Source of the DNA: an uncultured Gammaproteobacteria bacterium
Lineage (GTDB): Bacteria > Patescibacteriota > Patescibacteriia > SG8-24 > DYFX01
Assembly: GCA_964404275.1 (NCBI GenBank)
Contig: CAYOJH010000006.1
Location: 1,525 to 65,524 of the forward strand
Reading direction: 5' to 3'
DNA: 64,000 nucleotides
Under the pieces are notes generated by a model. The model was given only the letters and a program-made list of their open reading frames with translations. It was not told where the DNA came from and searched no databases. The translations under genes were made by a program, and so were the position numbers. Positions 1 to 64,000 of the stretch are shown here, piece after piece; within the stretch, counting starts at the first letter, position 1, and each line of letters begins with the position of its first letter.

Positions 1-1
1 G

Positions 2-328
2 AAAGAGGCACGGACGGCCTTTCAGGCCTCGCTGGCCAAAGCGCGCGATGAGCGCGACGCGGCGCAGAAGGACGCGCAGACGGCGTATCTCGCCGCGCTG
101 AAGTCCGCGCGCGACGCGTTCCACGCGAGCGTGAGCGCCAGCGTTTCGGCCTCCGGCACGGGAGAAATCTCGGCGAACGTCTCGGCGCGTCTGGCGTATC
201 ATCAGGCGGTCAAAGCGGCCCAGAAAGCGTTCCGTGACGCGAAGAAGAAAGCCGCCAACGACTACCACGCCGAAACGAAAGCCGCGCGCGCTATCTTCGA
301 CGCCTCGGTGAAGTCCTGCAAGATCTGA
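2..328 (+). CDS. hypothetical protein, 3-prime fragment (start lies upstream of the window)
   Basis: Open frame continues from window edge in same frame as ORF 131..328; Ala/Lys-rich helical low-complexity sequence; no recognisable domain. Confidence 0.35.
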   Translation, partial: KEARTAFQASLAKARDERDAAQKDAQTAYLAALKSARDAFHASVSASVSASGTGEISANVSARLAYHQAVKAAQKAFRDAKKKAANDYHAETKAARAIFDASVKSCKI

Positions 329-332
329 ACGA

Positions 333-361
333 AAAATCCTCCCGAAGTGGGAGGATTTTTC
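333..361. terminator. bidirectional rho-independent terminator hairpin between convergent genes
   Basis: aaaaatcctccc-gaag-tgggaggattttt: perfect 7-bp GC-rich stem flanked by A-run and T-run, located between stop at 328 and trmD stop at 360. Confidence 0.5.
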
Positions 362-1079
362 ATTTCGCGCGTTTGGCGTTCTTGGCCCGCCATTCGCCGA
401 TCTTCTTGTGATCGCCTGAGAGCAGGACGGGCGGGACTTTCCAGTGCGTGCCTTTCTTGGGGGAGAAATCTTCCGGCCGCGTGTAATGCGGATGCTCGAT
501 GTAACCTTCGGCCGAGTGGGATTCGTCGACGATCGAGGCTTCCTTGCCGACCACGCCGGGAACGAGGCGCGAGACCGCGTCGAGGATCGTCATGGCCGGC
601 AGCTCGCCGCCGGTCAGCACGTAGTCGCCGACGGAAATTTCCTCGTCGATCAGGTGATCGGAAACGCGCTGATCGATCCCTTCATAGCGCCCGCACAGGA
701 AGACGATGTGCTTGTGCTTCACGAGGCGTTCCGCCACGCGCTGGGTGAACCGCGTGCCGCGAGGGGAGAGAAGTATAACATATGACTTTTGACTTCCAAC
801 TTCAACCTTTTGGCTTCTCACTTTTAGCTTCTTGCTTCTCAAAGCGCCCAGCGCTTTGAGTGCGCGATAGATCGGCTCAACCTTCATCAGCATGCCGGGG
901 CCGCCGCCGAACGGGCGATCATCGACCTTCTTATGCTTGCCGGTCGCATAGGCGCGCAGATCGTGGATGCGAATATCCAAAAGCTTCCGCGCTTTGGCGC
1001 GCTTGATCATGCTCTCGTCGAGATACGACGAAAACATACCCGGAAAAATCGTGAGAATGTCGAAGCGAAGTTTTTTCAT
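360..1079 (-). CDS. trmD: tRNA (guanine37-N1)-methyltransferase TrmD
   Basis: N-terminal FDILTIFPGMF and DDRPFGGGPGM, GRYEGIDQRV motifs characteristic of SPOUT TrmD; carries an extra ~20-aa low-complexity insertion. Confidence 0.85.
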   Translation of the reverse strand: MKKLRFDILTIFPGMFSSYLDESMIKRAKARKLLDIRIHDLRAYATGKHKKVDDRPFGGGPGMLMKVEPIYRALKALGALRSKKLKVRSQKVEVGSQKSYVILLSPRGTRFTQRVAERLVKHKHIVFLCGRYEGIDQRVSDHLIDEEISVGDYVLTGGELPAMTILDAVSRLVPGVVGKEASIVDESHSAEGYIEHPHYTRPEDFSPKKGTHWKVPPVLLSGDHKKIGEWRAKNAKRAK

Positions 1080-1082
1080 CCG

Positions 1083-1448
1083 TCAGATCAGCTCGCGCAG
1101 GCGGTTGGCGAGATCGCTCAGCATCGTTTGGCGCGCGTCTTTGTAAGCGGGATCCGCATCGGAGGCTTCGAGCGCGCGGCGATGATCGTTCACGCGATCA
1201 AGCAGCGCTTCGAGCCGCGCGAGCGCGTCGAACGCGTTTTCCGTTTCCTGCCAATCGTGCGCGAGTTCCGCGTCGCGCAGGAACAGGCCCGCCAGCTTGT
1301 CGAGGTCGGGCGCGCGCCGTTCGACGCGCGGCACTTTGTCGGTCGTGATCTCGCCCGCAACTTCTCCGTGGAGCAGGCTCGCATGCGCGAGACTGTCCGG
1401 CGAGGTTTCAATGCGGAAGTTTTCGCCTTCGGTCGGCTTGCGTTTCAT
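1083..1448 (-). CDS. hypothetical protein
   Basis: 121-aa ORF tightly coupled to trmD (stop 4 bp from trmD start); no recognisable motif. Confidence 0.4.
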   Translation of the reverse strand: MKRKPTEGENFRIETSPDSLAHASLLHGEVAGEITTDKVPRVERRAPDLDKLAGLFLRDAELAHDWQETENAFDALARLEALLDRVNDHRRALEASDADPAYKDARQTMLSDLANRLRELI

Positions 1449-1479
1449 GGCACAATTTTAGCATTTTTTCGGCCTAAAG

Positions 1480-2586
1480 TCAACCGAAGGTGAAGGCGTA
1501 GACGTAGGTATCGGCGTCGAGATAGCGCAGTTCGAGCAGGTGCTCGCCGTAGTTGCCGTGCGCGTTCGTGAGTTCATACAGCCGCTGGCCGTCGATCGTG
1601 AGATAGGTGTTTCCGTCAGGGCCCGCTTTGACGTCCGCGCCGCGGAAATTTTCCGGCACGGGTTTTCCATCAAGCAGGATCTCAACGCGCTTTTTGCCGT
1701 CGCCGCCCATCACGAGGTTGGCGTTCGAAGCGGAGTAACGATATTCGAGCCGCGCGTCGTTGCCGGAGACGGCGCGTTCCGAAGCGTCGGTCCACTGGCC
1801 GCTGAAGGCGAAATGATTCAGCTCCAGCGTTTTCGGAAAGCTGTAGGTGCCGAGCTGATCCTGCGCGACGTTTTCAGGACTCGAGAAGGCGCCCATGCGC
1901 GCATAGCCGACATAGGTTTCCGGCGAGCCGATTTTCGAAAAATCCGGCTGCGCTTCCTGCGTGATCGGCATGGCGGCATCTTGGCCCGCTTCCTTTAAGA
2001 GCGCTTGGATATCGCCTTCGGTTTCGTCATAGGCGCCTTCGCCGAAATGCACCGCGCGCAGGCGGCCCTTGGCGTCAAAGAGATAATGCGCGGGCCAGTA
2101 CTGGTTCTGATAGGCGTTCCAGGTGGCCTGGTCGCTATCCAACGCGACGGGATAGGTGACGCCCAGGCGCTTGACCGCGTCGCGCACGTTCTGTTCGACT
2201 TTTTCGAAGGCGAACTCCGGCGTGTGCACGCCGATCACGATGAAACCCTTATCCTTATACTTGCCGTACCACGAGGTGACGTAGGGGAGCGTGCGCAGGC
2301 AGTTGATGCAGGAGTAGGTCCAGAAATCGACCAGCACGACGTTGCCTTTCAGATCGGCGGTCGTGAGCGGCGGCGAGTTGATCCAGGCTTTGATGCCCGT
2401 GAATTCCGGCATCGCGTCGGCCAAGACCGGCAGTGCGTTTTCCGCGGTCGTCGGCGCGGTGAGTTTCGCGTAGGGATTCGCCGGCATGAGGTTCATCATG
2501 CCTTGCATGCGCTTCGAAACGATCGCGCCGGCGGCGAGCAGGAGAACGACGGCGATGCCGATCCCGAGCCAGATTTTTTTCGACAT
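1480..2586 (-). CDS. thioredoxin-fold thiol:disulfide oxidoreductase (TlpA/ResA-like, DipZ C-terminal type) with N-terminal membrane anchor
   Basis: N-terminal TM helix; FWTYSCINCLRTLPYV redox CxxC motif in thioredoxin-like region; extra C-terminal beta domain; directly downstream of ccdA. Confidence 0.7.
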   Translation of the reverse strand: MSKKIWLGIGIAVVLLLAAGAIVSKRMQGMMNLMPANPYAKLTAPTTAENALPVLADAMPEFTGIKAWINSPPLTTADLKGNVVLVDFWTYSCINCLRTLPYVTSWYGKYKDKGFIVIGVHTPEFAFEKVEQNVRDAVKRLGVTYPVALDSDQATWNAYQNQYWPAHYLFDAKGRLRAVHFGEGAYDETEGDIQALLKEAGQDAAMPITQEAQPDFSKIGSPETYVGYARMGAFSSPENVAQDQLGTYSFPKTLELNHFAFSGQWTDASERAVSGNDARLEYRYSASNANLVMGGDGKKRVEILLDGKPVPENFRGADVKAGPDGNTYLTIDGQRLYELTNAHGNYGEHLLELRYLDADTYVYAFTFG

Positions 2587-2589
2587 AGA

Positions 2590-3318
2590 TTAGAGCATCA
2601 AGATCGAACTGACGGGCAGCCGCGCGATCAGCCAGGCTTGGATCACGTGATCGTATCCGGCCAGGATCGCGATCGCGGTCAGCATGATCAGGATACCGAA
2701 GGCCTTGTTAAAAAGGGAGCGCCAGCGTCCGGCCGAACGGAGCCGTTCCTGGAGGTGCCGGCTGCCATAGGCGATTGCCAGCATCGGCAGACCCGCACCG
2801 ACGGCGTAGGCCAGGAAGAGCAGCGCCGTCGTGACGTAGTCGCTCGTGCGCGCGGCCAGCGTGATGATCGTGGCCAGGATCGGTCCGGCGCACGGCGTCC
2901 AAACCAAGCCGAGCGAAGCGCCGACGGCGAGACCGGAGAGCGCGTCGGTTTTCGTCGAGGCGCCACCCGAAACGTTCGCGCCCAATTTCGCGAGCAGAGG
3001 CTGCATCTTGGCCGACAATTTTTCGTACGCGCCTTCAAAGCACAGCGCCGCGCCGCAAAGGAACAGGATGACGCCGGCGACGGTGCGGAGCGCGTCATTC
3101 GAGATGCCCAGGAACGTGCCCGCGGTCGCGAAGGCGGCGCCGATCACCGCGAACGAGCCGACGAAGCCGGCCACGATCATGAGCGGCCGCCATTTCGAAC
3201 GTCCGCCGCTCGTCCCTAAGAGAAAGGGGAGAACCGGCAAGATGCAGGGCGCGAGAATCGTGAGGACGCCCGCGGCGATCGCCAGGAAAAAGAGGGTCAT
3301 ATGAAGGAAGTCTATCAT
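2590..3318 (-). CDS. ccdA: cytochrome c-type biogenesis / disulfide electron transporter CcdA (DsbD core)
   Basis: Polytopic membrane protein with LAPCILPVLPFL and second conserved Cys (WTPCAGP) typical of CcdA/DsbD-beta. Confidence 0.8.
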   Translation of the reverse strand: MIDFLHMTLFFLAIAAGVLTILAPCILPVLPFLLGTSGGRSKWRPLMIVAGFVGSFAVIGAAFATAGTFLGISNDALRTVAGVILFLCGAALCFEGAYEKLSAKMQPLLAKLGANVSGGASTKTDALSGLAVGASLGLVWTPCAGPILATIITLAARTSDYVTTALLFLAYAVGAGLPMLAIAYGSRHLQERLRSAGRWRSLFNKAFGILIMLTAIAILAGYDHVIQAWLIARLPVSSILML

Positions 3319-3336
3319 GGAGAAAGAAAAAGCCCG

Positions 3337-4005
3337 TCAGCGATGACGGGACCGACGGCGTTTTCGATGGCGGCGCGCATGTTGCGCGGCGGGCCGGACT
3401 TTGCCGGCTTTGGCATAGCTCGGCAGCACCATGACGTGAAAGCAGTACTGGCCGTATTCCTGGATGTAGATGACTTTGCCCTGGGACGCGAGCGTGTTCA
3501 GCCGGCGGCGGATCCAGGCGTCTTCTTTGCGGGAGAGGCCGATCCTCGAGATGTCGACGGTGGCGCCGGTCAGGTGCGAAGAGCGTTTCCAGCCCGACGC
3601 GCCGCAGATGGCGTTGCCGTTCGAATGGCAGAGCCGGCGCTGATAGGCCTGGGTGCGCACGAGCGACGTGATCACGTAGCGCGTGCCGAAGGCGTCGTGC
3701 GCCGCGCCGAGCTCATGATCGAGAAAGGCTTTCGTCCACGGGCGGGCATGGCGATAGAGATCGCGATGCTCCGGATCCATCTCGGCGAGCGTCTGATCGA
3801 TGGCGTACGCGTCGGTGTCGCCGACGCTCACCAGCCGCCCCGCGTCGACGAAGGCGCGGAGGTCGTCGAGCGTTTCGAGCCGTGAGAGGTCGTACCGGTC
3901 AGCGGCGTCATTCTGCAGCTTTTGCAGATAGCCGCGGGGATGGGCCTCGGTCGGAATCGGGGCAAAGAGCGCGAGGAGAACGAGAAAACATGGAATGTTC
4001 CTCAT
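3337..4005 (-). CDS. secreted peptidase M15/LAS-like (D-Ala-D-Ala carboxypeptidase-like) protein
   Basis: Signal peptide MRNIPCFLVLLALFAPIPTEA; SSHLTGATVDIS resembles SxHxxGxAxD zinc-binding motif of VanY/M15 peptidases; start choice (4005 vs 4023/4032) uncertain. Confidence 0.45.
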   Translation of the reverse strand: MRNIPCFLVLLALFAPIPTEAHPRGYLQKLQNDAADRYDLSRLETLDDLRAFVDAGRLVSVGDTDAYAIDQTLAEMDPEHRDLYRHARPWTKAFLDHELGAAHDAFGTRYVITSLVRTQAYQRRLCHSNGNAICGASGWKRSSHLTGATVDISRIGLSRKEDAWIRRRLNTLASQGKVIYIQEYGQYCFHVMVLPSYAKAGKVRPAAQHARRHRKRRRSRHR

Positions 4006-4043
4006 GACGGCACCTCGCTTCATAGGGTACAATACCGGCAGCT

Positions 4044-4739
4044 ATGGTCAAAAGGATCGCCATCCTCTCGCTGCTCTGCTGGTGCGCTTGTGCTCCAGTC
4101 TTGGCGCAACGCATCTCTCCGGTGACCGCGCGCGACGTTCGGCAGACGCCCGACGGCGTCGATCGCGTTTTTTCCTTCACCGTCGTCAACGCGCTTCCCC
4201 GCGACTTCGTGGTCCACGGGCGCGTCACGGTCATCAACGTCTACGACACCTCGCTGCCGGTCACGCTGCCTTTCGACGGCCTGACGGTGCCGGCCGGCGG
4301 GACGGCTCCCGTTCAGGTGCGCTGGCATGACGCGCCGCTCGCCGGACAAGTCCGCGCGCTGATCGTCGTGAGCGACGGCCTCGACCCTTCCTACGTCGCG
4401 CCGATGACGTTCTGGCTCTGGCCGAGCCTGCCGAACGTCGGAATCGTCGCTCTGGGCATCCTGTTCACCCTGGGCGTCGTGCTGGTCTGGCGCCTCCTGC
4501 GGAAAAGAACGAAAAGGCCGAAAGTTTCGGCTCCGGCCGCGCGCCGGATTCCGACCAACATGCTTCCGTACGTCGTCGAACCGAACGACAGCTTGATGTC
4601 CCTGACCAGCCGGTTCGACGTCAGCTGGGAAGACCTCGTCCGCGCCAACCGTATGATGCCCCCCTACGAACTGAGGCCGGGAAAAACGATCCTGATCCCG
4701 CGGCACCCCCTGAAGTCGAAGCCCGCGCCGAAGGCTTGA
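4044..4739 (+). CDS. LysM domain membrane-anchored protein
   Basis: Signal peptide, internal TM (GIVALGILFTLGVVLVW), C-terminal LysM-like segment YVVEPNDSLMSLTSRFDVSWEDLVRANRM...GKTILIP. Confidence 0.6.
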   Translation: MVKRIAILSLLCWCACAPVLAQRISPVTARDVRQTPDGVDRVFSFTVVNALPRDFVVHGRVTVINVYDTSLPVTLPFDGLTVPAGGTAPVQVRWHDAPLAGQVRALIVVSDGLDPSYVAPMTFWLWPSLPNVGIVALGILFTLGVVLVWRLLRKRTKRPKVSAPAARRIPTNMLPYVVEPNDSLMSLTSRFDVSWEDLVRANRMMPPYELRPGKTILIPRHPLKSKPAPKA

Positions 4740-4797
4740 CGCCCAAAGCGCTCGCGCGTATAGTTAGGCCATCTAACTATTCGTCGCGCTGCATCGC

Positions 4798-5217
4798 ATG
4801 CCCGTCTCGGCCCGTCTCAAGCGCCTGATTTCGCTGAGCTTCTCCCTTCACGGGATGATGCGCGATCGGCTCAAGCGCGCCTCGCATCCCGACGCCGTTT
4901 CGTTCCCGAAGCTGGTGGTCTTGCGGTTCATCCTTGAGCGTAAGGATCCGCCCATGAAAGACGTCGCAGCCTTCCTGGGCGTGACGCCGCCTTCGGCCAC
5001 CGCGCTGATCGACGGCCTGGCCGCCGATGGGCTGGTGGCCCGGAAACCGGATCCTCGAGACCGGCGCGGCGTGCTCTTGCGCGCGACGCCCAAAGGCAGA
5101 CGCCTGGTGCAGGCCTGTTTCGCCCGCGTCTCGGCACAGGTCGCCGAGATGTTCGGCCGGCTCACGATCGAAGAACAGGATCGCTTGATCGCCATTTTCG
5201 AGAAATTACTCGTATGA
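4798..5217 (+). CDS. MarR family transcriptional regulator
   Basis: Winged HTH MarR signature (LVVLRFI...MKDVAAFLGVTPPSATALIDGLAADGLVARKPDPRDRRGVLLRATPKGRR); stop overlaps start of downstream efflux adaptor (ATGA); start may be 4849. Confidence 0.75.
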   Translation: MPVSARLKRLISLSFSLHGMMRDRLKRASHPDAVSFPKLVVLRFILERKDPPMKDVAAFLGVTPPSATALIDGLAADGLVARKPDPRDRRGVLLRATPKGRRLVQACFARVSAQVAEMFGRLTIEEQDRLIAIFEKLLV

Positions 5218-6887
5218 AGAAAATCCTCTTGATCGTCCTCGGCGTGATCCTGGTGGCTTTTGTCGGCTGGAGAATCGCCGCGGCCCGTGCGCCGAAGATC
5301 GCGTACGACACGTTCGACGCCGCGCGCCAGACGCTCCGCCAGACCGTCCAGGTCACCGGCGAAGTCGTCTCTTCGCAGGACGTCGATTTGAAATTCGAAG
5401 CCTCCGGCCGCGTGCATGCGATCATCAAGAAGGTCGGCGACCCGGTCAAAGCGGGGGAAGTGCTGGCCACGCTCGACGGCCGCGATGAAGCGGTGGGCGT
5501 CCAGAAAGCGCAGGCGGCGCTCTTGTCGGCTCAGGCCAGCCTCGATCGTTTGCAACATGGCGCCACGGCCGAGGACATCAACGTCGCGGCCGTCGCCGCA
5601 GAGAACGCGCAGACGTCTTTGGATCAGGCGCAGCTTTCGCTGACGAGGACCCAGGCTTCCAACGCGGCTACGCTCGACAAGGCCTACGGCGACCTCGATG
5701 GCCAGATCGAGAGCCTGTATCTCAAAGCTTCGAGCGCGGTTCAGACGATGAAGAACGAAGTTTTCGACGCGGCCGGCAGCCTCCGTTCCGACATTTCTTC
5801 TTCCGATTCCGGCACGCAGAATCAAGCCCTGACGGATTTCACGGCGGCGCGTTCCGCCATCACGGCGATGGACATGGACGTGGTCGCCTATCGCGCCGCG
5901 ACAACGGACGCTGACAAGGACCGCTTGTCGGGCGCCCTGCTCGGCGAAGCGAAAACCGTCCGTCAATCCGCGCAGACGGCCAATGCGCTGATGCAGACCT
6001 CGGTGCCGACAGGCGCGACGACGCAAGCCGCCTTTGATGCGCGAAAATCCGACGTGAAGGCGGCTTGGTCGGAGCTGAGTGCCGCCGTCAACGCCGCCGA
6101 TTCGCAGCGCTTGCTCGTGGCCTCGACCGCCGCTTCGAACGCCTCCTCGCTCTCCGCCGCAGAGCAGAACGTCAAGACCGCCGAAGGCGCGCTCGCGAGC
6201 GCGCAGGCCAACCTCGATCTGAAGAAAGCGCCGGCCACCTCGTTCGATCTTGAGAGCGCCCGCGCGAGCGTCTCGCAGGCGCAGGCTTCGCTCGGCGAGG
6301 CGGAAAACGCGCTCGAGAAAACCAAGATCCGCGCGCCCTTTGACGGCACGATCGCCCAGGTGCCCGGCCGCGCCGGCACGACCGTTGCGCCGAGCGACGT
6401 CATTCTCAAATTGCACGGCGACAACCTCTACGAAATCGAAGCCGACGTGCCGGAAACCGACGTGGCCAAACTCAAGATCGGCCTGCCCGCCGAGATCACG
6501 CTCGACGCGTATGGCGACGGCGTGAAATTCCAGGGCGCGCTGACTTCGATCGACACCGCGCAGACGGTCATCCAGGACGTCGTCTATTACAAAACGCGCT
6601 TCCAGCTTCAAGCGCAGGCGGACAAGCCGATCCGGACCGGCATGACGGCCAACATCACGGTCATCACGCAGGAAAAGGCGAACGTACTCGTCGTACCGCA
6701 GCGCGCCATCAGGCTGGATGGCGAAGAAAAAAGCGTGCGCGTGCTCGAAAACGGCCAGGAGGTCAAGAAGGTCGTGACGACCGGCTTGTACGGCGATGAC
6801 GGGTACGTCGAAATCGTTTCGGGCCTGTCCGGTGGCGAGAAGATCGTGCTGGCCGCGCGCCGCGGCGGCAAGATCATCACGGAATAA
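5214..6887 (+). CDS. efflux transporter periplasmic adaptor subunit (HlyD/MacA family) with extended coiled coil
   Basis: N-terminal TM anchor, long Ala/Gln-rich coiled coil, C-terminal beta-barrel region (IRAPFDGTIAQV); first gene of adaptor-ATPase-permease operon. Confidence 0.75.
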   Translation: MKKILLIVLGVILVAFVGWRIAAARAPKIAYDTFDAARQTLRQTVQVTGEVVSSQDVDLKFEASGRVHAIIKKVGDPVKAGEVLATLDGRDEAVGVQKAQAALLSAQASLDRLQHGATAEDINVAAVAAENAQTSLDQAQLSLTRTQASNAATLDKAYGDLDGQIESLYLKASSAVQTMKNEVFDAAGSLRSDISSSDSGTQNQALTDFTAARSAITAMDMDVVAYRAATTDADKDRLSGALLGEAKTVRQSAQTANALMQTSVPTGATTQAAFDARKSDVKAAWSELSAAVNAADSQRLLVASTAASNASSLSAAEQNVKTAEGALASAQANLDLKKAPATSFDLESARASVSQAQASLGEAENALEKTKIRAPFDGTIAQVPGRAGTTVAPSDVILKLHGDNLYEIEADVPETDVAKLKIGLPAEITLDAYGDGVKFQGALTSIDTAQTVIQDVVYYKTRFQLQAQADKPIRTGMTANITVITQEKANVLVVPQRAIRLDGEEKSVRVLENGQEVKKVVTTGLYGDDGYVEIVSGLSGGEKIVLAARRGGKIITE

Positions 6888-6888
6888 C

Positions 6889-7617
<729 letters not shown>

Positions 7618-7618
7618 T

Positions 7619-8848
7619 ATGCACATCGGCGAAACGACGCGCACCGCATTCAAGGGATTGGCCGCGCACAAGACGCGCTCGTTCTTGACGATGCTCGGCA
7701 TCATCATCGGCATCGCGTCCGTCATCATGATGATGTCGCTCGGCGCCGGGGCCCAGGACTTGATCGTCGGCCAGATTTCGAGCTTCGGCCCCGACACGCT
7801 GTTCGTGCGCGGAGGCGGAGGCGACGCCAACGGCCCGCCGAACTTCGCCCAGCTCCAGGCCATCACGTACGCTGATTATCAGGCCGTCCAACGCTTGCCT
7901 TCGGTCAAGGCAGCCGCGCCGATCCTGCAGATCGACGCCACGGTCGCCTATCAAGGCCAGACGTCCGTGCCGACCGTCTACGGCACCTCGCCGGACTATT
8001 TCGATCTGAATCGGACCGGCCTCGACGCGGGACGGCTGTTCGACAAGACCGACCTGGACGGAGCCGGAAACGTCATCGTGATCGGCCATCAGCTGGCGCT
8101 CGATCTTTTCAACGGCGACGATCCGATCGGAAAATCCGTGACGGTCAACCGCAAAACCTTCGTCGTGATCGGCACGCTGCCGGCGCACGGCGCGTCGATC
8201 TTCCTCGATCAGGACAAGGCGGCCTACGTGCCGATCACGACCGCGAAAAAAGAGCTTTCCGGCGTGAACTACGTCACCTTCATGATGGTCCAGGCCAAAG
8301 GCGACGTCGATTACGCGGCCGACGACGTGCGCTTCCTCTTGCGCGACCGCCACAAGATCGACAATCCCACCGGCGACACCAAGAAGGACGATTTCCTGGT
8401 CCGGACGCAAGTGCAGGCCGCCGCGACGCTCAGCACCGTGACCGGCGCTTTGACGCTGTTCCTTTCGGCCATCGCTTCGATCTCGCTCGTGGTCGGCGGC
8501 ATCGGCATCATGAACATCATGCTCGTCTCCGTCACGGAACGGACGCGCGAGATTGGCTTGCGCAAAGCCGTCGGGGCCACGCGCGCCAACATCATGCTGC
8601 AGTTCCTGCTCGAGGCCATCATGCTGACCATGCTCGGCGGCTTCGTCGGCGTCGCGATCGGAGGCAGCTTCTCCTTCCTGGCCGCCAAGATCATCGCCAA
8701 CTATTCGCCCGATTGGAAATTCTCCCTCCCGCTCTCCGGCATCCTGCTGTCGGTCGGCGTGGCCACGTTGGTCGGTCTGATCTTCGGCCTCTATCCCGCG
8801 CAAAAAGCCTCGAAGCTCGATCCGATCGAAGCGCTGCGTTACGAATGA
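7619..8848 (+). CDS. ABC transporter permease (FtsX/MacB-type)
   Basis: N-terminal TM, large periplasmic domain, C-terminal 3-TM FtsX-like region ([17 protein letters not shown]). Confidence 0.8.
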
Positions 8849-8923
8849 GCCGGCCCTCGATTGACGGAATCGCCTCCGTGTTCTAAGGTGGCGCGTTCGA
8901 AGCCCTTTGCCTCGGGAGAACCC

Positions 8924-9301
8924 ATGCTCAGCCAGGAACAGACGCACCTGCTCGAAAAAGCCAAGTTGCCGACGGACATCGCCGCCTTCATCGGTCGCCG
9001 AGCGCGTTGCCAGTATCTTCACGGACACGGCGCGCTCCATGAATACGAAGTGATCGGCCTGACATTTTACGTCCGTTACGGCCGGGTGCGCGAACAGATC
9101 TGGCACAACGCCCCGCTCGGGATCCAAGCCATCCTCGCGCCCGTCACGCAGCGCGAGATCGAACGCGGGGAATCCCTGCATCACCCGTTCATGCGCTTCG
9201 ACGGAGAACGCTGGGCGCTCTTCACGCTCCGCCCGCGACTCTCCTCGCACCGCACCGAGAGCTCCTGGATCGAACACCCCGTCAAGGTCTTCTGGGAATG
9301 A
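8924..9301 (+). CDS. hypothetical protein
   Basis: Open frame with ATG at 8924 (upstream extension to 8861 is possible); no recognisable domain. Confidence 0.35.
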   Translation: MLSQEQTHLLEKAKLPTDIAAFIGRRARCQYLHGHGALHEYEVIGLTFYVRYGRVREQIWHNAPLGIQAILAPVTQREIERGESLHHPFMRFDGERWALFTLRPRLSSHRTESSWIEHPVKVFWE

Positions 9302-9372
9302 ATGCCCGCGCCTCGCCGCGGGTTTTCTTTTCTCTTGAAAAAAACGGTCTTATCCGCTACATTGAGCCCGAT

Positions 9373-9612
9373 ATGGAAGAAGCCAAGAAGCCGCTCAAAA
9401 TCACCAAGATCGTTATCGACCGCGAGCTGTGCATCGGGGCGGCTTCGTGCGTCGTGATCGCGCCGGGCACGTTTCAGATGGACGAGGAGAACAAGGCCTA
9501 CCTCGTCGACATCGACGCGCATGACGCGGAGACGCTCAAGATGGCGGCGGAATCGTGCCCGACCAAGGCGATTTTCCTCTACGACGAAGAGGGAAAGCAG
9601 GTCTACCCGTAA
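9373..9612 (+). CDS. ferredoxin (single [4Fe-4S]/[3Fe-4S] cluster type)
   Basis: Small protein with CIGAASC...CP Cys pattern typical of short ferredoxins; stop overlaps start of FAD-oxidoreductase (TAATG). Confidence 0.6.
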   Translation: MEEAKKPLKITKIVIDRELCIGAASCVVIAPGTFQMDEENKAYLVDIDAHDAETLKMAAESCPTKAIFLYDEEGKQVYP

Positions 9613-10832
9613 TGCGTTCCGTCGACGTTCTGATCATCGGCGGCGGCGCGGCCGGCACGACGGCGGCGGAGACGTACCGCGCCGGCGGCGGCGAGGGTTC
9701 GGTCGTGATCGTGTCCGACGAAGCGCATCGGCTGTATTCGCGCGTGCTCTTGCCGCATGCGGCCAAAGGCAAGATCGCGGCGGAGAAGTCTTTTTTGAGA
9801 AATGAAAACTGGTACGCGGAAAAAGGCATCGAGCTTCTGACCGATCTCTCCGTGCTACGCGTAGATTTCAAGCATCGCATCGCCGTTTTGGATAACAACG
9901 AAGAACTTTCCTACAAGAACTTGGTGATCGCCGTCGGCGGCAAGCCGCGGGATTGGCACGTGCCCGGCGCGGAGACGAGCGGGGTTTTGAAATTACAGAC
10001 GTACGAAGACGCGCTCGCGCTGCGCGATGCCTTGCGACCCGAAGCGCGCATGGCGATCGTGGGCTCCGGCTTCATCGCGATCGAATTCGCCGCCGCCTGC
10101 GTCGAGAAAGGCGTCCAGGCGACGCTCTTCAATCGCGGACCGCATTTCTGGGCTTCCGCGCTCGGCGAAAAGATCGGTCAGGCCGTCCAAGCCGCGATGG
10201 AAACGCAGGGCCTGCGCGTGCGCCATTCCGCGAAAGTGGCCGCCGTCGAAGGCGGTGAAACCGTTTCGGCCGTGAAACTGTCGACCGGCGAAACGTTTCC
10301 ATGCGAGCTGGTCGGCCTCGGCATCGGCATCGAGGTCTCGGCAGAGCCGTTCGCCGATCTGAAGGGCGAGATCGGCCTCGCCGCGGACGCGTTCCTGAAA
10401 GCGAAACACGAGAACGTCTGGATCGCGGGCGACTGCGCGGAATACGACGATGAAGTCGTCGGCTTCCGCCGCGTGGTCGGCAACTGGACCAATGCGATCG
10501 CCCAAGGCCGCCACGTCGGCCAGGCGCTGCTCGGGCGCCACGAAAAATTCATCATGCTGACCGGCTACAGCACGAGCGTCTTTCCGGGCGTGAACCTGAT
10601 TTTCCTCGGCGAATCGCGGATGCTGCCCGACGTCGAACGCCATGAACGCGTTCTCGAAGAAGGAAAAAAGATCGTCGAATTCCGCACGCTGCGCGGCCGC
10701 GTAATCGGCGCGCTCCTGCTGAACGCGACCGATCAGCGCGCAGCCGCCGCGGCCTTGATCGTCTCGGGCGTTTCCCTGGTAGGCAGAGAAAACGATCTGA
10801 GCGACGCTTCAGTGCCGCTCGATCAATTTTGA
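9612..10832 (+). CDS. FAD-dependent pyridine nucleotide-disulfide oxidoreductase (ferredoxin reductase-like)
   Basis: N-terminal FAD Rossmann VLIIGGGAAGTTAAE, second NAD(P) Rossmann IVGSGFIAIEFA, coupled to ferredoxin gene. Confidence 0.75.
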   Translation: MRSVDVLIIGGGAAGTTAAETYRAGGGEGSVVIVSDEAHRLYSRVLLPHAAKGKIAAEKSFLRNENWYAEKGIELLTDLSVLRVDFKHRIAVLDNNEELSYKNLVIAVGGKPRDWHVPGAETSGVLKLQTYEDALALRDALRPEARMAIVGSGFIAIEFAAACVEKGVQATLFNRGPHFWASALGEKIGQAVQAAMETQGLRVRHSAKVAAVEGGETVSAVKLSTGETFPCELVGLGIGIEVSAEPFADLKGEIGLAADAFLKAKHENVWIAGDCAEYDDEVVGFRRVVGNWTNAIAQGRHVGQALLGRHEKFIMLTGYSTSVFPGVNLIFLGESRMLPDVERHERVLEEGKKIVEFRTLRGRVIGALLLNATDQRAAAAALIVSGVSLVGRENDLSDASVPLDQF

Positions 10833-10889
10833 GAGCCGTTTTGACGCGAAGGCCCGACGTGATTCGTCCTTTTATTTTGCGCAGTCCTC

Positions 10890-11468
10890 TTGACATGCGA
10901 CACCCTCCTTCCGGTAGGAAGTCCCCGCATGTCCACCACGTCAAAAATGCGCGGGCGCGTAAAAAAGACGGGGAAAGCCCTCACCTTTGCCCTCCTGCAA
11001 GCCGCCATCGATTATTTTGAATTTTTTGAAGCGGCTAAAAATCACCGCCGCCTTTTGACGAGCCAGGGTTTGGAAGGCGTACGGAGAGTGAAGTTGCTGA
11101 TGCGTCGGCGCCAGTTCACGGAAAAACTGTATGCCCTTCGACGGCGCGGGTTGTTGAAGCAGCGAAAGATCGGCGATCGTCTCAGGTATTCGTTAACAGA
11201 AAAAGGCAGGATCTCATATTTGAAAATGCTGATTGCTCAAGCACCGCTTAGAAAAGACAGAAAGATGACGCTCGTTATTTTTGATGTTCCCGAGCGTGAG
11301 AAATCCGCACGAGGGTCGTTGAGGCATTTCTTGAAAACCTCGGGTTTCATCCGACTTCAATGGAGCGTATGGGAAACGCGCAAGGATGTCGTTGAGGCTT
11401 TACATCAGTGGGTGCGTCTCAAGAACCTTCAAAATTGGATCACGGTTCTCTTGGCAGAAAAAGCTTGA
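10890..11468 (+). CDS. winged-helix regulator with C-terminal Cas2-like/PaaX_C-like domain
   Basis: N-terminal wHTH-like basic segment; C-terminal MTLVIFDVPEREKSARGSLRHFLKTSGFIRLQWSVWE matches the YDV...R..L...G.R.QxSV.E pattern of Cas2/PaaX C-terminal ferredoxin-like fold; no CRISPR array nearby; start codon ambiguous (10890/10929/10947). Confidence 0.5.
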   Translation: MTCDTLLPVGSPRMSTTSKMRGRVKKTGKALTFALLQAAIDYFEFFEAAKNHRRLLTSQGLEGVRRVKLLMRRRQFTEKLYALRRRGLLKQRKIGDRLRYSLTEKGRISYLKMLIAQAPLRKDRKMTLVIFDVPEREKSARGSLRHFLKTSGFIRLQWSVWETRKDVVEALHQWVRLKNLQNWITVLLAEKA

Positions 11469-11482
11469 AATCGTCGTCCGTT

Positions 11483-11506
11483 AAAATTCTGCGGGCGCAG
11501 AATTTT
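11483..11506. terminator. rho-independent terminator hairpin
   Basis: aaaattctgcg-ggc-gcagaatttt perfect 11-bp palindrome followed by T-run, 15 bp after stop at 11468. Confidence 0.45.
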
Positions 11507-11560
11507 GTCGGCGGCGGAGCGCGGCTTTCGTTGGGAGACGAAGTCGAGTAGGCTGATCGC

Positions 11561-12271
11561 ATGCACGTCGCCGTCATTATTCCCGCGCACGACGAAGCCG
11601 CGATCCTCGAAGCGAACGCGAAGCGGGTTTGGGAATGGGGGAGAGCGGCCTTCGGCGAAAGCTTCATGCTCGTCTTGTCCGAAAACGGTTCGCATGACAG
11701 CACGGCGTGGGTCGCCAAGCTTTTGGAAAAATTGCTGCCCGGCACGCTCGCGCTTTCTTCGAAGGCGCCGGGCAAGGGCGGGGCGATCATGCGCGCGGCC
11801 GCGGCGGTCGAAGCCGAGATCTATCTTTTCATGGATGCGGATCTTTCCGCCGATCTCGCTTCGGCCGAGACGCTCGTGCGCGCGGTCGAAGCCGGCGCGG
11901 ACATGGCGATCGGCTCGCGGCGCGCGGCCGGCGCCGAAGTTTCGCGGCCGCCGTTTCGCAAGCTTTGCACGGCCACGTATGCGCTGGTGGCGCAGCGGAC
12001 GCTGCGGCTGGACGTGCGGGATCCGCAGTGCGGCTGCAAGGCTTTTTCGCGCCGCGTGCGCGACACGATCTTGCCATCCGTGCGCGATGACGGATTTTTC
12101 TTCGACACCGAATTTTTGGCGCGGACGCGACGGCGCGGAATGCGCATCGAGGAACGGGGCATCCGCTGGACGGAGCGGTCCAAGGCATCCGGCGCGAGCA
12201 AAGTCCGCCTGTTCGCGACCGGTTTCGATTTCCTCAAAAAAACGACGGCGTTGCGCAAAGACCTGGGGTAA
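11561..12271 (+). CDS. glycosyltransferase family 2 (dolichyl-phosphate sugar synthase-like)
   Basis: VAVIIPAHDEA N-terminal GT-A start, DAD/DxD acidic motifs, soluble ~236 aa GT2 architecture. Confidence 0.75.
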   Translation: MHVAVIIPAHDEAAILEANAKRVWEWGRAAFGESFMLVLSENGSHDSTAWVAKLLEKLLPGTLALSSKAPGKGGAIMRAAAAVEAEIYLFMDADLSADLASAETLVRAVEAGADMAIGSRRAAGAEVSRPPFRKLCTATYALVAQRTLRLDVRDPQCGCKAFSRRVRDTILPSVRDDGFFFDTEFLARTRRRGMRIEERGIRWTERSKASGASKVRLFATGFDFLKKTTALRKDLG

Positions 12272-12311
12272 GTTACGGTGGATTTAAGGTCTTTTTACCA
12301 AGGAGGCGCCG

Positions 12312-13601
12312 ATGCGCGCATGGCTGATTTCGGCTGTTGTTTTGGCCGGCTGCCTGCACGGCCCGGCGTTTCCCGCACCGAGTCCGCATGTGGACGCGAT
12401 GAAGGCGTGGCACGCGGCCATGCAAGCCAAGGAGTATCTGAACGCCGCGGAAGCGGCCGCCAAAGGCGGGCTTCATCCGCGACTGATCGGTCTTCCGCTC
12501 GAGCTTGCTCGCCAAGAGGCGCAAGCGAGCGCGCAGGCCTATCTCGACGCCAGGTGGAAGAACGAAGGCAACGCGCTTCGCGAACGGATGGTCGAGGCCT
12601 TCCGCCAGGAAGTCGCGATCGCCTGCACGTACGGACCGGTCAAGGAGTCCGCCGAGTTGGCGGTGAACGACGTCCGCTCGACCAGTCAGAACGTGTTCGA
12701 CGACGGGCTCCTCAACCTGCTGCTCGAGAACAGCTGCCCGCTCGATCACGATCTGCGCTACGAGATCATCATGACGGCCGCCGCATCGGGACTGGACGAC
12801 CTTGCTCTCAAGGAAGCGCTGCACGCGCCCGATTGGACGGACATCAATGCGCTCACGTTCGCCATCTGGTATCCGATGCACGGCAACTGTGGCCGCGGGT
12901 TCCGGATCGCCACGCTCTTCGCGCTGAAGCCGGATGCCATCGAGAAGCTGATCGCGGCCAGCGATTGCGAGCCGGGCGGATACGCCACGGCCGGATGGGC
13001 GTTCCCGCGACAGGACGCCCGCGGCTATTTTTTCGCCGCGGTTCGGCAGCGCAAATACCGCCTGGCGCTGGCCTTCAATCGCTTGGCCGGCGGCGGAGAC
13101 GAGGAGATCGCCTATCTGGTTCAGGAGCTGTTCGCGCACAAGGACGAATACGCGGCCGCGGAACGGCTCGTCAAAGCCAACCCCGAACTGCGCGATCCGA
13201 TCTACGCCTTCGCGCTGGCGCACGGCCGGGCGCGCTACGTCGGCCAGCGGGCGAAAGAAATCTCGTGGGAGGAACGCGCCTTCGAGCAGCTGCTGCGCGA
13301 CGGCAAGTATGAGGACGCGGCCGAAGTGGCCGAGTACGGCGTCTCGTTGACGCTGAGAACGGAAGGCGTCTTGCGGGCGTTTCGCGCGGCCGCGCAGGCG
13401 GGAAACTTTCCCAGCGCCGGCTACCTCGGGAAGCGCTACTCGGCGATCGTGCCCAAGGACGAAGTTGAAGCCGCGCGCGATGCTTGGAACGCGGCGCATC
13501 CGGACCAATGGTATGGACCGCGCAAGCTGCCGCGGAATCTCCCGAAGCTTCCGCCCTGCTCGAAAGACTGGGACGCGGAACAGAAACCTTGTCAGAAATA
13601 A
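12312..13601 (+). CDS. hypothetical lipoprotein
   Basis: Signal peptide with lipobox (VVLAGCLHG); 429 aa, helical, no recognisable catalytic motif. Confidence 0.5.
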   Translation: MRAWLISAVVLAGCLHGPAFPAPSPHVDAMKAWHAAMQAKEYLNAAEAAAKGGLHPRLIGLPLELARQEAQASAQAYLDARWKNEGNALRERMVEAFRQEVAIACTYGPVKESAELAVNDVRSTSQNVFDDGLLNLLLENSCPLDHDLRYEIIMTAAASGLDDLALKEALHAPDWTDINALTFAIWYPMHGNCGRGFRIATLFALKPDAIEKLIAASDCEPGGYATAGWAFPRQDARGYFFAAVRQRKYRLALAFNRLAGGGDEEIAYLVQELFAHKDEYAAAERLVKANPELRDPIYAFALAHGRARYVGQRAKEISWEERAFEQLLRDGKYEDAAEVAEYGVSLTLRTEGVLRAFRAAAQAGNFPSAGYLGKRYSAIVPKDEVEAARDAWNAAHPDQWYGPRKLPRNLPKLPPCSKDWDAEQKPCQK

Positions 13602-13605
13602 AACG

Positions 13606-13632
13606 CCCTGTACCGTACGGTGCAGGGTTTTT
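13606..13632. terminator. rho-independent terminator hairpin (bidirectional, between convergent genes)
   Basis: ccctgtaccg-tacgg-tgcaggg stem followed by ttttt. Confidence 0.45.
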
Positions 13633-14463
13633 CTATTCTCCGATCGCCAGCCTGCGGACCGGATCCCAGCGCCCGCGGCAGGCCGGACCGTCCTTCGGAC
13701 GCTCGCGGTGCCAATAGCGCCATTCGGCCGGGTAGGTCGCATGCGGCGCGAGGCCGGAGGCGGCGTTCAGCGTGATGAAAGAGGAGGAGCGCGTGCCGTA
13801 GTTGTCTTCCGGCGGACGATGGATGCAGGTCGAGGCCATGCGCTTCATCCACTCGGAACCGGGTTTGGGATACGGATCGTGGATCTCGAGCAGGCGCTGC
13901 CAGGTGCCGCGATGCGGCGTCATGTGCGCGAGACGATCCGAGGCCCAGCGGCGTTCGATCGCTTCGGCGCGCGGACTATGGCCGGAGCCGACGCCGAGGT
14001 TGCTGACGATCACGAGGCCGCTGCCGGCGCGGGGAATGACGTCGGTGACGTACGGATGTTCCGGTCCGTTCGCGCCGTCGCCGCGGATCACGCGCACGCC
14101 CGTCGCTTCGTCGCCGACGATCAGGTTGAAGCCGTTGTAGCGGCGCGCGTCGAGCGCGGTCAGGCAGAGCATCGCGTCATGCGCGCAGGACTCCTGGGTC
14201 GCGAGGATGACGAGTTCGCCGCGCGATTCCTGGCCGCCGATCGAGCGGACGTCGGCGCGATTCGTCAGCGCGGCGAAGAGGCCGCGCGCGTTCACGCCGA
14301 TCCAGGTGCCGCCGCGCAAAAGGTCTTTCGGAGCGAGCCGTTTCGGCTCGCCATCCCACGCGTTCGGCGGTTCGGCGGTCCGATCGAGCAGTTCGTCGCG
14401 GTTGGCGGCGATCACGATCGGATGGTGCGGAAAGAGCTTGTACCCGACGATGACGGTGCACAT
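13633..14463 (-). CDS. NRDE family protein (DUF833/TANGO2-like)
   Basis: N-terminal MCTVIVGYKLFPHHPIVIAANRDE signature of NRDE family. Confidence 0.75.
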   Translation of the reverse strand: MCTVIVGYKLFPHHPIVIAANRDELLDRTAEPPNAWDGEPKRLAPKDLLRGGTWIGVNARGLFAALTNRADVRSIGGQESRGELVILATQESCAHDAMLCLTALDARRYNGFNLIVGDEATGVRVIRGDGANGPEHPYVTDVIPRAGSGLVIVSNLGVGSGHSPRAEAIERRWASDRLAHMTPHRGTWQRLLEIHDPYPKPGSEWMKRMASTCIHRPPEDNYGTRSSSFITLNAASGLAPHATYPAEWRYWHRERPKDGPACRGRWDPVRRLAIGE

Positions 14464-14483
14464 CGAGTCCTCCTGACCCGACT

Positions 14484-16175
14484 CTACGGATGTTCGATGA
14501 TGATGGCAAGGTCCTGTTCGCGGAGCTTGGAGAGCGTGCGGAGCGTCTTGTCTTCTTCGAGCAGGCGTCCGAGCTGCCGTCCGCCGACGAAGTGGGGGAG
14601 GATGACGTAATCGGCGCCGCGTTCGTAGAGCGTGACCGCGTCGAATTCCGATTCGGCGGTCAAAATGACCTTGGCTTTCGGGTTGGCGGCTTTGACGCGG
14701 GCCAGGAGCCCGGAAGATTCGTGGAACGACGGCACGGTCGAGATGACGGCGCGGGCCTCGTCGAGCGCGGCGAGATCCTGGATGCTCGGATCGGCGATGT
14801 CGCCATAGATCGCGCGGATGCCTCGGCGTCCCAGCTGCGTGACGACGTCGGGATTGAAATCGACGACCAGGAACTTTTTGTGCATGTCTTCGAGGGAGCG
14901 CAGGACGTTGTGGCCGACGCGGTGGCAGCCGACCAGCACGATGTGGCCCTTGAGCGCTTCGCTCGCGACGCGCTGTTCCTTCTTCGCGCGGAATTCGAAG
15001 AGTTTCAGGAACGGCGACAAGCGCTCATAGAGCGCCTCGCTGTGCAGGATCATGTACGAGGAAATCAGGATCGTGATCAGCGCGACGGCGGTCACGATCG
15101 AGACGACGTCCTGTCCGACGTGGCCGAGCCGGTGCCCGAGCGTCACGACGATCAGGCTGAATTCCGAGACTTGCGCGACGGTCACGCCGGCCATGAAGGA
15201 GGTCCGCGCGCGGAAGCCGAGCGCGCCCATCAAGACCATCACGATCAGCGGATTGCCGATCAGCACGAACAGCGAAAGCACGACGATCGGCAGCCAATGC
15301 GCCGCGGCTCCGGAGAGCACGAGCTTCGAGCCGAGCACGATGAAGAACATGACGGCGAAGACGTCGCGCAGCGATTTGACGCGGCTCATGATCTGGAAAT
15401 GCTCGACGCTTTCGGACAGCGCCACGCCGGCCATGAAGCTGCCGATCTCGATCGTCAGTCCGACGGACGGCAGGCTGGCCAGCGCCGCCATGCCCAGGCC
15501 CCAGGTCAGGCTGGCCAGGAACAAAATTTCCTGCGAGCCGGCCAGGCGATGCAGGATTTTCGGCATCAGGTATTTGCCGATCAAAAGCGAGAGACCGAGC
15601 AGGGCCGTGCCTTTGGCGAACGTCATGGCGAGCGCGAGCGGGATGCGCGAAGGTTCGAGCGACGCGCCGGACAGGCCGGAGAGCAGGATCAAGACGCCGA
15701 GGGCGATGAAGTCCTGGAGCAGCAGCACGCCGACCACGAGCTTGCCGTAGAGACTGGCCAGCGCTTTCTTTTCTGAGAGCAGCTTGATGACGATGATCGT
15801 GCTCGAGAAGGTCAGCGTGACCGCGATGTAGGCGGCCGGAAGCCCGCGAAGCCCGAGCGCCAGCGTGATCAGGTAGCCGACGCCGGACGTGAAGAGCACC
15901 TGGCCGACGCCGATCAGCGCGGCGGCGCGTCCGACGTGCCGCAGTTCGGAGAAATTCATCTCCATGCCGGCCAGGAACAGCAGGAAGGCGATGCCGAATT
16001 GCGCCAAGACATCAAGCACTTGGCCGTTGTTCAGCTGCAGCAAACCGAGCGGCCCGACGATCAGTCCGGTCGCGATATAGCCGAGGAGCGTCGGCTGCTT
16101 GCAGAGGCGCGCGATCGCGCCAAGCCCCGTCGCCAGCCCAAGCACCAGCGCGAGTTCGAGAAACAAGTGGTCCAT
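14484..16175 (-). CDS. monovalent cation:proton antiporter (Kef/CPA2-type) with C-terminal RCK/TrkA-N domain
   Basis: ~12 TM Na_H exchanger-like N-terminal domain, C-terminal Rossmann GHIVLVGCHRVGHNV typical of RCK; true ATG at 16175 (MDHLF) downstream of ORF-track start. Confidence 0.8.
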   Translation of the reverse strand: MDHLFLELALVLGLATGLGAIARLCKQPTLLGYIATGLIVGPLGLLQLNNGQVLDVLAQFGIAFLLFLAGMEMNFSELRHVGRAAALIGVGQVLFTSGVGYLITLALGLRGLPAAYIAVTLTFSSTIIVIKLLSEKKALASLYGKLVVGVLLLQDFIALGVLILLSGLSGASLEPSRIPLALAMTFAKGTALLGLSLLIGKYLMPKILHRLAGSQEILFLASLTWGLGMAALASLPSVGLTIEIGSFMAGVALSESVEHFQIMSRVKSLRDVFAVMFFIVLGSKLVLSGAAAHWLPIVVLSLFVLIGNPLIVMVLMGALGFRARTSFMAGVTVAQVSEFSLIVVTLGHRLGHVGQDVVSIVTAVALITILISSYMILHSEALYERLSPFLKLFEFRAKKEQRVASEALKGHIVLVGCHRVGHNVLRSLEDMHKKFLVVDFNPDVVTQLGRRGIRAIYGDIADPSIQDLAALDEARAVISTVPSFHESSGLLARVKAANPKAKVILTAESEFDAVTLYERGADYVILPHFVGGRQLGRLLEEDKTLRTLSKLREQDLAIIIEHP

Positions 16176-16273
16176 GGCTTCCAGTATAACAAATGTGAAC
16201 GAAAACGGCGTTGACGCGCGCGCCGCGCGGCGGTACAACTGACGCACCACCCGTTCTTTGAGAGGAGAACCCG

Positions 16274-17071
16274 ATGACTGACGCTTGCGCATCCATACAT
16301 GCGACCTTGTCCGCGCAGCTGGATTCCGGCTTGCCGTTCGATCTCACGCTGGAAGAGGTCCGGCACTTGAACGCCTGTGCCGATTGCGAAGAGTGGTTCG
16401 AGACGCACATCGATAACGCGGATCTCGGCGAGGACGAGGATGCCGCGATCGCACGCGTGCAGCCGCTGCTTGAGCGATTCGCCGAGCTTGAAGCGGAAGC
16501 GCCACCGGACGCGGCAGCCGAAGCGCTCGCTTCCGCGCGCGACGCGGAAAACGCCTCGTTCGAGACCGTCGTACGCGCCTTCATCGCCAAACACCCTTTG
16601 CTCGATCCGGCCGCGCACGACATCCCGATGGACCGCTATCGGTACCCCGTGTTCTTCATGGTCGTGCATACCGTCAACATGCTGATGCGCAGGATCCTCC
16701 GCAGCGACGAAGCCATGGCAAAGGTCTACGGTCTGCGCGACGACGGAGAAGTGTTCCTGGACGGCATTTCGAAAGTGCCGGCCGCCAGCGTGCAAAGAGA
16801 AATCGCGCAGTGGCTTGGTATCGAACGCATCGTGCCGGAGGCGGAAAAAACGCCGGACCTGCAAGAAGCGTTCCGGCGCGAGAAGGCCTGGCGCGACGAC
16901 GAGACGTGCGTCAAGCTCGCGCGCTGGATCGTCGCGGCGATCCGCTGCAAGCCGGACCTGATGCGGAACTTCCGTATGGTCGGCGTTTCGCCGAAGGATC
17001 CGCGCATGATTCTGCTCGAGCCGATCCGTACCAAGAGCGGCGAACGCGATCCTCTCGAGTTGTGGAAATGA
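16274..17071 (+). CDS. hypothetical protein with zf-HC2-like (anti-sigma factor-type) N-terminal motif
   Basis: HLNACADCEEW resembles HxxxCxxC zinc-finger of anti-sigma factors; remainder unrecognised; not adjacent to a sigma factor. Confidence 0.45.
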   Translation: MTDACASIHATLSAQLDSGLPFDLTLEEVRHLNACADCEEWFETHIDNADLGEDEDAAIARVQPLLERFAELEAEAPPDAAAEALASARDAENASFETVVRAFIAKHPLLDPAAHDIPMDRYRYPVFFMVVHTVNMLMRRILRSDEAMAKVYGLRDDGEVFLDGISKVPAASVQREIAQWLGIERIVPEAEKTPDLQEAFRREKAWRDDETCVKLARWIVAAIRCKPDLMRNFRMVGVSPKDPRMILLEPIRTKSGERDPLELWK

Positions 17072-17100
17072 AAAGCGCGCCCCGTACGGCGCGCCTTTTT
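17072..17100. terminator. bidirectional rho-independent terminator
   Basis: aaaagcgcgcc-ccgtac-ggcgcgccttttt between convergent genes. Confidence 0.5.
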
Positions 17101-18433
17101 ATTTGTTGAGCTGATCGATGTCGCTCTGGTATTGCGTCGCGAGCTTGACGACGTTGTCGCCGTAGAAGCGGTAGGCGAGGTTGGTGGAGCCCGAGAAATA
17201 TTTCATGGCCGCCGCCCATTCGCCACTTTGCGTTCCGCCGCCGTCCGCTTTCAATTTGAGCGAAGCGGCCAGGAAAGCGTCGCGGATGTCCCAGGGGTTG
17301 GCGGTCTTGCCGGTGATCGCTGAAATCTTGCCGGCATAGCCGAGCCAGGTCGAGGGGATGAATTGCGCCGGACCCATCGCGCCGCCCCAGCCGATCTGGT
17401 TGCCGTTCGCATCATGCATCGGGCAGGAGATCGGCGTCGTGTCGATCGGCAAGTTGAGAGCGGAGGTGATCTGCTGGAACGGCGCTTGGTCGCGATCCGG
17501 CTTCATCACGACTCTCCAGCTTTTGGAAGGAGGATCGTTCAGGCGGTTGCAGGTGCCGACGTTGGAGCCGAGATTCGATTCCTGCGTCAGAATCCCCAGA
17601 AGGAAGGCGGCCCGCACGCCCGTCTGAGCCGAAGCCCATTGCGCCACGGCGACCGCCTGGCCGAAGGTGATCTGCTTGCCGAGTTCGAGCAGCGTGTACA
17701 TGCGATTGCGGATCGCCGCGGCCTGCTGCTTCTGATCCGCCAGCTGGTTCTGGTACGCCGCCTCCTTGCCTTTGGTTTCCTGAAGCAGCGTGTCCTGGTC
17801 CTTGATCGTGCCGGTCAGTTCCTGGTTCTGCAGCTGGATGATCGAAAAAAAGTTTTGCTGTTGCTGCTTCTGATCGGCCAGGTGCGCCTTCTGCGCTTCC
17901 AGGCTATCGGTTTCAACTTTCACTTGTGCCGCGATCGCGGAGAGCCCGTCGTTGATCCGCTCGTAGCCGTTCAGCTCGCCGAAGAAATCGGACAGGTTGT
18001 CGCCCGAAAGCAGGATGTCGATCAGCGTGCGGCGATCCTGCTTGTAGAGTTCCTGCACGACTTCGCCCATCTGCTCTTGCAGCCGCGCAAGCTTGTCCTG
18101 CTGGACGGCGATCTGGCCTTGCGTCTGATCGAGCTTCCTGGTCGTGTCCTTGATCAGGGCTTGCGATTCCTGGATCTGCAGCTGGATTTTCGCGCGCTGG
18201 GCGTTCAGCTGCTTGAGCTTGTTGGCCAGCGTGTTCTTTTGCGACTGAACCGTCTTGATCTGCTGTTCGTAGCTGGCGATCTGCTTCTCGATGTCCTTGA
18301 GCTGCTGCTGGAGCTGCGTCTGCTGCTGTTGGATCTCCTCCAGCGTCTGCTGCGCTCGGAGCGGAGAGGAGAACGCCAAAACGCACGCGACGAGCGCGAG
18401 AGCGGCGATTCCGATTTTCGCGCTGATCTTCAC
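17099..18433 (-). CDS. coiled-coil protein with C-terminal lytic transglycosylase (MltB/SLT-like) domain
   Basis: Signal/TM anchor, ~250-aa Gln-rich coiled coil, C-terminal ILTQESN...GAMGPAQFIPSTW matching lytic transglycosylase catalytic Glu and GPxQF motif. Confidence 0.65.
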   Translation of the reverse strand: MKISAKIGIAALALVACVLAFSSPLRAQQTLEEIQQQQTQLQQQLKDIEKQIASYEQQIKTVQSQKNTLANKLKQLNAQRAKIQLQIQESQALIKDTTRKLDQTQGQIAVQQDKLARLQEQMGEVVQELYKQDRRTLIDILLSGDNLSDFFGELNGYERINDGLSAIAAQVKVETDSLEAQKAHLADQKQQQQNFFSIIQLQNQELTGTIKDQDTLLQETKGKEAAYQNQLADQKQQAAAIRNRMYTLLELGKQITFGQAVAVAQWASAQTGVRAAFLLGILTQESNLGSNVGTCNRLNDPPSKSWRVVMKPDRDQAPFQQITSALNLPIDTTPISCPMHDANGNQIGWGGAMGPAQFIPSTWLGYAGKISAITGKTANPWDIRDAFLAASLKLKADGGGTQSGEWAAAMKYFSGSTNLAYRFYGDNVVKLATQYQSDIDQLNK

Positions 18434-18495
18434 GGGCTTCAGTATAGCATTCCCCGCACGCCCTTTTTCGCGAAAACCGCTCTTTCAAGCGGTTT

Positions 18496-19518
18496 TTAGC
18501 GGAGCAGATCCTCGCCGTCGGCCTCGATGCGGTCGAAGTCGACGAAGATGTCGATGTGGAAGTGCGTTTTTTTGGGGACGTAGCCCGGCTTGGCGTAGAC
18601 GCCGTGCTTTTCGCCCAGCGAAAGATGCAGGCCCTTCTGGCGTTCGAAAGCGGTGATGTCGTTCACGACGCGATCCTTGCCCATGGCCGGATTGAGACCG
18701 ACGCCGAATTCGCGCACCAGGATCTCCTCTTCGGCCGAGATCTGATCGAGCACCTTTTGGAAATCCGACGGCCCGTCATGCGAAACGAGGATGCCGTTTT
18801 CGATGCGGATCTTGAACGGCGCGCGGATCTTCACGAGATGGTCGGTGCCGGCGAAGGCGAAGATCATCGCTTCGCCGTTCAGTTTCGAAAAATCTTTCGG
18901 TTCGCTGAAGACCTCGCCGATCGGAAACGTGCCGCCGACGTTCTTCATGCCTTCGTAGTCGCCGACATTGAGCTTGGTGTCCTCCATGCCGCCTTCGTAC
19001 GTCAGCACCGTGCCGCTTCCGAAGACCTTGATCGTTTCCGCGCGATCGATCCGCTCTTTCAAGAGATGGCCGCGCGTCCGATAGTAGGAAGGATCGTAGG
19101 CCAGCGCATCGACGTAGATTTCGATTTGCCGATCATCGGTGGCGCGTTCGAGATGCACGTGCTCGATGACGGACAAGCCGCGCTGGAAGAGCTCGATGCG
19201 GATGCGGAATTCGCTCAGACGAAAATTCGACGATTGAACGAGGACCGTCAGGTCGCCCGGCTCGAGTTTCTTGATTTCTTCCAAAATGCGGGCCGGTTCC
19301 ACGGCGTCGAAATCAAGGCGCGTCGCGTCCGGAATCGCCGTTCGATAGGCCTCGGCCAGGAGGCGCGAAAGCGGCGAGCGCAGATCGAAAACCACCAGCG
19401 CCGCGCGGGCGGGATGGTGCTCGATCGCGAGCGTGACGATGTCCGCGACGTGCGTGGCCGCGGCGGAAGAGACGGATTCCATGCGTCCCAGCCTACGTCG
19501 CCGAACGATCCGTGTCAA
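18496..19518 (-). CDS. hypothetical protein (possible M29-type aminopeptidase-like fold)
   Basis: 340-aa soluble protein; weak resemblance (FGVGLNP..) to aminopeptidase T/S family; not secure. Confidence 0.35.
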   Translation of the reverse strand: MTRIVRRRRLGRMESVSSAAATHVADIVTLAIEHHPARAALVVFDLRSPLSRLLAEAYRTAIPDATRLDFDAVEPARILEEIKKLEPGDLTVLVQSSNFRLSEFRIRIELFQRGLSVIEHVHLERATDDRQIEIYVDALAYDPSYYRTRGHLLKERIDRAETIKVFGSGTVLTYEGGMEDTKLNVGDYEGMKNVGGTFPIGEVFSEPKDFSKLNGEAMIFAFAGTDHLVKIRAPFKIRIENGILVSHDGPSDFQKVLDQISAEEEILVREFGVGLNPAMGKDRVVNDITAFERQKGLHLSLGEKHGVYAKPGYVPKKTHFHIDIFVDFDRIEADGEDLLR

Positions 19519-19540
19519 AGCTTGACGCCTGCCGAAAAAT

Positions 19541-20125
19541 ATGAGGCAATCCCATTCGGAGGAAATGATGAAGCTCCATCAACGCACGACCGACTGGTGG
19601 GTCCGTCTGCTGCGAGAAGGCCGCCTCGACGCCTGGCTGCAGCGGCTGCATCAAGCCGAATCGGGCGGCGCCGCGCGCTTCTCGAAGATCGCCGCGGATT
19701 GGAAGCCGATCGGCCAAGCGCAGGTCACGCTCTCCGACATCATCGACGATGAGATTCGCCACAAGGACCTGGTCGAAGTCGTCCTGATCGGCCGCAGGAT
19801 CGAGGTGCCGGCGCCGGCGCGCGAATCGGAGGAGCGGTACTGGAGCCAGGTTTGGAAAGGCGTCACCAGCTTCGAAACCGCCTGCGCCGCCGGGACCTAC
19901 GGCGAGATGCTCGCGCTCAACCGCTTCCGGGTCATTCATGGCCACGCGGATACCCCGAACGACGTGCATCAGCTGGTCGCCCGGATCGAGCCGGACGAGG
20001 CGCGGCACGCCTTCGAGCTTCGCCGTCTGGCCGGCAAGCCGGCGATGGATGCGATGCGTCCGTTCCACGAAGCCGGCAAGCTCGCGCTCGGGCTCATCGC
20101 CGTCGAAGATGAGGACGAGGATTGA
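19541..20125 (+). CDS. hypothetical protein (possible ferritin-like/diiron helical protein)
   Basis: Helical protein with E..H pairs (DEIRH, EARHAFE); no secure family assignment. Confidence 0.35.
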   Translation: MRQSHSEEMMKLHQRTTDWWVRLLREGRLDAWLQRLHQAESGGAARFSKIAADWKPIGQAQVTLSDIIDDEIRHKDLVEVVLIGRRIEVPAPARESEERYWSQVWKGVTSFETACAAGTYGEMLALNRFRVIHGHADTPNDVHQLVARIEPDEARHAFELRRLAGKPAMDAMRPFHEAGKLALGLIAVEDEDED

Positions 20126-20174
20126 AAGATTCCCTCAGAGGTCGCGTCTACGGAAACGTAGGCGCTTTTTAAAA

Positions 20175-20675
20175 ATGAAGCTGAAATGTATGCGACAAAA
20201 AGAGCATTTCATCGAGGATCCGTTCGATTTCTTGAAGGAAGATCACAAGCGGATCAACACGCTGCTGAACGAGCTGCGCGACGAAGATCGTCTGGCGCAT
20301 GAGCACGGCCTGCTTCTGTCGGAACTGACGGACGCGCTGCTGCTGCATTCCGACCTGGAAAAGGAAGTGCTGTATCCGGTCCTGAAAACCAAGGCGGAAA
20401 CGAGCGAGCTCGCGCTCGAGGCGATCGAGGCGCACGGCATCATCGAAGTCCTGCTCGAGGAACTCAACGACACGCCCGAGGACGTCGGCGAATGGGACGC
20501 CCGGCTGGCCGTGCTGACGGAGAACGTCGAGCGTCACGTCAAGGAGGAAGAACACGAGCTCTTTAAGAAAGCGCACAAGGCCCTTTCGAAAGAAGAGCGC
20601 GACATCCTGGCCAGGGCGATGGAAGATTTCCTGACCGGCGAGGATATCCTGATCGAAGAATACGTCTCCGTCTGA
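20175..20675 (+). CDS. hemerythrin-like (HHE cation-binding) domain protein
   Basis: EDHKRI...H...E...H..E pattern (LKEDHKRINTLL, ENVERHVKEEEHELF) typical of hemerythrin HHE domain. Confidence 0.55.
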   Translation: MKLKCMRQKEHFIEDPFDFLKEDHKRINTLLNELRDEDRLAHEHGLLLSELTDALLLHSDLEKEVLYPVLKTKAETSELALEAIEAHGIIEVLLEELNDTPEDVGEWDARLAVLTENVERHVKEEEHELFKKAHKALSKEERDILARAMEDFLTGEDILIEEYVSV

Positions 20676-20692
20676 ACGGAGGCGTCTTCTTT

Positions 20693-21574
20693 TCATCGCA
20701 GGGCCGTCGAGGAGGTCGCGGACGGCAGGATGTCGGCGGCGTAATCGTCGAAATCGGCGTCCATGAAGTCCGTGCGGATGCCGCCGCGTCCGGCCTGCGT
20801 GAAGGCCGGCCCGCCGGCGTTCAGGCCGTCGTCGACCGCTTCGGCGATCGGTTCCCACGTGCCGGTGCGCCCGACGTCCGCGTACAGGCGGATGCGCACG
20901 CGCGTCCCGTCGATGTTTTGCGTTTCGACGCGCAGGCCGATCCAGCTTCCGGTCGGCAAAAGATTCGGATGCGAGGCGCGATCATATTCGCCCGGGAAGA
21001 CCTGGCGCAGCGCCAGCGTGTAATAGGTGCCGCCGATTTTTTTCTTGATGACCGCGTTGCCGTCCACGCGCACGCCGGCGTAGTACAGATTGTTCTCGTC
21101 CTGATAGCGGCTGAAGAGCAGCAGGCCGTTCGATTCGCTGCGATGGACGTCGCGGCTCAGGTTGTAGCGGTTGATGCGGATCCAAACCTGCTGTGACGCG
21201 TCCTGCCAGCCGGCTTTGGCCAGCAGGCGGAAAATGTTCTGGGGATGCTTGCCGTCGTCGGTTTCGCCGGGAGTGTTGAAGGCGTAGAGCTTCCGCCAGG
21301 CGTCGTCCGCCAAGAGCTCGCCCTGGACGGTGCTGCCGACGCCGTTCCAGAGCGTGAAATACGCGCCGGAATTCAGCCACCAATACGGACTCGTGCTGCT
21401 CTCCGGGTCGGACGTTTCTTCCAACCGGCCTTCCGATCCGAAATCGTAGCGGAACGGCAGCGCGGAGCCGGCCTCGCCGCCGCCTCCCCGGACGGAACGC
21501 CAGGTCGAAAAGCCCGCGATCAGCAGGATCGCCAGGAACCACAGGCTTGTTTTCATCGTGAAATTGAAAAGCAT
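20693..21574 (-). CDS. secreted hypothetical protein, paralog A of 26265..27140
   Basis: Signal peptide; shares blocks SSSPYWW(L/V)NSGA, HPQNIFRL, NGLLLF.RYQ, YYAG(V/I)RVDG.AVIKKKI, GGPAFTQAG.GGIRTDFMD with the second copy. Confidence 0.55.
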   Translation of the reverse strand: MLFNFTMKTSLWFLAILLIAGFSTWRSVRGGGGEAGSALPFRYDFGSEGRLEETSDPESSTSPYWWLNSGAYFTLWNGVGSTVQGELLADDAWRKLYAFNTPGETDDGKHPQNIFRLLAKAGWQDASQQVWIRINRYNLSRDVHRSESNGLLLFSRYQDENNLYYAGVRVDGNAVIKKKIGGTYYTLALRQVFPGEYDRASHPNLLPTGSWIGLRVETQNIDGTRVRIRLYADVGRTGTWEPIAEAVDDGLNAGGPAFTQAGRGGIRTDFMDADFDDYAADILPSATSSTALR

Positions 21575-21607
21575 AGGAAGAAAAAGAGAGGGCGGCGAGG
21601 CGTCCTC

Positions 21608-22366
21608 TCAAGAGATGCGCAGGTCCGTGCAGGTGCTGAGGAAGACGTGGAAGGCTTCGTCGAGCCTCCCGACCTTGTCGCCGATGGTTTCGCAAAGGTA
21701 CTTCTGATCAAGCCGTTCCGAGATGCCGCGCTGGTACATGGCCGGGTGCGGAATTTCCGCGTAGTGCGCGGAGGGCACGTGACGCCAGACGCGAAGGAGC
21801 AATTCGATCGGGATGCCGTAGTGCTCCGTCTTGAACGTCTCGATGATGGGCGCGAGCGCGTTCCAGCGGAAGCCCATGAAACCGCTTCTCGCGTCGCTGA
21901 CGGGCCAGCGGGTCACGAGCCGCACCATCTGCGCGATCGCCGTGTTCAGGCAGACGCGGTCGAGCATCGCGCAGCTCGTGTCGGATTTGGGATGGAAGCG
22001 CGAGCAGACGACGACGTCGGCGCCGCGTTCGATCCGCTCCATGACTTCGGGCAGCAGTGACGGTTCGTGTTGGCCGTCTCCGTCGATGCGGATGACGGCG
22101 TCGATCCCGTGGCAGCGGCGATCGATGTATCGGAGCGCGGCGCGCGTGGCGGCGCCGTTTCCGGAGTTCTTTTCGAGGTGCACGACGTGTTCGGTGAAGC
22201 GCGCGGCCAGGGAATCGGAACCGTCGGTCGAGCCGTCGTCGGCCACGACCAGGGCGGAGATGCGATGTCCGGCCGCATGCAGGATGCGTTCGAGCACGGC
22301 GCCGAGTTTTTCCCGCTCGTTGTACACGGGGACGAACACGGCAAAGTTCAAGTTCATTCGTCGCAT
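21608..22366 (-). CDS. glycosyltransferase family 2 (dolichyl-phosphate sugar synthase-like)
   Basis: FAVFVPVYNE start, DDGSTDGS and DGDGQH acidic motifs; probable start MRRMNLNF at 22366 (ORF track extends to 22453). Confidence 0.7.
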   Translation of the reverse strand: MRRMNLNFAVFVPVYNEREKLGAVLERILHAAGHRISALVVADDGSTDGSDSLAARFTEHVVHLEKNSGNGAATRAALRYIDRRCHGIDAVIRIDGDGQHEPSLLPEVMERIERGADVVVCSRFHPKSDTSCAMLDRVCLNTAIAQMVRLVTRWPVSDARSGFMGFRWNALAPIIETFKTEHYGIPIELLLRVWRHVPSAHYAEIPHPAMYQRGISERLDQKYLCETIGDKVGRLDEAFHVFLSTCTDLRIS

Positions 22367-22453
22367 GACGGACTTCCTCCTGCGTGTGGGCGCAATTCGC
22401 GCGCCCGGAGAAATCCCCGACGGATCGTCAGGAATTCGGCCGGACCGCGCCAA

Positions 22454-23191
22454 TCAGCAGACGAGCTCTGCCGCCAGGAGCTGCGCGGGCGTGTTCACGC
22501 CCAGGCCTTCTCGTTCGTCTTCGAGCCGGACGCCACGCACGCTTTCGCCCTCCGCGAAGGTCAGCGCGACCAGATCGGTCAGATAGAATTCGCCGGACGC
22601 GTTTTCCGCGGTCAGCCGCGCGACGTTCCGTTTCAGCCAGGGGCCGCGGAAGCAGTAGGTGCCGACGTTGACTTCGCGAATGCGCGCGCCTTCGTGCGTG
22701 GCGTCTTTCCGTTCGACGATGCCGATGATGCGGTCATCGTTGTCTCGGAGAATGCGCCCGCAATCGTCGAAAGCTTCGCGGAGGCCGGTGAAATCCGGCA
22801 CGTAGACGGTCGCGAGCGAGACGGCCGCGTCGGACGCTTCGCGCGCGCCGACCACCGCGTAGAGCGACTGGGCGGTGACGAGCGGATGATCGCCCGGCAC
22901 GATCACGACGGATTCTTCGGGCGTCTCGAGCGCTTCGATGGCGCAGCGGACGGCGTCGCCCGTTCCACGCGGCTCCTGTTGGACGACGAAGGCGCACGGC
23001 ACGCCTTCAAGCGCGTTCCGGATTTCACCGGCCTGATCGCCGACCACGACGGTCGGCCGCGGACAGAGCACGCGGGCGGCGCTCAGCACGCGCTCGATCA
23101 TCGGCACGCCGCCGACGGTTTGCAGGACTTTCGGCCGCTCGGATCCCATGCGGGTGCCTTTGCCGGCGGCCAAGATGATGACGTGGGCCAT
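22454..23191 (-). CDS. sugar-1-phosphate nucleotidyltransferase (GlmU N-terminal-like, probably UDP-GlcNAc pyrophosphorylase)
   Basis: ILAAGKGTRMGSERPKVL signature of GlmU/NTP_transferase N-terminal domain; lacks C-terminal acetyltransferase repeat domain. Confidence 0.75.
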   Translation of the reverse strand: MAHVIILAAGKGTRMGSERPKVLQTVGGVPMIERVLSAARVLCPRPTVVVGDQAGEIRNALEGVPCAFVVQQEPRGTGDAVRCAIEALETPEESVVIVPGDHPLVTAQSLYAVVGAREASDAAVSLATVYVPDFTGLREAFDDCGRILRDNDDRIIGIVERKDATHEGARIREVNVGTYCFRGPWLKRNVARLTAENASGEFYLTDLVALTFAEGESVRGVRLEDEREGLGVNTPAQLLAAELVC

Positions 23192-23197
23192 AGCGGG

Positions 23198-24769
23198 TTA
23201 TTTCAACGGGGTGAGGCTGACGTTTTTGACGTGGATCTCGGCCGTCGCCAGGCGGGGATCCCAGATCTTGAAGCCGACGCCGCCGATGCCGTCGGGCACC
23301 GTCGTCGACGCGACGGCCTCGCCTTCGGCGTAGCAGGTCGCGCTCCGGCCCTGCACGCTCATGCCGAGCGACGTCCGGCGGCCGTTCGCGAGCGCGACGG
23401 GATCGTGCTGCTCGAAAATCCGCTGCGTCGCGCCGTCGATCGTGCTCGTGATCGCCACCCAGCCGTCCGTGCCGAAGATGCAGGACAGATAATTCTGCCC
23501 GTCCTTATAGCGCGACATGAGCGTGACGTTGCTGCCGCTCGTCCAGTCGAGCGTCGCGTCGAAGCGGTAGTCCTTCCAGGTTTTCGTGCCGTCCAAGAAG
23601 GCCGCCGCGCCGGTCGTCGTCGAGGTGGCGCCGAGCGTCGCGTCGCCGTTCGCGATCCGCGCGTCGCCCCAGGACCTGCGCCAGCCGGCATTCTCTGCGA
23701 AGTCGTCCGCGTACGGAAGCGATTTGTCCAAGCCGCCTTCGAGATAGGCGAGAAGCTGCGCGCCGGTCCAATCCGTCGGCACTTCGATGCGCTTGAGCCG
23801 CAGGCGGTTGTCGGTCGAGTAGTTCAAGATGTACTCGCCTTGGTTCTGCCAGACCTGACGAAAGGCCACGCGGTAGTTGTCGCCCTCGAGCGACGCGATT
23901 GCGCTGATCGCGCCCGGATTATTCACGGTCTGCTGACCGTAGTCGCCGAACGGATACGAGGTCGCGTCGACCTGGACGCCGAAATTCGATTCGAGGACGT
24001 GCTTCGAGCCGACGATCTCACTGGTGATGCGCGTGAAATATTCGTCGTCGGTCTCGAGTCGGCCGATCGTCGGGAGCCAGGCCTTGTTGCTCAGGAAATT
24101 CCCCTGGGTGCCGTTCCCGTCGACCGGCACGAAGCCGCCGGTGCTTTGGATGTCATGCGAGCCGATCTCCCAGTTGCCGGACGCGACCATCTCCTTGATG
24201 TCGGAGGTCGTGATGTAATAGCCGCTGAGTCCGCTCGGCGCCGGCACCGAGTCGGCCGTGGCGATGAACATCACGGCCTTGAAGCCCAGGGCCTTCAGGA
24301 CCGGATCGGCCTTTTCATAGCTGTCGCGCCGTCCATCGTCGAACGTCAGGAGGAACGAGCGACGCGGCAGGCGCTTTTCGCCGCGCTGGAAGGCGTAGTA
24401 GTCCTCGAGCGAGATCGTTTGATAGCCGGCGGCCTTAAGCGTGTAGAGCTGATCCTTGAACGTGTCGGTCGTCATGCTGAAGCGGTCGGGACCGTTCACG
24501 ATGCCGTGATAGAGGAGCACCGGCACGCCGTCCTCGGTTTCCGTGGCGGAGGCCAGCGCGTCCGGGCTGCCGAAGACCGAGAAGATCGCTTGCAGCGCGC
24601 CAGCGCCGCCGAAACGCGCGTATTCCGCGCGGTCGAGGAAGGCGTCGATCGTGCGCGACGGGAGCTTGAAATCGATATTGCGCGCGTAAATCGTGCCGGT
24701 GCCGATCGCGAGCGCCAGACAGCCGGCGATCACGGAGAAGTAGATTTTCTGGCGGGCAATGTGCGTCAT
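23198..24769 (-). CDS. polysaccharide deacetylase (NodB homology / CE4) with C-terminal beta-domain
   Basis: N-terminal TM; LLTFDDGRRDSY and NodB-type His motifs; ~200-aa C-terminal extension. Confidence 0.75.
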   Translation of the reverse strand: MTHIARQKIYFSVIAGCLALAIGTGTIYARNIDFKLPSRTIDAFLDRAEYARFGGAGALQAIFSVFGSPDALASATETEDGVPVLLYHGIVNGPDRFSMTTDTFKDQLYTLKAAGYQTISLEDYYAFQRGEKRLPRRSFLLTFDDGRRDSYEKADPVLKALGFKAVMFIATADSVPAPSGLSGYYITTSDIKEMVASGNWEIGSHDIQSTGGFVPVDGNGTQGNFLSNKAWLPTIGRLETDDEYFTRITSEIVGSKHVLESNFGVQVDATSYPFGDYGQQTVNNPGAISAIASLEGDNYRVAFRQVWQNQGEYILNYSTDNRLRLKRIEVPTDWTGAQLLAYLEGGLDKSLPYADDFAENAGWRRSWGDARIANGDATLGATSTTTGAAAFLDGTKTWKDYRFDATLDWTSGSNVTLMSRYKDGQNYLSCIFGTDGWVAITSTIDGATQRIFEQHDPVALANGRRTSLGMSVQGRSATCYAEGEAVASTTVPDGIGGVGFKIWDPRLATAEIHVKNVSLTPLK

Positions 24770-24793
24770 AGATGACGGGGGATCAAACGGGGA

Positions 24794-26122
24794 TCAGCGC
24801 GTGCCCCATTTACGGTCCTGGATGTTGAAGACCGCGTAGTACAGGACGAACGAAAGGACCACCATGTTCATCGCCGACCAGGCGAAGACGTACGGCCAGT
24901 AGCGATTTTCGCGGGAAGCGTAGCGGTAATAAATCGTGACGATGCAGGCCACCAGGAAGACGCCGAAGACGTAGTAGGTGGGCCACTCGTGCTTGACGAT
25001 CGGGTTGTAGATCAGCGCCTTGGTCGCCATGATCGGGGTCAAGAGCGTCAGGAAAATCAGCGGGAAGAAATACGAGAAGGCCACGAACGGGCGCTCTTTC
25101 CAAATGAACTTGCCCGCAAACAGGGAATTGACCAGCCAGCCTTTCTTCCAGCGAACCTGCTGCTTCAAAAGCTGCCGCATGTTCTCCGGGCAGATCGTGT
25201 AGGCCTGCGCGAGGTCGGAATACATCGTCTTGTAGCCGAGCCGCAGGACGCGGTTGGTGAGCGCGCGATCGTCGCCCCAGGTGACCGACAAGCCCAGGAA
25301 CTTTTCGTTGAGCCACTCGTCGAGCATCGGCAGGACGAGGTCGCGGCGGTAGGCCGAACTGCAGCCGCTGCAGCAGAAGACGGTGAAGAACGTCGACTCG
25401 GCGGCTTTGAGGATGCGGAAGGACAGGAAGTAATAGGCGGCCTGCATGCGCGTCAGCAGGTTCGTGTCCGCGTTTTCCGGATCGGCATGCGCGCAGACGG
25501 CGCCGACCGTCTTGTTGCGGAACGGCTCGATGATCTCGCGGAAGGTCGTCGGATCCATGTAGCTGTCGCTGTCGAGCTGCAAGATGATCTCGCCGGTCGC
25601 GCGCCGGAAGCCTTCGGCCATGCCATGGCGCTTGCCGTGATTCTTCCTCCAATTGATCACGGTCAGCCGCGGATAGCGCAGCTGTAGCTCGCGCAGCACG
25701 TCGAGCGTGTGGTCCGTGCTGCCGTCGTTGATGACGATCACTTCGAGCTTCTCCTCCGGGTAGTCGGCCTCGAAGGATTTCGTCACGGTCTTGGCGATCG
25801 ACTTCTCTTCGTTCATGCACGGGATGACGATCGAGACCGTCGGTTCGAATGCCCCGGTGATCAGCTCGTCCGGCGAATCGATCGCCTCGAAATGCGCGTC
25901 GTTGCGGTAGAACATCGCGCCGAGCACGCGCGAGAGTTCGAAGCTGGTCACGAAAATCGTGTAGGCCAGGAGCAGGGGATCCTGCACGTAGTCGGCCGCC
26001 GTCCTCGCTTTGGAAATGATCACGAGGCTGAGGACCAGGAATCCCAAAAAGATCAAGCTGACGCGATAGACGGAATCCGGCAGGAAAGGCGCCCTTTTCA
26101 AGGAGAGGGTCAGACTCGGCAT
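24794..26122 (-). CDS. processive membrane glycosyltransferase family 2 (PNAG/chitin/cellulose synthase-like)
   Basis: N-terminal TMs, GT-A core with DGS, DSD, and QVRWKKGW (QxxRW) processivity motif, C-terminal TM bundle. Confidence 0.75.
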   Translation of the reverse strand: MPSLTLSLKRAPFLPDSVYRVSLIFLGFLVLSLVIISKARTAADYVQDPLLLAYTIFVTSFELSRVLGAMFYRNDAHFEAIDSPDELITGAFEPTVSIVIPCMNEEKSIAKTVTKSFEADYPEEKLEVIVINDGSTDHTLDVLRELQLRYPRLTVINWRKNHGKRHGMAEGFRRATGEIILQLDSDSYMDPTTFREIIEPFRNKTVGAVCAHADPENADTNLLTRMQAAYYFLSFRILKAAESTFFTVFCCSGCSSAYRRDLVLPMLDEWLNEKFLGLSVTWGDDRALTNRVLRLGYKTMYSDLAQAYTICPENMRQLLKQQVRWKKGWLVNSLFAGKFIWKERPFVAFSYFFPLIFLTLLTPIMATKALIYNPIVKHEWPTYYVFGVFLVACIVTIYYRYASRENRYWPYVFAWSAMNMVVLSFVLYYAVFNIQDRKWGTR

Positions 26123-26204
26123 AACTTCCAGATGGCTTGAGAGAAGCGTGCGCTTCGGGCTTATCTACTGGCTCAGACGCCCGACGTGCTCATTTCTTTA
26201 CATA

Positions 26205-26247
26205 AAAAAACACCCCCCGCGCCGTGCTGGCGCGAGGGGTGTTTTTT
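26205..26247. terminator. bidirectional rho-independent terminator
   Basis: aaaaaaacaccccccgcgcc-gtgct-ggcgcgaggggtgtttttt hairpin with flanking A/T runs. Confidence 0.5.
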
Positions 26248-26264
26248 ACGATGGGTTCGCGCCG

Positions 26265-27140
26265 TTAGAGCGCTTGGACTTCGTAGTTGTCGAGATCGAT
26301 GTCCATGAAGTCGGTGCGGATGCCGCCGTGGCCGGCCTGAGTGAAGGCCGGACCGCCGAAGCTCGCGCCGTCGTCGATCGCGCTCGCGACCAGCGTCCAG
26401 ACGCCGGTCTTGCCGACGTCCATGTAGAGCTTGATCGAAACGCGGCTGGCGTCGAGGTTCACGACTTCGGTCTTCAGCTTGATCCAGGTGCCCGGAGCGG
26501 GCAGGAGATACGGATTCGTGTCGCGGTTGTACGCGCCGGGGAAGATCTGCGGATACGTCATCGTGTAGTAGATGCCGTTGATCTTCTTCTTGATGACGGC
26601 GTGCCCGTCCACGCGGATGCCCGCGTAGTAGGTGTTCATGCCGTTCTGGTAGCGGTTGAACAGCAGGAGGCCGTTCGAGGCGCTGCGGTGCTCGTCCGTG
26701 CTCAAGTGATAGGCGTTGATGCGGTACGAGACTTTCTGCGAGTCGTTCTGGAAGTTCGCGCGCGAGACCAGGCGGAAGATGTTCTGCGGATGCGTGCCGT
26801 TATCCGTTTCGCCCGGGTCGTTCTGCTTGTAGAGCTGCGCCCAGGGATCGGTCGCGGGCAGGTCGCCTTGGATGGTGCTGCCGAGGCCGTCATGCAAGTA
26901 CATTTTGGCGCCGGAGTTCACCCACCAGTACGGGCTCGAGCTGCTGTCCATATCGCCGGTCTCGGCCAAGGTGCCGGGGACCGTGAACGTGTACGTGAAC
27001 GGGAGCGTGACTTGGGCCGAGGTGGCGGCCAGTACCGCGACGGGGTTGAGCGTCATGACGAGGCTCAAAACGCCGGATACAAAAAAGCCGATGACGGCAA
27101 GTTTTCGCTGACGTAACGCGAACAGGTTCCGTAAATCCAT
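26265..27140 (-). CDS. secreted hypothetical protein, paralog B of 20693..21574
   Basis: Signal peptide (start MDLRNLF at 27140 preferred over 27212); same conserved blocks as paralog A. Confidence 0.55.
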   Translation of the reverse strand: MDLRNLFALRQRKLAVIGFFVSGVLSLVMTLNPVAVLAATSAQVTLPFTYTFTVPGTLAETGDMDSSSSPYWWVNSGAKMYLHDGLGSTIQGDLPATDPWAQLYKQNDPGETDNGTHPQNIFRLVSRANFQNDSQKVSYRINAYHLSTDEHRSASNGLLLFNRYQNGMNTYYAGIRVDGHAVIKKKINGIYYTMTYPQIFPGAYNRDTNPYLLPAPGTWIKLKTEVVNLDASRVSIKLYMDVGKTGVWTLVASAIDDGASFGGPAFTQAGHGGIRTDFMDIDLDNYEVQAL

Positions 27141-27280
27141 GAGAGAATGGTTAGAATAATGCGGACCGCGTCCACCGTAGCAACTCACCTGGACGAGGTC
27201 AAGAAAACTCAATAAAAATGGCTCTTTTTAGCGAATTCTCAGAATGAAAAAAATCCCCCGACGAGCGGGGAATTCTTTTC

Positions 27281-29329
27281 TTAGCGCAGACCGGCGCGAA
27301 CGGCGTAGATTTCGAGACCGGCCTTCTCTTCATCGGTCAGTCCGGCGCTCTCGGCGATCGCGCGATCCAATTCATCGATTTCTGCCGTGACGGAATCGCC
27401 GACGTAGATCGTCCCGCGCGGATCGTTCTTGGCCAGGCGGTCCTCGACGTAGATTTTGCGGACGGCTTCGATCTCGTCCTGGCGATCGGAGAGATATTCC
27501 CCGAGCGCGCGGCGATACAGCGTCGTCACGGAGTCGCCTTCGGCGGCCACGACCGTATACGGTCCGTAGGACGCGGCGGCGGGCTCGATGGCCGGCACGT
27601 TCGCCGGCGGCAGCTCGTCGGACGACGGCGCGGCGGCCACGACGGTGGCTTGGATGGACGGGTGATTGCCCGTCAGGACGAAGCCGGACGTCACGAGCAT
27701 GAGCAGCACCGCCGCGAACGAGGCCGCCGTGCGCGGACCCCAGCCGCGATCGTCATGCATCGAGGCCATCGTGCGGAAGCCGTGCCAGAGGAACAGGCCG
27801 TTCGTCGCGAGGAAGAAGAAAATCCAGAAGAGGACGGAGTAATAGTTCACGTCCGTGATCGGCAGGCGGCCGCTGGAGGCGGCGAGGCTGACCAGCGTGG
27901 CATAGGCCAGGACATACAGCGCGTTGAATCCGATCAGCGAGCCGAAGGCCTTCGAAACGCCGTTGCTCTTGGCGTTCGTCGGCTGCCAGCCGAGGCTGCG
28001 GCCGAGCAGGTTCGTCATGACCGCGTGGCTATAGCTGTAGGAATGGGCCATGCGAACCAAGACCGATCCGTATTTCGGCGCGGAGCGGCGGAACAGCGGA
28101 AGCACGATGAAACTGAAGGAGATGTAGGGCAGGAACGGCACGGCGTTGACCAGCGAAATCTTGTCGAAGTGGCGGAAAAGCAGCACGAAGACCTGGAAGG
28201 CCATGAGCAGCGACAAGGCGTGCGTCAGGTAATAGAGGAAGCCGGACCAGTAGCACAAGCGCTGGGCGAAGCTGATCTTGGCGGTCCGGAATTTCTTCGA
28301 AAGCATCAGGCTCATGCTGCCACTGCACCAGCGATGCTGCTGATGGAAATAGGCGTGCAGGTTATCGGGGCAGAGGCCGATCGCCAGGATCAGCGGCACG
28401 TATTTGATCTTCCAGCCTTTGGCGATCAGGTTAAAGCCCGTGTGCACGTCCTCGCTGTGCTCGATCTGCACGGTGCCGCCGATCTCGTCGAGAGCGCTGC
28501 GGCGATAGACGGCATTCGAACCGACGCAAATCGCTCCGCCCAAGGCGTCGCGCGAGACTTGGATCACGCGGTAAAAATCTTCCTGCGTCTGGCCGGCGCC
28601 GAATTCGAGCGGGGAGCGGCGATGGATGTCCGCGTCGGCTTGGAAATACTGCGGAGACTGCGCGATCGCGACGCGCGGATCCTGCATGTACGGAAGCAGC
28701 TCCTGGATGAACTCGGGACGCGGCGCGAAGTCGGCGTCGAAGACGACGATGAATTCGCCCTTCGAACGCTCATGCCCGTACTTCAAGTTGCCGGCCTTTT
28801 TCATCTGGCCGCGATCCGGGCGGGACAGGTATTCGAAACCCAGGCGGGCGGCCAGTTTCTTGGCCGCTTCGTCGCCGCCATCGTCCAGCACGTAGACCGT
28901 CTTGTTGGCGTAGGCGATGTCTTTCACGGCCGCGAAGGTCGTCTCGAGCAGGCTGATATCCTCGCCGCAAATCGGCAGGAAGACGTCGACGCTCGGGCGC
29001 TCGCTCTTCTGCCAGAAGGACTTCACCAACGCCCTGTGCCCGCGGACGTCGAAGGCTTTGTAGAACAGATTGATGCCGTAGCTGATCAGGTGGTAGAGGG
29101 TGAACAGCAAAATGATCGGGCCGAAAATCAGCCAATACCAGCGGTTCAGCGAAAAGAAAATGACGTAGCCGTACACGACGCCAAACCAGGTCAGGATGCC
29201 GAGGGCGTAGACGGCATGGACCAGGCGGGCATTTTTAACCACGAAAGCGTACATGTCGTACGCCGGGGAGCGGCGGGATTGGTTTTTCATATGACGGGCT
29301 TGTATATCACGGAATTGAGCCGGTGTCAA
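27281..29329 (-). CDS. processive membrane glycosyltransferase family 2 (cellulose synthase-like) with hydrophilic C-terminal extension
   Basis: N-terminal TMs; VLDDGGDE, DAD, and HQQHRWCSGS (QxxRW) motifs; multiple C-terminal TMs then ~130-aa soluble tail. Confidence 0.7.
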   Translation of the reverse strand: MTPAQFRDIQARHMKNQSRRSPAYDMYAFVVKNARLVHAVYALGILTWFGVVYGYVIFFSLNRWYWLIFGPIILLFTLYHLISYGINLFYKAFDVRGHRALVKSFWQKSERPSVDVFLPICGEDISLLETTFAAVKDIAYANKTVYVLDDGGDEAAKKLAARLGFEYLSRPDRGQMKKAGNLKYGHERSKGEFIVVFDADFAPRPEFIQELLPYMQDPRVAIAQSPQYFQADADIHRRSPLEFGAGQTQEDFYRVIQVSRDALGGAICVGSNAVYRRSALDEIGGTVQIEHSEDVHTGFNLIAKGWKIKYVPLILAIGLCPDNLHAYFHQQHRWCSGSMSLMLSKKFRTAKISFAQRLCYWSGFLYYLTHALSLLMAFQVFVLLFRHFDKISLVNAVPFLPYISFSFIVLPLFRRSAPKYGSVLVRMAHSYSYSHAVMTNLLGRSLGWQPTNAKSNGVSKAFGSLIGFNALYVLAYATLVSLAASSGRLPITDVNYYSVLFWIFFFLATNGLFLWHGFRTMASMHDDRGWGPRTAASFAAVLLMLVTSGFVLTGNHPSIQATVVAAAPSSDELPPANVPAIEPAAASYGPYTVVAAEGDSVTTLYRRALGEYLSDRQDEIEAVRKIYVEDRLAKNDPRGTIYVGDSVTAEIDELDRAIAESAGLTDEEKAGLEIYAVRAGLR

Positions 29330-29430
29330 GAGCCAGCCTTGGCGGAAAAAGGCCGTTTTTCATGACAATCCCAGCTGGACGGGCTATACTCCCAGCGTTC
29401 GATTCATTTTTGTCATCATCTTCACCACGC

Positions 29431-32400
29431 ATGCCCACCACGAAACGACCCGCGATCCTGGTTTTCGCCTTTCTCGCCTGCGCCCTGCTCGTCTCGCACT
29501 CGCGACCCGTCTCCGCGCTCTCGACCGGAACCCTCATTAAAGGAAGCGGATCGTCCGTGTACTTCTACGCCACCGACGGCAAGCGGCATATTTTTCCGAC
29601 GGAAAAAATCTACGACAGCTGGTATTCCGGTTTCACGGGCATCATCACCCTCTCCGACGCCGATCTGGCCGCCATCCAGCTCGGCGCGAACGTCACCTAT
29701 CATCCCGGCACGCGCATGGTGAAGATCCAGACCGATCCGAAGGTCTACGCCGTCTCCAAGGGAGGCGTGCTGCACTGGATCGCGAGCGAGAGCGTCGCCA
29801 GCGCGCTTTACGGCCCGAGTTGGAATACGATGATCGATGACATTCCCGACGCCTTCTTCTTCAACTATCCGGTGGGCAATCCGATCAACAGCGCGTCGGA
29901 TTTCGATCTGAACGCGGCCAAGAGCGTTTCATCCATTAACGACGATTTCTCGCCAGCGCCGTCCGCCACGACCACGTCGACGTCCACCGCGCCTGCGACG
30001 ACGACCACGACGACTTCGACCTCCACTGCACCCTCGACCACCACGACCACTACGGCCAACTTGATCAGCGATCCGGGCTTTGAATCCGGAACCGCCGGTT
30101 TTTACGCCCAGGAAACGACGGACGCGGCGGTCCGCACGACGACGGCGCCGATCACCGGCGCGGCCAGTTTGGAAGTGACGATCAAGAGCTGGGGCAATAA
30201 TGCCTGGTGGACCTATCACGCCTCGGGCACGCCGAACGGCAAAGCTTCGAAGCTGACCGTGACCGGCAAGCTGCGCGGCGACACGGTGCGCGGCGACACG
30301 ACGTTTGAATTCTGCGCGGCGGTCTATTACGCCGACGGCGGAGACGTCGTCCAGAAATGCGCCGAGGCCAGCAAGATCCAGAGCCAAACGACCGTCTTGG
30401 TCGCTTCGATTGATTTGGACGCGACCCGCGCGCTCGGCGACGTCGACATCCGCATGACCACGAACGGTCCCGGACCGGTCGCCTACGCGCTCGACGGCGT
30501 TTCGGCCGTGCTGACCCTGCCCGCCGGATCGACGACCTCGACGCCGACCACGACCACGACGACAACTCCGCCCTCCACGACGACGCCTCCGCCCACGACC
30601 ACGACGACCAATCCAGGTACCGCCGGTTATACCGCCATGCTGACGACCTCGGGCAGCACCTCCGCGCTGCCGGTCATCGCCGACGCGCAGGACCCGTCCG
30701 AACCGAACATGACGCCGGCCTTTCACGTCTCGGTGCCGACCGCGCAGTGCAATCGTATGCTCGGTTTCGTGAACCCGGCCATCGCCATCCCGACGACCTC
30801 CAAGATCCGCGAAGTCGAAGCGACCTGGAACGGAACGCCCCTTTCGCTGATCGATCCTTCCGGCGCGGAGGTCGCGGAAGACGCGCACGCTTGGGGCTCG
30901 ATGGTCGGCTTCTTCAAGCCGCTCTTCTCCCTGTCTTCGATCCCGGCCGGCAGCGGCACGCTCGCCGTCAAAGCGTTTGATGGCGGCCACAACCTGATGA
31001 CGACCGTCTCGCTTCCGAACCTGACGATCGCGACGCCGCCGGCGCCACTCACCGCCGCCCAGATCGCCGCGCAAAGTCATCCGCGCATCTACCTCACGCC
31101 TTCGCGCTTGGCGCAGATCAAGGCCAAGCCGTCGACGGATCCGACCGTCCAGCGCTTCTGGAGCAAAACCGGCGGCGTCGGCTATTTCCTGCAGTACTAC
31201 ACGACCGGCACCGATCCCGAGAGCTCCAGCTTCCAGAATCAAGTCTACAATCCGGAAGATTACATTCCCGCGCTCGCGCTCTGCTATCAGCTCGACAAGA
31301 CCTCCGATCCGACGACGGCCGCCAAGTGCGCCGACGCCGGAAAGAAGCTGACGCTTGCGATCGCGAACGGCTACAATTCCGGCGCGCGCTCGTATTCAAA
31401 TGACGACGGATACGACATCCGCTTCCAGCTGCGCGACATGATGCTCGCGTACGACTGGATGTACGATGAATTCAGCGCCAGCGACCGCTCCGCCATTGCC
31501 AAAGCCGGCACGGGCTTCGTCGATTGGTTCACGGCTTCCGGCTACGCGAACAAAACTCCGATCGAGAACTACTACGCGGGCTATCTTCAGGGCATCACGC
31601 TGACCGCCGTCGCGACCGCCGGCGACAACGCCGAGGCCGACCGCTTGCTGACGCTTCTCCGCAACAAGCTGACCAACGAAGTGCCGGTCATGAACCAGCG
31701 CCTGTGCGGCGGCGACTTCCCGGAGGGTTGGAACTACGGACCGTACACGATGCTCGAGCTCTCGCTCGTCAATCAGACGCTGAAAGATGCCGGCGAAGAC
31801 TGGAGCGCGGACTTCGACTTCATCCAATCGCTCGCGCGCAGCTTTACCTACCAGGTCACGCCGGACATGGCGATGACGGTGCCGTTCGGCGACTATTCCG
31901 GCGACTTGCCGCACAAGACGACGGCCTCCTTGCTCGCCGTCCTGAGCTCGACGACCTCCGACGGCCCGCTGGCGACGCGCCTCTACAACGCGATGGTCGG
32001 CAATCCGGCCAGCGACGTGACGCAGGATCGCGGCGGCACCTTCTACGAAATGATCTTCGGCAACACGACGCAGTCCGCGAGCCTTTCCGGAATGCCGCTC
32101 TCGTACCTGAACGCCGGCACGGGTCGCTTCTTCTCCAAATCGTCGCTGACCGACACGTCCGGCTATGAAGTCACGGCCGACAACGTCAGCTACTACCACG
32201 ACCATTACGGCTACGCGAACGGCGACGTCCAGCTCTGGCACGGCTCGACCTGCCTCCTGTGCTCCTCGGCCTACCGCGGCCCGAGCTTCATCGGCCTCGG
32301 CACGACCAAGGACTTCTCGACCTACATGATCAATGGCAAAGACGCGTCGGTGAACCGCAACAACCAGATGCTGTTCGACATCGATCAAGGCGCCTACTCC

Positions 32401-32889
32401 GCGCTCGGCATGCGCTTCGAATCGTCGTTCCCGACGAGTCGTTACGACGAAGGCATGATGGATCCGGCCATGCCGCTCGACTACCTGATCCGCGAAGTCG
32501 TGCACGTGCGCCCCGGCGTCCTGGTCGTGCGCGACCTGCATCGCCGCCGCCATTCGACGGACACGCTCGTCGCCAACTGGCATCTTGGCCCGACCGGCAC
32601 CGTTCAGACGATCGCGCCCGGCCAATACAAGGTCGGCAACGTGAACGTGGAAACGTTCGCGCCGACCGGCACCACGAGCGTCTTCAGCACGGACGTCGAC
32701 GCGAAGGGGAATGCGATTGGCACCTTGATGCGGCAGACCTTCCCGAACAATACGAACCAGATGGAAACGGTGACCGTCATCTCGGACGTCGCGAGCGCCT
32801 CGAGCTACGTGAACGGCACGGTCAAGCTCTCGACCGGCCAGTGCGTGAACTTCGCGAACGGCGGAGTCAGCGTCGCGAGCTGCCAGTAA
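29431..32889 (+). CDS. large secreted protein (1152 aa) with Thr/Ser-rich linkers; C-terminal half possibly polysaccharide lyase/heparinase II/III-like
   Basis: Signal peptide MPTTKRPAILVFAFLACALLVSHSRPVSA (ATG 29431; ORF track extends upstream); T/S-rich linkers (TTSTSTAPATTTTTTSTSTAPSTTTTT); N-terminal ~110-aa domain shared with surface protein 33896..36697; lyase assignment is inference only. Confidence 0.55.
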   Translation: MPTTKRPAILVFAFLACALLVSHSRPVSALSTGTLIKGSGSSVYFYATDGKRHIFPTEKIYDSWYSGFTGIITLSDADLAAIQLGANVTYHPGTRMVKIQTDPKVYAVSKGGVLHWIASESVASALYGPSWNTMIDDIPDAFFFNYPVGNPINSASDFDLNAAKSVSSINDDFSPAPSATTTSTSTAPATTTTTTSTSTAPSTTTTTTANLISDPGFESGTAGFYAQETTDAAVRTTTAPITGAASLEVTIKSWGNNAWWTYHASGTPNGKASKLTVTGKLRGDTVRGDTTFEFCAAVYYADGGDVVQKCAEASKIQSQTTVLVASIDLDATRALGDVDIRMTTNGPGPVAYALDGVSAVLTLPAGSTTSTPTTTTTTTPPSTTTPPPTTTTTNPGTAGYTAMLTTSGSTSALPVIADAQDPSEPNMTPAFHVSVPTAQCNRMLGFVNPAIAIPTTSKIREVEATWNGTPLSLIDPSGAEVAEDAHAWGSMVGFFKPLFSLSSIPAGSGTLAVKAFDGGHNLMTTVSLPNLTIATPPAPLTAAQIAAQSHPRIYLTPSRLAQIKAKPSTDPTVQRFWSKTGGVGYFLQYYTTGTDPESSSFQNQVYNPEDYIPALALCYQLDKTSDPTTAAKCADAGKKLTLAIANGYNSGARSYSNDDGYDIRFQLRDMMLAYDWMYDEFSASDRSAIAKAGTGFVDWFTASGYANKTPIENYYAGYLQGITLTAVATAGDNAEADRLLTLLRNKLTNEVPVMNQRLCGGDFPEGWNYGPYTMLELSLVNQTLKDAGEDWSADFDFIQSLARSFTYQVTPDMAMTVPFGDYSGDLPHKTTASLLAVLSSTTSDGPLATRLYNAMVGNPASDVTQDRGGTFYEMIFGNTTQSASLSGMPLSYLNAGTGRFFSKSSLTDTSGYEVTADNVSYYHDHYGYANGDVQLWHGSTCLLCSSAYRGPSFIGLGTTKDFSTYMINGKDASVNRNNQMLFDIDQGAYSALGMRFESSFPTSRYDEGMMDPAMPLDYLIREVVHVRPGVLVVRDLHRRRHSTDTLVANWHLGPTGTVQTIAPGQYKVGNVNVETFAPTGTTSVFSTDVDAKGNAIGTLMRQTFPNNTNQMETVTVISDVASASSYVNGTVKLSTGQCVNFANGGVSVASCQ

Positions 32890-32900
32890 GGAGAAAAATC

Positions 32901-32926
32901 AAAAACACCCGACCGGGTGTTTTTGA
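32901..32926. terminator. rho-independent terminator
   Basis: aaaaacaccc-gacc-gggtgttttt perfect hairpin 12 bp after stop at 32889. Confidence 0.55.
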
Positions 32927-32971
32927 TTGACGCGGAAAACGAATCGTGAGAAAACCTGCCCAGGAGGCGGC

Positions 32972-33391
32972 ATGAGCACTTTGAGAGAACAGATCGCGGA
33001 GCGCATGAGGCAAGCTTACGAGAAGAAGATCCAAGACAAGACCGAGACGATCGCCAAGCATCTTGGCACGGATCGGAAGCCCAGCAGAGGCTGGTGGCAG
33101 ATCTTCAAGAATGAGTGTTTCGAGATCGAGTACATGCACGAGTGCGAACGGCACTCGGAAGACTGGGCTTCGACCGCCACCACGATCAAGCACGCCGGCA
33201 AGCTCGTCTACGAAGAGACCGGCGAGAAAGGCCTGACCTGCTTTATTCCCGGCGCATGGGAGCAAGATTTCGAAGCCCTCTACGCGCAGGCGAATCGCAA
33301 GATCGAAGAGGACGCGAAGGCGGCGGAAGCCAAACGGATGCAGACGACCGCAATCAATGAAGAGGCAGAGCGGAAGAGATGGGGACTCTGA
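32972..33391 (+). CDS. hypothetical protein
   Basis: ATG at 32972 preceded by caggagg RBS; no recognisable domain. Confidence 0.4.
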   Translation: MSTLREQIAERMRQAYEKKIQDKTETIAKHLGTDRKPSRGWWQIFKNECFEIEYMHECERHSEDWASTATTIKHAGKLVYEETGEKGLTCFIPGAWEQDFEALYAQANRKIEEDAKAAEAKRMQTTAINEEAERKRWGL

Positions 33392-33449
33392 CGGCGCGAC
33401 AGTTGTCGCGCTTTTTGTTACGCTGACAGCAGAATATTTTTCTTTTTCT

Positions 33450-33848
33450 ATGATGAGCCGTGAAAAGGCCGTCGATATCGCCGTGTTCCTGCTCCGCATC
33501 GTGGCCGGGTATCTGTTTGTTCAGAACGGAGGCTTGAAGATGTTCGGCTGGTACGGAGGCATGCCGGCCGGCATGCCGTTCCCGCCCATCCTGCACGTCG
33601 CGGGCTTCCTGGAATTCTTCGGCGGCATCGCGATCCTGCTCGGCCTCTTCACGCGGCCAGTCGCGTTCGTCCTCTCGGGCGAGATGGCCGTCGCGTATTT
33701 CATGGGCCACGCTTCGCAAGGCCACGTCTTCGTGCCGCTCCTCAACATGGGCCAGCCCGCCGTGTTGCTCTGCTTCATCTTTCTGTTCTTCGCCGCGTAC
33801 GGCGCGGGCGAGTGGAGCGTGGACGCGAAGCTGAAAAAGAAAGCGTGA
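33450..33848 (+). CDS. DoxX family membrane protein
   Basis: Small 4-TM protein, VDIAVFLLRIVAGYLFVQNGGLKMFGW typical DoxX N-terminus. Confidence 0.65.
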   Translation: MMSREKAVDIAVFLLRIVAGYLFVQNGGLKMFGWYGGMPAGMPFPPILHVAGFLEFFGGIAILLGLFTRPVAFVLSGEMAVAYFMGHASQGHVFVPLLNMGQPAVLLCFIFLFFAAYGAGEWSVDAKLKKKA

Positions 33849-33895
33849 ACGCAAAAGAACCGCCGATCAGGCGGTTCTTTTGACCTCTCTTCCCC

Positions 33896-36697
33896 CTATT
33901 TCGCCAAATACTGATTCAGCGCTTCGATTGTTGATGCGCTCATGGCGCCGACGGGAGCGAGGCCTTGTTTCAGTTCGAAGGCTTTGAGGGCGCTTTGCGT
34001 GATCGGGCCGAAGAAGCCGGTCGGAGCAATGGTTTTCGGAAAGTCGCCGAGGCATTGCAGGAGCTTTTGGATCGCCGTGATTTGCGCGACGACCTTTCCC
34101 GAAGCGGGAGAGCTGATGAACGTGGCGTCGGTCGTGCAGGCCAGGCCGGACGGCGCGAGGACCGAAACGTCTTCCGCGGCGGTGATCGGTTCGCCGATCA
34201 CGTAGCCGTTTTTCAAGAGCGTGTCCGAGACATCGGAGATCATGCGCGTCCAGTTGCTGCCGTAAAGCGCGCGAGCGACCGTTTCGTCGGCGATCCAGCG
34301 CAGCACGCCGCCTTTGGCGACGGCATAGACTTTCGGATCCGATTGAATCTTCAGCAAGCGGCTACCCGGCCGGTAGGTGACGTTGCTGCCGAGGGGAATG
34401 GCGGCGATCGCGCTGGCGCTCACGATCTGCACGCCGGAAAAATCTTTATACCAGCTGGCGTAGGTTCCGGCATTCGGGAACGGATACCGGCGTCCGTCCG
34501 CGCCGCAGAAGAAGATGACGGAATCCGATTGCGTAGACGGGTCACCGTCATCCGCCAGCTTCATACGCGCGTCGGCAGCGCACATGATCGGCACGCTGGA
34601 GGACGGCGCTTCCAAATTCTTGTCGGCGTTGATCGTGGACGCGGAAGCGAGCGCATCGGCGGCGCGATAAGGAACGAACCCCGTATCAGGCAAGCGCGGG
34701 ACGACGTCGGCCACGACCACGATGGCGATCGCGTAGTCTTTGACGGCCAGTCCGTTGGCTTCTCCGCTGGCCACGGCCGTATTCGCCGTGGTTTTGATGA
34801 TGTTCGTGCGGCAGGTGTGCGTCCACGTTTCGTTCGTATCAAGCCGACCGTCGCCATTCGTGTCGCCCGAGACGTACTGCATCGGACTGCAGGTATCGTC
34901 TGTTAGATGGATGTTGCTGAGCGGCACCGCGCCCGGGTTGGTGATTTTTTCCGTGTACGTGACCGCGCCCCCTCCGGAGGTCAGCGTCAACGGACTCGGA
35001 ATTTTGGTCACGTGGATCAGAGGCGGCACGACAACGCCCGTATTCGGCAAGCCCGGCGCGCCGACCACGACGGTTGCCGTCGCGATGTCCGAAGCGATCA
35101 GACCGTTGGCCCAACCGGTCGCGACAACCGTGTTGGTGTGGGTTTGCGAAAGCGTGGTCGCGCAGCGATAGACCCATGTTTCGTCCACGTCGAGCTTGGC
35201 GTCGGCATTGGTGTCGCCGGAGAGCAGCGTGATGGGGCTGCACGAGTCGCCGACCATCGCGATGTTCGTCACCGGTACCGTGCCGATGTTGCGCAGCGTG
35301 TAGGTATAGCTGACCGGACCTGGGCCGCCCGGCAGCGCCAGGGGACTCGGCACTTTCACGACATCGATCAGCGGCGGCACGGGCGGGACGAGAATCGGCG
35401 CGCCGATGTCGTCATTGATGAGAATGCAGAACTTCACGTCGCCGGGATTGAGATTCAGTCGGCCGGTGGCGTCGCAATCGCCGGAGAACGTATGCTTGTA
35501 GTTTGCGGCATTGGTTTCCGTTACCGCGTAGACGCCGGCCGGCGCGGGGAAATCATTGCTGATCCCGGAGGCGACCGGAATGCCGTTCACGAAGAGGGGA
35601 AAATCGCTGTATGCCTTGTTGTCGCCGTTATCGTTGATGACGGTTTTTACGACCGTGATCGTGCCCGTGTGCACGCCTCCGCCTGTTGGCGCGGGACCGA
35701 CGGGCGGCGTCAGGCCCTGCACGGTGAAGGCCATCGCGTTGGACGCGCCGCCGCCCGGAGCCGGAGTCACGACGGTCACGGGCAGCGTCGCGGCGGTCGC
35801 GAGATCCGAAGAGGGGATCAAAGCGGTCAATTGCGTCGAGGATGCGTACGTCGTGACGCGATTCGAACCGTTCCATTGCACGACCGAAGCCGGAAAGAAG
35901 TTCGCGCCGTTCACGGTGATCGTGAAACCGGCATCCGTCGTGAGTTTTGTCGCGGGACTGATCGTCGTGACCGTCGGGACGGTATACGGTAATTCAAAGT
36001 CGTACGTCGTCACGGCATTGCTTACGCCGATGCTGAAAGCGTCGACGCTTCCCACGAAGCCGCTCGTCCAGCCGCCGCCGGCTTTGAATTGGACCGTGCC
36101 CGTGTTCGCCCCGGCGGAACGGACGCCGGCGTTCGGAAAATCAGCCAGCACTTCCGACCAGGTGCACGGATTGCCGATCGTGCATTTCGCGTTTCCCGGC
36201 GCGCCGGTGAACCACCAGTTGCCCGTGCCGGCGTTGTCGAGGGGATCCCAGGTCTGCCATGTTCCGGTCGAAACGGCGTGCGTATAGTACGGTTCGTAGA
36301 CGAGCCGCCCCTGCCAGGCGGTGTTGGTGTCGGTGACATTGGTGTCGATGTCGAATTGGAGCGAAGGCGCGAGCGCGCCGCTGCCGGACGTCCGATATGT
36401 GCCGTAGGCGAGAGAGGTGATGGCATCAAGCCGCGTGCCGACGTACGCGAACGTCCCGAAGATTTCTCCGCCGGTGCTGTTGACCGTGAGTTGCGCGCTG
36501 CCGCCGCCGAGCGGAGGCGCGGACGGACCGTACGTGAAGGTGCCGGAACCCGTCGGCGTTTCTTGGAAAAAAAACCAGCCGTTCATATCGGCCGGAGTGA
36601 CGACCACCGGAGACGCCGCTTTCGCGGGTCGCGCGGCACCCGCCAAGGCCAAAGCGATTCCGATCAGGCCCAGAAAAAGATTGAAATTTTTCTTCAC
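33896..36697 (-). CDS. large secreted surface protein with Cna-B-like and DUF11-like repeat domains and C-terminal peptidoglycan-binding (PG_binding_1-like) domain
   Basis: GTG start overlapping sortase stop (GTGA); signal peptide; TITVVKTVINDNGDNK...GVYAVTETNAANY (Cna-B type); two ~110-aa Cys-containing repeats; C-terminal GFFGPITQSALKAFELKQGLAPVGAMSASTIEAL resembles PG_binding_1; no C-terminal sorting signal. Confidence 0.7.
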   Translation of the reverse strand: MKKNFNLFLGLIGIALALAGAARPAKAASPVVVTPADMNGWFFFQETPTGSGTFTYGPSAPPLGGGSAQLTVNSTGGEIFGTFAYVGTRLDAITSLAYGTYRTSGSGALAPSLQFDIDTNVTDTNTAWQGRLVYEPYYTHAVSTGTWQTWDPLDNAGTGNWWFTGAPGNAKCTIGNPCTWSEVLADFPNAGVRSAGANTGTVQFKAGGGWTSGFVGSVDAFSIGVSNAVTTYDFELPYTVPTVTTISPATKLTTDAGFTITVNGANFFPASVVQWNGSNRVTTYASSTQLTALIPSSDLATAATLPVTVVTPAPGGGASNAMAFTVQGLTPPVGPAPTGGGVHTGTITVVKTVINDNGDNKAYSDFPLFVNGIPVASGISNDFPAPAGVYAVTETNAANYKHTFSGDCDATGRLNLNPGDVKFCILINDDIGAPILVPPVPPLIDVVKVPSPLALPGGPGPVSYTYTLRNIGTVPVTNIAMVGDSCSPITLLSGDTNADAKLDVDETWVYRCATTLSQTHTNTVVATGWANGLIASDIATATVVVGAPGLPNTGVVVPPLIHVTKIPSPLTLTSGGGAVTYTEKITNPGAVPLSNIHLTDDTCSPMQYVSGDTNGDGRLDTNETWTHTCRTNIIKTTANTAVASGEANGLAVKDYAIAIVVVADVVPRLPDTGFVPYRAADALASASTINADKNLEAPSSSVPIMCAADARMKLADDGDPSTQSDSVIFFCGADGRRYPFPNAGTYASWYKDFSGVQIVSASAIAAIPLGSNVTYRPGSRLLKIQSDPKVYAVAKGGVLRWIADETVARALYGSNWTRMISDVSDTLLKNGYVIGEPITAAEDVSVLAPSGLACTTDATFISSPASGKVVAQITAIQKLLQCLGDFPKTIAPTGFFGPITQSALKAFELKQGLAPVGAMSASTIEALNQYLAK

Positions 36698-37356
36698 AAG
36701 TTTGAATAGTATTCGTCTTTTCGATCGGCAAAAACCACGAGCCGTTTGTTGTACTGTTTAGCGCGTTTGTCCCATACGCCGACGACGCAGGTCACGAGAT
36801 TGAGATGCGATCCTCCATCGCTGGAACCGAAGACGTCGGTCGTATCCGCGCCCGCGTCGTATTGCCGGATATCGCGCACCACGAAGGTCGTGACGACACC
36901 CTTGTCGTCCTGGACCAGGATCGTATCGCCGGGTTTCGTTTTTTTCAGATTCGCGAAGGCCGCGGTCGCTCCGTAGAGCCAATTCACGTGTCCGGCGATG
37001 ACCGCGCTGCCCGTCTCTCCCGGACGAGGTCCTAACGCGTACCAAGCGGCATCTTTGGGACGCCGAGGCACGTTCATGGAACCGTCTGCCGCCAACGCGA
37101 CCTGCTCGACAGCCGCGTTCAAGGAGACGCGCGGGATTTTGATTCGTACGGGAATGCCGAAGCTCTTCTTGACCGAGACGGCTTTCGGGACCTGAACCAC
37201 AGCGAGCATGGTCGATCCGTCGCTGGCCTCAACGGCATTCACCAACGCGTCGCGCATGAGGACGCTTTGCCAGAAAAACGCGGCGATGCCGACCGCCAAG
37301 GCCAAGAATGCGCCCAGCACGCCCTTGTGTATGTGCCCCCTGTTCTTTTTATGCAT
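36694..37356 (-). CDS. sortase (class E/F-like transpeptidase)
   Basis: N-terminal TM anchor; catalytic His (AVIAGHVNW), TLxTC Cys (LNLVTCVVG) and Arg (RLVVFADR). Confidence 0.8.
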   Translation of the reverse strand: MHKKNRGHIHKGVLGAFLALAVGIAAFFWQSVLMRDALVNAVEASDGSTMLAVVQVPKAVSVKKSFGIPVRIKIPRVSLNAAVEQVALAADGSMNVPRRPKDAAWYALGPRPGETGSAVIAGHVNWLYGATAAFANLKKTKPGDTILVQDDKGVVTTFVVRDIRQYDAGADTTDVFGSSDGGSHLNLVTCVVGVWDKRAKQYNKRLVVFADRKDEYYSNL

Positions 37357-37365
37357 ACGCCTTAT

Positions 37366-37401
37366 GAAGAAGAGCCGCGCGCCCGCGCCCGGCTCTTCTT
37401 C
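37366..37401. promoter_or_regulatory. intergenic stem-loop immediately upstream of sortase RBS (possible attenuator/terminator)
   Basis: gaagaagagccg-cgcgcccgcgcc-cggctcttcttc perfect 12-bp stem; lies between surface-protein gene stop (37413) and sortase start (37356). Confidence 0.4.
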
Positions 37402-37412
37402 AAGAATGCATT

Positions 37413-39074
37413 TTAACGGCCGCGCGAAGCGATCCTTTTTTTCTTCCGGCGAGGCGCAATCAGGTGCATGGCGTAGAGGAGCACGGCGACGAAGGCGCCG
37501 GCCGCGACAAGACTCCAGGTCAGGATGCGGCTCGCAAGGGCGACCGTCGATGTCGCCGAAGCCGTGACGACAGGCAGCGTCCGCGCAGCCGCGATCGGCA
37601 AGGCGGGAACCGGCGTGGCTACCACGACGGTTGCGACGGCGAAGTCTCGTACGGTGAAACCGTTGGCGCTGCCGATGACGACGGCCGTATTCGTCGTGGT
37701 CTTGGAGAGTTTTGCCTTGCAGGTATAGATCCAGGCTTCGGACGGATCAAGTTCTCCGTCCCCGTTCTTGTCGCCGGAGATGCGCTTTAAAGGAGCGCAC
37801 TTGTCGTCCGTAATGCGGACATGGCTGAGCGCAACCTTTCCCGGGTTCGTGATTCTTTCCGTGTACGTGACGTCGCCTCCTCCGGCGGGCAAGGTCAGCG
37901 GGCTCGGAATTTTCGTGACATGGATCAAGGGGGGCGCCGCGATGCCGGCATTCGGCAGCTCCGGAGCGCTGACCACGACCGTCGCGCTTGCGAGGTCGAT
38001 CGCGCTCAGACCGTTGGCCCAACCGGTCGCGACGACCGTGTTGGTGTGGGTTTGCGAGAGCGTGGTCGTGCAGCGATACACCCACGTTTCGTCCACGTCG
38101 AGCTTGGCGTCGGCGTTGGCATCGCCGGAGATGAGCGTGATAGGACTGCAGGAATCGCCGATCATCGTGATATTCGTGACCGGTACCGTGCCGATATTGC
38201 GGAGCGTGTACGTGTACTCGACCGGACCGGGACCGTGCGTTAAGGCCAAGGGATTCGGCACTTTGACGACGTCGATCAAGGGAGGTACCGGAGGAATGAC
38301 GACGGGCGGTGGGGGAGGAGGCTCGGGAGGGATCACGATGGGCGGCGGCGCGGGCACGAAGATATCGTCATTCGTGACGATGCAGACGCGGTTGTCGCCG
38401 GGGTTCAGGTTCAGCTGGCCATTGATATCGCAGTCGCCAGAGAATGTCCGGATATACCCCGCATCGCCGGCTTCCGTTACGGTGAAGACATCGCCCGTGG
38501 CAAGGTAATCGTTCGTCACTCCAGATGCGACTCGGTTTCCGTTCACATAGAGCGGAAAGTCGGAGATGGTTCTGGCGCCGCCGTTGTCGTTGACGACGAT
38601 TTTAACGACGTTGATCGTCCCCATGCGCGACGTCCCTCCTCCGGATGAAGAGGGGCTTGCGGGAGTCGGAGCGGGCGGGACGGCGTTGACGCAGGGTCCG
38701 AAAGAGGTCCAGGTATCCGTCGCGCAAGAGTAACGCGTGCCGCAGAGCAGGATCGTGCCGGCCGTGTCGGCGTACAGCGAGATGTCATGTCCGGTCGTCG
38801 GTGCCCCGCAGTTGTCATTCCCGTTCGGGATGTTCGTTTGCGTGCCGTTCGGCTCCGCGCTCGCGATGAGTCCGGAATAGGTTGGCGCGTTACCGATGAG
38901 GTTATAAAACCAATAGGCATCCGCGCCCGTGTTCTTTCCGGTATACGAACACGTGTCAATGTATTGAACGTGGGTGGTGCAGGTGATTGAGGCGACGTCC
39001 GATGCCAGCGAGGGCGTCGCGCTCAAGAGCATGAGCGCGACGATCGAAATCCCCAGCCCTTTGGGGTAGTTCAT
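37413..39074 (-). CDS. cell-surface repeat protein (Cna-B-like + DUF11-like repeats) with non-canonical C-terminal sorting-signal-like tail
   Basis: Signal peptide MNYPKGLGISIVALMLLSA (ATG at 39074); Cys-rich N-domain, GTINVVKIVVNDNGGARTISDFPLYVNG Cna-B module, two DUF11-like repeats; C-terminus LPVVTAS...hydrophobic...PRRKKKRIASRGR. Confidence 0.65.
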   Translation of the reverse strand: MNYPKGLGISIVALMLLSATPSLASDVASITCTTHVQYIDTCSYTGKNTGADAYWFYNLIGNAPTYSGLIASAEPNGTQTNIPNGNDNCGAPTTGHDISLYADTAGTILLCGTRYSCATDTWTSFGPCVNAVPPAPTPASPSSSGGGTSRMGTINVVKIVVNDNGGARTISDFPLYVNGNRVASGVTNDYLATGDVFTVTEAGDAGYIRTFSGDCDINGQLNLNPGDNRVCIVTNDDIFVPAPPPIVIPPEPPPPPPVVIPPVPPLIDVVKVPNPLALTHGPGPVEYTYTLRNIGTVPVTNITMIGDSCSPITLISGDANADAKLDVDETWVYRCTTTLSQTHTNTVVATGWANGLSAIDLASATVVVSAPELPNAGIAAPPLIHVTKIPSPLTLPAGGGDVTYTERITNPGKVALSHVRITDDKCAPLKRISGDKNGDGELDPSEAWIYTCKAKLSKTTTNTAVVIGSANGFTVRDFAVATVVVATPVPALPIAAARTLPVVTASATSTVALASRILTWSLVAAGAFVAVLLYAMHLIAPRRKKKRIASRGR

Positions 39075-39076
39075 AG

Positions 39077-40891
39077 TCAGGAGGTTTTGCGTCCTGACTT
39101 TTTCCGAAGGCTGTGGAGGAGGAGCGTGGCGGCAAGCAAGCCGGCCGCGACGATGCTCCACGCGGGAACGCCTTCAGCGGGTCCTGCGCCCGTGTTCGGC
39201 AATTTCGGAGCGGCGGCGGCCACGACAACCGTGGCAATCGCGAAGTCGCGCACGGTCATGCCGTTCGCTTCGCCGGTGGCGATGGCGGTATTGGTCGTGG
39301 TCTTCGCCAGCATCGCTTGGCAGGTATAGGTCCACGTTTCGGAAGGATCAAGCTTGTTATCTCCGTTGGTATCGCCGGAGATACGCACCATCGGCGCGCA
39401 GGTGTCGTCGTTGAGCTGGACATTGCTAAGCGCGATCGTGCCGGGGTTGCTGACTTTTTCCGTGTAGGTGATCAGGCCGCCTTTCGCGCCCAAGGCCAGC
39501 GGGCTCGGAAGTTTCGTGACATGGATCAGCGGCGGCACGACAGGCGCGCCGACGACGACCGTTGCGCTGGCAAGATCGGTCGCGCTGATGCCGTTGGCCC
39601 AACCGGTCGCGACGACCGTGTTCGTATGGGTTTGCGTCAAGGTGGTCGTGCAGCTGTAGATCCACGTTTCGTTCACGTCAAGCTTCGCATCATGGTTGAG
39701 ATCGCCGGAGTTCAAGACAATGGGAATGCAGCTGTCGCCGACCATCGTGACGTCCGTGACGGGAACCGTGCCGACGTTACGAAGCGTGTAGGTGTACGTC
39801 ACCGATCCGGGACCGTTCGGCAGGGCCAGCGGACTCGGGACCTTGACGACGTCGATCAGCGGCGGCACGGGCGGAGTGACGACGGGTGCGCCGATGTCGT
39901 TATTCGTGATGATGCAGAAGCGGATATCGCCCGGATTGAGGTTCAAGCGGCCGTCGGCGTCGCAATCGCCAGAAAAAGATTGCGTGTAGCGCGGATCGCT
40001 CGTTTCCGTCACGGCATAGACGCCGGCCGGGGCGGGGAAGTCATACGTGGCGCCGGAAGAGACGGAGATCCCGTTCACGAACAACGGGAAGTCCGCGATG
40101 GTCTTAGTGCCGCCGTTATCATTGATAACTTTTTTGATGACGCCGATCGTACCCGAGTGGCTGCCGCCGGTTGAAACGGGCGTCACGGGAGCTGCGCAGG
40201 TCGGAACCGTGACGGTGTCGGTATTCGTCGTGACCGTGCCGCCAAAAGCCAAGGCTCGCCCTGTCCAGTTGGTGTTGGCGCCCACGGTGATGCCCGAGGC
40301 GTCGATGTCCGTACCGAAGAAGGTCGTATTGGCCGCGAGCGTCGTGGCCTGGGTCGGCGTCCAGAAGACGTCACACGCCGAAGCGCCGCTCAGCGTGACG
40401 ACGGCGCCGGCCGTCGATGTCAGTGCGCCCACGGGCCTGAAAATATAGGTTCCCGTGCCATTCAGCGTCAAAGGACCACCGACATCCATTGCTCCGTTGC
40501 TGCAATAGACGCCAGGCGCATAGACGCCGATCGGACCATGGGTCGTATCCGTGGAAAGATCGATCGCGCCGGCCGCGAACGTGAAGGTGCAGGGCTGGGA
40601 AGCCAACGCCGTGGAGGCATTACCTTGATCGGTACCTGCCGTCGAGTACGGAGCGCCGGACCCATAATTCGCATGCGTGCCCAGGGGGGCAACGGCCGGA
40701 GGCGTTGTGAACCCGACGTCGCCATTGATCGTGGTCGTCGTCGTGTTCGTGTAGGTGCTCGCCAGAACACCGTAGCTTGCCGCCGCTCCCAGCGAAGGCG
40801 ACGTGGCCGCAAGCGCGGCGACGGGACCGAATAGGCTGAATAGTAAAGCCAGAGCTGCTACGCCGCTCCCAACCCTTCGAAAAGTTTTCAT
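39077..40891 (-). CDS. LPXTG-anchored cell-surface repeat protein (Cna-B-like + DUF11-like repeats)
   Basis: Signal peptide; repeat modules as above; C-terminal LPNTG + hydrophobic segment + RKKSGRKTS = canonical sortase sorting signal. Confidence 0.75.
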   Translation of the reverse strand: MKTFRRVGSGVAALALLFSLFGPVAALAATSPSLGAAASYGVLASTYTNTTTTTINGDVGFTTPPAVAPLGTHANYGSGAPYSTAGTDQGNASTALASQPCTFTFAAGAIDLSTDTTHGPIGVYAPGVYCSNGAMDVGGPLTLNGTGTYIFRPVGALTSTAGAVVTLSGASACDVFWTPTQATTLAANTTFFGTDIDASGITVGANTNWTGRALAFGGTVTTNTDTVTVPTCAAPVTPVSTGGSHSGTIGVIKKVINDNGGTKTIADFPLFVNGISVSSGATYDFPAPAGVYAVTETSDPRYTQSFSGDCDADGRLNLNPGDIRFCIITNNDIGAPVVTPPVPPLIDVVKVPSPLALPNGPGSVTYTYTLRNVGTVPVTDVTMVGDSCIPIVLNSGDLNHDAKLDVNETWIYSCTTTLTQTHTNTVVATGWANGISATDLASATVVVGAPVVPPLIHVTKLPSPLALGAKGGLITYTEKVSNPGTIALSNVQLNDDTCAPMVRISGDTNGDNKLDPSETWTYTCQAMLAKTTTNTAIATGEANGMTVRDFAIATVVVAAAAPKLPNTGAGPAEGVPAWSIVAAGLLAATLLLHSLRKKSGRKTS

Positions 40892-41025
40892 GCGCGTCTT
40901 ATATAGACGCCACGACGCATGCGGAACTTAAGTGTTCGGCGACGCCCCATGGCAACTAAGCATTACCCAGTTGTCAAGTAATTGATTTAATCTTAGCACA
41001 TTTTTCAGACCCTGTGTGTGAATAA
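40892..41025 (-). promoter_or_regulatory. conserved ~110-nt upstream leader/promoter element, copy 1 (paralog of 43599..43725)
   Basis: Shares blocks (aaatgtgctaaga/tta, tcaattacttgaca, ggtaatgc, gccgaacacttaagttccgca, agacgcgc-ATG) with region upstream of gene 41517..43598; contains TTGACA. Confidence 0.4.
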
Positions 41026-41040
41026 CTATTCTGTTCAGCT

Positions 41041-41520
41041 CTATTTTAGAGGCTTTGTCTCGCCGATTGCCTCATCGGCCGTATCCGCGTCAGCTTCCGC
41101 CTTCGTGCGATGGATGCGGCCGTCGATATGATTCGGCGGCGCGTAGACCGTATAGAGCTTGAGCGCTTCGGCGCCGGTGTTTTTGAAATTATGTTTCGTG
41201 CCCGCGGTCACGACGACGACATCGCCGGGGCCGATCGGGAACGGCTTGTCATTGAGGTATCCCGTGCCCGTTCCCGAAATGAAGAAGAGCGTCTGTTCAG
41301 TATACGTGTGCGTTTCTTCGCCGACCTCGCCGCCGGGCGGAATGCTCATGACCACCAACTGGCTATTCGGACCGGTGAAGACGACGCGGCGGAAATAGTC
41401 GTTTTCCTGCGCCTGCGCGAGAATGTTGCCGTGATAGCTCATGGGAATGTGGGTGGGAGAGCTCGCGCAGCCCGTGCCGAGAAGCAGGAGGCCGGCGAGA
41501 AGAATAAGAAGGCGTTTCAT
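41041..41520 (-). CDS. cupin domain lipoprotein
   Basis: Lipobox LLGTGCASS; cupin motifs (GEVGEETHTYTEQ...PGDVVVVTAGTKHNFKNTG). Confidence 0.6.
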   Translation of the reverse strand: MKRLLILLAGLLLLGTGCASSPTHIPMSYHGNILAQAQENDYFRRVVFTGPNSQLVVMSIPPGGEVGEETHTYTEQTLFFISGTGTGYLNDKPFPIGPGDVVVVTAGTKHNFKNTGAEALKLYTVYAPPNHIDGRIHRTKAEADADTADEAIGETKPLK

Positions 41521-43598
41521 TGTTTTGCGATCCGCCGGTGAAGAATCAAACCGCTGACAACGATGATGGCGAGGAGCAAAAGGGCCGTGATCAACCCGTC
41601 CAGAGGCGTGGCAAAGAGCTCCAAGATGATCAAGCGGACCTTCTGCGTGAATGGAGTTTTTTTCGAGGCGTCGGCCGAAGTCGTTTCAGACGTTGAGACC
41701 GTTGATGGATGAACGGCATCGGTCCCCGTACTCGGAAGTTTCGATTCCGGCATCAGCTTGGACTTTGTCGCAAGATTGAACACGCCGGTCGCCGGCAAGC
41801 CGACGTCTCTTTGATATCTGATGAGGGCGGCGCGCGTGAGCGTTCCGAAATAGCCTTTCGCGACGCGCAACGGCATGGTCAGGAACCCGTCGCGCTCGAG
41901 CGCGGTCTGGAGCGCCGCGACATCCGCGCCTCGCGCGCCCAGCTTGAGAGACTGATACAGGATCGGGGCAAGGATATCGGCGTTTTCCGGCACGGCGTCG
42001 GTGAAGACCACGCGCCGTTGCGGGTAGGTGCCGTTGACCTGGTTCCAAACCCCTTCGCAGGTAATGAGATTCAGGTGCGCGAGGCCGTCGTTCGACGTAA
42101 AGACGGTCGTGGCATCGGCGTTTCTGTCGAACAGGCTGATGGTTCGAACGACGAAGGCAAGCGTTTCGCCTTTATCGTTGACGACGTAGACGATATCGCC
42201 CGCTTTGAGCTTGTCGAGGTCGTAGAAGACGAACGGCACGCCCTTATTGATGCCGAAGTGTCCGCCGATCACGGCGCTGCCTTCCTGGCCGGGATGCGGG
42301 CCGAGCGCGAACCAGGCGACGTTTTCCGAACCCGCCGGGACGTCCATTCTTCCGTCGGGCGTGATCAGCGCGTCCTCGATCGCGGAATCGACGCCGATCG
42401 TCGGAATCTTGAGGCGGACGGGAAGTCCCTGCGGAATGCCGCCCGGATCGCGGATGCTGGAATAGGCGATTTGATTCGAAAGAGATCCCGTGATCGGAAA
42501 TTTCGCCACGGGAAATTTCCAACCGAAGGCGAGGTCAGATGAAACCTGGGGTTCTGCAATCTGATTGCGTCGGGGCGACAAGAAGAAGTACAATCCGCCG
42601 CCCAAGATGGCGGCGAGCACAATGATAGACAGCACTCTTAAGGAGCGTTTGAAGCTCTTTCGCGCTTTCCCGGTCTTGCGCTTCCGCGTGAGCAGCAACA
42701 GGAGAAGGAGGATCGCCAAGACCAAGGACATGATTCCCCACAGAACGATTTTCGACCCGGCGCCGAGTCCGGTCAGCGGAAATTTCGGGACATCCTGATT
42801 CGAAAAGCCGGGAACGAGGCTCCTGACCATGACGGTCAGAGCGAAGTCGTCCACCGCCCGCAAGCCGTTCGCGAACGCCGTCACGTGCACCGTGTTGGTC
42901 GTCGTCTGCTTCAAGTTCGCCGTGCACGTGTAGATCCAGACCTCGTTCGTGTCCAGGAGGCTGTTGCCGTTCGTGTCTCCTAATTTTCCCGACATCGCGC
43001 TGCACTTGTCATCGACGATGGTGACGTTGCTCAGCGGGACAGCGCCAGGGTTGTTGACTCTGTAGGTGAAGGTGATCGGACCGCCCTCGGCCGGCAGGGA
43101 AAGCGGATAGGCGACTTTGGTGACGTTGATGACGCTGACGAGCGGAGCGGGATTCGCGGAGCCGACGACGACGGTCGTATACGCCTTGTGCGTAGCGGTG
43201 ACGCCGTTGGCGCTGCCGGTGACCGTGGCCGTGCTTTGCGTCGTTGCGGAAAGCGTCGTCGTGCAGGTATAGCGCCAGGTTTCGCCGTACTCGAGTCTGC
43301 CATCCCCGTTATCGTCGCCGTCATGAAAGGCGACGGCGCCACAGGCGTCATCGACGACATGCACGTCCGTCAGCGCGATCTCCTGAAGAAAATTCTTCAC
43401 CGCGTAGTTGTACGTGACCTTGCCGCCCGCTTGAGGCAAGACCAACGGGTCGGGCACCGACGTGATGCCGATCAATGGCACGTATAAGACGCTGCCGCTT
43501 CCTTGCGCGCCGGCCGCAAACGCAGCGATCGGACCGATCAAAAGAGATACGAAAAAAAGAGCCGCAATGGCCCGTGAACCCGTTTTATTTGTATGCAT
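41517..43598 (-). CDS. fusion protein: surface repeat domains + sorting-signal-like TM segment + sortase catalytic domain + C-terminal PG_binding_1 domain
   Basis: ATG at 43598 (MHTNKTG) with signal peptide; two DUF11-like repeats; KFPLTG + hydrophobic + TRKRKTGKARK; second TM; sortase motifs (IGGHFG, LNLITCEG, RRVVFTD); C-terminal LKLGARGADVAALQTALERDGFL...GYFGTLTRAALIRYQRDVGL. Confidence 0.65.
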   Translation of the reverse strand: MHTNKTGSRAIAALFFVSLLIGPIAAFAAGAQGSGSVLYVPLIGITSVPDPLVLPQAGGKVTYNYAVKNFLQEIALTDVHVVDDACGAVAFHDGDDNGDGRLEYGETWRYTCTTTLSATTQSTATVTGSANGVTATHKAYTTVVVGSANPAPLVSVINVTKVAYPLSLPAEGGPITFTYRVNNPGAVPLSNVTIVDDKCSAMSGKLGDTNGNSLLDTNEVWIYTCTANLKQTTTNTVHVTAFANGLRAVDDFALTVMVRSLVPGFSNQDVPKFPLTGLGAGSKIVLWGIMSLVLAILLLLLLLTRKRKTGKARKSFKRSLRVLSIIVLAAILGGGLYFFLSPRRNQIAEPQVSSDLAFGWKFPVAKFPITGSLSNQIAYSSIRDPGGIPQGLPVRLKIPTIGVDSAIEDALITPDGRMDVPAGSENVAWFALGPHPGQEGSAVIGGHFGINKGVPFVFYDLDKLKAGDIVYVVNDKGETLAFVVRTISLFDRNADATTVFTSNDGLAHLNLITCEGVWNQVNGTYPQRRVVFTDAVPENADILAPILYQSLKLGARGADVAALQTALERDGFLTMPLRVAKGYFGTLTRAALIRYQRDVGLPATGVFNLATKSKLMPESKLPSTGTDAVHPSTVSTSETTSADASKKTPFTQKVRLIILELFATPLDGLITALLLLAIIVVSGLILHRRIAKQ

Positions 43599-43725
43599 GC
43601 GCGTCTCATGACGGCCGGCGCGTCGTGCAGAACTTAGACGTTCGGCGGCACGCGGCAGCGAGGCATTACCTTGCTGCCAAGTAATTGACTTAAGATTAGC
43701 ACATTTTATAGGCATCGACAAAAAA
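43599..43725 (-). promoter_or_regulatory. conserved upstream leader/promoter element, copy 2
   Basis: See copy 1; same block order and spacing relative to ATG. Confidence 0.4.
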
Positions 43726-43742
43726 AGACCTTCCATGAAGGA

Positions 43743-43759
43743 AAGTCTCTTTTGGTAGC
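43743..43759. repeat. left direct repeat (att-like) GTCTCTTTTGGTAGCCC
   Basis: Matches 51294..51310 GTCGCTTTTGGTAGCCC (16/17); right copy overlaps tRNA-Glu 3-prime end incl. CCA. Confidence 0.5.
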
Positions 43760-43883
43760 CCGGACCACTGAAATGTGGAACGAAATCATGACGGACCTCA
43801 AGGCGTGGACTGTGTTTGGTAGGGACTTGAGGGCTACTGCCGCAGCAGCTTGATAAGACACTGCCACGGGGGAATGGAAGAGG

Positions 43884-45398
43884 TTACTGCGCCGATGAAA
43901 CAACCTCGTTAAGAACGCGCCAGATTGCGATCATGGCCTCGGTATCTCGACCGCAATACTTTTTAAGGTCGGCAGCGATTTTCGCTTTTACCTCGTCGGT
44001 CTGCCCTTCAAAAATCATCCGGTACCAAGCATCCATTGCCGCGCCACCATCCTGAATTTCCAGCTCTTTGTAAGTTAGCGTGGGTACTAACACGGGTAAT
44101 ACTTTCTTTATCGATGTTCTCCCCCGGAAATCCGGATGTACATGGAACTGCTTCTGAAAAATTTCCATCAAATCATAAATGCGAGCATTGATATCAGACA
44201 AGAATGAATCGTGCTGCGGATTTCTCTCCGCAAGCTGAGAGTTGATCTTCCTTTCAAAGGGCTTATACCACACGATAATGGTACCGCTTTCCCCAATAGT
44301 CCCCTGTAGCTTATCGATGATGGCCTCTGACGGGTCTGTTGCTTCCTCGTGCAAGTACTCGAAATGCTCAAAATCAGCATCCGGGCCACTCAGTCTATCC
44401 AAAGAAAATTGGAATGGTATCTGTTGATATGGCTTATAGCCCTTAAACAGCGGGATCGCTGGCGCGTAACTTTCATAGTCAAGAAAATACAACGGGAAGG
44501 CTAGCGAAGAAAGCTCACGTTCGATGGCATCCTTGTCGATGATTGCCTTTTGAGTCTTGTGGGCAATGGCCTGCATTTTCTGAATATCCGACAAAGAAAA
44601 CTCATCCGGCACATCCTTAATGTCGAAGATTCCGTCTTCAACTAAACTCTCCAACTTTTTCTTACTGATCCTCGATAAGTCATGCACCGAGTATTCAGGT
44701 ACCTGCGGATGGGAGTAGCAAAAAGTTGAGCACTGGGAATTCCTGCCGACATACAGGCATTCACAGGATAGGGCGCTCTCATCAAGTTGGGTCAGCGCCT
44801 CTCTCGCTCGATCCATTCGTGCTTTTACATCCTCCATCCTGTCAGCAACCTTTTCGGTCACATCCTCCATCTCGAAGAGCTCTGAAAGTGAGATTTCGTC
44901 ACCACGAACGTACTCTTTGTTCAGGTGAATGATTTTGATTTGCCCAATTTTTATACCCACTGATTGGAGAATGCGTGCCTGAAAGGATGCGTCATCGATA
45001 TGGTCCCGACCATCCTCCCCTTCGTTCAAAGAATTGGTCCCTTTGACCTCGTATAGATTCCAGCACCCGTGATCCTCATCGAACTCCAAAACGTCGTTAC
45101 GCGCCAAAAAACCGTCGTGAATGAAAGTCGCTTGGAAAAGCGCTTTGGAGCCATGACCCATCAACTCTTCCGTCCTCTTTGCGGCAGCCTCGCCCGACTC
45201 CTCGATTAAAATGCCTTCGGGAAAAAGCTTCCTCGCCCATTGTTCAACAAGGTTTCCTTTTGCCAACAGACCTCGCTCAAATTCTGAGAGGGAGAACATT
45301 GAGCTCAAGTCAGGCTTGTGCACCTTAAGCCACGCGTTCTTTCCGCACGCGCTATATTCGAGAAACAGGGTTTTTGTGAGGTATTTCATTTGATCCAT
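43884..45398 (-). CDS. Cas4/RecB-like PD-(D/E)xK nuclease with Fe-S Cys cluster and C-terminal domain of unknown function (DUF2779-like architecture)
   Basis: Probable start MDQMKYL at 45398; N-terminal Cys (YSACGK), D...EVK nuclease motif (ARNDVLEF...NLYEVKGT), CECLYVGRNSQCSTFC cluster (C-x-C-x9-C-x3-C); ~250-aa C-terminal region unassigned. Confidence 0.65.
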   Translation of the reverse strand: MDQMKYLTKTLFLEYSACGKNAWLKVHKPDLSSMFSLSEFERGLLAKGNLVEQWARKLFPEGILIEESGEAAAKRTEELMGHGSKALFQATFIHDGFLARNDVLEFDEDHGCWNLYEVKGTNSLNEGEDGRDHIDDASFQARILQSVGIKIGQIKIIHLNKEYVRGDEISLSELFEMEDVTEKVADRMEDVKARMDRAREALTQLDESALSCECLYVGRNSQCSTFCYSHPQVPEYSVHDLSRISKKKLESLVEDGIFDIKDVPDEFSLSDIQKMQAIAHKTQKAIIDKDAIERELSSLAFPLYFLDYESYAPAIPLFKGYKPYQQIPFQFSLDRLSGPDADFEHFEYLHEEATDPSEAIIDKLQGTIGESGTIIVWYKPFERKINSQLAERNPQHDSFLSDINARIYDLMEIFQKQFHVHPDFRGRTSIKKVLPVLVPTLTYKELEIQDGGAAMDAWYRMIFEGQTDEVKAKIAADLKKYCGRDTEAMIAIWRVLNEVVSSAQ

Positions 45399-45450
45399 GC
45401 TCGTACGATAGGGTTTTTGTGTATACTTAGTCAAAACACAGGCCCTACCG

Positions 45451-48400
45451 ATGGATAACCCTGCCATTCCGCTAAAAGTGAAACTGCTCTGGAAGGCATC
45501 AAAGCCTGCCGATTTTGATTTGTACAAGGCTGCGCTCGAATGGAGTCTTGTTGATCCGATAATCATTGAAAACCGAGACGACCTTAAGTCCGAGTATCTT
45601 TGGCGCGACAAAATAAAGCCATACCACCATCAAGTCACAAATCTAATCACTTTTTGTCGTCGTCTCCCGGTTACACTTCTCGCAGATGACGTTGGTTTGG
45701 GTAAAACCATCAGCGCTGGCTTGATAGCCAGTGAACTCATGACGCGTGATCGTGTTTCCAAGATTTTGATTGTCTGCCCCAAACTGCTGATGAATCAGTG
45801 GAGCGAGGAATTGGAACAAAAGTTTGGCATTGCGTCGACAACTGCCATTGGTAAGACTCTCATAAAGGCGAAGCCGCCGAAGGATGTCGGGGCGGTAATA
45901 ACAACCTACACATCCGCGAAACTGTATTTAGACGACCTCGAAGACGCGGGTTATCAAATGTTGATTCTTGATGAGGCGCATAAACTTCGCAATCTATACG
46001 GTGTCGATCCGACACCTCAAGTAGCAACTCGTTTTAGAAAAGCTCTGAAGGACAGGCTGTTTAGATACGTCCTGATGCTAACAGCTACGCCAATTCAGAA
46101 TCGCCTTTGGGACTTGTATTCACTTATAGACCTATTGACCGTAGCTCGTGGACACGAGAATCCATTTGGTAGTGAAGGGATTTTTGCGCGTAAGTTTATT
46201 GATGACGATCGAACGCAGGCGCGTCGTCTTAACTTAGGCGCAAAGGATGAATTCCGCTCGATCATTTACCAGTACATGTCGCGTGTTCGGCGCGGTGACG
46301 CGCAGCTATATTTTCCTGAAAGGAAAGTTCTGCTCAAGTCCGTAGCGCCAACCGCAGAGGAAAGCGAGCTGATTGGAATTATTGCGGAACCAATTCAGGA
46401 GTTGAACCGTTTGGGACAAATATCGGTTCTTCAGGCCCTCATCAGCAGCCCTGATGCTTTGGCGGCCCAGCTTAGAACGATGGCACGAAACGAAACCATA
46501 CCAGCGGAGCTTGCGACTCGCGTCCGGGAGGTCGTCAAGAAAATGAAGACGACAGCGAAGATGCAGGGCTTGGGATCATTGGTTGAAAAACTTAGAAAGG
46601 AGCGTCCCGAAGACTGGCGGATGGTAGTCTTCACGACTCGCAGGGAAACCCAAACGACGATTCAGGCCTTCTTGGAAGGGCAGGGCATCGCTTGTGGGGT
46701 TATCAATGGGGATTCCGGGCGACGAAACCAAGAGACGATCAATAATTTTAAATGCTACCCTCCCCAGATTAACGTAATCATTTCTACCGAAGCCGGGTCC
46801 GAGGGCGTTAACTTACAGGCCGCAAACGTCCTTGTTAACTACGATCTTCCGTGGAATCCGATGGTGGTGGAGCAGCGCATTGGCCGTATTCAACGCCTTG
46901 CGTCTGAGCACAAGACCGTCTCCATTTTCAATATCATCCTAAAGGGTACTTTCGAGGAGTATATAGTCGGAAGGTTGATGGAAAAACTTCAGATGGCCTC
47001 CCAAGCCATTGGTGATGTTGAGTCGTTGCTTCAGGCGTCGGGAATGGAAGAGGGGGAGGGAGAAATCACTTCATTTGAGGAGCAAATCCGTCGGCTGGTT
47101 ATCGAGTCATTGGCTGGGAAAGATGTTGAAGAAGCCACCCGGATGGCAGAAAAAAGCATCGAACACGCAGAGGCCGAACTCGATCGCGAGGAGAAAAATA
47201 TTGATTCGATGTTGGGCGGTATGGGTGATGTTGTGGGAGTCGATCCGTATCCTCCGAAATTGACCCCGGTCAATCACTCAATGGGACTTCGTGAGTTCGT
47301 GCTTGGCGCACTAGAAGCTCAGGGCGAAAAAGTAACGGCCCAGCCGAACGGTTTGTACGTCTCAGAATCCCATGGTCAAAAGGAACTGTTTCGTTTTGAT
47401 AATGAAGTTGCTGATCCTGAAACGACCAGTACCTTATATGCCCCCGGAAGTCCGGCATTTGAGCGTCTGGTGAATCGTTGTACCAGCCGCGGTTATCACA
47501 CGGTAAACGATGTCGATATAGAACCGCTAAAAAAGGCGATGGATATCGCGGGCGGTTGGGCTAAAGCATTTGATGGCCGATTTGATTCGGCTGCTCCGTT
47601 GGCGGTGTATAGGAATTTTGAAGGTTCGGCAATCATCAGGGTTCATGCAACGGTGGCTCATGACAGCTATGAGCGTCTCGTGGAGTCTGATTGTGCAATA
47701 AAAATGGATCATGACTTGGGCAAACTCGGTCTAGAGCCTCTCCATGCTTCGATTAGCGACCCGCACAAAGTTGGGTTGGATACGGATTGCCTGATTGATA
47801 AGGCATTCCATGATCCCGACATATCAGAATTTTGCCGTTTCTACGGTGAGCGCTTGGAGCAGGAGCTCAAGGCTGTAGGTGATGATGAGCGCAAAAGAAA
47901 AAAGACCGTCGATGACTTCACTCCCCGCATTGCCGTGGAACTCGTGGGGCTAAATGGCAACATCCATCGCCGAATTAAGTTGAACACCAAATATCGAATT
48001 GATGAGGGGGAGTACGAAAGTTCATTGACTGTCATTCCGAATAGCGAAGAAGTTATTGAGGCACCCGAGATCAAGAAGTGCGAGAAAACTGGGCGGCATG
48101 CCCCAGCCGACTGCTTTGGGATTTGTGAAATTAGCAAATTACAAGTGCTGAGGCACCTATTGGTTGCCTCAGACATTTCAGACAGGCAGGCTCTTCCAGA
48201 GCACGTGATTAAGTGCTCATACTCGGGCAAAAAGGTGCTGATCGATGAGGCAGCAAAATCGGACATCTCTGGACATTTTGTGACTGCATCATTGCTGCTT
48301 ACGTCAGCGATTAGCGGAAAGAAGGGGGAGCCAACATACTTTGGTCAATGTGAGTTCACCTCGGTGACAGCCCTCAAGGACGAGCTTTTAACGAGTGAAG

Positions 48401-49149
48401 TATCCGGAAAGCTCTACAGGTCCGATGAGCAGCTCCGCTCTACGGTTTCGGGTAAATCCGGACATCGCCAAGAGTTTATAAAATGCGCGGTAACCAGTCA
48501 GCCCTTACTGAGGGAAGAAGCAGAGCAATGCGAAGTAACTGGCACGCTAGTTGCGCCCGGCATCCTCGAAGAGTGTTCGGTGACGAAGAAAAAGGTCTTG
48601 CCGAGCGAACTGGCGAAAAGCGAATTCAGCGGAAAAATGGCACTCCAAAAGTACTTCGTTTCTAGTTCAATTTCAGATGGCAAAATTCTTGAGTCCGAAG
48701 CCGTTCGATCTTCGAAGGGAAAATATTGCTCCCCCGCAGAAGTAAAACCGTGCGCATGGAGCGGTCTTAAATACCACCCTGATGATTTAGAGATATGTCA
48801 CCTGTCGGGTCTTTCAGTTCACTCCGTATACGTTACACCCGATGGCCCTCCAAGAATTACGTCACTGGCCCGACTCCTTGATGGAACGCTCAGAAAAGCT
48901 GATGGGACTGAATATTGGCAGAAAATCGTTGATGCTCTAGCTGGCTCGGTTGGCGGCGTTCTCAAGGTGGATGCGGCGGAGTTTTCTCCGGACGGCACGC
49001 TACTCGCGGTTTGCTTGGAATCAACGAAATGGTTGGTGAAGACTCGCTATTTGGGCCTCGTGTTTTCATTGCGACAAAACTCGGCTACGGGTCGAATCGT
49101 GTCTGGAAAGCGAAAGGATCATAGGTGGATTGACGACCTCGTAATTTAA
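45451..49149 (+). CDS. SNF2/Rad54-family (SF2) helicase, 1232 aa, with long C-terminal extension containing degenerate Cys/Ser-Gly-Lys tandem repeats
   Basis: Motif I DDVGLGKT, II ILDEAHKLRN, III LMLTATPIQNRLWDLYSLIDLL, helicase-C motifs YDLPWNPMVVEQRIGRIQRL; residues ~880-1125 form ~15 tandem ~15-aa repeats. Confidence 0.85.
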   Translation: MDNPAIPLKVKLLWKASKPADFDLYKAALEWSLVDPIIIENRDDLKSEYLWRDKIKPYHHQVTNLITFCRRLPVTLLADDVGLGKTISAGLIASELMTRDRVSKILIVCPKLLMNQWSEELEQKFGIASTTAIGKTLIKAKPPKDVGAVITTYTSAKLYLDDLEDAGYQMLILDEAHKLRNLYGVDPTPQVATRFRKALKDRLFRYVLMLTATPIQNRLWDLYSLIDLLTVARGHENPFGSEGIFARKFIDDDRTQARRLNLGAKDEFRSIIYQYMSRVRRGDAQLYFPERKVLLKSVAPTAEESELIGIIAEPIQELNRLGQISVLQALISSPDALAAQLRTMARNETIPAELATRVREVVKKMKTTAKMQGLGSLVEKLRKERPEDWRMVVFTTRRETQTTIQAFLEGQGIACGVINGDSGRRNQETINNFKCYPPQINVIISTEAGSEGVNLQAANVLVNYDLPWNPMVVEQRIGRIQRLASEHKTVSIFNIILKGTFEEYIVGRLMEKLQMASQAIGDVESLLQASGMEEGEGEITSFEEQIRRLVIESLAGKDVEEATRMAEKSIEHAEAELDREEKNIDSMLGGMGDVVGVDPYPPKLTPVNHSMGLREFVLGALEAQGEKVTAQPNGLYVSESHGQKELFRFDNEVADPETTSTLYAPGSPAFERLVNRCTSRGYHTVNDVDIEPLKKAMDIAGGWAKAFDGRFDSAAPLAVYRNFEGSAIIRVHATVAHDSYERLVESDCAIKMDHDLGKLGLEPLHASISDPHKVGLDTDCLIDKAFHDPDISEFCRFYGERLEQELKAVGDDERKRKKTVDDFTPRIAVELVGLNGNIHRRIKLNTKYRIDEGEYESSLTVIPNSEEVIEAPEIKKCEKTGRHAPADCFGICEISKLQVLRHLLVASDISDRQALPEHVIKCSYSGKKVLIDEAAKSDISGHFVTASLLLTSAISGKKGEPTYFGQCEFTSVTALKDELLTSEVSGKLYRSDEQLRSTVSGKSGHRQEFIKCAVTSQPLLREEAEQCEVTGTLVAPGILEECSVTKKKVLPSELAKSEFSGKMALQKYFVSSSISDGKILESEAVRSSKGKYCSPAEVKPCAWSGLKYHPDDLEICHLSGLSVHSVYVTPDGPPRITSLARLLDGTLRKADGTEYWQKIVDALAGSVGGVLKVDAAEFSPDGTLLAVCLESTKWLVKTRYLGLVFSLRQNSATGRIVSGKRKDHRWIDDLVI

Positions 49150-49195
49150 GTGAACGATCCTTGACGCGGGGTATGTAGGCGATAGGCTGGTCTGC

Positions 49196-49453
49196 ATGAA
49201 CCCCAGAACGTCACCCACTTTTGCGAATGACGGATACCGAAGGATTTTTTGTAATGCCTGCGGTCACTTTATCGGGGAGACTCATCTTGGCGAAAAACGG
49301 GAGAGGCAGCTCCGTTGTAAGTTCTGCGGCACGACCGTCAATTTACGACCGCCCCTGAAAGTGGAGCACGATAGCCAGAGGTACATCGAATTTGGCCCTC
49401 AAGCCGCCTGCTTCACGGCTGATTTGACTGACCCGCCTCGTCAGGGTAATTAG
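49196..49453 (+). CDS. small zinc-ribbon protein
   Basis: CNACGH...CKFCG (CxxC-x20-CxxC) in 85-aa ORF directly downstream of helicase. Confidence 0.45.
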   Translation: MNPRTSPTFANDGYRRIFCNACGHFIGETHLGEKRERQLRCKFCGTTVNLRPPLKVEHDSQRYIEFGPQAACFTADLTDPPRQGN

Positions 49454-49521
49454 TATCAATCGACCCGTAACAACCGATTTCGGGCTATAAAGGCACCCCC
49501 TTCCTAGGCGGGTGTGAAGAG

Positions 49522-49567
49522 AGCCCGGCAGAAGCCTGTTTTTTGGCTTCTAGCCGGGCTTTTTTTA
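49522..49567. terminator. strong rho-independent terminator
   Basis: agcccggcagaagcc-tgtttttt-ggcttctagccgggct followed by ttttttt. Confidence 0.55.
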
Positions 49568-49613
49568 TTGGTCACCCCTTGGGGCAGACACCACAAAATA
49601 CCCGCTTTCTGCC

Positions 49614-49814
49614 ATGCTTTCCCTAGCACAAGCAAGGAAAATCGATCCTAGTTTGGAGGATGTGTCCGACGAAGAATTGTTGGGCATTCTTGAGGCGTTG
49701 TATGCATTTGGTCGGGTGGCACTAGATACTTGGTCCACTAAGCAGCATGTTTCCAATAATCCCCTTGGGGTCCAGACTGAAGCAGTAGCACCCGGTATGC
49801 TGCATAGAACATGA
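49614..49814 (+). CDS. small ORF translationally coupled to recombinase (possible accessory/directionality factor)
   Basis: 66-aa ORF whose stop overlaps recombinase ATG (ATGA); no motif; may be spurious. Confidence 0.2.
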   Translation: MLSLAQARKIDPSLEDVSDEELLGILEALYAFGRVALDTWSTKQHVSNNPLGVQTEAVAPGMLHRT

Positions 49815-51343
49815 GCCAAATTTTGAATAAAACCTGCGTCATTTATTGTCGTGTCTCTTCGAAAGAGCAGGTTGAAGGGACGAGTTTGGAAACCCAACAA
49901 CGGCTTTGTCGAGAATACGCTGATCAGCAAGGTTGGTTGGTTTCCGAGATTTTCATGGAACTTGGTGAATCAGCAAAGACGGCTGATCGAACTGAATTTG
50001 CCAAGGCAATCAACTACTGCACGAGCAAAAAAGGTCGCACTTCGTATTTTGTGGTCTATAAGCTCGACCGCTTTAGTCGGAAAGCTGAAGATCATCTCAT
50101 GATCCGTGCTGTTTTGAGTAAGGCGGGTACTGAATTGCGTTCAGTTACCGAGCCAATCAACGAAACTGCAACGGGAAAACTGATGGAGACGGTCATTGCG
50201 GGATTTGCTGAATTCGACAACAACGTAAGGACTGAGCGAACCAAGAACGGGATGATTCAGCGAGTGCAGGAAGGTATTTGGGTATGGACTCCACCACTCG
50301 GATACCACAAACCCGTCAGGGGTAAAAAGACAAACATCGTTCCCGACCCTCTCGTGGCCCCGCTCATAAGGGCTGGCTTTGAGGAATACGCCAAAGGGGG
50401 ACGCACGTACAAGGCTTTGGCGGCCTTCTGGACGCGACAGGGCCTGCTCACGAAGCGAGGAAGGCCAATCAAGCTTCAAGAGGTTCAGAAGATGCTTAGG
50501 AACCCGGTTTATTGCGGCACCATCAGGGCCTTTGGGGGAGAATGGAACGGCGGCTTCGAACCCATTGTCTCCCGGCAGTTGTTTCTGGCTTGTCAGGACA
50601 AAGTAGGGAATTCGAGCTGGTCGGCACCACGCCTGACTGACAATGCGACGTTCCCACTTCGTAAGCTGGTCATCTGCTCTGAGTGTGGGACGACGCTGAC
50701 CGGGAGTTCAACAAGGGGGAGGCAGGGAAAGCGCTACCCTTACTACCATCATTCCAAGAAAAACTGCACGAGGCCGAAAACCATCCCCAAAGAAAAATTC
50801 GAAAAGGCTTTTCTTGAGTGTCTGGCCAAGGTTGAGCCAAACAAGAAATACGAGCACCTATTCAAGGCGGTCATTACTGATATTTGGAAAACAAACCACA
50901 AGAATCTTGATGACCAAAAATCATCCGTTCGTAGGAACATCGAAAAGTTGGAAATTGAAAAACAGAGGATTTTCGAGTTGCATCGTGCAGGCACATATTC
51001 AGATCAGGATTTCAAAGAACAGCGTGCTATCGTGGCGGGGAAGATGGAGGTCCAATACAGCTTGATCGAGGAGTACAGGGGAGAGGAATTCAATATGGAT
51101 GAGGCCTTGGAATACTGCTTCGATTTTGTTGGCAAGGCGACCAAAACTTGGTTGGAGCTAGAGGGCAACTACCCAGCCCGAATCCGTTTTCAAAACCTTA
51201 TTTTCAAGGCGCGGCTGACTTTTGACGGGGAGGAATTTGGAAACACGAAATTATCGCCAATCTTCCAACTAAAAGCGACCTCTCGCGGGGAGAAGTCGCT
51301 TTTGGTAGCCCCAAGGGGAGTCGAACCCCTATTTACTCCGTGA
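49811..51343 (+). CDS. large serine recombinase (resolvase/invertase N-terminal catalytic domain + recombinase domain + zinc ribbon)
   Basis: CVIYCRVSSKEQ catalytic Ser motif, YKLDRFSRK, recombinase domain, zinc-ribbon ICSECGTTLTG...C; 3-prime ~40 nt of ORF read through the tRNA-Glu 3-prime half, so true C-terminus uncertain. Confidence 0.85.
   Translation: MSQILNKTCVIYCRVSSKEQVEGTSLETQQRLCREYADQQGWLVSEIFMELGESAKTADRTEFAKAINYCTSKKGRTSYFVVYKLDRFSRKAEDHLMIRAVLSKAGTELRSVTEPINETATGKLMETVIAGFAEFDNNVRTERTKNGMIQRVQEGIWVWTPPLGYHKPVRGKKTNIVPDPLVAPLIRAGFEEYAKGGRTYKALAAFWTRQGLLTKRGRPIKLQEVQKMLRNPVYCGTIRAFGGEWNGGFEPIVSRQLFLACQDKVGNSSWSAPRLTDNATFPLRKLVICSECGTTLTGSSTRGRQGKRYPYYHHSKKNCTRPKTIPKEKFEKAFLECLAKVEPNKKYEHLFKAVITDIWKTNHKNLDDQKSSVRRNIEKLEIEKQRIFELHRAGTYSDQDFKEQRAIVAGKMEVQYSLIEEYRGEEFNMDEALEYCFDFVGKATKTWLELEGNYPARIRFQNLIFKARLTFDGEEFGNTKLSPIFQLKATSRGEKSLLVAPRGVEPLFTP
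51294..51310. repeat. right direct repeat (att-like) GTCGCTTTTGGTAGCCC overlapping tRNA 3-prime end
   Basis: See left repeat. Confidence 0.5.
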
Positions 51344-51378
51344 AAGGGAGTTGTCCTAGCCATTAGACGATGAGGCCG
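51303..51378 (-). tRNA. tRNA-Glu (anticodon UUC)
   Basis: Manual fold of minus strand: acceptor GGCCUCA/UGGGGCU (with G1-U72 and U5-G68 wobbles), D-arm GUCU-AAUGGCUA-GGAC, anticodon arm ACUCC-CUUUCAC-GGAGU (UUC), T-arm AGGGG-UUCGACU-CCCCU, discriminator A, encoded CCA. Confidence 0.6.
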
Positions 51379-51493
51379 GGCGTGCGTTGAACACGGGTAA
51401 TCTATAGTGAAAACGCGGGGGCGTCAAGGCGCGCGGAAGCCATCCACAGGGCGTCCGCCGCGCGCGGGTGTATGGTCGCAAGAGGAGGAGACC

Positions 51494-52222
51494 ATGTTCA
51501 TTCGCCGATCGATTCCGGTTCTGCTTTGCCTGGCGGCGATCTTCGCCTGCGAAGACGGCGCCGTCGTTCCGGCCGACGATGCGTGCCCCGGCATCGCGCC
51601 TCCTTCGCAAGAAGACGAGATCCTCGCGGGCTACGCCGCCGCCGCGCGCGCCTACGAAGCGGACAATCATCTGCAGGCCGGCTGGGCCGATTGGATGATC
51701 CTGCATCGGGACATTTTCAAGAAGGCTTACGTTCGCGCCCGCACGGACCGGCGCATTCGCGTGCGCGTCGGATACCTGAACCCGATCGTCTTCGATCCGC
51801 CCTGGACCTCCGAGACGGAGCACTTCGCCGCGCTCGAGCGGATGATGGAGCTGGCCTATCCGGGCTGGGACTTCTCGTTCTCGGCCGACGATCCCGCCGC
51901 GGAGTTCACGGTTCTGCTCGGCGACAAGAACATCTCCTACGCGGACGGCGACACGGTCCGCCTCGTATGGGAGGGCATCCTGCCGCACGAGTTCGGTCAC
52001 GAGCTCGGGCTGACGCATCACTACTGCGACGAGACGCTCCAGCCGTGCGCGGCCACGCCGCCGGGCGAGTACGAAGCGACCTGCATCATGTCGCGCAACT
52101 CCGGAACCTGGGGTCCGGCCGAGCAGTTCGTGCTGAATCTCGGTCAGCAGCGTTACAACCAGCAGGTCTACGATGTCATGAACGATCTCAACGGCCGCTA
52201 TCCGCCCGATTGGCCGAACTGA
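51494..52222 (+). CDS. metzincin-like zinc metalloprotease lipoprotein
   Basis: Signal/lipobox (VLLCLAAIFAC); HEFGHELGLTHH = HExxHxxGxxH metzincin motif. Confidence 0.55.
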   Translation: MFIRRSIPVLLCLAAIFACEDGAVVPADDACPGIAPPSQEDEILAGYAAAARAYEADNHLQAGWADWMILHRDIFKKAYVRARTDRRIRVRVGYLNPIVFDPPWTSETEHFAALERMMELAYPGWDFSFSADDPAAEFTVLLGDKNISYADGDTVRLVWEGILPHEFGHELGLTHHYCDETLQPCAATPPGEYEATCIMSRNSGTWGPAEQFVLNLGQQRYNQQVYDVMNDLNGRYPPDWPN

Positions 52223-52290
52223 ATGCCGCCCCGACCGATACCGGGGCCTTTTCTTTTTACGAAAAAAAGACCCGACGTGATGTCGGGGGT

Positions 52291-52815
52291 TCAGGCGGCC
52301 AGCGCGTCGGCCGTGAGGCGGGCGCGCAGCTGTTCGACGGCCTTGAAAGCGTTGCTTTTGACCGTGCCTTCGGTGACGCCGAGCGCGGCGGCGGCTTCGG
52401 GGAAGGTGCATTCCTCGAGGCGGACGAGTCGCAGCGCGGCCACCAAGCGGGGGATGCGCGGTTCGAGCGCGTCGATGGCGTCGAGCACTTGTCGGCACGC
52501 GACGATCGTCTCGGGAGAGGGCGCAGGGTCGACGTCTTCCTGACGCGCGTCTTTCGCGTTCGGTTCCGAGGGCAGCCGCCGGCTGCGCTGGAGATGCGTG
52601 AAGGCGGCGCTCGTTGCGACCTGGTAGAGCCAGCTCTTGTAATGCGTGACCGGATGGCGCAGCGCGGAGACGGCGCCCTTCACCCAGGCGTCTTGCAGGA
52701 CGTCGGCCGTCTCTTCGGAGCGCTTGCCCAGGATGCGTCGGACGACCGCTTCGAGCACCGGACGATACGACAGGAATTCCCGCGTGAAACGTTCGATGCG
52801 ATCTTGACGATCCAT
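52291..52815 (-). CDS. RNA polymerase sigma-70 factor, ECF subfamily
   Basis: Region 2 (VLQDAWVKGAVSALRHPVTHYKSWLYQVA) and region 4 HTH (ECTFPEAAAALGVTEGTVKS); ATG at 52815 (MDRQDRI); ORF track extends upstream. Confidence 0.75.
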   Translation of the reverse strand: MDRQDRIERFTREFLSYRPVLEAVVRRILGKRSEETADVLQDAWVKGAVSALRHPVTHYKSWLYQVATSAAFTHLQRSRRLPSEPNAKDARQEDVDPAPSPETIVACRQVLDAIDALEPRIPRLVAALRLVRLEECTFPEAAAALGVTEGTVKSNAFKAVEQLRARLTADALAA

Positions 52816-52882
52816 GAGAGCCTCCTCTTGAAAGGTTCGTGACGAAGTAGTACCATCAAACATCGCTTCTGTCAATCCTCCC

Positions 52883-53938
52883 ATGCGCATCCTCGGCATC
52901 GAAACGTCTTGCGACGAGACCTCGGTCGCCCTGCTCGACGTGAACAAGGGCGTTGCTCGCATCGCGAAGCACCTCACGGCTTCGCAGGTTTTGAAGCACG
53001 CGCAGTATGGCGGCGTCGTTCCGGAGGTGGCCGCGCGCCTGCATGCCGAAACGCTGCCGCTCTTGATCGACGAGATGGGCGTCAGCGGAAAGGATCTCGA
53101 TGGCATCGCCGTCACGCGCGGTCCGGGACTCATCACCTCGCTGCGGGTCGGCACGGATTTCGCCCGCGCCTTGGCCTATGGCTGGAATCTTCCGCTCGTC
53201 GGCGCGAATCACATCGAAGGCCATATCGCGGCCAACTGGATCGGAAAAAAAGTGGCCGCGGCCTATCGGTTTCCGGCCCTGGTGCTGGTCGTTTCGGGCG
53301 GCCATACGGAACTTATTCTGATGAAAGGCTTCGGAAAGTACGAACGGATCGGTTCGACGCTTGACGATGCCGCCGGCGAAGCCTTCGACAAGGTCGCCAA
53401 GATGCTCGACCTCGGTTATCCGGGCGGTCCGGCCGTCTCGAAGCGCGCCTTGCTTGGAAATCCGGAGACGTTCGCGTTTCCGCGCCCGCTGCTCAACAAA
53501 CAAAATTTCGATTTCAGCTTTTCCGGCCTCAAGACCGCTGTCCTCTACACGCTCCAGCGCAAGAAGAACTGGTCGGCCGAGAACGTGAACGATATCTGCG
53601 CGTCATTCCAAGCGGCCGTCGTCGAGACGTTGGTCATCAAGACGCTTCGCGCCGCCAAAGCGAAGAACGCAAAAACCGTTTTTCTGGCCGGAGGCGTCGC
53701 CGCCAACGCGACGCTGCGCGAAACGCTGGCGGCCTCCGTCAAAAAAGAATTGCCCGGCGTCGAAGCCGTCATCCCGGCCTTGGAATACTGCACCGACAAC
53801 GCCGCCATGATCGCCATGGCCGGCTATTTCAGCTTCATGTCGCTGTCTTCCCGCTTTTCTTCGCCGTCATCCCGAGCGAAGCCGAGGGATGCATGGAAAG
53901 GCATGGAAGCCGATCCGACCTGGGAACTCGGCATATGA
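52883..53938 (+). CDS. tsaD: tRNA N6-adenosine threonylcarbamoyltransferase TsaD (Kae1/Gcp)
   Basis: [23 protein letters not shown] metal-binding motif, GGVAAN; full-length ~350 aa. Confidence 0.9.
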
Positions 53939-54366
53939 GACAGCGTTTCCATTCCCACGCGGCTGCGCAGACGGCGCGCGTCGCCAAGGCGCTCGCGGAG
54001 AGCGTCCAAGGCGGCGAAGTCATCGCACTCATCGGCGATCTCGGCGCGGGCAAGACGACCTTCGCGCAAGCGTTCGCCAAGGCGCTCGGCATCCGCAAGC
54101 GGGTCCAGAGCCCGACCTTCGTCTTGATGCAGGAGTATCCGTTGATCCGCCATCGCGGGCTCAAGAAATTTTTGCACGTCGACGCCTATCGCGCCGATGA
54201 GGCGCAATTCAAATCCATCGGCCTTCTGGAATATCTCGGCCAACCCGACACCGTCGTCCTGATCGAATGGGCCGATCGCCTTCCGCGCCTCATCCCGAAA
54301 AAATCGATCACCGTGCGCCTGACGCATGAAGGCGGCGATGAACGCACGATCCTCGTGACCGGTTGA
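53935..54366 (+). CDS. tsaE: tRNA threonylcarbamoyladenosine biosynthesis ATPase TsaE (YjeE)
   Basis: Walker [11 protein letters not shown] and [10 protein letters not shown] motif; ATGA overlap with tsaD stop. Confidence 0.8.
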
Positions 54367-54446
54367 GGACGGGGGATTGAACTCCTTCGGGCGAAATGCT
54401 AGCGTCAAATCAGGCCTTTCCATCAACCTGACCCAAGGAGTACGTC

Positions 54447-55973
54447 ATGGGCAATGATCCCGTTTGGATTCGCATCGCGAACCGCGGGTCCTGCCCGCGG
54501 AATCGCCTCATGATCTTCGGCGTTTCGGACGAAAAAAGCGTGGTCGATTCCACCAACCCGCACAGCATCTTCAAGTCGGGAGCCAAGATCTCCCCGCTGG
54601 TCGCGCTGCGGCACGGCCTCGACATGCACGTGGTTTCGCGCGACGCGAAAGGCGCGTACCACTTGAGCTACGAAGCGCGGACGTCGTCCGACGACGAGAA
54701 CTTCCGCCAGTACGTGATCATCTGCAAGGACAAGGACGGAGAATCCGCGACGATCCCGATGCCGTTCAACGTCGACAGCTCCTTCAAGAACTGGAGCAAT
54801 CCGATCGGCGACGATCCGCTCAAGGAATTCCCGGTCTGGCGCGAAGCGTTCAACAACGCGCGCGGCAACGATCCAACGGGACCGGTCCTCTCGGAGCTCG
54901 AGAGGCTTCATTGGATGCCCGACGGGCAACACGCCGTCTACATCCGCAGGACGTCCGACTACGAAGCGATCATGGCGCACCCGGATCGCTACTTCAAGTG
55001 GCTGTCCGGCACGGCGCCGCTCTTGTCCGTTCCCGGCCTGAAGGGAAGCGTCGTGCTCCGGATTTTTCCGAAGTCCGAGGAAGGCGCGACGCGCCTGTTC
55101 GCGCACGGCACGCTGGCCTACTGTTCGAAAGGCGGAGCCGACGCGTCGCTGTTCGATTACAGCTTCGACGTCGAGAACCTGCTGACCGAGGAGCGCGTCT
55201 TCGCGAATACCTCGACGGTCTTTCAGTGGCTCAGCATCGTCCTGGCGGCCTTGGTCGACAAGGCCTTGATCGCCCGGATCATGGCCGCGATCCAGAACGG
55301 GGACGCGCCTTTCGAAGAGCACGCGCTTTCCTACACGTGCAGCTTGGACAGCTTCGGGGGAGCGGAGCATTGGCTGTCGGCCTGGACCACGACCTACGGC
55401 GACAATGCCGTCATGTCGAATCCGGGCTTCGGCGACGAATACGTCCGCTCCACGCTGAACAAGACGCCGGTCCTGGTGCTCTCGCCCACGCTCCGCGCGT
55501 TTCTCAAGCGCTGCGGAGTGCGGGAAGCGAACGACTTCGCTCCGAAGATGATCGAAGGTTCGACCTTCAAGGTCGCGGAGCTGACCGACGAGGAGAAGTC
55601 GCGGGCGCGCAAGGTGTTCGACGCGATGCGCAAGGAGCATCCGGACGTCACGCTGCCGATCACGCCCTTCGAGCCGATCGGCAACGAGCTGCGAGAGATC
55701 GAAGGCTTCGTGCTGAAATCCGGAGACGGCACCCCGCTCGGCATCTACGTCATGAAAAAGATGTACCGTTCGACGCGCTGGCTGATGGTGGTCGTGAATC
55801 ACGAATACCGCCATGTCCGGACCGGCGCGTACGACTTCACCAAGCCGTTCGAAGAATGCGCCGATCAGGATGAAGGCCGGCTGCTTCTCGAGAAGCACTG
55901 GATCGACGACGACACGCCAAGCGATGTCGAACTCGCGATCGAAGAGCTTCACCTCTTCACGGACGATCCGTAA
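54447..55973 (+). CDS. hypothetical protein (508 aa) with possible HExxH motif
   Basis: Good RBS (aaggag); VVNHEYRHV could be a metalloprotease HExxH; otherwise no recognisable domain. Confidence 0.5.
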   Translation: MGNDPVWIRIANRGSCPRNRLMIFGVSDEKSVVDSTNPHSIFKSGAKISPLVALRHGLDMHVVSRDAKGAYHLSYEARTSSDDENFRQYVIICKDKDGESATIPMPFNVDSSFKNWSNPIGDDPLKEFPVWREAFNNARGNDPTGPVLSELERLHWMPDGQHAVYIRRTSDYEAIMAHPDRYFKWLSGTAPLLSVPGLKGSVVLRIFPKSEEGATRLFAHGTLAYCSKGGADASLFDYSFDVENLLTEERVFANTSTVFQWLSIVLAALVDKALIARIMAAIQNGDAPFEEHALSYTCSLDSFGGAEHWLSAWTTTYGDNAVMSNPGFGDEYVRSTLNKTPVLVLSPTLRAFLKRCGVREANDFAPKMIEGSTFKVAELTDEEKSRARKVFDAMRKEHPDVTLPITPFEPIGNELREIEGFVLKSGDGTPLGIYVMKKMYRSTRWLMVVVNHEYRHVRTGAYDFTKPFEECADQDEGRLLLEKHWIDDDTPSDVELAIEELHLFTDDP

Positions 55974-56010
55974 ATCGCAAACCCCCGCCGCCAGGCGAGG
56001 GTTTTTTCTT

Positions 56011-57717
56011 TTATTCCGCCGCGGCCAGGACTTCTTCGACCGTCGTCAGGCCGTCGACGGCTTTGAGCAAGCCGTCCTGCGCCATCGTGATCATACCTTG
56101 CTTGACCGCGATCGCCTGCATGTCGTACTCGGAGACGCTGCCGGACAGGATGACCTTCTCGATCTCCGGGCTCATGGTGAAAATTTCGTAGATGCCGACA
56201 CGGCCTTTGTAACCGGAGTTGCCGCACTCCGCGCAGCCTTTGCCTTTCCAGAATTTCAGATGCGTCAGGTCCGGCTTATCGCCGTCAGCCATCGCGCCGA
56301 GAATCTCTTTCACCTTCTTGGCTTGGTCCGCGTCGGGCGCGGCCTCCGCCTTGCATTTCTCATGGATGCGGCGGACCAGGCGCTGGCCGATCACGGCGTT
56401 CAAGGCAGGCGCGAGCAGGAACGGCTTCACGCCCATCGACAGGAAACGGGGGATGGCGCCGGCCGCGCTGTTGGTATGGATCGTCGAGACCATCAAGTGG
56501 CCGGTCAGCGAGGCTTGAATGGCGGTTTCGGCCGTTTCGAGGTCGCGGATTTCGCCGACCATGATGACGTCGGGGTCCTGGCGCAACACCGCGCGGAGTC
56601 CCTTGGCGAAGGTGTAATCCTTCGAGAGATCGATCGGCGATTGGTTGATGCCCTCGAGCGCGTATTCGACTGGATCTTCGAGCGTGATGATCTTGGTGTC
56701 CGAGGTGTTGAGCTTTTTCAAAATGGCGTAGAGCGTGGTCGTCTTACCGGAGCCGGTCGGACCGGTCGTGATGATCATGCCGTTGGGCCGTTCGATCTCG
56801 CGCTTGAGCTGCTCGAAGGCCTTGCCGCGGATGCCGAGCTGATCGAAACCGAGGCTGATCGTCGCGGGGCGGAGCAAGCGCATGACGACCGATTCGCCGT
56901 ACGAGGTTGGCACGGTCGAGACGCGGACTTCGGTCTTCTGCCCGCCGATATGGATGGTGAAGCGGCCGTCCTGGGGGATGTTGTTGATGTTGATCTTCAA
57001 GCTCGAGAACAGCTTGATGCGCGAAATGATGCGCGGCCAGAGCGCGTGATCGAGCCGGGCCGCGTCTTGAAGCACGCCGTCGATGCGATAGCGCACGACC
57101 ACGTCTTTTTCCTCGGCTTCGATGTGGATGTCGGAGGCGTCGCCTTTGAGCGCGCCGGCGATCATGATCGTGACGGCGTCGGTGATGTCCGCGCCTTTCA
57201 AGAGCGCGTCGATCTCCTTGTACGAACCCATTTTCTCCTGGAACTTCTTGAGTTCCGACTCGGTGATCTCGACGCCTTTGACGATCTTGCGGATTTTCGG
57301 CAGCGCGTCGTAGAGCTTGAGCGCGTGGGCGAAGCTCTGTTCCGAGATGATGTAGACGCCGACATTGGCATGCGCCCGTTCGCCGACCTGGTAGGCAGCT
57401 TCTTTGACGTCCTGGCGGGAAGGGTCGACCGCGCCGACGCGCACTTCGTCGCCGGTCTGCAGGAAGACGACCGCCTTGAGCGCTTCGGCCTGCTCCTGCG
57501 ACAAAAGCGTCAGGGCTTCGGGCGAAATCGGGAAGCCTTTCAAACTGATGTACGCCGCGCCGAGCGCCGCGCCGCGTTTGGCGGTTTCTTTCTCCTTCGC
57601 CTGCAGCTCGAGCTCGCGCATTTTCGTCGCGAACTTGGCCTGGGCGTCGGGAGAGGAAACGCTCGGCAGCTTTGTTTTTTTCAGCAGGTCTTCAATTGAA
57701 GCGTTGGCGTTCGACAT
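56011..57717 (-). CDS. type II/IV secretion system ATPase (GspE/PilB family; type IV pilus assembly ATPase-like)
   Basis: N-terminal GSPII_E_N-like domains, Walker A GPTGSGKTTTLYAIL, Asp/His boxes, C-terminal tetracysteine CAECGNSGYKGRVG. Confidence 0.85.
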   Translation of the reverse strand: MSNANASIEDLLKKTKLPSVSSPDAQAKFATKMRELELQAKEKETAKRGAALGAAYISLKGFPISPEALTLLSQEQAEALKAVVFLQTGDEVRVGAVDPSRQDVKEAAYQVGERAHANVGVYIISEQSFAHALKLYDALPKIRKIVKGVEITESELKKFQEKMGSYKEIDALLKGADITDAVTIMIAGALKGDASDIHIEAEEKDVVVRYRIDGVLQDAARLDHALWPRIISRIKLFSSLKININNIPQDGRFTIHIGGQKTEVRVSTVPTSYGESVVMRLLRPATISLGFDQLGIRGKAFEQLKREIERPNGMIITTGPTGSGKTTTLYAILKKLNTSDTKIITLEDPVEYALEGINQSPIDLSKDYTFAKGLRAVLRQDPDVIMVGEIRDLETAETAIQASLTGHLMVSTIHTNSAAGAIPRFLSMGVKPFLLAPALNAVIGQRLVRRIHEKCKAEAAPDADQAKKVKEILGAMADGDKPDLTHLKFWKGKGCAECGNSGYKGRVGIYEIFTMSPEIEKVILSGSVSEYDMQAIAVKQGMITMAQDGLLKAVDGLTTVEEVLAAAE

Positions 57718-58740
57718 TTAGCGCAAAAGCCGTTCGAACCAGCGCGCGATCTTGGAGGAGCCTCCGTGCCCGCGCACGTGGAGCTTGTTGAACAGCGTGA
57801 CCCAGACCGCGTACTGATAGGCGGCCAGGAGCGAACCGACGAAAGCGAGGAAGAGCACGCCGAGCACGGCGGCGATGAGCGCGACGACGCCGATCGCCAG
57901 GCTGCTTTGCAGCAGGGAGGCGCCGATCAGGAAGGGGAGCAGCGCGATGGCCGCGGCCGCGGTGACGGCGCCGATGCCGAAGGCGGCCAGCAAGTTGATG
58001 ACGAAGAGCAGGAGCGCGGTTTCGAGGCTGATCAGCCAGTATTTCTTGAAGAGCGCGAAGGCGGATTCGATCGCCGCCATGAACGGCAGGCGCTGCAGGA
58101 CGACGTAGCAGGCGGCGTAGATCGTCACGAAGCCGAGCGCCAGCGTGATCGGCACGAACAAGACGAAGCCGCAGAGGTAGGCGAAGACGTTCAGCAGGCT
58201 GGCCGACGTCAGGTACAGCACGGTCAGCGCCAGCAGGAAATAGAAGAAGGCCATGATCGCCAAGCGCGAGACGATGTTGATCGCGAGCAGCGGGCCGAAC
58301 GTTTCGTTGCCGGCGGCGAAGAGCGAGCCGAAACGCGTCTTGCGTCCGCGCGCCGCGTCGCGCACGCCCGCGATCAAGCCGCCCTGGGCGGACAGCACGA
58401 CCCAGATCGCCACGATCGCGAGCGCGACCGCGGTCAGGCCGACAAGCAGCAGCACGGCGAGGTTGGCGGATCCGAGCGCGTGGATCGCGCCGGCCTCGCG
58501 GCTCCAGCCGGGCAGGAGGCCGAGCGTGAAGAAGCTGCCGAAATCATCCTGGAGGCCCAGGCGCCCGGTACCCTGGACGAGCAGTTCATAGACGCCGCCG
58601 TTCCCGAGGAACGAGACGAAAAAGCCCAAGAGCCACAGCGCCTTGTTGCGCCGCACGAGTCCCCAGGCTTCCGCCAGGATGTGGCGATAAAACGTTCCGG
58701 ACGGTTTCTTGGCGACCCTTCCTCCAAAGAAGTCAAACAT
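57718..58740 (-). CDS. polytopic integral membrane protein, function unknown
   Basis: ~7 predicted TM segments; immediately downstream of and coupled to PilB-like ATPase. Confidence 0.5.
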   Translation of the reverse strand: MFDFFGGRVAKKPSGTFYRHILAEAWGLVRRNKALWLLGFFVSFLGNGGVYELLVQGTGRLGLQDDFGSFFTLGLLPGWSREAGAIHALGSANLAVLLLVGLTAVALAIVAIWVVLSAQGGLIAGVRDAARGRKTRFGSLFAAGNETFGPLLAINIVSRLAIMAFFYFLLALTVLYLTSASLLNVFAYLCGFVLFVPITLALGFVTIYAACYVVLQRLPFMAAIESAFALFKKYWLISLETALLLFVINLLAAFGIGAVTAAAAIALLPFLIGASLLQSSLAIGVVALIAAVLGVLFLAFVGSLLAAYQYAVWVTLFNKLHVRGHGGSSKIARWFERLLR

Positions 58741-58769
58741 AGTGCCTCAAGTATAACAGAAAAGAAGCC

Positions 58770-59294
58770 TTACGGCTTCTTGAGATGGATCATCGCCATG
58801 TGGATGGCCTGCTTGGTGTAGGCCTTGCGATCCACGCGGCCTTCGGTCAGGAGCCCGATCGCGCCGGCCGTGTTGCCGATCTTGGGATCGTCGGTGCGGC
58901 CGGATTTGTAGAAGGCGTCGTTCATGGTCAGGCCTTCTTCGAGCATCATCTTGGTGATCTCCGGCGGGCATTCCCAGGCCGATGAAATTCCCGTCACGTG
59001 CCGCTCGCCGTTCCAGATCGCGCAGACGCAGACGTCCATGTGGCCGGTTTCGGTATGCGGCACCTGCATCAGCCCCGACTCGAGGCCGAAGCCGACGCCG
59101 CCCTCCTGCCAAGCGTGCTTGGCGCGGTTGATCGCGCCGCGCATCGTCTCCTCCAGCGATTTCGGCTGCTCGGAAACGCCCGACGTCGCTTCGAAGCCGA
59201 CGACTTCGCAGTCCGCGAAGGCGGGATAGTCCGCCAGCGCCTCGCGCACGGCTTCGACTTTGGCGGGATTCAGCGAACCGACGTAGATCTTCAT
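58770..59294 (-). CDS. inosine/xanthosine triphosphatase (YjjX/DUF84 non-canonical NTP phosphatase)
   Basis: MKIYVGSLNPAKVEAVREAL and ESGL motif arrangement of YjjX family. Confidence 0.65.
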   Translation of the reverse strand: MKIYVGSLNPAKVEAVREALADYPAFADCEVVGFEATSGVSEQPKSLEETMRGAINRAKHAWQEGGVGFGLESGLMQVPHTETGHMDVCVCAIWNGERHVTGISSAWECPPEITKMMLEEGLTMNDAFYKSGRTDDPKIGNTAGAIGLLTEGRVDRKAYTKQAIHMAMIHLKKP

Positions 59295-59328
59295 GCGGGC
59301 ATCTTAACGGAACGTTTCCGAAACGCAA

Positions 59329-59356
59329 GCCGACCCCTCGCGGAGTCGGTTTTTCT
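59329..59356. terminator. hairpin (copy 1 of duplicated stem-loop) ccgacccctcgcggagtcgg + T-run
   Basis: Perfect stem ccgac/gtcgg around cccctcgcgga followed by tttttc; identical core repeated at 59657..59685. Confidence 0.45.
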
Positions 59357-59389
59357 TATTGACATGTTAAAACGACTTTTGCTAGGACC

Positions 59390-59647
59390 GTGCTATCATT
59401 CTTGTACGCATTTCTTATGGAAGACGAACCGAAATTGAGCGAAGTGCTCGAGGCCGTAAAGGACGGTTTTGGCTTGATGGACGAAAAATTCGAGAAGATC
59501 GACGGGCGTTTTGACGCCGTCGATACGCGTTTCGATCGGTTGGAAAGACGGATGGACCGCCAAGAAGGCAAGATCACCATTCTCGTGAACGTCCTACAGG
59601 AAAAACGTATTATCACCGAAGACGACAAAAAGAACATCCACGCCTGA
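59390..59647 (+). CDS. small coiled-coil protein with DxRFD repeats
   Basis: 85-aa ORF (likely ATG 59417 MEDEPKL), KIDGRFDAVDTRFDRLERRMDRQ repeats; flanked by duplicated hairpins. Confidence 0.3.
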   Translation: MLSFLYAFLMEDEPKLSEVLEAVKDGFGLMDEKFEKIDGRFDAVDTRFDRLERRMDRQEGKITILVNVLQEKRIITEDDKKNIHA

Positions 59648-59656
59648 ATCGAAAGA

Positions 59657-59685
59657 ACCGACCCCTCGCGGAGTCGGTTCTTTTC
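59657..59685. terminator. hairpin (copy 2) accgacccctcgcggagtcggtt + T-rich tail
   Basis: Same 20-nt core as 59329..59356; acts as terminator between + gene and convergent ftsH. Confidence 0.45.
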
Positions 59686-59687
59686 TT

Positions 59688-61497
<1,810 letters not shown>

Positions 61498-61505
<8 letters not shown>

Positions 61506-62625
61506 TGGCTTTGGGAGCCTCGGCTTCACCGGCGCCACTCTCTTCCAAGGCCTTCAGCGAGAGGCCCAGGCGGTGCTGTTCCGGCTCGATCGAGACGATT
61601 TTGAAGGTCATCGTGTCGCCGACCTTGCCGAGGTCCGCCACGTTTTTGACCGGTTTTTTGGAGAGTTCGGAGATGTGCGCGAGGCCGTGGATGTCCTTGT
61701 CCAGCTCGACGAAGAAGCCGAAAGGGTTGATCTTCAGGACCTTTCCTTCGACGCTGTCGCCGATCTTATATTTCTCGGTGACGGTCTTCCACGGGTCCTG
61801 GATCAGCTTCTTCATGGACAGGAAGATCTTGGAGCCCTCGATGCCGATGACTTCGGCTTTGACGACGTCGCCGACTTTCACCAGGTCGCGCGGGTGGTCG
61901 ATGCGCTGCCAGGCGATTTCGGAGATGTGGACCAAGCCTTCAAGATTGTCGAACTTCACGAAGACGCCGAAGTCCGCGATGGCGGTGATGGCGCCTTCGA
62001 CGACGTCGCCGAGCTTGTACTTGTCGAGCACGCCTTTCTGGGCTTCTTCCCAGACGGCCTTTTCAGAGACGATCAGCTTCTCTTCGCGCTCGTTCACGTC
62101 GATGACTTTGACTTTCATCGAAGTGCCGACGAAGGACTTGAGCTTCTCGAGGATCTTGATCTTGTCGCCGCCGGAGACGCGCGGGTAGTTGTCGGGCGAG
62201 AGCTGCGAGACCGGCAGGAAGCCGTTCACGTGGTTCACGCGCGCGAGCAAGCCGCCCTTGTTGGCTTCGATGATCTTGGCGTCGATCAGCTCGCCGGTTT
62301 CCATCAGCTTGCGGAGCGTTTCCCAAGCCTTCTGCTGGCCGGCGTAGCGGAACGACAATTCGACCTCGCCGAGTTCGTTCTCGAGGTCGATGACGGTCGC
62401 TTCGACGTCCTGGCCGACGGACAAGCCGGAATATTCGACGGCTTCGGCGAAGAGTTCGCGTCCGCGGACGACGCCGGTCTTATAGCCTTCGATGTCGATG
62501 CGGATCTCGTTCTTTGAAAGCGAAATGATGACGCCCTTCACGACGTCCCCGACCTTGGGGATCTTCAGCCATTCCTTGTCGGCGAGGAGGGTTTTCAGGT
62601 CGACGGTAGCGGTTTTTTCTGCCAT
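61498..62625 (-). CDS. rpsA: 30S ribosomal protein S1 (short, four S1 domains)
   Basis: Four tandem S1 OB-fold repeats (GDVVKGVI..., GQDVEATVI..., GDVVEGAIT..., GDSVEGKVL...). Confidence 0.85.
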
Positions 62626-62795
62626 AGGATTTAAGAATTAATAAAGTCGCGGGCCTTTTAAGAGTTAGGATGAGGCCGCCCGCCGGCCTCTTTTAGACGC
62701 GCCAAGTATAGGGGAAAGGGGGCGAGTTGACAAGGCCCCCGCTTTAGGCTAAAACGCGAGGTCCCGCTGCCACCTCATTTTCAGAGGAGAAACGC

Positions 62796-63176
62796 ATGGG
62801 AAAGCTCCTTCTATGCCTGATGACCCTGGTTCTGTTGGCTCACGCCTGGCGCAACCGCCGCGCACGTCGCCGGAAAGAAGCGAAGCTGGCCCTGCTCGAT
62901 CGCATCGCCCGCGAGCCGGGACGCGAACTGCGCGTCTACGCCGATCGGACGATGCTTATCCCGCTCGACCGCATGCCGTTCAAGCGGCAGTGGGACTTCG
63001 CGCGTGAACTGCGTCTCGAAGGCTTGATCGACATCACGCGTCTCGCGCCGCAAGAATGCTATCGCCCCGTGGATCGGTTGATGTCGATTCTCGAGCTCAC
63101 GGGAAAAGGCCGCCAAGAGCTTCATCGCCTGACCGGTCCGCCGATCATGCGGCAAACGAAAGTGGTCCGTCGATGA
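62796..63176 (+). CDS. hypothetical small protein (first of three overlapping ORFs)
   Basis: Hydrophobic N-terminus; basic; ATGA overlap with next ORF. Confidence 0.35.
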   Translation: MGKLLLCLMTLVLLAHAWRNRRARRRKEAKLALLDRIAREPGRELRVYADRTMLIPLDRMPFKRQWDFARELRLEGLIDITRLAPQECYRPVDRLMSILELTGKGRQELHRLTGPPIMRQTKVVRR

Positions 63177-63727
63177 TCGAGATCCGTACCGTCACCACGG
63201 CGCCCGAATGGGGATTGGCCGAAGGCACGCCGACGCGCTGCGCGATCGGAGACGCGCTGCTCGCCTTCATGAAGGAAGCGAAAGGCCGCGTCCGCGTGTC
63301 GGAAGTGCTGGAGGACGCGCTCGTGCTCAGCCAGAATCTGGCCGACACCCGCGTCTTCATCCGATATGAAGGAGCGGACGCGCATCTCCATCCGCTGCTC
63401 GTGGCGCTGTGGTACTACACGCGCCACCCGCACCGCCGGGGATTGCTCGAGCGCGACGATGACCAGCGGCTCCTGGCCTGCTGCCGGCGCTTCCGAAACG
63501 ACATCAGCCAGGAAGCCGCCTTCTATCCGGGCAGCGGAGAGCTGGACGCGCATTGGCGCTACACCCTGCTCTTCACCGCCCGCGTTCGGGACAACGCCCA
63601 CATCCGCCGCGCGCTCAGGCTTCCCGAGCTCACGTTCGAGGCCTTGATCGACCTGGCCGTCGGAAAGGCCGGACGGTCCGTGCCCTTTTCCGAACTGCTC
63701 TGCATCGCCGAGACGTCCACCTCATGA
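63173..63727 (+). CDS. hypothetical protein (second of three overlapping ORFs)
   Basis: 184-aa frame, ATGA overlaps at both ends. Confidence 0.4.
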   Translation: MIEIRTVTTAPEWGLAEGTPTRCAIGDALLAFMKEAKGRVRVSEVLEDALVLSQNLADTRVFIRYEGADAHLHPLLVALWYYTRHPHRRGLLERDDDQRLLACCRRFRNDISQEAAFYPGSGELDAHWRYTLLFTARVRDNAHIRRALRLPELTFEALIDLAVGKAGRSVPFSELLCIAETSTS

Positions 63728-63987
63728 CGTCTCTTTTTCTTCAGCGCCTGGTGCTCGAAGCCTTCGCGGCTAACGGCGCGGGATATTCCGTGCCCTTCGT
63801 CTGGCCGCCCGAGATCACGCATCTGCCGATCAAGAAGCGCTGGAAGATCGTCCAGGCCTTCAAGAAACGGCGCTGGCTCGACAACGACATGATGGTGAGG
63901 ATCACGGCACGCGGCCTCGAAGCCTTGGAACGCCTGCGGAGCCGAACCCTTTCCTCGTTGCCGACCGCCCGTTTGCTCGCACGCTGA
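63724..63987 (+). CDS. hypothetical small protein (third of three overlapping ORFs)
   Basis: 87-aa basic protein; weak similarity in C-terminal half to first ORF (basic wHTH-like ...EGL.D/ARGLEALERL). Confidence 0.35.
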   Translation: MTSLFLQRLVLEAFAANGAGYSVPFVWPPEITHLPIKKRWKIVQAFKKRRWLDNDMMVRITARGLEALERLRSRTLSSLPTARLLAR

Positions 63988-64000
63988 CCCTCCGGGGTCA

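Follow-up and report, generated by a model that had tools for sequence, protein, structure and literature searches.

How does a bacterium hold three surface proteins at its envelope when all three share one stalk and each ends differently? This question is raised by a sortase gene cluster in a 64-kb stretch of DNA (the window) from an uncultivated Patescibacteria/CPR bacterium. CPR/Patescibacteria are believed to spend their lives attached to other cells, and their surface proteins are almost uncharacterised. In CPR papers, sortases are mentioned only in passing, and a literature search returned no paper describing this sortase/stalk cassette. Judged from sequence, the locus is probably a sortase-serviced, adhesin-type cell-surface protein cluster. 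Three of its proteins, here g1, g2 and g4, carry the three different C-terminal endings first remarked on in an earlier note on this DNA: a canonical sorting signal (g1), a degenerate signal with a membrane segment (g2) and a peptidoglycan-binding domain (g4).

Organization of the Cluster and Its Stand-Alone Sortase

The cluster was first described as four minus-strand ORFs running from 40891 to 33896, and all four (g1, g2, the sortase and g4) were recovered at these positions, together with the GTG start of g4 that overlaps the sortase TGA (cttGTGA). Sortase and substrate genes form a tight, co-directional cluster that is nevertheless larger than first described, since g0 (41517 to 43598) and a cupin lipoprotein gene lie upstream. 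The product of the Cupin_2 gene (41041 to 41520, minus strand) has a signal of the lipoprotein type (LGTGC). The start of the gene and the g0 stop share a 4-nt overlap, and a Cupin_2 gene also follows the g0 homologue in a related locus (L006). The mechanically called g2 ORF extends to 39161, overlapping g1; the ATG at 39074, two bases past the g1 stop, is a plausible start and yields 553 aa, as in the NCBI protein (P0179). A 13-bp GC-rich hairpin occupies the g2/sortase intergenic region (37366 to 37401, minus strand; −35.9 kcal/mol, z = −3.3). It has no U tract and is thus unlike a classical terminator; in its extended stem (37351 to 37411), AUGCAU is paired with the sortase start codon region.

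The stand-alone sortase (220 aa; 36694 to 37356, minus strand) has an N-terminal membrane segment (residues 9 to 34) and a sortase domain (68 to 211) matched by the PF04203 profile (E 8.6e-22, 77.6 bits against a cut-off of 26.6). The catalytic residues on which the earlier reading depended are present on alignment: His123, Cys190 (in LVTC) and Arg205 are invariant among 16 sequences, and the His and Cys align with those of solved sortases. Class F (NF033748) was the best-scoring NCBIfam class for both sortases of the cluster (115.2 and 104.3 bits, below the cut-off of 166), while the class C score was 24 bits against a cut-off of 160. The stand-alone enzyme falls below the class F cut-off and into no curated class; hence, its motif preference is read from the neighbouring substrates alone. 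Actinobacterial class F sortases have been reported with Asn at the Arg position (PMC8703055), where the sortase here keeps Arg. Across related loci, 42 of 89 stand-alone sortases sit directly downstream of a stalk substrate ending in [LF]PxTG and a membrane segment.

One Stalk Beneath Different Heads

g1, g2 and g4 are secreted proteins that place different heads on one three-domain stalk, consisting of a single SpaA_2-like (CnaB-like) domain followed by two CLIPPER_2 (CnaA-like) domains. The Cys-containing repeat previously noticed in all three proteins is real, but its assignment to CnaB did not hold: it is the ~105-aa CLIPPER_2/DUF7507 domain (PF24346), a CnaA-like sister of DUF11, present in two copies per protein and scoring 46.9 (g1), 51.0 (g2), 37.6 (g4) and, in g0, 42.3 bits against a cut-off of 27. 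The SpaA_2 (PF19403) scores of the window copies were 21 to 22 bits against a gathering score of 25, and the profile matched 20 of 21 aligned members of this CnaB-like family (best E 8.5e-11). A search of the SpaA_2-like profile against the PDB gave no match, and the CLIPPER_2 profile found no significant match among PDB sequences, 9IFR not being retrieved. The weak EF-hand loop matches that the latter search did return revealed a DxNxDGxLDxxE loop, which accompanies a conserved Cys pair in every CLIPPER_2 copy.

DUF7507 and SpaA_2 are both listed as isopeptide domain families (Costa et al. 2025, PMC12617251). In the CnaB-like family conservation of K9, E52 and N86 reaches at least 90%, as does that of the Lys, Asp and Asn of both CLIPPER_2 repeats (43 proteins), which lie on the first, a middle and the penultimate strand. 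The stalk domains thus keep the Lys/Glu/Asn and Lys/Asp/Asn triads whose residues, in these families, form intramolecular isopeptide bonds, and such bonds are predicted here. The AF2 model of g4 residues 335 to 680 (pLDDT 92.6) comprises three beta-sandwich domains, and its Foldseek matches were extracellular tandem Ig arrays, too generic for a specific assignment. The stalks resemble the CLIPPER/CLIPPER_2 fibrillar adhesins (PMC12617251) in their above-threshold CLIPPER_2 domains, conserved Lys/Asp/Asn triad and disulfide, and in the position of the stalk between adhesive head and sorting region. They differ in having just two CLIPPER_2 copies plus one SpaA_2, and in the EF-hand-like loop between the two Cys of each copy.

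The stalk family counts over 1200 relatives in the databases, usually annotated merely as "ice-binding family protein". All 80 related genome loci are from metagenome-assembled genomes, most labelled as Patescibacteria lineages and a few with another or no taxon label; the taxonomic placement given here is drawn from these relatives. Among homologous stalk proteins, 140 of 214 end in [LF]PxTG and a membrane segment, with LPNTG the commonest terminal motif (85 of the 160 family tails having both motif and membrane segment). The family probably makes up one of the main classes of sortase-displayed adhesins in CPR/Patescibacteria.

g1 Carries a Canonical Sorting Signal

g1 (604 aa; 39077 to 40891, minus strand) is a member of this family, which numbers over 1200 Patescibacteria proteins. 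Its signal peptide is followed by an Ice_binding/DUF3494 head (residues 45 to 228; above the Pfam threshold, an ice-binding-like beta-solenoid), the SpaA_2-like CnaB domain (247 to 334) and CLIPPER_2 domains at 343 to 447 and 453 to 556. Consistent with the earlier note, the C terminus (...APKLPNTGAGPAEGVPAWSIVAAGLLAATLLLHSLRKKSGRKTS) is a tripartite sorting signal of LPNTG (564 to 568; 39188 to 39202, minus strand), a hydrophobic membrane segment (574 to 592) and the basic tail RKKSGRKTS; among the ORFs of the window, g1 alone has a complete C-terminal signal. After Sec export, g1 would be held by its membrane segment and basic tail while the membrane-anchored sortase cuts at LPNT|G through Cys190, and the acyl-enzyme would be resolved onto a peptidoglycan precursor. 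We infer that g1 ends covalently anchored to the wall.

This arrangement parallels housekeeping anchoring by SrtA of MSCRAMMs such as Cna, in that a membrane-anchored His/Cys/Arg sortase accompanies a protein composed of signal peptide, head, Ig-like isopeptide stalk, LPXTG, hydrophobic segment and basic tail. The differences from those systems are the CPR host, a sortase outside every curated class (nearest class F, 115 bits against a cut-off of 166), and two paralogues, g2 and g4, whose ends deviate from the tripartite signal.

g2 Retains a Degenerate Signal

g2 (553 aa; 37413 to 39074, minus strand) comprises a signal peptide, a small Cys-rich head (approximately residues 25 to 150) that matched no family, a SpaA_2-like domain (152 to 239), a Pro-rich spacer, CLIPPER_2 domains at 264 to 368 and 381 to 484, the degenerate signal, a membrane segment (517 to 541) and a basic tail, so that the C terminus reads ...ALPIAAARTLPVVTAS...TM...RRKKKRIASRGR. 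The tail is as the earlier note had it, except that the positional homologue of the motif is not LPVVTAS but LPIAA (37587 to 37601, minus strand), seven residues upstream, which aligns column for column with the LPNTG and LPDTG of g1 and g4. An insertion after LPIAA has lengthened the spacer to the membrane segment to 20 aa. A frameshift artefact was ruled out, as neither alternative frame encodes LPXTG.

What g2 lacks of the signal is an intact pentapeptide; it keeps the hydrophobic segment and a strong basic tail. Could LPIAA, or LPVVT, be a genuine noncanonical motif recognised by one of the two sortases? The intact segment and tail would fit, as would the availability of two sortases and the roughly 14 family tails that tolerate Ala for Thr at motif position 4 (LPKAG, LPNAG, LPVAG); given these LPxAG tails, a sortase tolerating the internal LPNAG of g2, or even LPIAA, may exist. 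However, LPIAA is found in just one of the 160 scored family tails, the Gly at position 5 is almost always retained, and the few similar outliers (LPKSA in P0103; P0071, which has no motif at all) look independently decayed, making a functional g2 motif rather improbable. On alignment, LPIAA is a decayed sorting motif, and with the Thr-Gly of the motif lost and the spacer lengthened, g2 most likely remains a surface protein anchored in the membrane by its C terminus.

g4 Keeps an LPXTG Motif ahead of Predicted Wall-Binding Modules

g4 (933 aa; 33896 to 36697, minus strand) begins with a signal-peptide-like N terminus, followed by an unassigned head, "G4N" (29 to 236), a choice-of-anchor Z (CoaZ) Ig-like repeat (240 to 326; NF058597, 103.1 bits against a cut-off of 30), a SpaA_2-like domain (345 to 432) and CLIPPER_2 domains at 441 to 545 and 558 to 661. 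Directly after the second CLIPPER_2, at the position of the ancestral sorting signal, stands LPDTG (residue 669; 34679 to 34693, minus strand). In place of a tripartite signal, the motif is followed by ~260 soluble residues and no membrane segment: a linker of ~50 aa, a module termed WBD (721 to 850; 34148 to 34537, minus strand) and a PG_binding_1 domain (872 to 927; 33917 to 34084, minus strand; E 4e-8, 33.8 bits against a cut-off of 23), in agreement with the peptidoglycan-binding terminus reported earlier. The predicted PG_binding_1 structure showed the three-helix fold expected of this domain and matched the SleB N-domain 6tci (Foldseek; target-normalised TM-score 0.86, rmsd 1.5), as well as 1lbu, 4lpq and the peptidoglycan-binding domains of phage endolysins. 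WBD is an unannotated module of ~125 aa that recurs at the N terminus of a neighbouring 1188-aa protein (29323 to 32889, plus strand; 49% identity) and as a terminal module of over 4000 protein clusters (4214 at E ≤ 1e-3); sampled members combine it with fn3, Ig-like, Ice_binding and PG_binding_1 domains. Its predicted structure gave no confident fold match in the PDB by Foldseek, the EccB-like matches (E ≥ 0.014) being leads only.

In our main reading g4, having no membrane segment, would be retained noncovalently by its terminal WBD and PG_binding_1, with LPDTG marking the former site of the ancestral sorting signal. This resembles known noncovalent wall binding through PG_binding_1, LysM or SH3b domains, from which it differs in that the module is attached to a sortase-substrate stalk immediately past an intact LPDTG; our literature search found no description of an LPXTG motif kept ahead of an attached wall-binding domain. 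Mixed covalent and noncovalent attachment across the cluster, as proposed in the earlier note, is plausible as a prediction from the protein ends.

The retained motif raises a second possibility, in which LPXTG plus a soluble wall-binding domain (PG_binding_1 or SH3-like) is a working alternative signal. The wall-binding domain would take over retention from the membrane segment and basic tail, and a g0-type sortase would cut the motif, link the stalk covalently and free the binding domain, leaving g4 covalently anchored. In 13 of 14 relatives with a PG_binding_1 or SH3-like domain directly after the last CLIPPER_2, [LF]PxTG is intact at the canonical position; the motif may thus still be used, and g4 may not be held purely noncovalently. 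The motifs kept there vary (LPNTG, LPDTG, FPNTG, FPDTG, FPETG, FPRTG and FPTTG) and, along with differing flanks, at least three PG_binding_1 subtypes and the SH3-like domain, point to several independent motif-keeping fusions. Such proteins share a cluster with a PG_binding_1 sortase both in the window and in loci L003, L010, L013, L017, L044, L087 and L088, and AF2 pLDDT falls to ~57 to 65 across the g4 tail holding LPDTG. Conversely, the motif is lost in four of five members of the WBD plus PG_binding_1 subfamily to which g4 belongs, g4 alone keeping it, and in P0072, the only relative with both the G4N and CoaZ head domains. To our knowledge, no sortase pathway operates without membrane retention of the substrate. 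On balance, we regard the alternative signal as a tentative proposal that is probably not correct, and cleavage of the g4 LPDTG, by whatever route, as a slightly stronger possibility that still falls short of even chances; noncovalent retention of g4 remains our preferred reading.

A Second Sortase Fused to Its Own Substrate

The PG_binding_1 sortase of the window is g0 (693 aa; 41517 to 43598, minus strand). From its N terminus it comprises a signal peptide, two CLIPPER_2 domains, FPLTG (273 to 277), a membrane segment, an RKRK loop, a second membrane segment, FPITG (367 to 371), a sortase domain (388 to 534), PG_binding_1 (556 to 615) and LPSTG (621 to 625); after a spacer of ~35 aa, it closes with one more membrane segment and a basic tail. 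The sortase domain scored 67.6 bits against PF04203 (cut-off 26.6), and His447, Cys514 and Arg528 are invariant in the alignment. g0 is thus a predicted second sortase bearing PG_binding_1, fused in frame with its own small LPXTG-type CLIPPER_2 substrate. In the g0-type family, sorting-type pentapeptides bracket the enzyme: 45 of 57 members have [FL]PxTG immediately ahead of the catalytic domain, and 50 of 57 have LPxT[GA] following PG_binding_1.

A broader extension would see in these features a membrane-independent, wall-templated sortase branch in Patescibacteria, with LPXTG substrates whose membrane anchor is replaced by a peptidoglycan-binding domain and a pentapeptide-bracketed PG_binding_1 sortase. 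Taken jointly with the step it entails, in which the fused g0 sortase cuts off its own substrate, we consider this unlikely.

The kind of system is familiar; the unusual variants are the LPXTG kept before a wall-binding domain and, in this genome, a sortase and its own substrate translated as a single polypeptide. Should only the core reading be true, the locus would be an ordinary cluster of sortase and substrates, unusual for its host. The variants, together with the motif-bracketed peptidoglycan-binding sortase, bear on how a sortase finds its substrate, and supply concrete peptides and domains suited to in vitro work.

A Probable Adhesin Array Rather than a Pilus

The earlier note left the choice between a pilus and an adhesin array. 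A sortase-polymerised pilus would require one sortase to join the LPXTG Thr of one stalk to a Lys of the next, with g1 or g4 as tip adhesins and the small g0 substrate as shaft. Like Gram-positive pilus islands and SpaA-type pili with their class C sortases, the locus groups two sortases with several LPXTG proteins carrying CnaA- and CnaB-type isopeptide domains. Furthermore, the first CLIPPER_2 of the g0 substrate, unlike those of CLIPPER adhesins, is without the isopeptide Lys and Asn, yet has an invariant Lys in "YAVKNF". Unlike SpaA-type pili, however, the cluster shows no sign of polymerisation. Scans of g0, g1, g2 and g4 found neither pilin motif nor E-box, the sole YPK lying in the g2 signal-peptide region, and the DP[FWY] lid of class C occurs in none of the cluster's proteins, the sortase included. 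Both sortases score best against class F rather than class C, and monomeric fibrillar adhesins typically have large heads like those of g1 and g4. The pilus is unsupported and the least probable of the readings considered here, and the adhesin array fits. The "Pam" pilus of CPR bacteria, described in a recent preprint, was set aside as a different, donor-strand-exchange system.

Internal Motifs between CLIPPER_2 Domains

LPNTG/LPDTG-like pentapeptides had been placed within the repeats; they lie instead in the inter-repeat linker or directly after the second repeat. The linker between the two CLIPPER_2 domains contains LPNAG in g2 (residue 373; 37944 to 37958, minus strand) and LPNTG in g4 (residue 550; 35036 to 35050, minus strand). 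The LPxTG count of g4 is not due to chance, with two observed against 0.057 expected (5000 shuffles, P = 0.0016).

If these were programmed sortase sites, cleavage would yield a shorter anchored product, and the freed fragment, beginning with Gly, could even act as a nucleophile for head-to-tail ligation. The "PGLPNTG" insertion does recur in the same linker in ~16 relatives; in the AF2 model, the 10-residue block with the first half of the g4 motif has a mean pLDDT of 75, against 93 to 98 in flanking domain blocks; and g2 has LPNAG internally and a defunct motif at its terminus. Against this, internal motifs are rare (16 of ~250 unique proteins, 6 to 7% of the family) and bear no relation to loss of the terminal motif, which is kept in 13 of 16 proteins with and 181 of 221 without an internal motif; this also ruled out compensation for a dead terminal motif. 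Programmed cleavage is therefore quite improbable. Tandem "PGLPNTG" duplications at the termini of relatives (P0108, P0230) suggest that homologous repeat ends have slipped or recombined with one another, and the internal LPN[TA]G motifs would be copies of the "PGLPNTG" repeat end, moved into the inter-repeat linker by intragenic recombination.

Gene Cluster and Stand-Alone Sortase

Four tightly packed minus-strand genes between 33896 and 40891, proposed as an operon in the earlier note, were borne out by the ORF listing: g1 (39077-40891, 604 aa), g2 (37413-39074, 553 aa), a stand-alone sortase gene (36694-37356, 220 aa), and g4 (33896-36697, 933 aa). By inspection, the three stalk proteins (g1, g2, and g4) carry signal-peptide-like N-termini. 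Two bases separate the end of g1 from the ATG of g2, whose ORF reaches 39161 in the ORF list, the ATG at 39074 yielding the 553-aa NCBI protein (P0179). The GTG start of g4 overlaps the sortase TGA as GTGA, as had been noted. The 56-nt gap between g2 and the sortase gene holds a 13-bp GC-rich hairpin (-35.9 kcal/mol, z = -3.3). In its extended form (37351-37411, minus strand), the outer part of the stem reaches and base-pairs with the start codon of the sortase gene, and the hairpin may thereby keep sortase expression below that of the structural genes.

The stand-alone sortase matched PF04203 (E 8.6e-22). His123, Cys190 (LVTC), and Arg205 were invariant in a 16-sequence alignment, and the His and Cys align with those of solved sortases. 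The best NCBIfam class, F, scored 115 bits, below its 166-bit cut-off, hence no class was assigned. HMMs derived from the domains in the window served to annotate 86 loci and 246 proteins. Stand-alone sortases in related loci lay immediately downstream of a stalk substrate in 42 of 89 cases, and 23 of these 42 substrates bore an ice-binding head; g1 and the sortase therefore represent the common cassette of the group.

Stalk and Head Domains

The ~110-aa Cys-containing repeat proved real and was identified in Pfam and NCBIfam as PF24346/DUF7507, now CLIPPER_2, with two copies each in g1, g2, and g4. Its initial description as Cna-B/DUF11 was half right, each protein having one CnaB-like domain and two CnaA-like CLIPPER_2 domains. 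In fibrillar adhesins, CLIPPER (DUF11) and CLIPPER_2 are described as CnaA-like stalk domains with isopeptide bonds, and a Lys/Asp/Asn triad is listed for DUF7507 (Costa et al. 2025, PMC12617251). Across the window repeats and 43 aligned homologues, two Cys were invariant, and conservation reached at least 90% for the Lys (V[VT]K), the Asp (xDxC), and the Asn (T[HT]TNT). Between both Cys of every window repeat sits GDTNGDGRLDTNETW, which fits the canonical EF-hand loop consensus DxNxDGxLDxxE (aa 493-508 and 610-625 in g4), and the CLIPPER_2 profile gave solely weak matches to PDB sequences, all to EF-hand loops. These motifs suggest a disulfide-stapled calcium site within an Ig-like domain. 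In each protein a single ~90-aa domain precedes the repeats and scores slightly below the SpaA_2 threshold; SpaA_2 was matched by 20 of 21 members of this domain family (best E 8.5e-11), which has two invariant Cys and conserves a Lys, a Glu, and an Asn at 90% or more.

An AF2 model of g4 residues 335-680 comprised three beta-sandwiches (pLDDT 92.6), with confidence dropping to 75 in the linker block at the internal LPNTG and to 57-65 over the LPDTG tail, and Foldseek matched the model to extracellular tandem Ig arrays. The heads of the three proteins are unlike one another. According to Pfam and NCBIfam, g1 carries an Ice_binding/DUF3494 head, the Cys-rich g2 head has no family match, and the g4 head combines a domain without family assignment (G4N) and a choice-of-anchor Z (CoaZ) Ig-like domain.

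Homology searches and a representative-genome scan recovered the stalk module, at 55-70% identity, from more than 1200 proteins. Named source organisms were nearly always Patescibacteria lineages, with a few other or unspecific MAG labels.

Three C-Termini on a Shared Stalk

Directly after the second repeat, the paralogue alignment places PKLPNTGAGP (g1), PALPIAAART (g2), and PRLPDTGFVP (g4) in the same columns. The tripartite sorting signal of g1 is complete, as claimed, and g1 is the sole such ORF in the window. The non-canonical tail reported for g2 retains its membrane segment and basic residues, with a decayed pentapeptide and a spacer lengthened by insertion; a frameshift was rejected as the cause of this decay. 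In g4, the reported PG-binding C-terminus was confirmed in both presence (PG_binding_1) and fold, and the intact LPDTG is followed by ~260 soluble residues comprising a linker, a ~125-aa terminal module (WBD), and PG_binding_1. Among 214 stalk proteins, 140 ended in [LF]PxTG plus a membrane segment (85 with LPNTG), 30 were sortase-fused, 20 had relaxed motifs such as LPKAG or LPNAG, 11 ended in PG_binding_1, and three in a membrane segment alone; LPIAA occurred only in g2.

The inter-repeat LPNAG of g2 and LPNTG of g4 are part of a seven-residue insertion relative to g1. Such inter-repeat PGLPNTG motifs, present in ~16 of roughly 250 unique proteins, are unrelated to whether the terminal motif is intact. 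Tandem terminal PGLPNTG duplications occur in the relatives P0108 and P0230 (LPNTGIPGLPNTG), and the sequences of both kinds fit recombination between homologous repeat ends.

The sequence itself shows the order of the genes, their domains, the catalytic residues, and the motifs with their conservation. By analogy with sortase biology, g1 would be exported by Sec, retained, cleaved between Thr and Gly, and transferred to a peptidoglycan precursor, g2 would be retained in the membrane, and g4 would bind the wall non-covalently. The suggestion of a pilus was not supported, every testable sequence hallmark being absent.

Proposed Retention of g4 at the Wall

A PG_binding_1 or, in two cases, SH3-like domain directly follows the last repeat in 14 relatives. 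In the relatives P0091 and P0076, an SH3-like domain replaces the membrane segment after LPNTG or FPTTG. An intact [LF]PxTG is kept by 13 of the 14, with varying motifs and flanks and at least three PG_binding_1 sequence subtypes, a pattern that argues for selection on the motif. Furthermore, both in the window and in seven related loci (L003, L010, L013, L017, L044, L087, and L088), g4-type proteins share a cluster with a sortase that carries PG_binding_1. Both observations favor a serious if tentative alternative, whereby LPXTG plus a wall-binding domain acts as an alternative sorting signal and the PG_binding_1-type sortase cuts the motif. However, within the WBD+PG_binding_1 subfamily only g4 keeps the motif (one of five members), and P0072, the sole relative with both G4N and CoaZ, also lacks it. 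Because of this subfamily evidence, our main reading is that g4 is probably held non-covalently.

WBD lies at 34148-34537 (minus strand) in g4 and recurs at 29500-29967 (plus strand) in the N-terminus of a neighboring 1188-aa secreted protein with Thr/Pro-rich linkers (29323-32889, plus strand), the two copies sharing 49% identity. The remaining ~1000 residues of that protein had no Pfam or NCBIfam match. WBD itself has no Pfam or NCBIfam model and gave no confident PDB fold match; among 1.84 billion representative proteins, 4214 clusters matched it, and in these it almost always sits either right behind the signal peptide or at the very C-terminus, often adjoining PG_binding_1.

An Upstream Substrate-Sortase Fusion

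Directly upstream of the cluster, g0 (41517-43598, minus strand, 693 aa) encodes a second sortase. From the N-terminus, a signal peptide precedes two CLIPPER_2 domains, after which come FPLTG, a membrane segment, and RKRK. A second membrane segment and FPITG lead into the sortase domain and PG_binding_1, and these are followed by LPSTG, a spacer, and a final membrane segment. This architecture is kept in 23 aligned homologues (51-63% identity). In many relatives the region is split into adjacent genes, often overlapping by 4 nt, for a ~305-335-aa LPXTG substrate and a ~365-385-aa sortase, and other relatives are fused like g0. The split arrangement therefore identifies g0 as an in-frame fusion of a small LPXTG-type CLIPPER_2 substrate, with its FPLTG, membrane segment, and RKRK, to its dedicated sortase. 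Across the related loci, 21 of 27 PG_binding_1 sortases were fused to a substrate or directly downstream of one.

Sorting-like pentapeptides bracket the catalytic region of these enzymes (42486-42500 and 41724-41738 in g0, minus strand). An [FL]PxTG lies ~15 aa before the catalytic domain, within a conserved juxtamembrane FGWKFPVAKFPxTG, in 45 of 57 PG_binding_1 sortases versus 7 of 94 without PG_binding_1. LPxT[GA] follows PG_binding_1 in 50 of 57, trailed by ~35 aa and a membrane segment, and occurs in 11 of 94 sortases without PG_binding_1. We speculate that these motifs form a pseudo-substrate lid or self-processing site. In the first CLIPPER_2 domain of the g0-type substrate (43161-43484, minus strand), the isopeptide Lys and Asn are absent from all 23 homologues, which show ITSVP and TTQST, with an invariant Lys in YAVKNF instead (alignment A1). 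A Cupin_2 gene with a lipoprotein signal, LGTGC (41041-41520, minus strand), is translationally coupled to g0 through an ATGA overlap, and in the related locus L006 the g0 homologue is likewise followed by this gene.

Sortases are frequent in CPR bacteria (PMC6744442), and a sortase with LPXTG isopeptide-stalk adhesins is a well-known kind of system. In the open-access literature we found no description of an LPXTG kept ahead of a wall-binding domain, of sorting motifs on either side of a PG_binding_1 sortase, or of a substrate-sortase fusion.

Adjoining Low-GC Island

An island at ~43884-51400 has 47-55% GC in 2-kb bins, versus ~58-66% in other bins. Its genes code for a DUF2779 protein, a SNF2/ResIII helicase of 1232 aa, and a large serine recombinase, and a tRNA-Glu (51303-51377) marks its end. 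The island is probably a mobile element that integrated next to the cluster.

What the first reader, a model, noticed from the sequence alone, without database searches (positions are those of the whole stretch)
41517..43598. Single ORF fusing a sortase-substrate-like surface protein to a sortase catalytic domain and a PG-binding domain
The N-terminal half has a signal peptide, two DUF11-like repeats and what looks like a complete sorting signal (KFPLTG + hydrophobic segment + TRKRKTGKARK). The frame then continues without a stop through a second TM helix into a full sortase domain (His in IGGHFG, LNLITCEG Cys, RRVVFTD Arg) and a C-terminal PG_binding_1-like domain. A substrate-sortase fusion (self-processing or cis-acting anchoring) is unusual; sortases are normally separate from their substrates.
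Basis: seen in the sequence. Interest (0 to 1): 0.7.

Follow-up and report, generated by a model that had tools for sequence, protein, structure and literature searches.

The report
Surface protein fused to its sortase
One gene of an ultrasmall (Patescibacteria) bacterium encodes a cell-surface protein, its complete wall-sorting signal and the sortase enzyme expected to cut that signal. Relatives usually keep these as two adjacent genes, so the fusion is real, and it pairs the enzyme with its substrate.

Summary
Window 41517-43598 (minus strand) is one uninterrupted 693-aa ORF. Its parts, in order:
- signal peptide
- two CLIPPER_2/DUF7507 domains
- KFPLTG, a hydrophobic helix and a basic stretch, which together form a complete sorting signal
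- a second TM helix
- a sortase domain (H447/C514/R528)
- PG_binding_1

One is KFPITG, just before the sortase domain. The other is KLPSTG, about 40 aa before a third, C-terminal TM helix with a basic tail.

The fusion is not an assembly error. About 27 full-length orthologues (51-64% identity, independent metagenomes) have the same architecture.

It derives from a two-gene operon. In 23 non-redundant related loci (e.g. L004, L006, L007), a ~330-aa CLIPPER_2x2 gene ending in [FL]PxTG-TM-basic tail abuts or overlaps the sortase-PGB gene.

The best reading is that the sortase reaction itself separates the two halves at FPLT|G. This step is inferred, not shown.

A second fusion type, without TM helices, joins LP[NK]TG substrates directly to the small class-F-like sortase in other Patescibacteria.

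No description of natural substrate-sortase fusions was found in the searchable literature. This is a new variant of a known kind, of moderate-to-good interest.

The parts
41517..43598 (-). Fused gene, 693 aa plus stop: substrate module, TM hairpin, sortase, PG-binding domain, C-terminal anchor
   Evidence: ORF list. Identical database protein P0001 and ~27 full-length orthologues.
43515..43598 (-). Signal peptide (residues 1-28: basic n-region, hydrophobic core, AFA|A)
   Evidence: Read from the sequence. Kyte-Doolittle peak at 10-28. AF2 helix 7-25. No signal-peptide predictor was available.
43158..43487 (-). CLIPPER_2 (DUF7507) domain 1, residues ~38-147. Cys pair C86/C112. The isopeptide Lys and Asn positions are Ser and Ser.
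   Evidence: Pfam, two stretches. AF2 beta-sandwich 43-145 with pLDDT ~90. Alignment.
42819..43145 (-). CLIPPER_2 (DUF7507) domain 2, residues ~152-260. Invariant K161, D196, C199, C225, N235.
   Evidence: Pfam best stretch. Invariant columns. AF2 strands 158-258. Family described in PMC12617251.
42768..42782 (-). Motif 1: FPLTG (residues 273-277, preceded by K272), the pentapeptide of the internal sorting signal
   Evidence: DNA and translation. [FL]PxxG is kept in 21 of 29 fused orthologues and in 21 of 23 separate upstream genes.
42690..42749 (-). TM1 (residues 284-303), the hydrophobic segment of the sorting signal, predicted out-to-in
   Evidence: Kyte-Doolittle 3.04. AF2 helix 280-303.
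42636..42689 (-). Basic cytoplasmic loop TRKRKTGKARKSFKRSLR (residues 304-321). This is the fusion junction: the substrate's charged tail joined to the sortase's N-terminus.
   Evidence: Sequence. In L004 the same position reads ...IRKSKPGKTGQKPN*, stop TAG, 15 nt, then MKKNPLK....
42579..42635 (-). TM2 (residues 322-340), the sortase's own signal-anchor, predicted in-to-out
   Evidence: Kyte-Doolittle 2.46. AF2 helix 313-340. Corresponds to the N-terminal TM of unfused homologues.
42486..42527 (-). Motif 2: the conserved block FGWKFPVAKFPITG (residues 358-371) between TM2 and the sortase barrel
   Evidence: W360, P363, P368 and G371 are invariant. [LFIVM]PxT[GAS] is present here in 64 of 89 family members against 2.9% in shuffles.
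41997..42413 (-). Sortase catalytic domain (residues 396-534), with H447 (42258-42260), C514 (42057-42059) and R528 (42015-42017)
   Evidence: Pfam 1.1e-18. NCBIfam class F-like. phmmer hit to 8t28. Foldseek hits to class C sortases at E 4.6e-9.
41754..41933 (-). PG_binding_1 domain (residues 556-615)
   Evidence: Pfam 2.8e-12. pLDDT >90. phmmer hit to SleB PG-binding domains.
41724..41738 (-). Motif 3: LPSTG (residues 621-625) in a disordered Ser/Thr-rich linker
   Evidence: A motif is present at this place in 68 of 89 family members against 6% in shuffles, a median of 33 aa before the last hydrophobic peak.
41520..41606 (-). TM3 (residues 665-686) plus the basic tail HRRIAKQ
   Evidence: Kyte-Doolittle 2.86. 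AF2 helix 665-692. Conserved in fused and unfused homologues.
41041..41520 (-). Cupin_2 protein gene. Its ATG overlaps the fused gene's stop codon (ATGA).
   Evidence: A cupin gene also lies near the locus in L003 and L006.
39077..40891 (-). Sortase substrate: Ice_binding domain, two CLIPPER_2 domains, KLPNTG, TM, basic tail
37413..39161 (-). Second CLIPPER_2x2 surface protein with a hydrophobic segment and RRKKKR tail. Probable start at MNYPKGLG.
36694..37356 (-). Second, small sortase (220 aa, class F-like, no PG-binding domain, no LPXTG motif)
   Evidence: Pfam 8.6e-22. NCBIfam class_F_sortase 115 bits. Sequence.
33896..36697 (-). 933-aa surface protein: CLIPPER_2 domains, an internal GLPNTG, then RLPDTG followed by ~240 aa that end in PG_binding_1, with no TM

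Best explanation
This is a real, conserved gene fusion of a dedicated sortase substrate with its sortase. It arose when the stop codon was lost between two adjacent, translationally coupled genes.

Predicted membrane topology, by the positive-inside rule (inferred):
- The signal peptide is removed and the two CLIPPER_2 domains lie outside the cell.
- TM1, the hydrophobic part of the sorting signal, runs out-to-in.
- The 18-residue loop, with 10 Lys/Arg, stays in the cytoplasm.
- TM2, the sortase's normal signal-anchor, runs in-to-out.
- The sortase barrel and the PG-binding domain lie outside.
- TM3 and its basic tail re-anchor the C-terminus.

Inferred mechanism: a sortase active site cuts between T276 and G277 of KFPLTG. 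That site could belong to the same chain, to a neighbouring copy, or to the small sortase of the locus. The CLIPPER_2x2 module is then transferred to a cell-wall precursor, or to a lysine of another surface subunit. The enzyme is left behind on a TM1-loop-TM2 hairpin.

Fused and split forms would therefore yield the same mature products. That would explain why both states occur among close relatives. The fusion enforces 1:1 synthesis and co-localisation of substrate and enzyme.

Shown: the architecture, its conservation, the intact triad and the split-gene ancestry. Inferred: the topology, the cleavage and the acceptor.
For: - ORF continuity and domain hits.
- About 27 full-length fused orthologues at 51-64% identity, on independent contigs up to 103 kb, with near-constant junction length.
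- Stop-to-stop ORF analysis of 59 loci. It found 7 fused loci: L001, L002, L003, L008, L010 and L013, plus L060, which is the TM-less type. L003 and L008 are the same contig. It also found 23 non-redundant loci where the orthologous N-module gene (62-72% identity) ends 0-31 nt before, or overlaps, the sortase-PGB ORF.
- That separate gene ends in a textbook sorting signal, e.g. NFPETG-TM-IRKSKPGKTGQKPN*.
- The motif is kept in 21 of 29 fused proteins, including this one.
- The triad H447/C514/R528 is conserved, and the model has a sortase fold.
- In a neighbour-joining tree the window's protein sits in a mostly fused clade, which suggests the fused state has persisted through long divergence.
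- The locus holds further LPXTG substrates and a second sortase.
Against: - There is no experimental or proteomic evidence of cleavage.
- 8 of 29 fused orthologues have lost a recognisable motif 1. Fusion without cleavage is therefore viable in some lineages.
- The fused state is the minority: 3 of 52 loci from species-representative genomes.
- AlphaFold gave no confident contact between any of the three motifs and the active site.
- The neighbour-joining tree has no support values, so the number of fusion events is unresolved.
- This sortase's specificity for FPxTG is inferred only from adjacency and fusion.
Confidence: 0.65

Rival explanations
1. The N-terminal module is not released. The fusion makes a sortase with a permanent extracellular CLIPPER_2 stalk, held by the TM hairpin. 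The stalk could act as a scaffold or spacer that positions the enzyme in the wall. On this reading, motif 1 is an evolutionary leftover.
For: 8 of 29 fused orthologues lack a recognisable [FL]PxxG at the motif-1 position. P0033 and P0040 keep the signal peptide, motif and TM hairpin but have lost the CLIPPER_2 cargo. This shows the N-terminal extension can persist without a substrate function.
Against: The window's protein has a canonical KFPLTG. 21 of 29 fused proteins keep the motif, close to the 21 of 23 in separate genes. The separate orthologue is an ordinary sorting-signal protein.
Confidence: 0.2
2. The sortase-PGB enzyme is itself a sortase substrate. The conserved FPxTG before the barrel and the LPxT[GA] after the PG-binding domain would be processing sites. 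Processing would excise the enzyme from its membrane anchors and link it covalently to peptidoglycan, or to other subunits. The C-terminal site might be handled by the small sortase, since LPNTG-like motifs match that enzyme's presumed substrates.
For: Motifs 2 and 3 occur in 72% and 76% of 89 fused and unfused family members, against 3% and 6% in shuffles. Motif 3 (LPNTG, LPSTA) resembles the LP[NK]TG of 109 other substrates. Those substrates are the ones fused directly to the small sortase type. Motif 3 is followed by a TM helix and a basic tail.
Against: Motif 3 lies a median of 33 aa from the hydrophobic segment, unlike canonical sorting signals. Motif 2 could instead be a pseudo-substrate or lid. 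AlphaFold leaves both linkers disordered. There are no biochemical data.
Confidence: 0.25
3. The fusion is an artefact: a frameshift, a missed stop or a chimeric assembly joining two genes.
For: Most related loci have two genes. One relative, P0070 on a 1.6-kb contig, looks frameshifted inside the sortase part.
Against: The exact 693-aa protein is already in a public record. About 27 fused orthologues come from different assemblers and samples, and their junction lengths are similar. No stop codon is present across the junction.
Confidence: 0.03

Closest known systems
Class F sortases (NCBIfam NF033748; e.g. actinobacterial SrtF)
   Same: Class F is the best-scoring class model for both sortases of the locus (104 and 115 bits). 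They share a single catalytic barrel, an N-terminal membrane anchor and LPXTG-type motifs.
   Different: Both scores are below the curated cut-off of 166. Arg528 is kept, whereas actinobacterial class F enzymes are reported to have Asn at that position (PMC8703055). The window's enzyme also has a PG_binding_1 domain, a C-terminal TM, two flanking LPXTG-like motifs and, here, a fused substrate.
Class C (pilus-assembly) sortases and sortase-dependent pilus gene clusters (SpaA-type)
   Same: These are the closest solved folds (2xwg, 2w1j, 3tbe, 4g1h). Class C enzymes also have an N-terminal anchor plus a C-terminal TM (my knowledge). Both kinds of locus combine two sortases with several LPXTG proteins built from CnaA-like domains that are candidates for intramolecular isopeptide bonds.
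   Different: The class C HMM scores only 24 bits against a cut-off of 160. No DP[WFY] lid motif was found; the segment reads IRDPGG. No pilin motif has been shown. In class C systems substrate and enzyme are separate genes.
[quoted passage not shown]
   Same: Motif 1 has all three elements with normal spacing. The split orthologues carry it at a true C-terminus.
   Different: Here the signal is internal and is followed by 390 further residues. The first motif residue is often Phe and position 4 is relaxed ([FL]Px[TA]G). There is no Pfam Gram_pos_anchor hit.
Engineered self-cleaving sortase-LPXTG-target fusions used for protein purification and ligation (my knowledge; only engineered fusions turned up)
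   Same: Enzyme and recognition motif sit on one chain, so the transpeptidase reaction can separate the two parts.
   Different: Those are artificial and soluble, with the enzyme N-terminal to the motif. The window's fusion is natural and membrane-threaded, with the substrate N-terminal.
N-terminal appendages and lids that occupy sortase active sites (class C lid; B. anthracis SrtA appendage; my knowledge)
   Same: Motif 2 lies in the same place, the linker just before strand beta1. It looks like a substrate, so it is a candidate pseudo-substrate.
   Different: No structural support was obtained here: pLDDT is below 50 in two models. Known lids are not LPXTG-like.

Membership tests
Sortase (Pfam PF04203, cysteine transpeptidase) | Domain HMM above the gathering score | tested here: met
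   67.6 bits against a cut-off of 26.6, E 1.1e-18
Sortase (Pfam PF04203, cysteine transpeptidase) | His-Cys-Arg catalytic residues in order | tested here: met
   H447 is invariant. C514 and R528 are conserved in at least 90% of 29 orthologues. His and Cys align with those of 8t28.
Sortase (Pfam PF04203, cysteine transpeptidase) | Eight-stranded beta-barrel fold | tested here: met
   AF2 model. Foldseek top 20 are all sortases, E down to 4.6e-9, TM-score on target ~0.6.
Sortase (Pfam PF04203, cysteine transpeptidase) | Transpeptidase activity on an LPXTG-type signal | not testable with these tools
   Needs biochemistry
Class F sortase (NCBIfam NF033748) | Score at or above the curated cut-off (166 bits) | tested here: not met
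   104.3 bits. It is the best class model but is sub-threshold.
Class C pilus sortase (NCBIfam NF033745) | Class HMM at or above 160 bits, and a DP[WFY] lid | tested here: not met
   24.1 bits. The linker has IRDPGG and no aromatic lid residue. A C-terminal TM is present and the nearest solved folds are class C.
Cell-wall sorting signal (LPXTG / Gram_pos_anchor) | Pentapeptide, then a hydrophobic stretch of ~20 aa, then a positively charged tail | tested here: met
   FPLTG 273-277, hydrophobic 284-303, TRKRKTGKARK
Cell-wall sorting signal (LPXTG / Gram_pos_anchor) | Located at the C-terminus of the precursor | tested here: not met
   Motif 1 is followed by 390 residues. It is C-terminal only in the split orthologues. 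There is no PF00746 hit at E<=0.1.
Cell-wall sorting signal (LPXTG / Gram_pos_anchor), applied to motif 3 of the sortase itself | Pentapeptide immediately followed by the hydrophobic segment | tested here: not met
   LPSTG at 621-625 but TM at 665-686. The family median spacing is 33 aa.
CLIPPER_2 / DUF7507 (isopeptide-bond domain, CnaA-like) | Domain HMM above the gathering score | tested here: met
   42.3 bits against 27, in two stretches. Two beta-sandwiches with pLDDT ~90.
CLIPPER_2 / DUF7507 (isopeptide-bond domain, CnaA-like) | Lys-Asn isopeptide pair with a catalytic acid residue | tested here: inconclusive
   Domain 2 keeps invariant K161, D196 and N235. Domain 1 has Ser at both the Lys and Asn positions. 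The residue assignments rest on my own repeat-to-repeat comparison, and the geometry was not checked.
PG_binding_1 (PF01471) | Domain HMM above the gathering score | tested here: met
   47.1 bits against 23. Matches SleB PG-binding domains in the PDB.

The most novel reading that the evidence does not exclude
In these Patescibacteria the sortase may be a consumable part of the cargo rather than a membrane-fixed housekeeping enzyme.

- LPXTG motifs are followed interchangeably by a TM helix plus tail, by a PG-binding domain, by the small sortase domain itself (TM-less direct fusions), or by a TM hairpin plus the PGB-sortase (this gene).
- The PGB-sortase is flanked by its own FPxTG and LPxTG sites. 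It could therefore be excised from the membrane and ligated covalently into the wall, or into a fibre. The C-terminal site may be handled by the second sortase, which would make a sortase cascade.

This would describe single-use or wall-resident sortases, a mode of surface assembly not known from Gram-positive model organisms.
Probability: 0.22. Interest if true: 0.8.

Novelty: new variant of a known kind. Interest (0 to 1): 0.6.

Why it matters
Sortase-substrate pairing is usually inferred only from gene neighbourhood. A natural fusion, read together with its split orthologues, assigns a specific substrate (a CLIPPER_2x2 protein with [FL]PxTG) to a specific sortase (the PG-binding type). This is in Patescibacteria, a lineage with very few cultivated members, where surface structures are thought to mediate attachment to hosts.

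The direct, TM-less fusions assign LP[NK]TG substrates to the small sortase in the same way. Together these give testable specificity predictions for two uncharacterised class-F-like enzymes.

The enzyme also carries conserved LPXTG-like sites of its own. That raises the possibility that a sortase is processed or anchored by sortase chemistry.

If cleavage in cis is confirmed, the protein would be a natural self-processing transpeptidase cassette, which could also be useful for protein engineering.

Tried and rejected
- **Exact-sequence contig look-up** for the window's protein found nothing, and the cluster look-up gave no names. The organism is therefore inferred only from its homologues, which are Patescibacteria, Paceibacterota and Liptonbacteria MAGs.
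- **AlphaFold models.** Two were run, one full-length and one of residues 345-620, to see whether KFPITG or KFPLTG docks into the active site. Both linkers came out at pLDDT <50 to ~55. The pseudo-substrate idea is neither supported nor excluded.
- **Promoter and terminator scan** around the gene found nothing above shuffle expectation.
- **Relaxed selection on motif 1 in fused forms.** 21 of 29 fused proteins keep the motif against 21 of 23 split genes. This is not a clear difference, so I rejected it as a firm claim.
- **Membership in class C or class F.** I rejected both on HMM cut-offs.
- **Assembly artefact or chance ORF.** I rejected both.
- **Literature.** Searches on natural sortase fusions, CPR sortases and sortase domain architectures found no prior description. 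Only engineered fusions turned up, plus the statement that sortase is common in CPR.
Full report
**1. The observation**

The region holds one minus-strand ORF. As listed it runs 41517-43736 (739 aa from the first ATG). That product is identical to a protein already in the public collection (P0001, 100% identity and coverage, NCBI, 68-kb contig). I read the DNA across the presumed junction and found no stop or frame change.

Domain hits:
- Pfam: Sortase 67.6 bits (cut-off 26.6), PG_binding_1 47.1 bits (cut-off 23), DUF7507 42.3 bits in two stretches (cut-off 27).
- NCBIfam: class_F_sortase is the best class model at 104 bits, below its cut-off of 166.

DUF7507 has been renamed CLIPPER_2. It is a CnaA-like surface domain that often carries an intramolecular isopeptide bond (PMC12617251).

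**2. Anatomy (693-aa numbering)**

| Residues | Feature |
|---|---|
| 1-28 | Signal peptide |
| ~38-147 | CLIPPER_2 domain 1 |
| ~152-260 | CLIPPER_2 domain 2 |
| 272-277 | KFPLTG (motif 1) |
| 284-303 | Hydrophobic helix TM1 |
| 304-321 | Basic stretch TRKRKTGKARKSFKRSLR |
| 322-340 | TM2 |
| 342-390 | Linker containing the conserved block FGWKFPVAKFPITG (358-371, motif 2) |
| 396-534 | Sortase barrel with H447, C514, R528 |
| 556-615 | PG_binding_1 |
| 620-625 | KLPSTG (motif 3), in a disordered Ser/Thr-rich linker |
| 665-686 | TM3 |
| 687-693 | Basic tail HRRIAKQ |

The AlphaFold model (mean pLDDT 75) gives two confident beta-sandwiches, three long helices at the hydrophobic segments, a sortase barrel and a confident PG-binding domain. 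The nearest solved folds are class C pilus sortases, for example 2xwg at E 4.6e-9. His and Cys align with those of the class C sortase 8t28.

**3. Artefact or real?**

The homology search returned about 27 full-length proteins with the same order of parts. They share 51-64% identity and 92-100% coverage. They come from JGI, NCBI, ENA and Logan assemblies on contigs up to 103 kb.

Two fused loci were inspected directly (L001 and L003). In each, the fused gene sits next to Ice_binding/CLIPPER_2 proteins, and in L001 also next to a small sortase. The loop between TM1 and TM2 has nearly constant length in the alignment. An assembly or frameshift artefact is excluded for practical purposes.

**4. 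Origin**

Unfused relatives of 381-420 aa are more numerous. Their layout is TM, FGWKFPxxKFPxTG, sortase, PG_binding_1, LPxT[GA], spacer, TM and basic tail.

In L004 the gene immediately upstream of such a sortase encodes a 334-aa protein: a signal peptide, two CLIPPER_2 domains, then NFPETG, a TM helix and IRKSKPGKTGQKPN*. A TAG stop and 15 nt follow before the sortase ATG. L006 and L007 show the same pair, separated by a few bases or overlapping.

I scanned species-representative genomes (52 loci, almost all Patescibacteria MAGs) and classified stop-to-stop ORFs in all 59 fetched loci:
- **Fused:** 7 loci. These are L001, L002, L003, L008, L010 and L013, plus L060, which is the TM-less type described in section 7. 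L003 and L008 are the same contig.
- **Split pair:** 23 non-redundant loci have the orthologous N-module gene (62-72% identical to the window's N-half) ending 0-31 nt before, or overlapping, the sortase ORF.
- **No N-module upstream:** about 20 loci, for example those from Collierbacteria.

The window's gene is thus the fused version of a tightly coupled substrate-sortase gene pair. The junction joins the substrate's cytoplasmic charged tail to the sortase's cytoplasmic N-terminus. This joint is topologically seamless.

In a neighbour-joining tree of the sortase-PGB part, fused and split forms are interleaved. The window's protein lies in a mostly fused clade. The tree has no support values, so the number of fusion events is open.

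**5. Mechanism**

By the positive-inside rule, the CLIPPER_2 domains, the sortase and the PG-binding domain are all outside the cell. The basic loop and the C-terminal tail are inside (inference).

The simplest reading is that sortase chemistry cuts FPLT|G, releasing and anchoring the CLIPPER_2x2 module. The enzyme is left on a TM hairpin. Fused and split forms would then give the same mature products.

- In support: a recognisable [FL]PxxG is kept in 21 of 29 fused proteins, against 21 of 23 separate genes.
- Against generality: 8 fused orthologues have lost the motif, and P0033 and P0040 keep the signal peptide, motif and hairpin but have lost the cargo domains.
- Still open: whether cleavage is in cis, in trans, or by the small sortase (window 36694-37356) cannot be decided here.

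**6. The sortase's own motifs**

I searched for [LFIVM]PxT[GAS] across 89 fused and unfused family members:
- It occurs in the pre-barrel linker in 64 members, against 2.9% in shuffled linkers. It is mostly FP[SLIT]TG.
- It occurs in the post-PGB linker in 68 members, against 6% in shuffles. It is mostly LPNTG or LPSTA, a median of 33 aa before the last hydrophobic peak.

These motifs are under selection, but their role is unknown. Candidates are a pseudo-substrate or lid (motif 2) and self-anchoring or processing (motifs 2 and 3). Two AlphaFold runs left both linkers at low confidence, so no structural support was obtained.

**7. Wider pattern**

Other substrates of this protein family (n=109) use LP[NK]TG: LPNTG 54 times and LPKTG 17 times. 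The sortase-adjacent module mostly uses [FL]P[ED]TG. This suggests two signal classes for the two sortases.

Several proteins fuse an LP[NK]TG substrate directly to the small class-F-like sortase domain, with no TM segment between them. They are P0103, P0104 (a stand-alone gene in L060), P0121, P0123, P0125, P0126 and P0205.

In the window's 933-aa protein, and in P0111, the LPXTG is followed by a PG-binding domain instead of a TM helix. Substrate-sortase fusion is therefore recurrent in this lineage, and the element after LPXTG is variable.

**8. Comparison with known systems, and novelty**

This is a sortase by every sequence and fold test. It is closest to class F by HMM (sub-threshold) and to class C by fold. 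It is not a member of either class by the curated cut-offs.

Sortases are known to be common in CPR bacteria (PMC6744442). I found no description of natural substrate-sortase fusions, or of sortases carrying their own LPXTG signals. Only engineered fusions appeared.

I rate it a new variant of a known kind, with interest about 0.6. The architecture-level claims are solid. The processing mechanism is inferred and is directly testable with peptides and a C514A mutant.

Noticed in passing
window 43718-51377: A ~7.5-kb low-GC island (GC 0.47-0.50 against 0.61) lies immediately upstream of the fused gene. It carries a DUF2779 protein, a 1232-aa SNF2-family helicase and a large serine recombinase. 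It is bounded by tRNA-Glu(ttc) at 51303-51377 and by an imperfect 44-nt direct repeat (43718-43761 and 51268-51311) that ends in the tRNA 3' end. It looks like an integrative element inserted in tRNA-Glu.
   Followed up: partly
window 33896-36697 (-): This 933-aa surface protein has an LPXTG-like motif (RLPDTG) followed by ~240 residues that end in PG_binding_1, with no TM segment. It also has an internal GLPNTG between its two CLIPPER_2 domains. The 582-aa neighbour has ELPNAG at the same interdomain place. P0111 shows the same arrangement of LPNTG followed by PG_binding_1.
   Followed up: partly
L060 3821-6394 (P0104); also P0103, P0121, P0123, P0125, P0126, P0205: A second kind of substrate-sortase fusion occurs in other Patescibacteria. 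Ice_binding/CLIPPER_2 proteins have their LP[NK]TG followed, after 10-60 residues with no TM helix, by the small class-F-like sortase domain. P0104 is a stand-alone gene on a 78-kb contig.
   Followed up: partly
window 41041-41520 (-); L003 16672-17067; L006 768-1169: A small Cupin_2 protein gene with a signal-peptide-like N-terminus starts at an ATGA overlap with the fused gene's stop codon. A cupin gene recurs near the sortase locus in two other genomes.
   Followed up: no
P0033 (L015 5815-7335), P0040: These are 'cargo-less' fused forms. They keep the signal peptide, about 20 residues, LPGTG, TM, basic loop, TM and sortase-PGB. It looks as if both CLIPPER_2 domains were deleted from a fused gene.
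   Followed up: no
window 43158-43487 versus 42819-43145 (-): Domain 2 of the N-module keeps invariant K161, D196 and N235, which are candidate isopeptide residues. Domain 1 has Ser at both the Lys and Asn positions but carries a nearly invariant Lys in YAVKNF (K68). Both domains keep a Cys pair. K68 could be a pilin-like nucleophile, but that is pure speculation.
   Followed up: no
protein set; window 39077-40891: Two sorting-signal classes coexist. The Ice_binding/CLIPPER_2 substrates mostly use LP[NK]TG (71 of 109 proteins). The sortase-adjacent CLIPPER_2x2 module uses [FL]P[ED]TG, with a relaxed fourth position (TG, AG, VG). This matches the presence of two sortases per locus.
   Followed up: partly
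P0070 (1.6-kb contig): This relative has the fused layout, but the reading frame is lost inside the sortase part. It is a likely sequencing error or pseudogene.
   Followed up: no

Follow-up and report, generated by a model that had tools for sequence, protein, structure and literature searches.

A tRNA-Glu integrative element of Patescibacteria, probably inserted by a large serine recombinase that carries attP within its own gene

This locus raises the question of how an island bounded by direct repeats, and encoding a large serine recombinase (LSR), came to lie against the 3′ end of a tRNA gene. For the insertion of large DNA, serine integrases are the principal tools, and they are thought to avoid tRNA genes. 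According to Mageeney et al. (2020, PMC7192596), t(m)RNA genes were used by 44.5% of tyrosine-integrase elements versus 14 of 297 serine-integrase elements, and such use by serine integrases ‘has not been reported previously’ and requires proof. We analysed one such island in a window of 64,000 nucleotides (the whole stretch of DNA under study). The data support the preliminary description, in which the island was viewed as an insertion at the 3′ end of tRNA-Glu with an LSR. More specifically, positions 43755–51308 probably represent a 7.55-kb integrative element of Patescibacteria (CPR), inserted by its LSR at the 3′ end of tRNA-Glu(UUC) and carrying attP in the LSR open reading frame (ORF); we place the probability of this reading at about 0.88.

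Island boundaries and the tRNA target

A sharp drop in GC content had been described between ~43.74 and ~51.3 kb. This was borne out: GC falls from ~61% to 49% at 43.76–51.29 kb, with values of 0.493 within 43762–51294 and, in the 10-kb flanks, 0.608 (left) and 0.621 (right). The 17-bp repeats described at these boundaries are also present, matching at 16 of 17 positions, but the coordinates given were 2 nt out for the left copy and 1 nt out for the right. Allowing up to two mismatches, the repeat matches only twice in the window, against a chance expectation of 0.01. The boundary features are as follows.

43745–43761, plus strand: left direct repeat and left junction, GTCTCTTTTGGTAGCCC
43755–43758: left core GTAG, invariant in the family
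51295–51311, plus strand: right direct repeat and attR, GTCGCTTTTGGTAGCCC
51303–51377, minus strand: tRNA-Glu(UUC), the integration target (ARAGORN; Rfam tRNA, 61 bits)
51305–51308: right core GTAG, invariant, corresponding to tRNA C74, A73, U72 and C71

As had been claimed, the right copy covers the 3′ end of the minus-strand tRNA-Glu(UUC) gene: it comprises the last 9 nt of the tRNA (GGGCUACCA) and 8 nt downstream. The tRNA is intact, and its sequence, including a G1-U72 pair, agrees with that of tRNA-Glu in related genomes. Thus, in the manner of tRNA islands, the tRNA is regenerated and a repeat with its last 9 nt stands at the far boundary. The similarity between the two repeats stretches leftward to 44 nt (the 44 nt ending at 43761 versus 51268–51311; 73% identity).

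A comparison of 33 related islands showed attL and attR to be the same in every locus at four nucleotides only, GT[AG]N, which correspond to tRNA positions 74–71. They are 70–91% identical over the 2–3 nt on either side. These alignments indicate that the recombination core is 7–9 bp, a size typical of serine integrases, rather than 17 bp; a common core of this length with four invariant nucleotides is consistent with the short att sites expected of such enzymes. The repeat in the window is longer than the core because its left copy is embedded in a putative 44-nt relic of an earlier related element. By the same alignments, the 3′ end of tRNA-Glu from approximately position 71–74 onward is supplied by the element, in agreement with the earlier suggestion that the repeat is a reconstituted tRNA end brought in with it.

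The island and its left junction occur base-for-base in an independent Logan contig, L081 (SRR8931233). This was the one other contig with the island, located via a look-up of the island's SNF2 protein, and it holds the integrated form. Exact-protein look-ups with the NCBI-annotated LSR (P0001) and with TsaD returned no matches.

The recombinase, its neighbours and its native tail

The genes and coding segments of the island are listed below.

43755–43853, plus strand: orphan ‘native tail’ exon and P′ arm of attP, V-A-RTTEMWNEIMTDLKAWTVFGRDLRATAAAA-stop
43884–45389, minus strand: DUF2779 protein, cargo (PF11074, 3.7e-38; 501 aa in the L081 gene call)
45451–49149, plus strand: SNF2-family helicase of 1232 aa, cargo (Pfam SNF2-rel_dom and Helicase_C)
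49196–49453, plus strand: doubtful ORF of 85 aa with CxxC...CxxC (from the ORF list; weak PHROG match only)
49614–49814, plus strand: LSR partner gene, 66 aa, with a 4-nt overlap with the LSR start codon
49811–51343, plus strand: LSR, integrated form, 510 aa (Resolvase, Recombinase and Zn_ribbon_recom domains)

The LSR is the sole recombinase in the island: no tyrosine integrase or transposase, and no Phage_integrase domain, was present among the island's ORFs according to the ORF list and Pfam. Its 3′ end had been described as running into the tRNA, and indeed the stop codon (51341–51343), the antisense of U35-C36-A37, lies 41 nt inside the tRNA gene. Residues 1 to ~500 are therefore encoded by the element and the last 10 (PRGVEPLFTP) by the tRNA antisense. 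The protein matched PF00239 (9.9e-34), PF07508 and PF13408 in Pfam and integrase in PHROG (1.1e-88). The N-terminal resolvase domain contains the R-x-S nucleophile motif (YCRVSSKEQ); R14, S16 and Q20 are invariant or nearly so in alignments A1 and A5, and the zinc-ribbon cysteines C289, C292 and C319 are invariant. An AF2 model of a homologue, P0105, had a pLDDT of 89 and long helices at residues 342–389 and 395–420, and its best Foldseek matches were solved serine-integrase/att complexes, aligned over the full length (E = 3e-20). Judging from these motifs and the model, the protein is an LSR comprising a resolvase domain, a Recombinase domain and a zinc ribbon with an inserted coiled coil, and its domains and catalytic motif are intact. 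The preliminary description had also considered an atypical recombinase. The fold and domain set are ordinary; what is unusual is the tRNA target and the location of attP within the enzyme's own ORF.

In 76 of 81 loci, the gene directly preceding the LSR is a homologue of the ~60-aa partner, and this gene order indicates a family module of two genes, the ~60-aa gene followed by the LSR. The 66-aa protein had no significant match in Pfam, PHROG or a PDB profile search, and no recombination directionality factor (RDF) of a known family was recognised in the island. We consider the 66-aa protein a candidate accessory or directionality factor.

The cargo differs between islands, and the cargo genes of the window occurred in 0 of 80 homologous loci. 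The longest ORF of the DUF2779 gene reaches 45611, and homologues of its product are common in Patescibacteria. The SNF2 protein has a long repetitive C-terminal region; in locus L110, too, a 1232-aa SNF2 gene adjoins a DUF2779 gene. The PADLOC matches of the island's SNF2 protein were to the helicase components BrxHI, DrmD, HmaA and ZorD only. PADLOC returned no match for the DUF2779 protein, the 85-aa ORF or the LSR, and no complete anti-phage defence system as defined by PADLOC was found in the island. The 85-aa ORF was not called as a gene on L081 and had no homologue in the 80 loci.

Translation of the circularised element brings the native tail exon into frame with the LSR across the repeat. 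The exon encodes a recognisable motif, six residues followed by W-N-x-h-x3-L-x2-W, and is an open ORF in the gene call on L081. Among the best 120 protein clusters, ~101 have tRNA-antisense tails and 13 have the native tail fused to the LSR; the fusion also occurs in loci L014, L015, L019, L030 and L066. In L019, a tandem array, the first LSR continues in frame into the tail of the element that follows. In addition, we found a free circle of 4,614 bp, from several samples, with a full-length native-tail LSR as its only recombinase. It was represented by eight 4,644-bp contigs whose ends overlapped by 30 nt; five of them were retrieved, and these were exact rotations of one another.

Orphan exons of this type are widespread. 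Far ends were found for only ~10 islands by a 20-nt ungapped match, whereas the tail pattern found 33: in 33 of 57 integrated loci, a same-strand orphan tail exon lies 3.4–8.9 kb upstream of the LSR, always in frame after the core. In 1.22 Mb, the pattern matched 53 times on the plus strand versus 10 times on the minus strand. The pN/pS of the tail was 0.62 in frame versus 0.93 and 1.40 out of frame. Since the sequences are saturated, these values provide modest evidence of coding constraint. The ORF crosses the core in both the integrated and the circular states. Together, the fusions in 13 clusters, the tandem arrays and the free circle argue that attP lies within the LSR ORF; we infer that integration exchanges 30 native residues for 10 tRNA-antisense residues.

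Sequence comparison shows that, in the free circle, the LSR ORF runs through the core into the 30-residue helical native tail. In the proposed mechanism, the LSR would cut at a 2-bp crossover within GTAG, and its zinc ribbon would read T[C/G]GAAC on the tRNA side. This motif would correspond to the T-loop in attB; in attP it would be formed by the Trp-Asn codons and lie 5 bp further out. The same outward displacement of the right half-site motif is found in the LI model, and the corresponding offset in SPbeta is 4 bp (PMC11722253). The sequences further show that integration splits the LSR gene at codons V499/A500. The tail exon is left behind at the island's far end, at a distance of 7.5 kb, and the LSR is fused to 10 tRNA-antisense codons. 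The element brings a substitute 3′ end for the tRNA; in the subclade of the window, a hairpin and a U-run come next.

Family distribution, the left junction and alternative explanations

Homologues of the LSR are numerous, ~2,000 having been detected. Of 80 homologous loci, nearly all from Patescibacteria, 56 have an LSR ORF that ends inside a minus-strand tRNA gene, and this ORF stays in nucleotide register with the tRNA across ~50% protein divergence and irrespective of the cargo. The targets in these 56 loci were 51 tRNA-Glu, two tRNA-Arg(UCU), two tRNA-Lys(CUU) and one tRNA-Ala. As judged from these loci, the layout recurs across the family; the target is nearly always tRNA-Glu, and the point of insertion is invariably the CCA/discriminator/acceptor position. 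Relatives share the tRNA-Glu/ECF sigma/TsaD site, and its occupancy is sporadic: L082 is without an LSR, L087 has a scar only, and L004, L003 and L001 have LSR islands. A recognised phage family was ruled out, as viral contigs yielded only LSR relatives at ≤37% identity.

Two further features concern the arms of the junctions.

43718–43754, plus strand: putative relic of the recombinase 3′ end of an earlier element (P-arm type), within a 44-nt similarity to 51268–51311
51268–51306, minus strand: terminator-like hairpin and U-run, apparently element-supplied, just past the tRNA CCA (inverted repeat I21)

The right hairpin (−21.2 kcal/mol, z −4.7) sits inside the LSR coding sequence, where it coincides with the P arm of attP. 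Hairpins with differing stems occupy the same place in the close subclade, but no family-wide consensus structure was obtained with RNAalifold from 51 element arms. An element-supplied terminator is therefore proposed for the subclade of the window only. On the minus strand, the left relic likewise forms a hairpin with a U-run (−17.1 kcal/mol, z −4.2), right behind the displaced copy of the tRNA 3′ end, and a terminator scan detects the same hairpin. Read in frame, the relic gives QKKTFHEGKSLLVA, which resembles the C-termini of the family.

Our first reading of the left 44 nt was that they are the native terminator of the host tRNA-Glu, their likeness to a P arm reflecting mimicry or a shared terminator architecture. 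The host-side arms of other islands are likewise hairpin-plus-T-run terminators, and the similarity stops exactly at the A-tract of the hairpin. Nevertheless, 27 of 33 positions in the left arm agree with the L004 P arm. Against any element P arm, the host-side arms of 32 other islands reach only 9–19 of 33. Moreover, a different type of native terminator, CACCCGSC...GSCGGGTG with a spacer after the CCA, is present in the closest relatives (L082, together with the host-side arms of L004 and L010), and there is a clear scar in L087 and an extra orphan tail in L010. Following the outlier test and the comparison with relatives' terminators, this reading was dropped and we now regard it as improbable. 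As the left junction abuts an L004-like relic, the present island would have entered a site that had been used before. Both arms of the left junction, a relic P arm and a P′ arm, resemble those of attP rather than those of a true attL, and the copy in the window may therefore be unable to excise. A stronger version, that the island is a fixed, decaying remnant of a once-mobile family, trapped or domesticated in the window, draws on this lack of a canonical attL and on the scars and frameshifted copies that relatives L087, L072 and L076 carry at the same site. It also draws on the metagenome scans, in which the core-P′ junction GGTAGCCCGGACCACTGAAAT and the tRNA 3′ half each gave 0 matches, so that neither a circular junction of this element nor a same-species empty site was found. 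We think it unlikely, although less so than the host terminator: the 510-aa LSR, the 66-aa partner and the 33-codon tail exon are intact with every conserved motif, and the GC content is still 12 points below that of the host, which suggests recent arrival.

Two other explanations dispense with the LSR or with the island itself. The island might have been inserted by a tyrosine integrase since lost, or by homologous recombination at a duplicated tRNA end, with the LSR as a passenger or resolvase. Islands at tRNA 3′ ends are classically the products of tyrosine integrases, a tyrosine-integrase island adjoins the same ECF-TsaD genes in relative L083, and in L001 a second element split the same tRNA. 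However, the absence of a tyrosine integrase from the island, the nucleotide register between LSR ORF and tRNA in 56 of 80 loci, the short core, the attP in the LSR ORF and the free circle with only this recombinase leave this explanation with very little weight. The window does come from a metagenome-assembled genome, and the repeat and composition shift could in principle stem from an assembly chimera or a chance match. This is more improbable still, given the exact agreement of L081, the expectation of 0.01 for the repeat and the same architecture in dozens of independent assemblies. Insertion by the LSR thus remains the preferred reading.

Comparison with known integrases and implications

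The LSR resembles the serine integrases of phages and ICEs (SPbeta SprA, LI/A118, Bxb1 and phiC31) in its domain set, its coiled-coil-bearing zinc ribbon and its short core. It differs from them in that its target is a tRNA gene, not a protein-coding one, in having attP in the integrase ORF such that integration alters the C-terminus, and in belonging to tiny (3.4–8.9 kb) non-phage islands of Patescibacteria with a ~60-aa gene upstream. With islands of the Islander/TIGER type, the element shares a recombinase beside the tRNA, a direct repeat built from the 3′ end of that tRNA, foreign composition, sporadic occupancy among relatives and tandem arrays; those islands, however, use tyrosine integrases. 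The location of att inside the integrase gene and the tRNA target are also features of the SSV1-type ‘suicidal’ integrases, whose gene is divided when the element enters a tRNA gene and which a review describes as exclusive to archaea (PMC8371274). By contrast, the SSV1-type enzymes are tyrosine recombinases and their gene is destroyed, whereas ~98% of the bacterial serine recombinase is retained here.

A further parallel is Myxococcus phage Mx8, in which attP likewise lies inside the integrase coding sequence and integration supplies a new 3′ end. The attB sites of Mx8 also overlap the 3′ ends of tRNA genes. In Mx8, the new int 3′ end does not inactivate the enzyme, and the specificity of IntX differs from that of IntP (PMC6070905). 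Mx8 Int is, however, a tyrosine recombinase of a 49-kb phage and mechanistically unrelated to the serine recombinase described here, in which only 30 residues are exchanged for 10.

It is possible, though we advance it tentatively, that the exchange of a 30-residue amphipathic helix for a 10-residue tRNA-antisense peptide acts as a built-in directionality toggle. As precedents, an extreme C-terminal element of SPbeta SprA is reported to control directionality (Abe 2021, cited in PMC11722253), and Mx8 IntX and IntP differ in specificity. Were such a toggle at work, the full-length LSR, produced from the circle alone, would favour attP × attB, while the tail-less chromosomal LSR, with the co-translated ~60-aa protein, would be set for attL × attR, or locked. 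The state of the DNA would then set the direction of the enzyme without differential expression of an RDF.

Literature searches found no published description of serine recombinases at tRNA genes in CPR, and the family is apparently a large, undescribed one of serine-recombinase elements with the attachment site within the recombinase gene. No fewer than 56 independent loci occupy one and the same nucleotide position of a tRNA. The family would provide natural serine integrases for a highly conserved target, the T-loop, acceptor stem and CCA, and a compact two-gene integration module for organisms presently without genetic tools. As the reaction rewrites the very gene that encodes the enzyme, the family would also constitute a natural experiment on the extreme C-terminus of serine integrases and directionality. 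Finally, the data point to tRNA-Glu as a CPR hotspot for elements of 3–9 kb with restriction-modification, Abi-like, Rep and small-terminase genes.

Limits and gene content of the island

The preliminary description had proposed a 7.6-kb island at tRNA-Glu that is flanked by 17-bp direct repeats and carries a large serine recombinase (LSR). The sharp fall in GC content that it placed at ~43.74-51.3 kb was confirmed: windowed GC was 0.45-0.52 over ~43.75-51.3 kb versus 0.60-0.65 outside, with exact values of 0.493 (43762-51294), 0.608 (left flank) and 0.621 (right flank). The repeat pair is also real, but its coordinates had been set 2 nt (left) and 1 nt (right) too low. Allowing up to two mismatches, the repeat had exactly two matches across the window, against a chance expectation of 0.01, and thus no copies beyond these two. 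The sole tRNA of the window is a tRNA-Glu(UUC) on the minus strand (Rfam, 61 bits), and the right repeat lies on its 3′ end as described, comprising the last 9 nt of the tRNA plus 8 nt downstream. As judged by comparison with related loci, these are the boundaries of the island and the tRNA end is regenerated by the element.

Features of the island (window positions)
43745-43761: left repeat copy, GTCTCTTTTGGTAGCCC
43755-43853: open segment of 99 nt directly after the left repeat
43884-45389, minus strand: DUF2779 protein gene
45451-49149, plus strand: SNF2 helicase gene, 1232 aa
49196-49453: doubtful CxxC ORF, 85 aa
49614-49814: 66-aa ORF overlapping the recombinase start codon by 4 nt
49811-51343, plus strand: LSR gene, 510 aa, with Resolvase, Recombinase and Zn_ribbon_recom domains
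51295-51311: right repeat copy, GTCGCTTTTGGTAGCCC
51303-51377, minus strand: tRNA-Glu(UUC)

The 3′ end of the LSR gene enters the tRNA gene, as had been claimed: its TGA stop codon lies 41 nt within that gene and is the antisense of anticodon-loop positions 35-37. Neither a tyrosine integrase nor a transposase was found among the island's genes. The C-terminal half of the SNF2 helicase is repetitive, with recurrent ...SGK... units. In the public annotation (P0001), the LSR has 462 aa and begins at Met49, whereby the catalytic serine motif would be lost. The 510-aa ORF aligned with its homologues from residue 1.

The host belongs to the Patescibacteria: its TsaD (52883-53938) shares 84-86% identity with the TsaD proteins of MAGs from this group, among them the complete genome CP129476.1. 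The left flank (33896-43736) encodes a run of large surface proteins with DUF11 or choice-of-anchor repeats, a sortase and a peptidoglycan-binding protein. The first available ATG for the sortase lies inside the relic hairpin described below, and the true start is therefore probably further in, e.g., at MHTNK....

The recombinase family, its tRNA target and its cargo

A protein search yielded 1,980 LSR homologues, mostly of 500-512 aa and ~50% identical. Nearly all end in ...KSxLVA-PRG[IV]EP..., a sequence read from the antisense strand of a tRNA acceptor arm and T-arm. A scan using one genome per species identified 209 loci, of which 80, almost all from Patescibacteria MAGs, were fetched. In 56 of the fetched loci, the LSR ORF terminates within a tRNA on the minus strand; of the remaining 24, six are truncated by a contig end. 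The targets are tRNA-Glu (UUC or CUC; 51 loci), tRNA-Arg(UCU) (2), tRNA-Lys(CUU) (2) and tRNA-Ala(UGC) (1). The juxtaposition of LSR and tRNA therefore marks the whole clade, regardless of cargo. These comparisons indicate that the tRNA target is family-wide, and the window's LSR is presumably the catalyst of its own integration. Many loci (L002, L003, L006, L021, L036 and others) bear the record label 'uncultured Gammaproteobacteria bacterium' or 'Bacteroidetes', while their gene content and TsaD are Patescibacteria-like; mislabelling or mis-binning of these MAGs is probable.

Directly upstream of the LSR, 76 of 81 loci have a gene of ~58-66 aa whose 3′ end is at most a few tens of nucleotides from the recombinase start, often overlapping the recombinase gene. 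Its product has the consensus MLSxEQxRKIDPxLxxLxDEELxxIRxxLYxxAxLA...SKxPxG and had no sequence match in Pfam, PHROG or the PDB. Judging from this comparison, the partner gene is conserved. The protein is reminiscent, in size alone, of small directionality factors such as the 58-aa SprB (PMC11722253). SprB of SPbeta acts at a site at the coiled-coil base of the integrase.

Among 119 cargo ORFs of 32 islands, Pfam scans revealed defence-type genes (DNA methylases (6), MvaI/BcnI endonuclease, AAA_21/AAA_15 ATPases, AIPR, HNH and UvrD), replication initiators (REP_ORF2-G2P (5) and RepSA (3)), small terminases (3) and regulators (LexA/S24 and M78). The islands are small integrative elements whose cargo is of the replication or defence kind. 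Several 4-8 kb islands in L002-L079 carry inovirus-type REP_ORF2-G2P, pSAM2-type RepSA or small-terminase genes; these islands might be phage satellites of CPR bacteria or integrated elements resembling filamentous phages. The pairing of a 1232-aa SNF2 helicase with DUF2779 recurs in one other Patescibacteria genome (L110, 3116-8324; DUF2779 67% identical), where its neighbours are Type ISP restriction enzyme, HEPN and DDE transposase genes. DUF2779 genes also occur singly in housekeeping contexts and, in L111, beside a uracil-DNA glycosylase gene. The pair may constitute a defence or repair module absent from PADLOC.

Attachment site within the recombinase gene

LSRs without an adjacent tRNA possess a different conserved C-terminus: after ...LV[A/T] come six variable residues and then W-N-x-h-x3-L-x2-W-x2-F. 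Such native tails occur in loci L014, L015, L019, L030 and L066, and, among the top 120 protein clusters, in 13 (523-555 aa). Long Acidobacteriota and Longimicrobium contigs (L072, L066) contain a few copies of this type, perhaps a sister clade whose layout differs. When the window's element was circularised at the repeat, the LSR frame ran on from 43755 as VA-RTTEMWNEIMTDLKAWTVFGRDLRATAAAA-stop, with the motif of native-tail LSRs, identically spaced. A tail-pattern search located the corresponding orphan tail exon, the native-tail coding segment left at the far end of the island, in 33 of 57 integrated loci. In every case, the exon follows a tRNA-end copy in frame; it shares the strand of the recombinase and is 3.4-8.9 kb (median 5.2 kb) upstream of the tRNA. 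Over 1.22 Mb of loci, the pattern had 53 plus-strand versus 10 minus-strand matches.

In the tandem array of L019, the tail exon of element B continues the frame of recombinase A, and B's own recombinase terminates in tRNA-Glu. The native-tail homologue P0095 (527 aa) is encoded on eight contigs from different sequencing runs, each of 4,644 bp with a 30-nt terminal overlap. Five of these were compared (L104-L108; Logan runs SRR26786760/61/68/69/71) and were exact rotations, with 0 mismatches, of one 4,614-bp circle lacking a tRNA. Besides the full-length native-tail LSR and its small partner gene, the circle carries genes for a DUF2335 membrane protein and for a 452-aa secreted protein rich in Pro and Thr; no replication gene was recognizable in it. 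As judged from these assemblies, circular and tandem forms exist in relatives. In an AF2 model of the native-tail homologue P0105 (mean pLDDT 89), the tail forms a confident helix (501-521), with pLDDT values of 93 and 82 for its 10-residue blocks. Over the 15 tail codons after W-N, pN/pS was 0.62 in frame versus 0.93 and 1.40 in the other frames, a weak signal because the sites are saturated.

Together, the L019 array, the P0095 circle and the P0105 model confirm the reading that attP lies within the LSR ORF, such that, as comparison indicates, the tail is swapped on integration. From the circularised frame and the tail evidence, integration in the window replaces 30 native residues with 10 tRNA-antisense residues; the reconstructed native-tail form of its LSR has 530 aa, against 510 in the integrated form.

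Recombination core and history of the tRNA-Glu site

To define the core, attL and attR of 33 islands were aligned in register, with position 0 being the first base of the Val codon and C74 of the tRNA.

Identity between attL and attR in 33 islands
Left of -2: about 30% (background)
-2, -1 (TG): 82%, 70%
0 to +3 (GT[AG]N; tRNA C74, A73, N72, N71): 100%
+4 to +6 (CCC): 82-91%
+7: 3%

The shared core thus measures 7-9 bp, a usual length for serine integrases. Crossover probably occurs within GTAG (43755-43758 and 51305-51308), at a predicted 2-bp non-palindromic dinucleotide, most likely GT. The two arms facing the tRNA, P′ of the element and B′ of the tRNA itself, are alike in register at +8 to +14. 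Both arms also contain T[C/G]GAAC, at +16 to +21 in B′ (the T-loop) and at +21 to +26 in P′ (the Trp-Asn codons). In the LI integrase model, the zinc-ribbon-domain motif is 5 bp further out in attP than in attB; in SPbeta the shift is 4 bp (PMC11722253). By analogy, the 5-bp outward offset of T[C/G]GAAC may correspond to the LI-type shift, with the T-loop motif as the half-site recognized. The Arg-, Lys- and Ala-targeting members use the same sub-location of the tRNA.

The gene order tRNA-Glu/ECF sigma/TsaD/TsaE is kept in relatives with 79-86% identical TsaD. The occupancy of the site varies among them. L082 lacks a recombinase and has a native-type terminator after the tRNA. L087 retains a scar, the 80-nt 3′ end of a recombinase (1870-1950) whose gene is absent. 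L003 and L004 carry LSR islands. In L001 (11480-19217), an LSR island is followed by 23 nt of tRNA, then by another element of 7.6 kb and by the intact tRNA: this second element split the tRNA at the T-loop, leaving the fragment after the recombinase. L083 has a tyrosine-integrase island beside the same ECF-TsaD genes, with no tRNA detected in the locus. L010 contains an additional orphan tail exon at about 5322, and L076 has frameshifted tandem copies. The tRNA-Glu site is thus both a graveyard and a hotspot. The window's cargo genes had no homologue in any of 80 loci, which, with the variable occupancy, speaks against a locus that invariably carries the same genes. The empty-site comparison proposed in the preliminary description accordingly found alternative states in relatives, but no strict same-species empty site.

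In the other 32 islands, the host-side arms are ordinary terminators, with 9-19 of 33 positions matching any element arm. By contrast, the window's left arm (43718-43754) is identical to the L004 element arm at 27 of 33 positions and in frame reads QKKTFHEGKSLLVA, resembling a recombinase C-terminus; the closest relatives have native tRNA-Glu terminators of another type. As comparison indicates, the left junction contains the relic of an older element. In the most likely history, an L004-like element would have taken the site, the present element would have inserted into the regenerated tRNA, and the older element would have been lost by deletion except for 44 nt. As a consequence of the relic, the left junction is attP-like on both arms, which may hinder excision of the window's copy. 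The 17-bp repeat therefore stands as a repeat, with recombination assigned to the 7-9 bp core and the excess length read as the older element's relic.

The element-arm hairpin at the right junction and the relic hairpin at the left one are strong, with -21.2 and -17.1 kcal/mol (z -4.7 and -4.2), and each is followed by a U-run directly after CCA. Thus, in the window's subclade, the element also provides a terminator-like structure for the tRNA, and these hairpins presumably function as terminators. The element-arm hairpin had no family-wide consensus structure. On the plus strand, that of the recombinase mRNA, the inverted repeat at 51268-51306 has a folding energy of -23.4 kcal/mol, with UUUUGG after it, ~35 nt ahead of the stop codon. 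The LSR ORF therefore contains a terminator-like hairpin in the integrated and free states alike.

Serine integrases were not known to target tRNA genes according to Mageeney et al. (2020), who found candidate cases in 14 of 297 serine-integrase elements and requested experimental proof (PMC7192596). The attP of the Mx8 tyrosine integrase lies in the integrase gene, and integration yields a new 3′ end and altered specificity (PMC6070905); attP of archaeal SSV-type integrases is likewise in the integrase gene (PMC8371274). No published description came to light of a serine recombinase with this layout or of the present LSR family; this negative is provisional, since most papers in subscription journals lay outside the literature searched. 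Most interesting is the possibility that the tail swap has a regulatory effect, since directionality has been linked to the extreme C-terminus of SprA (Abe 2021, as cited in PMC11722253).
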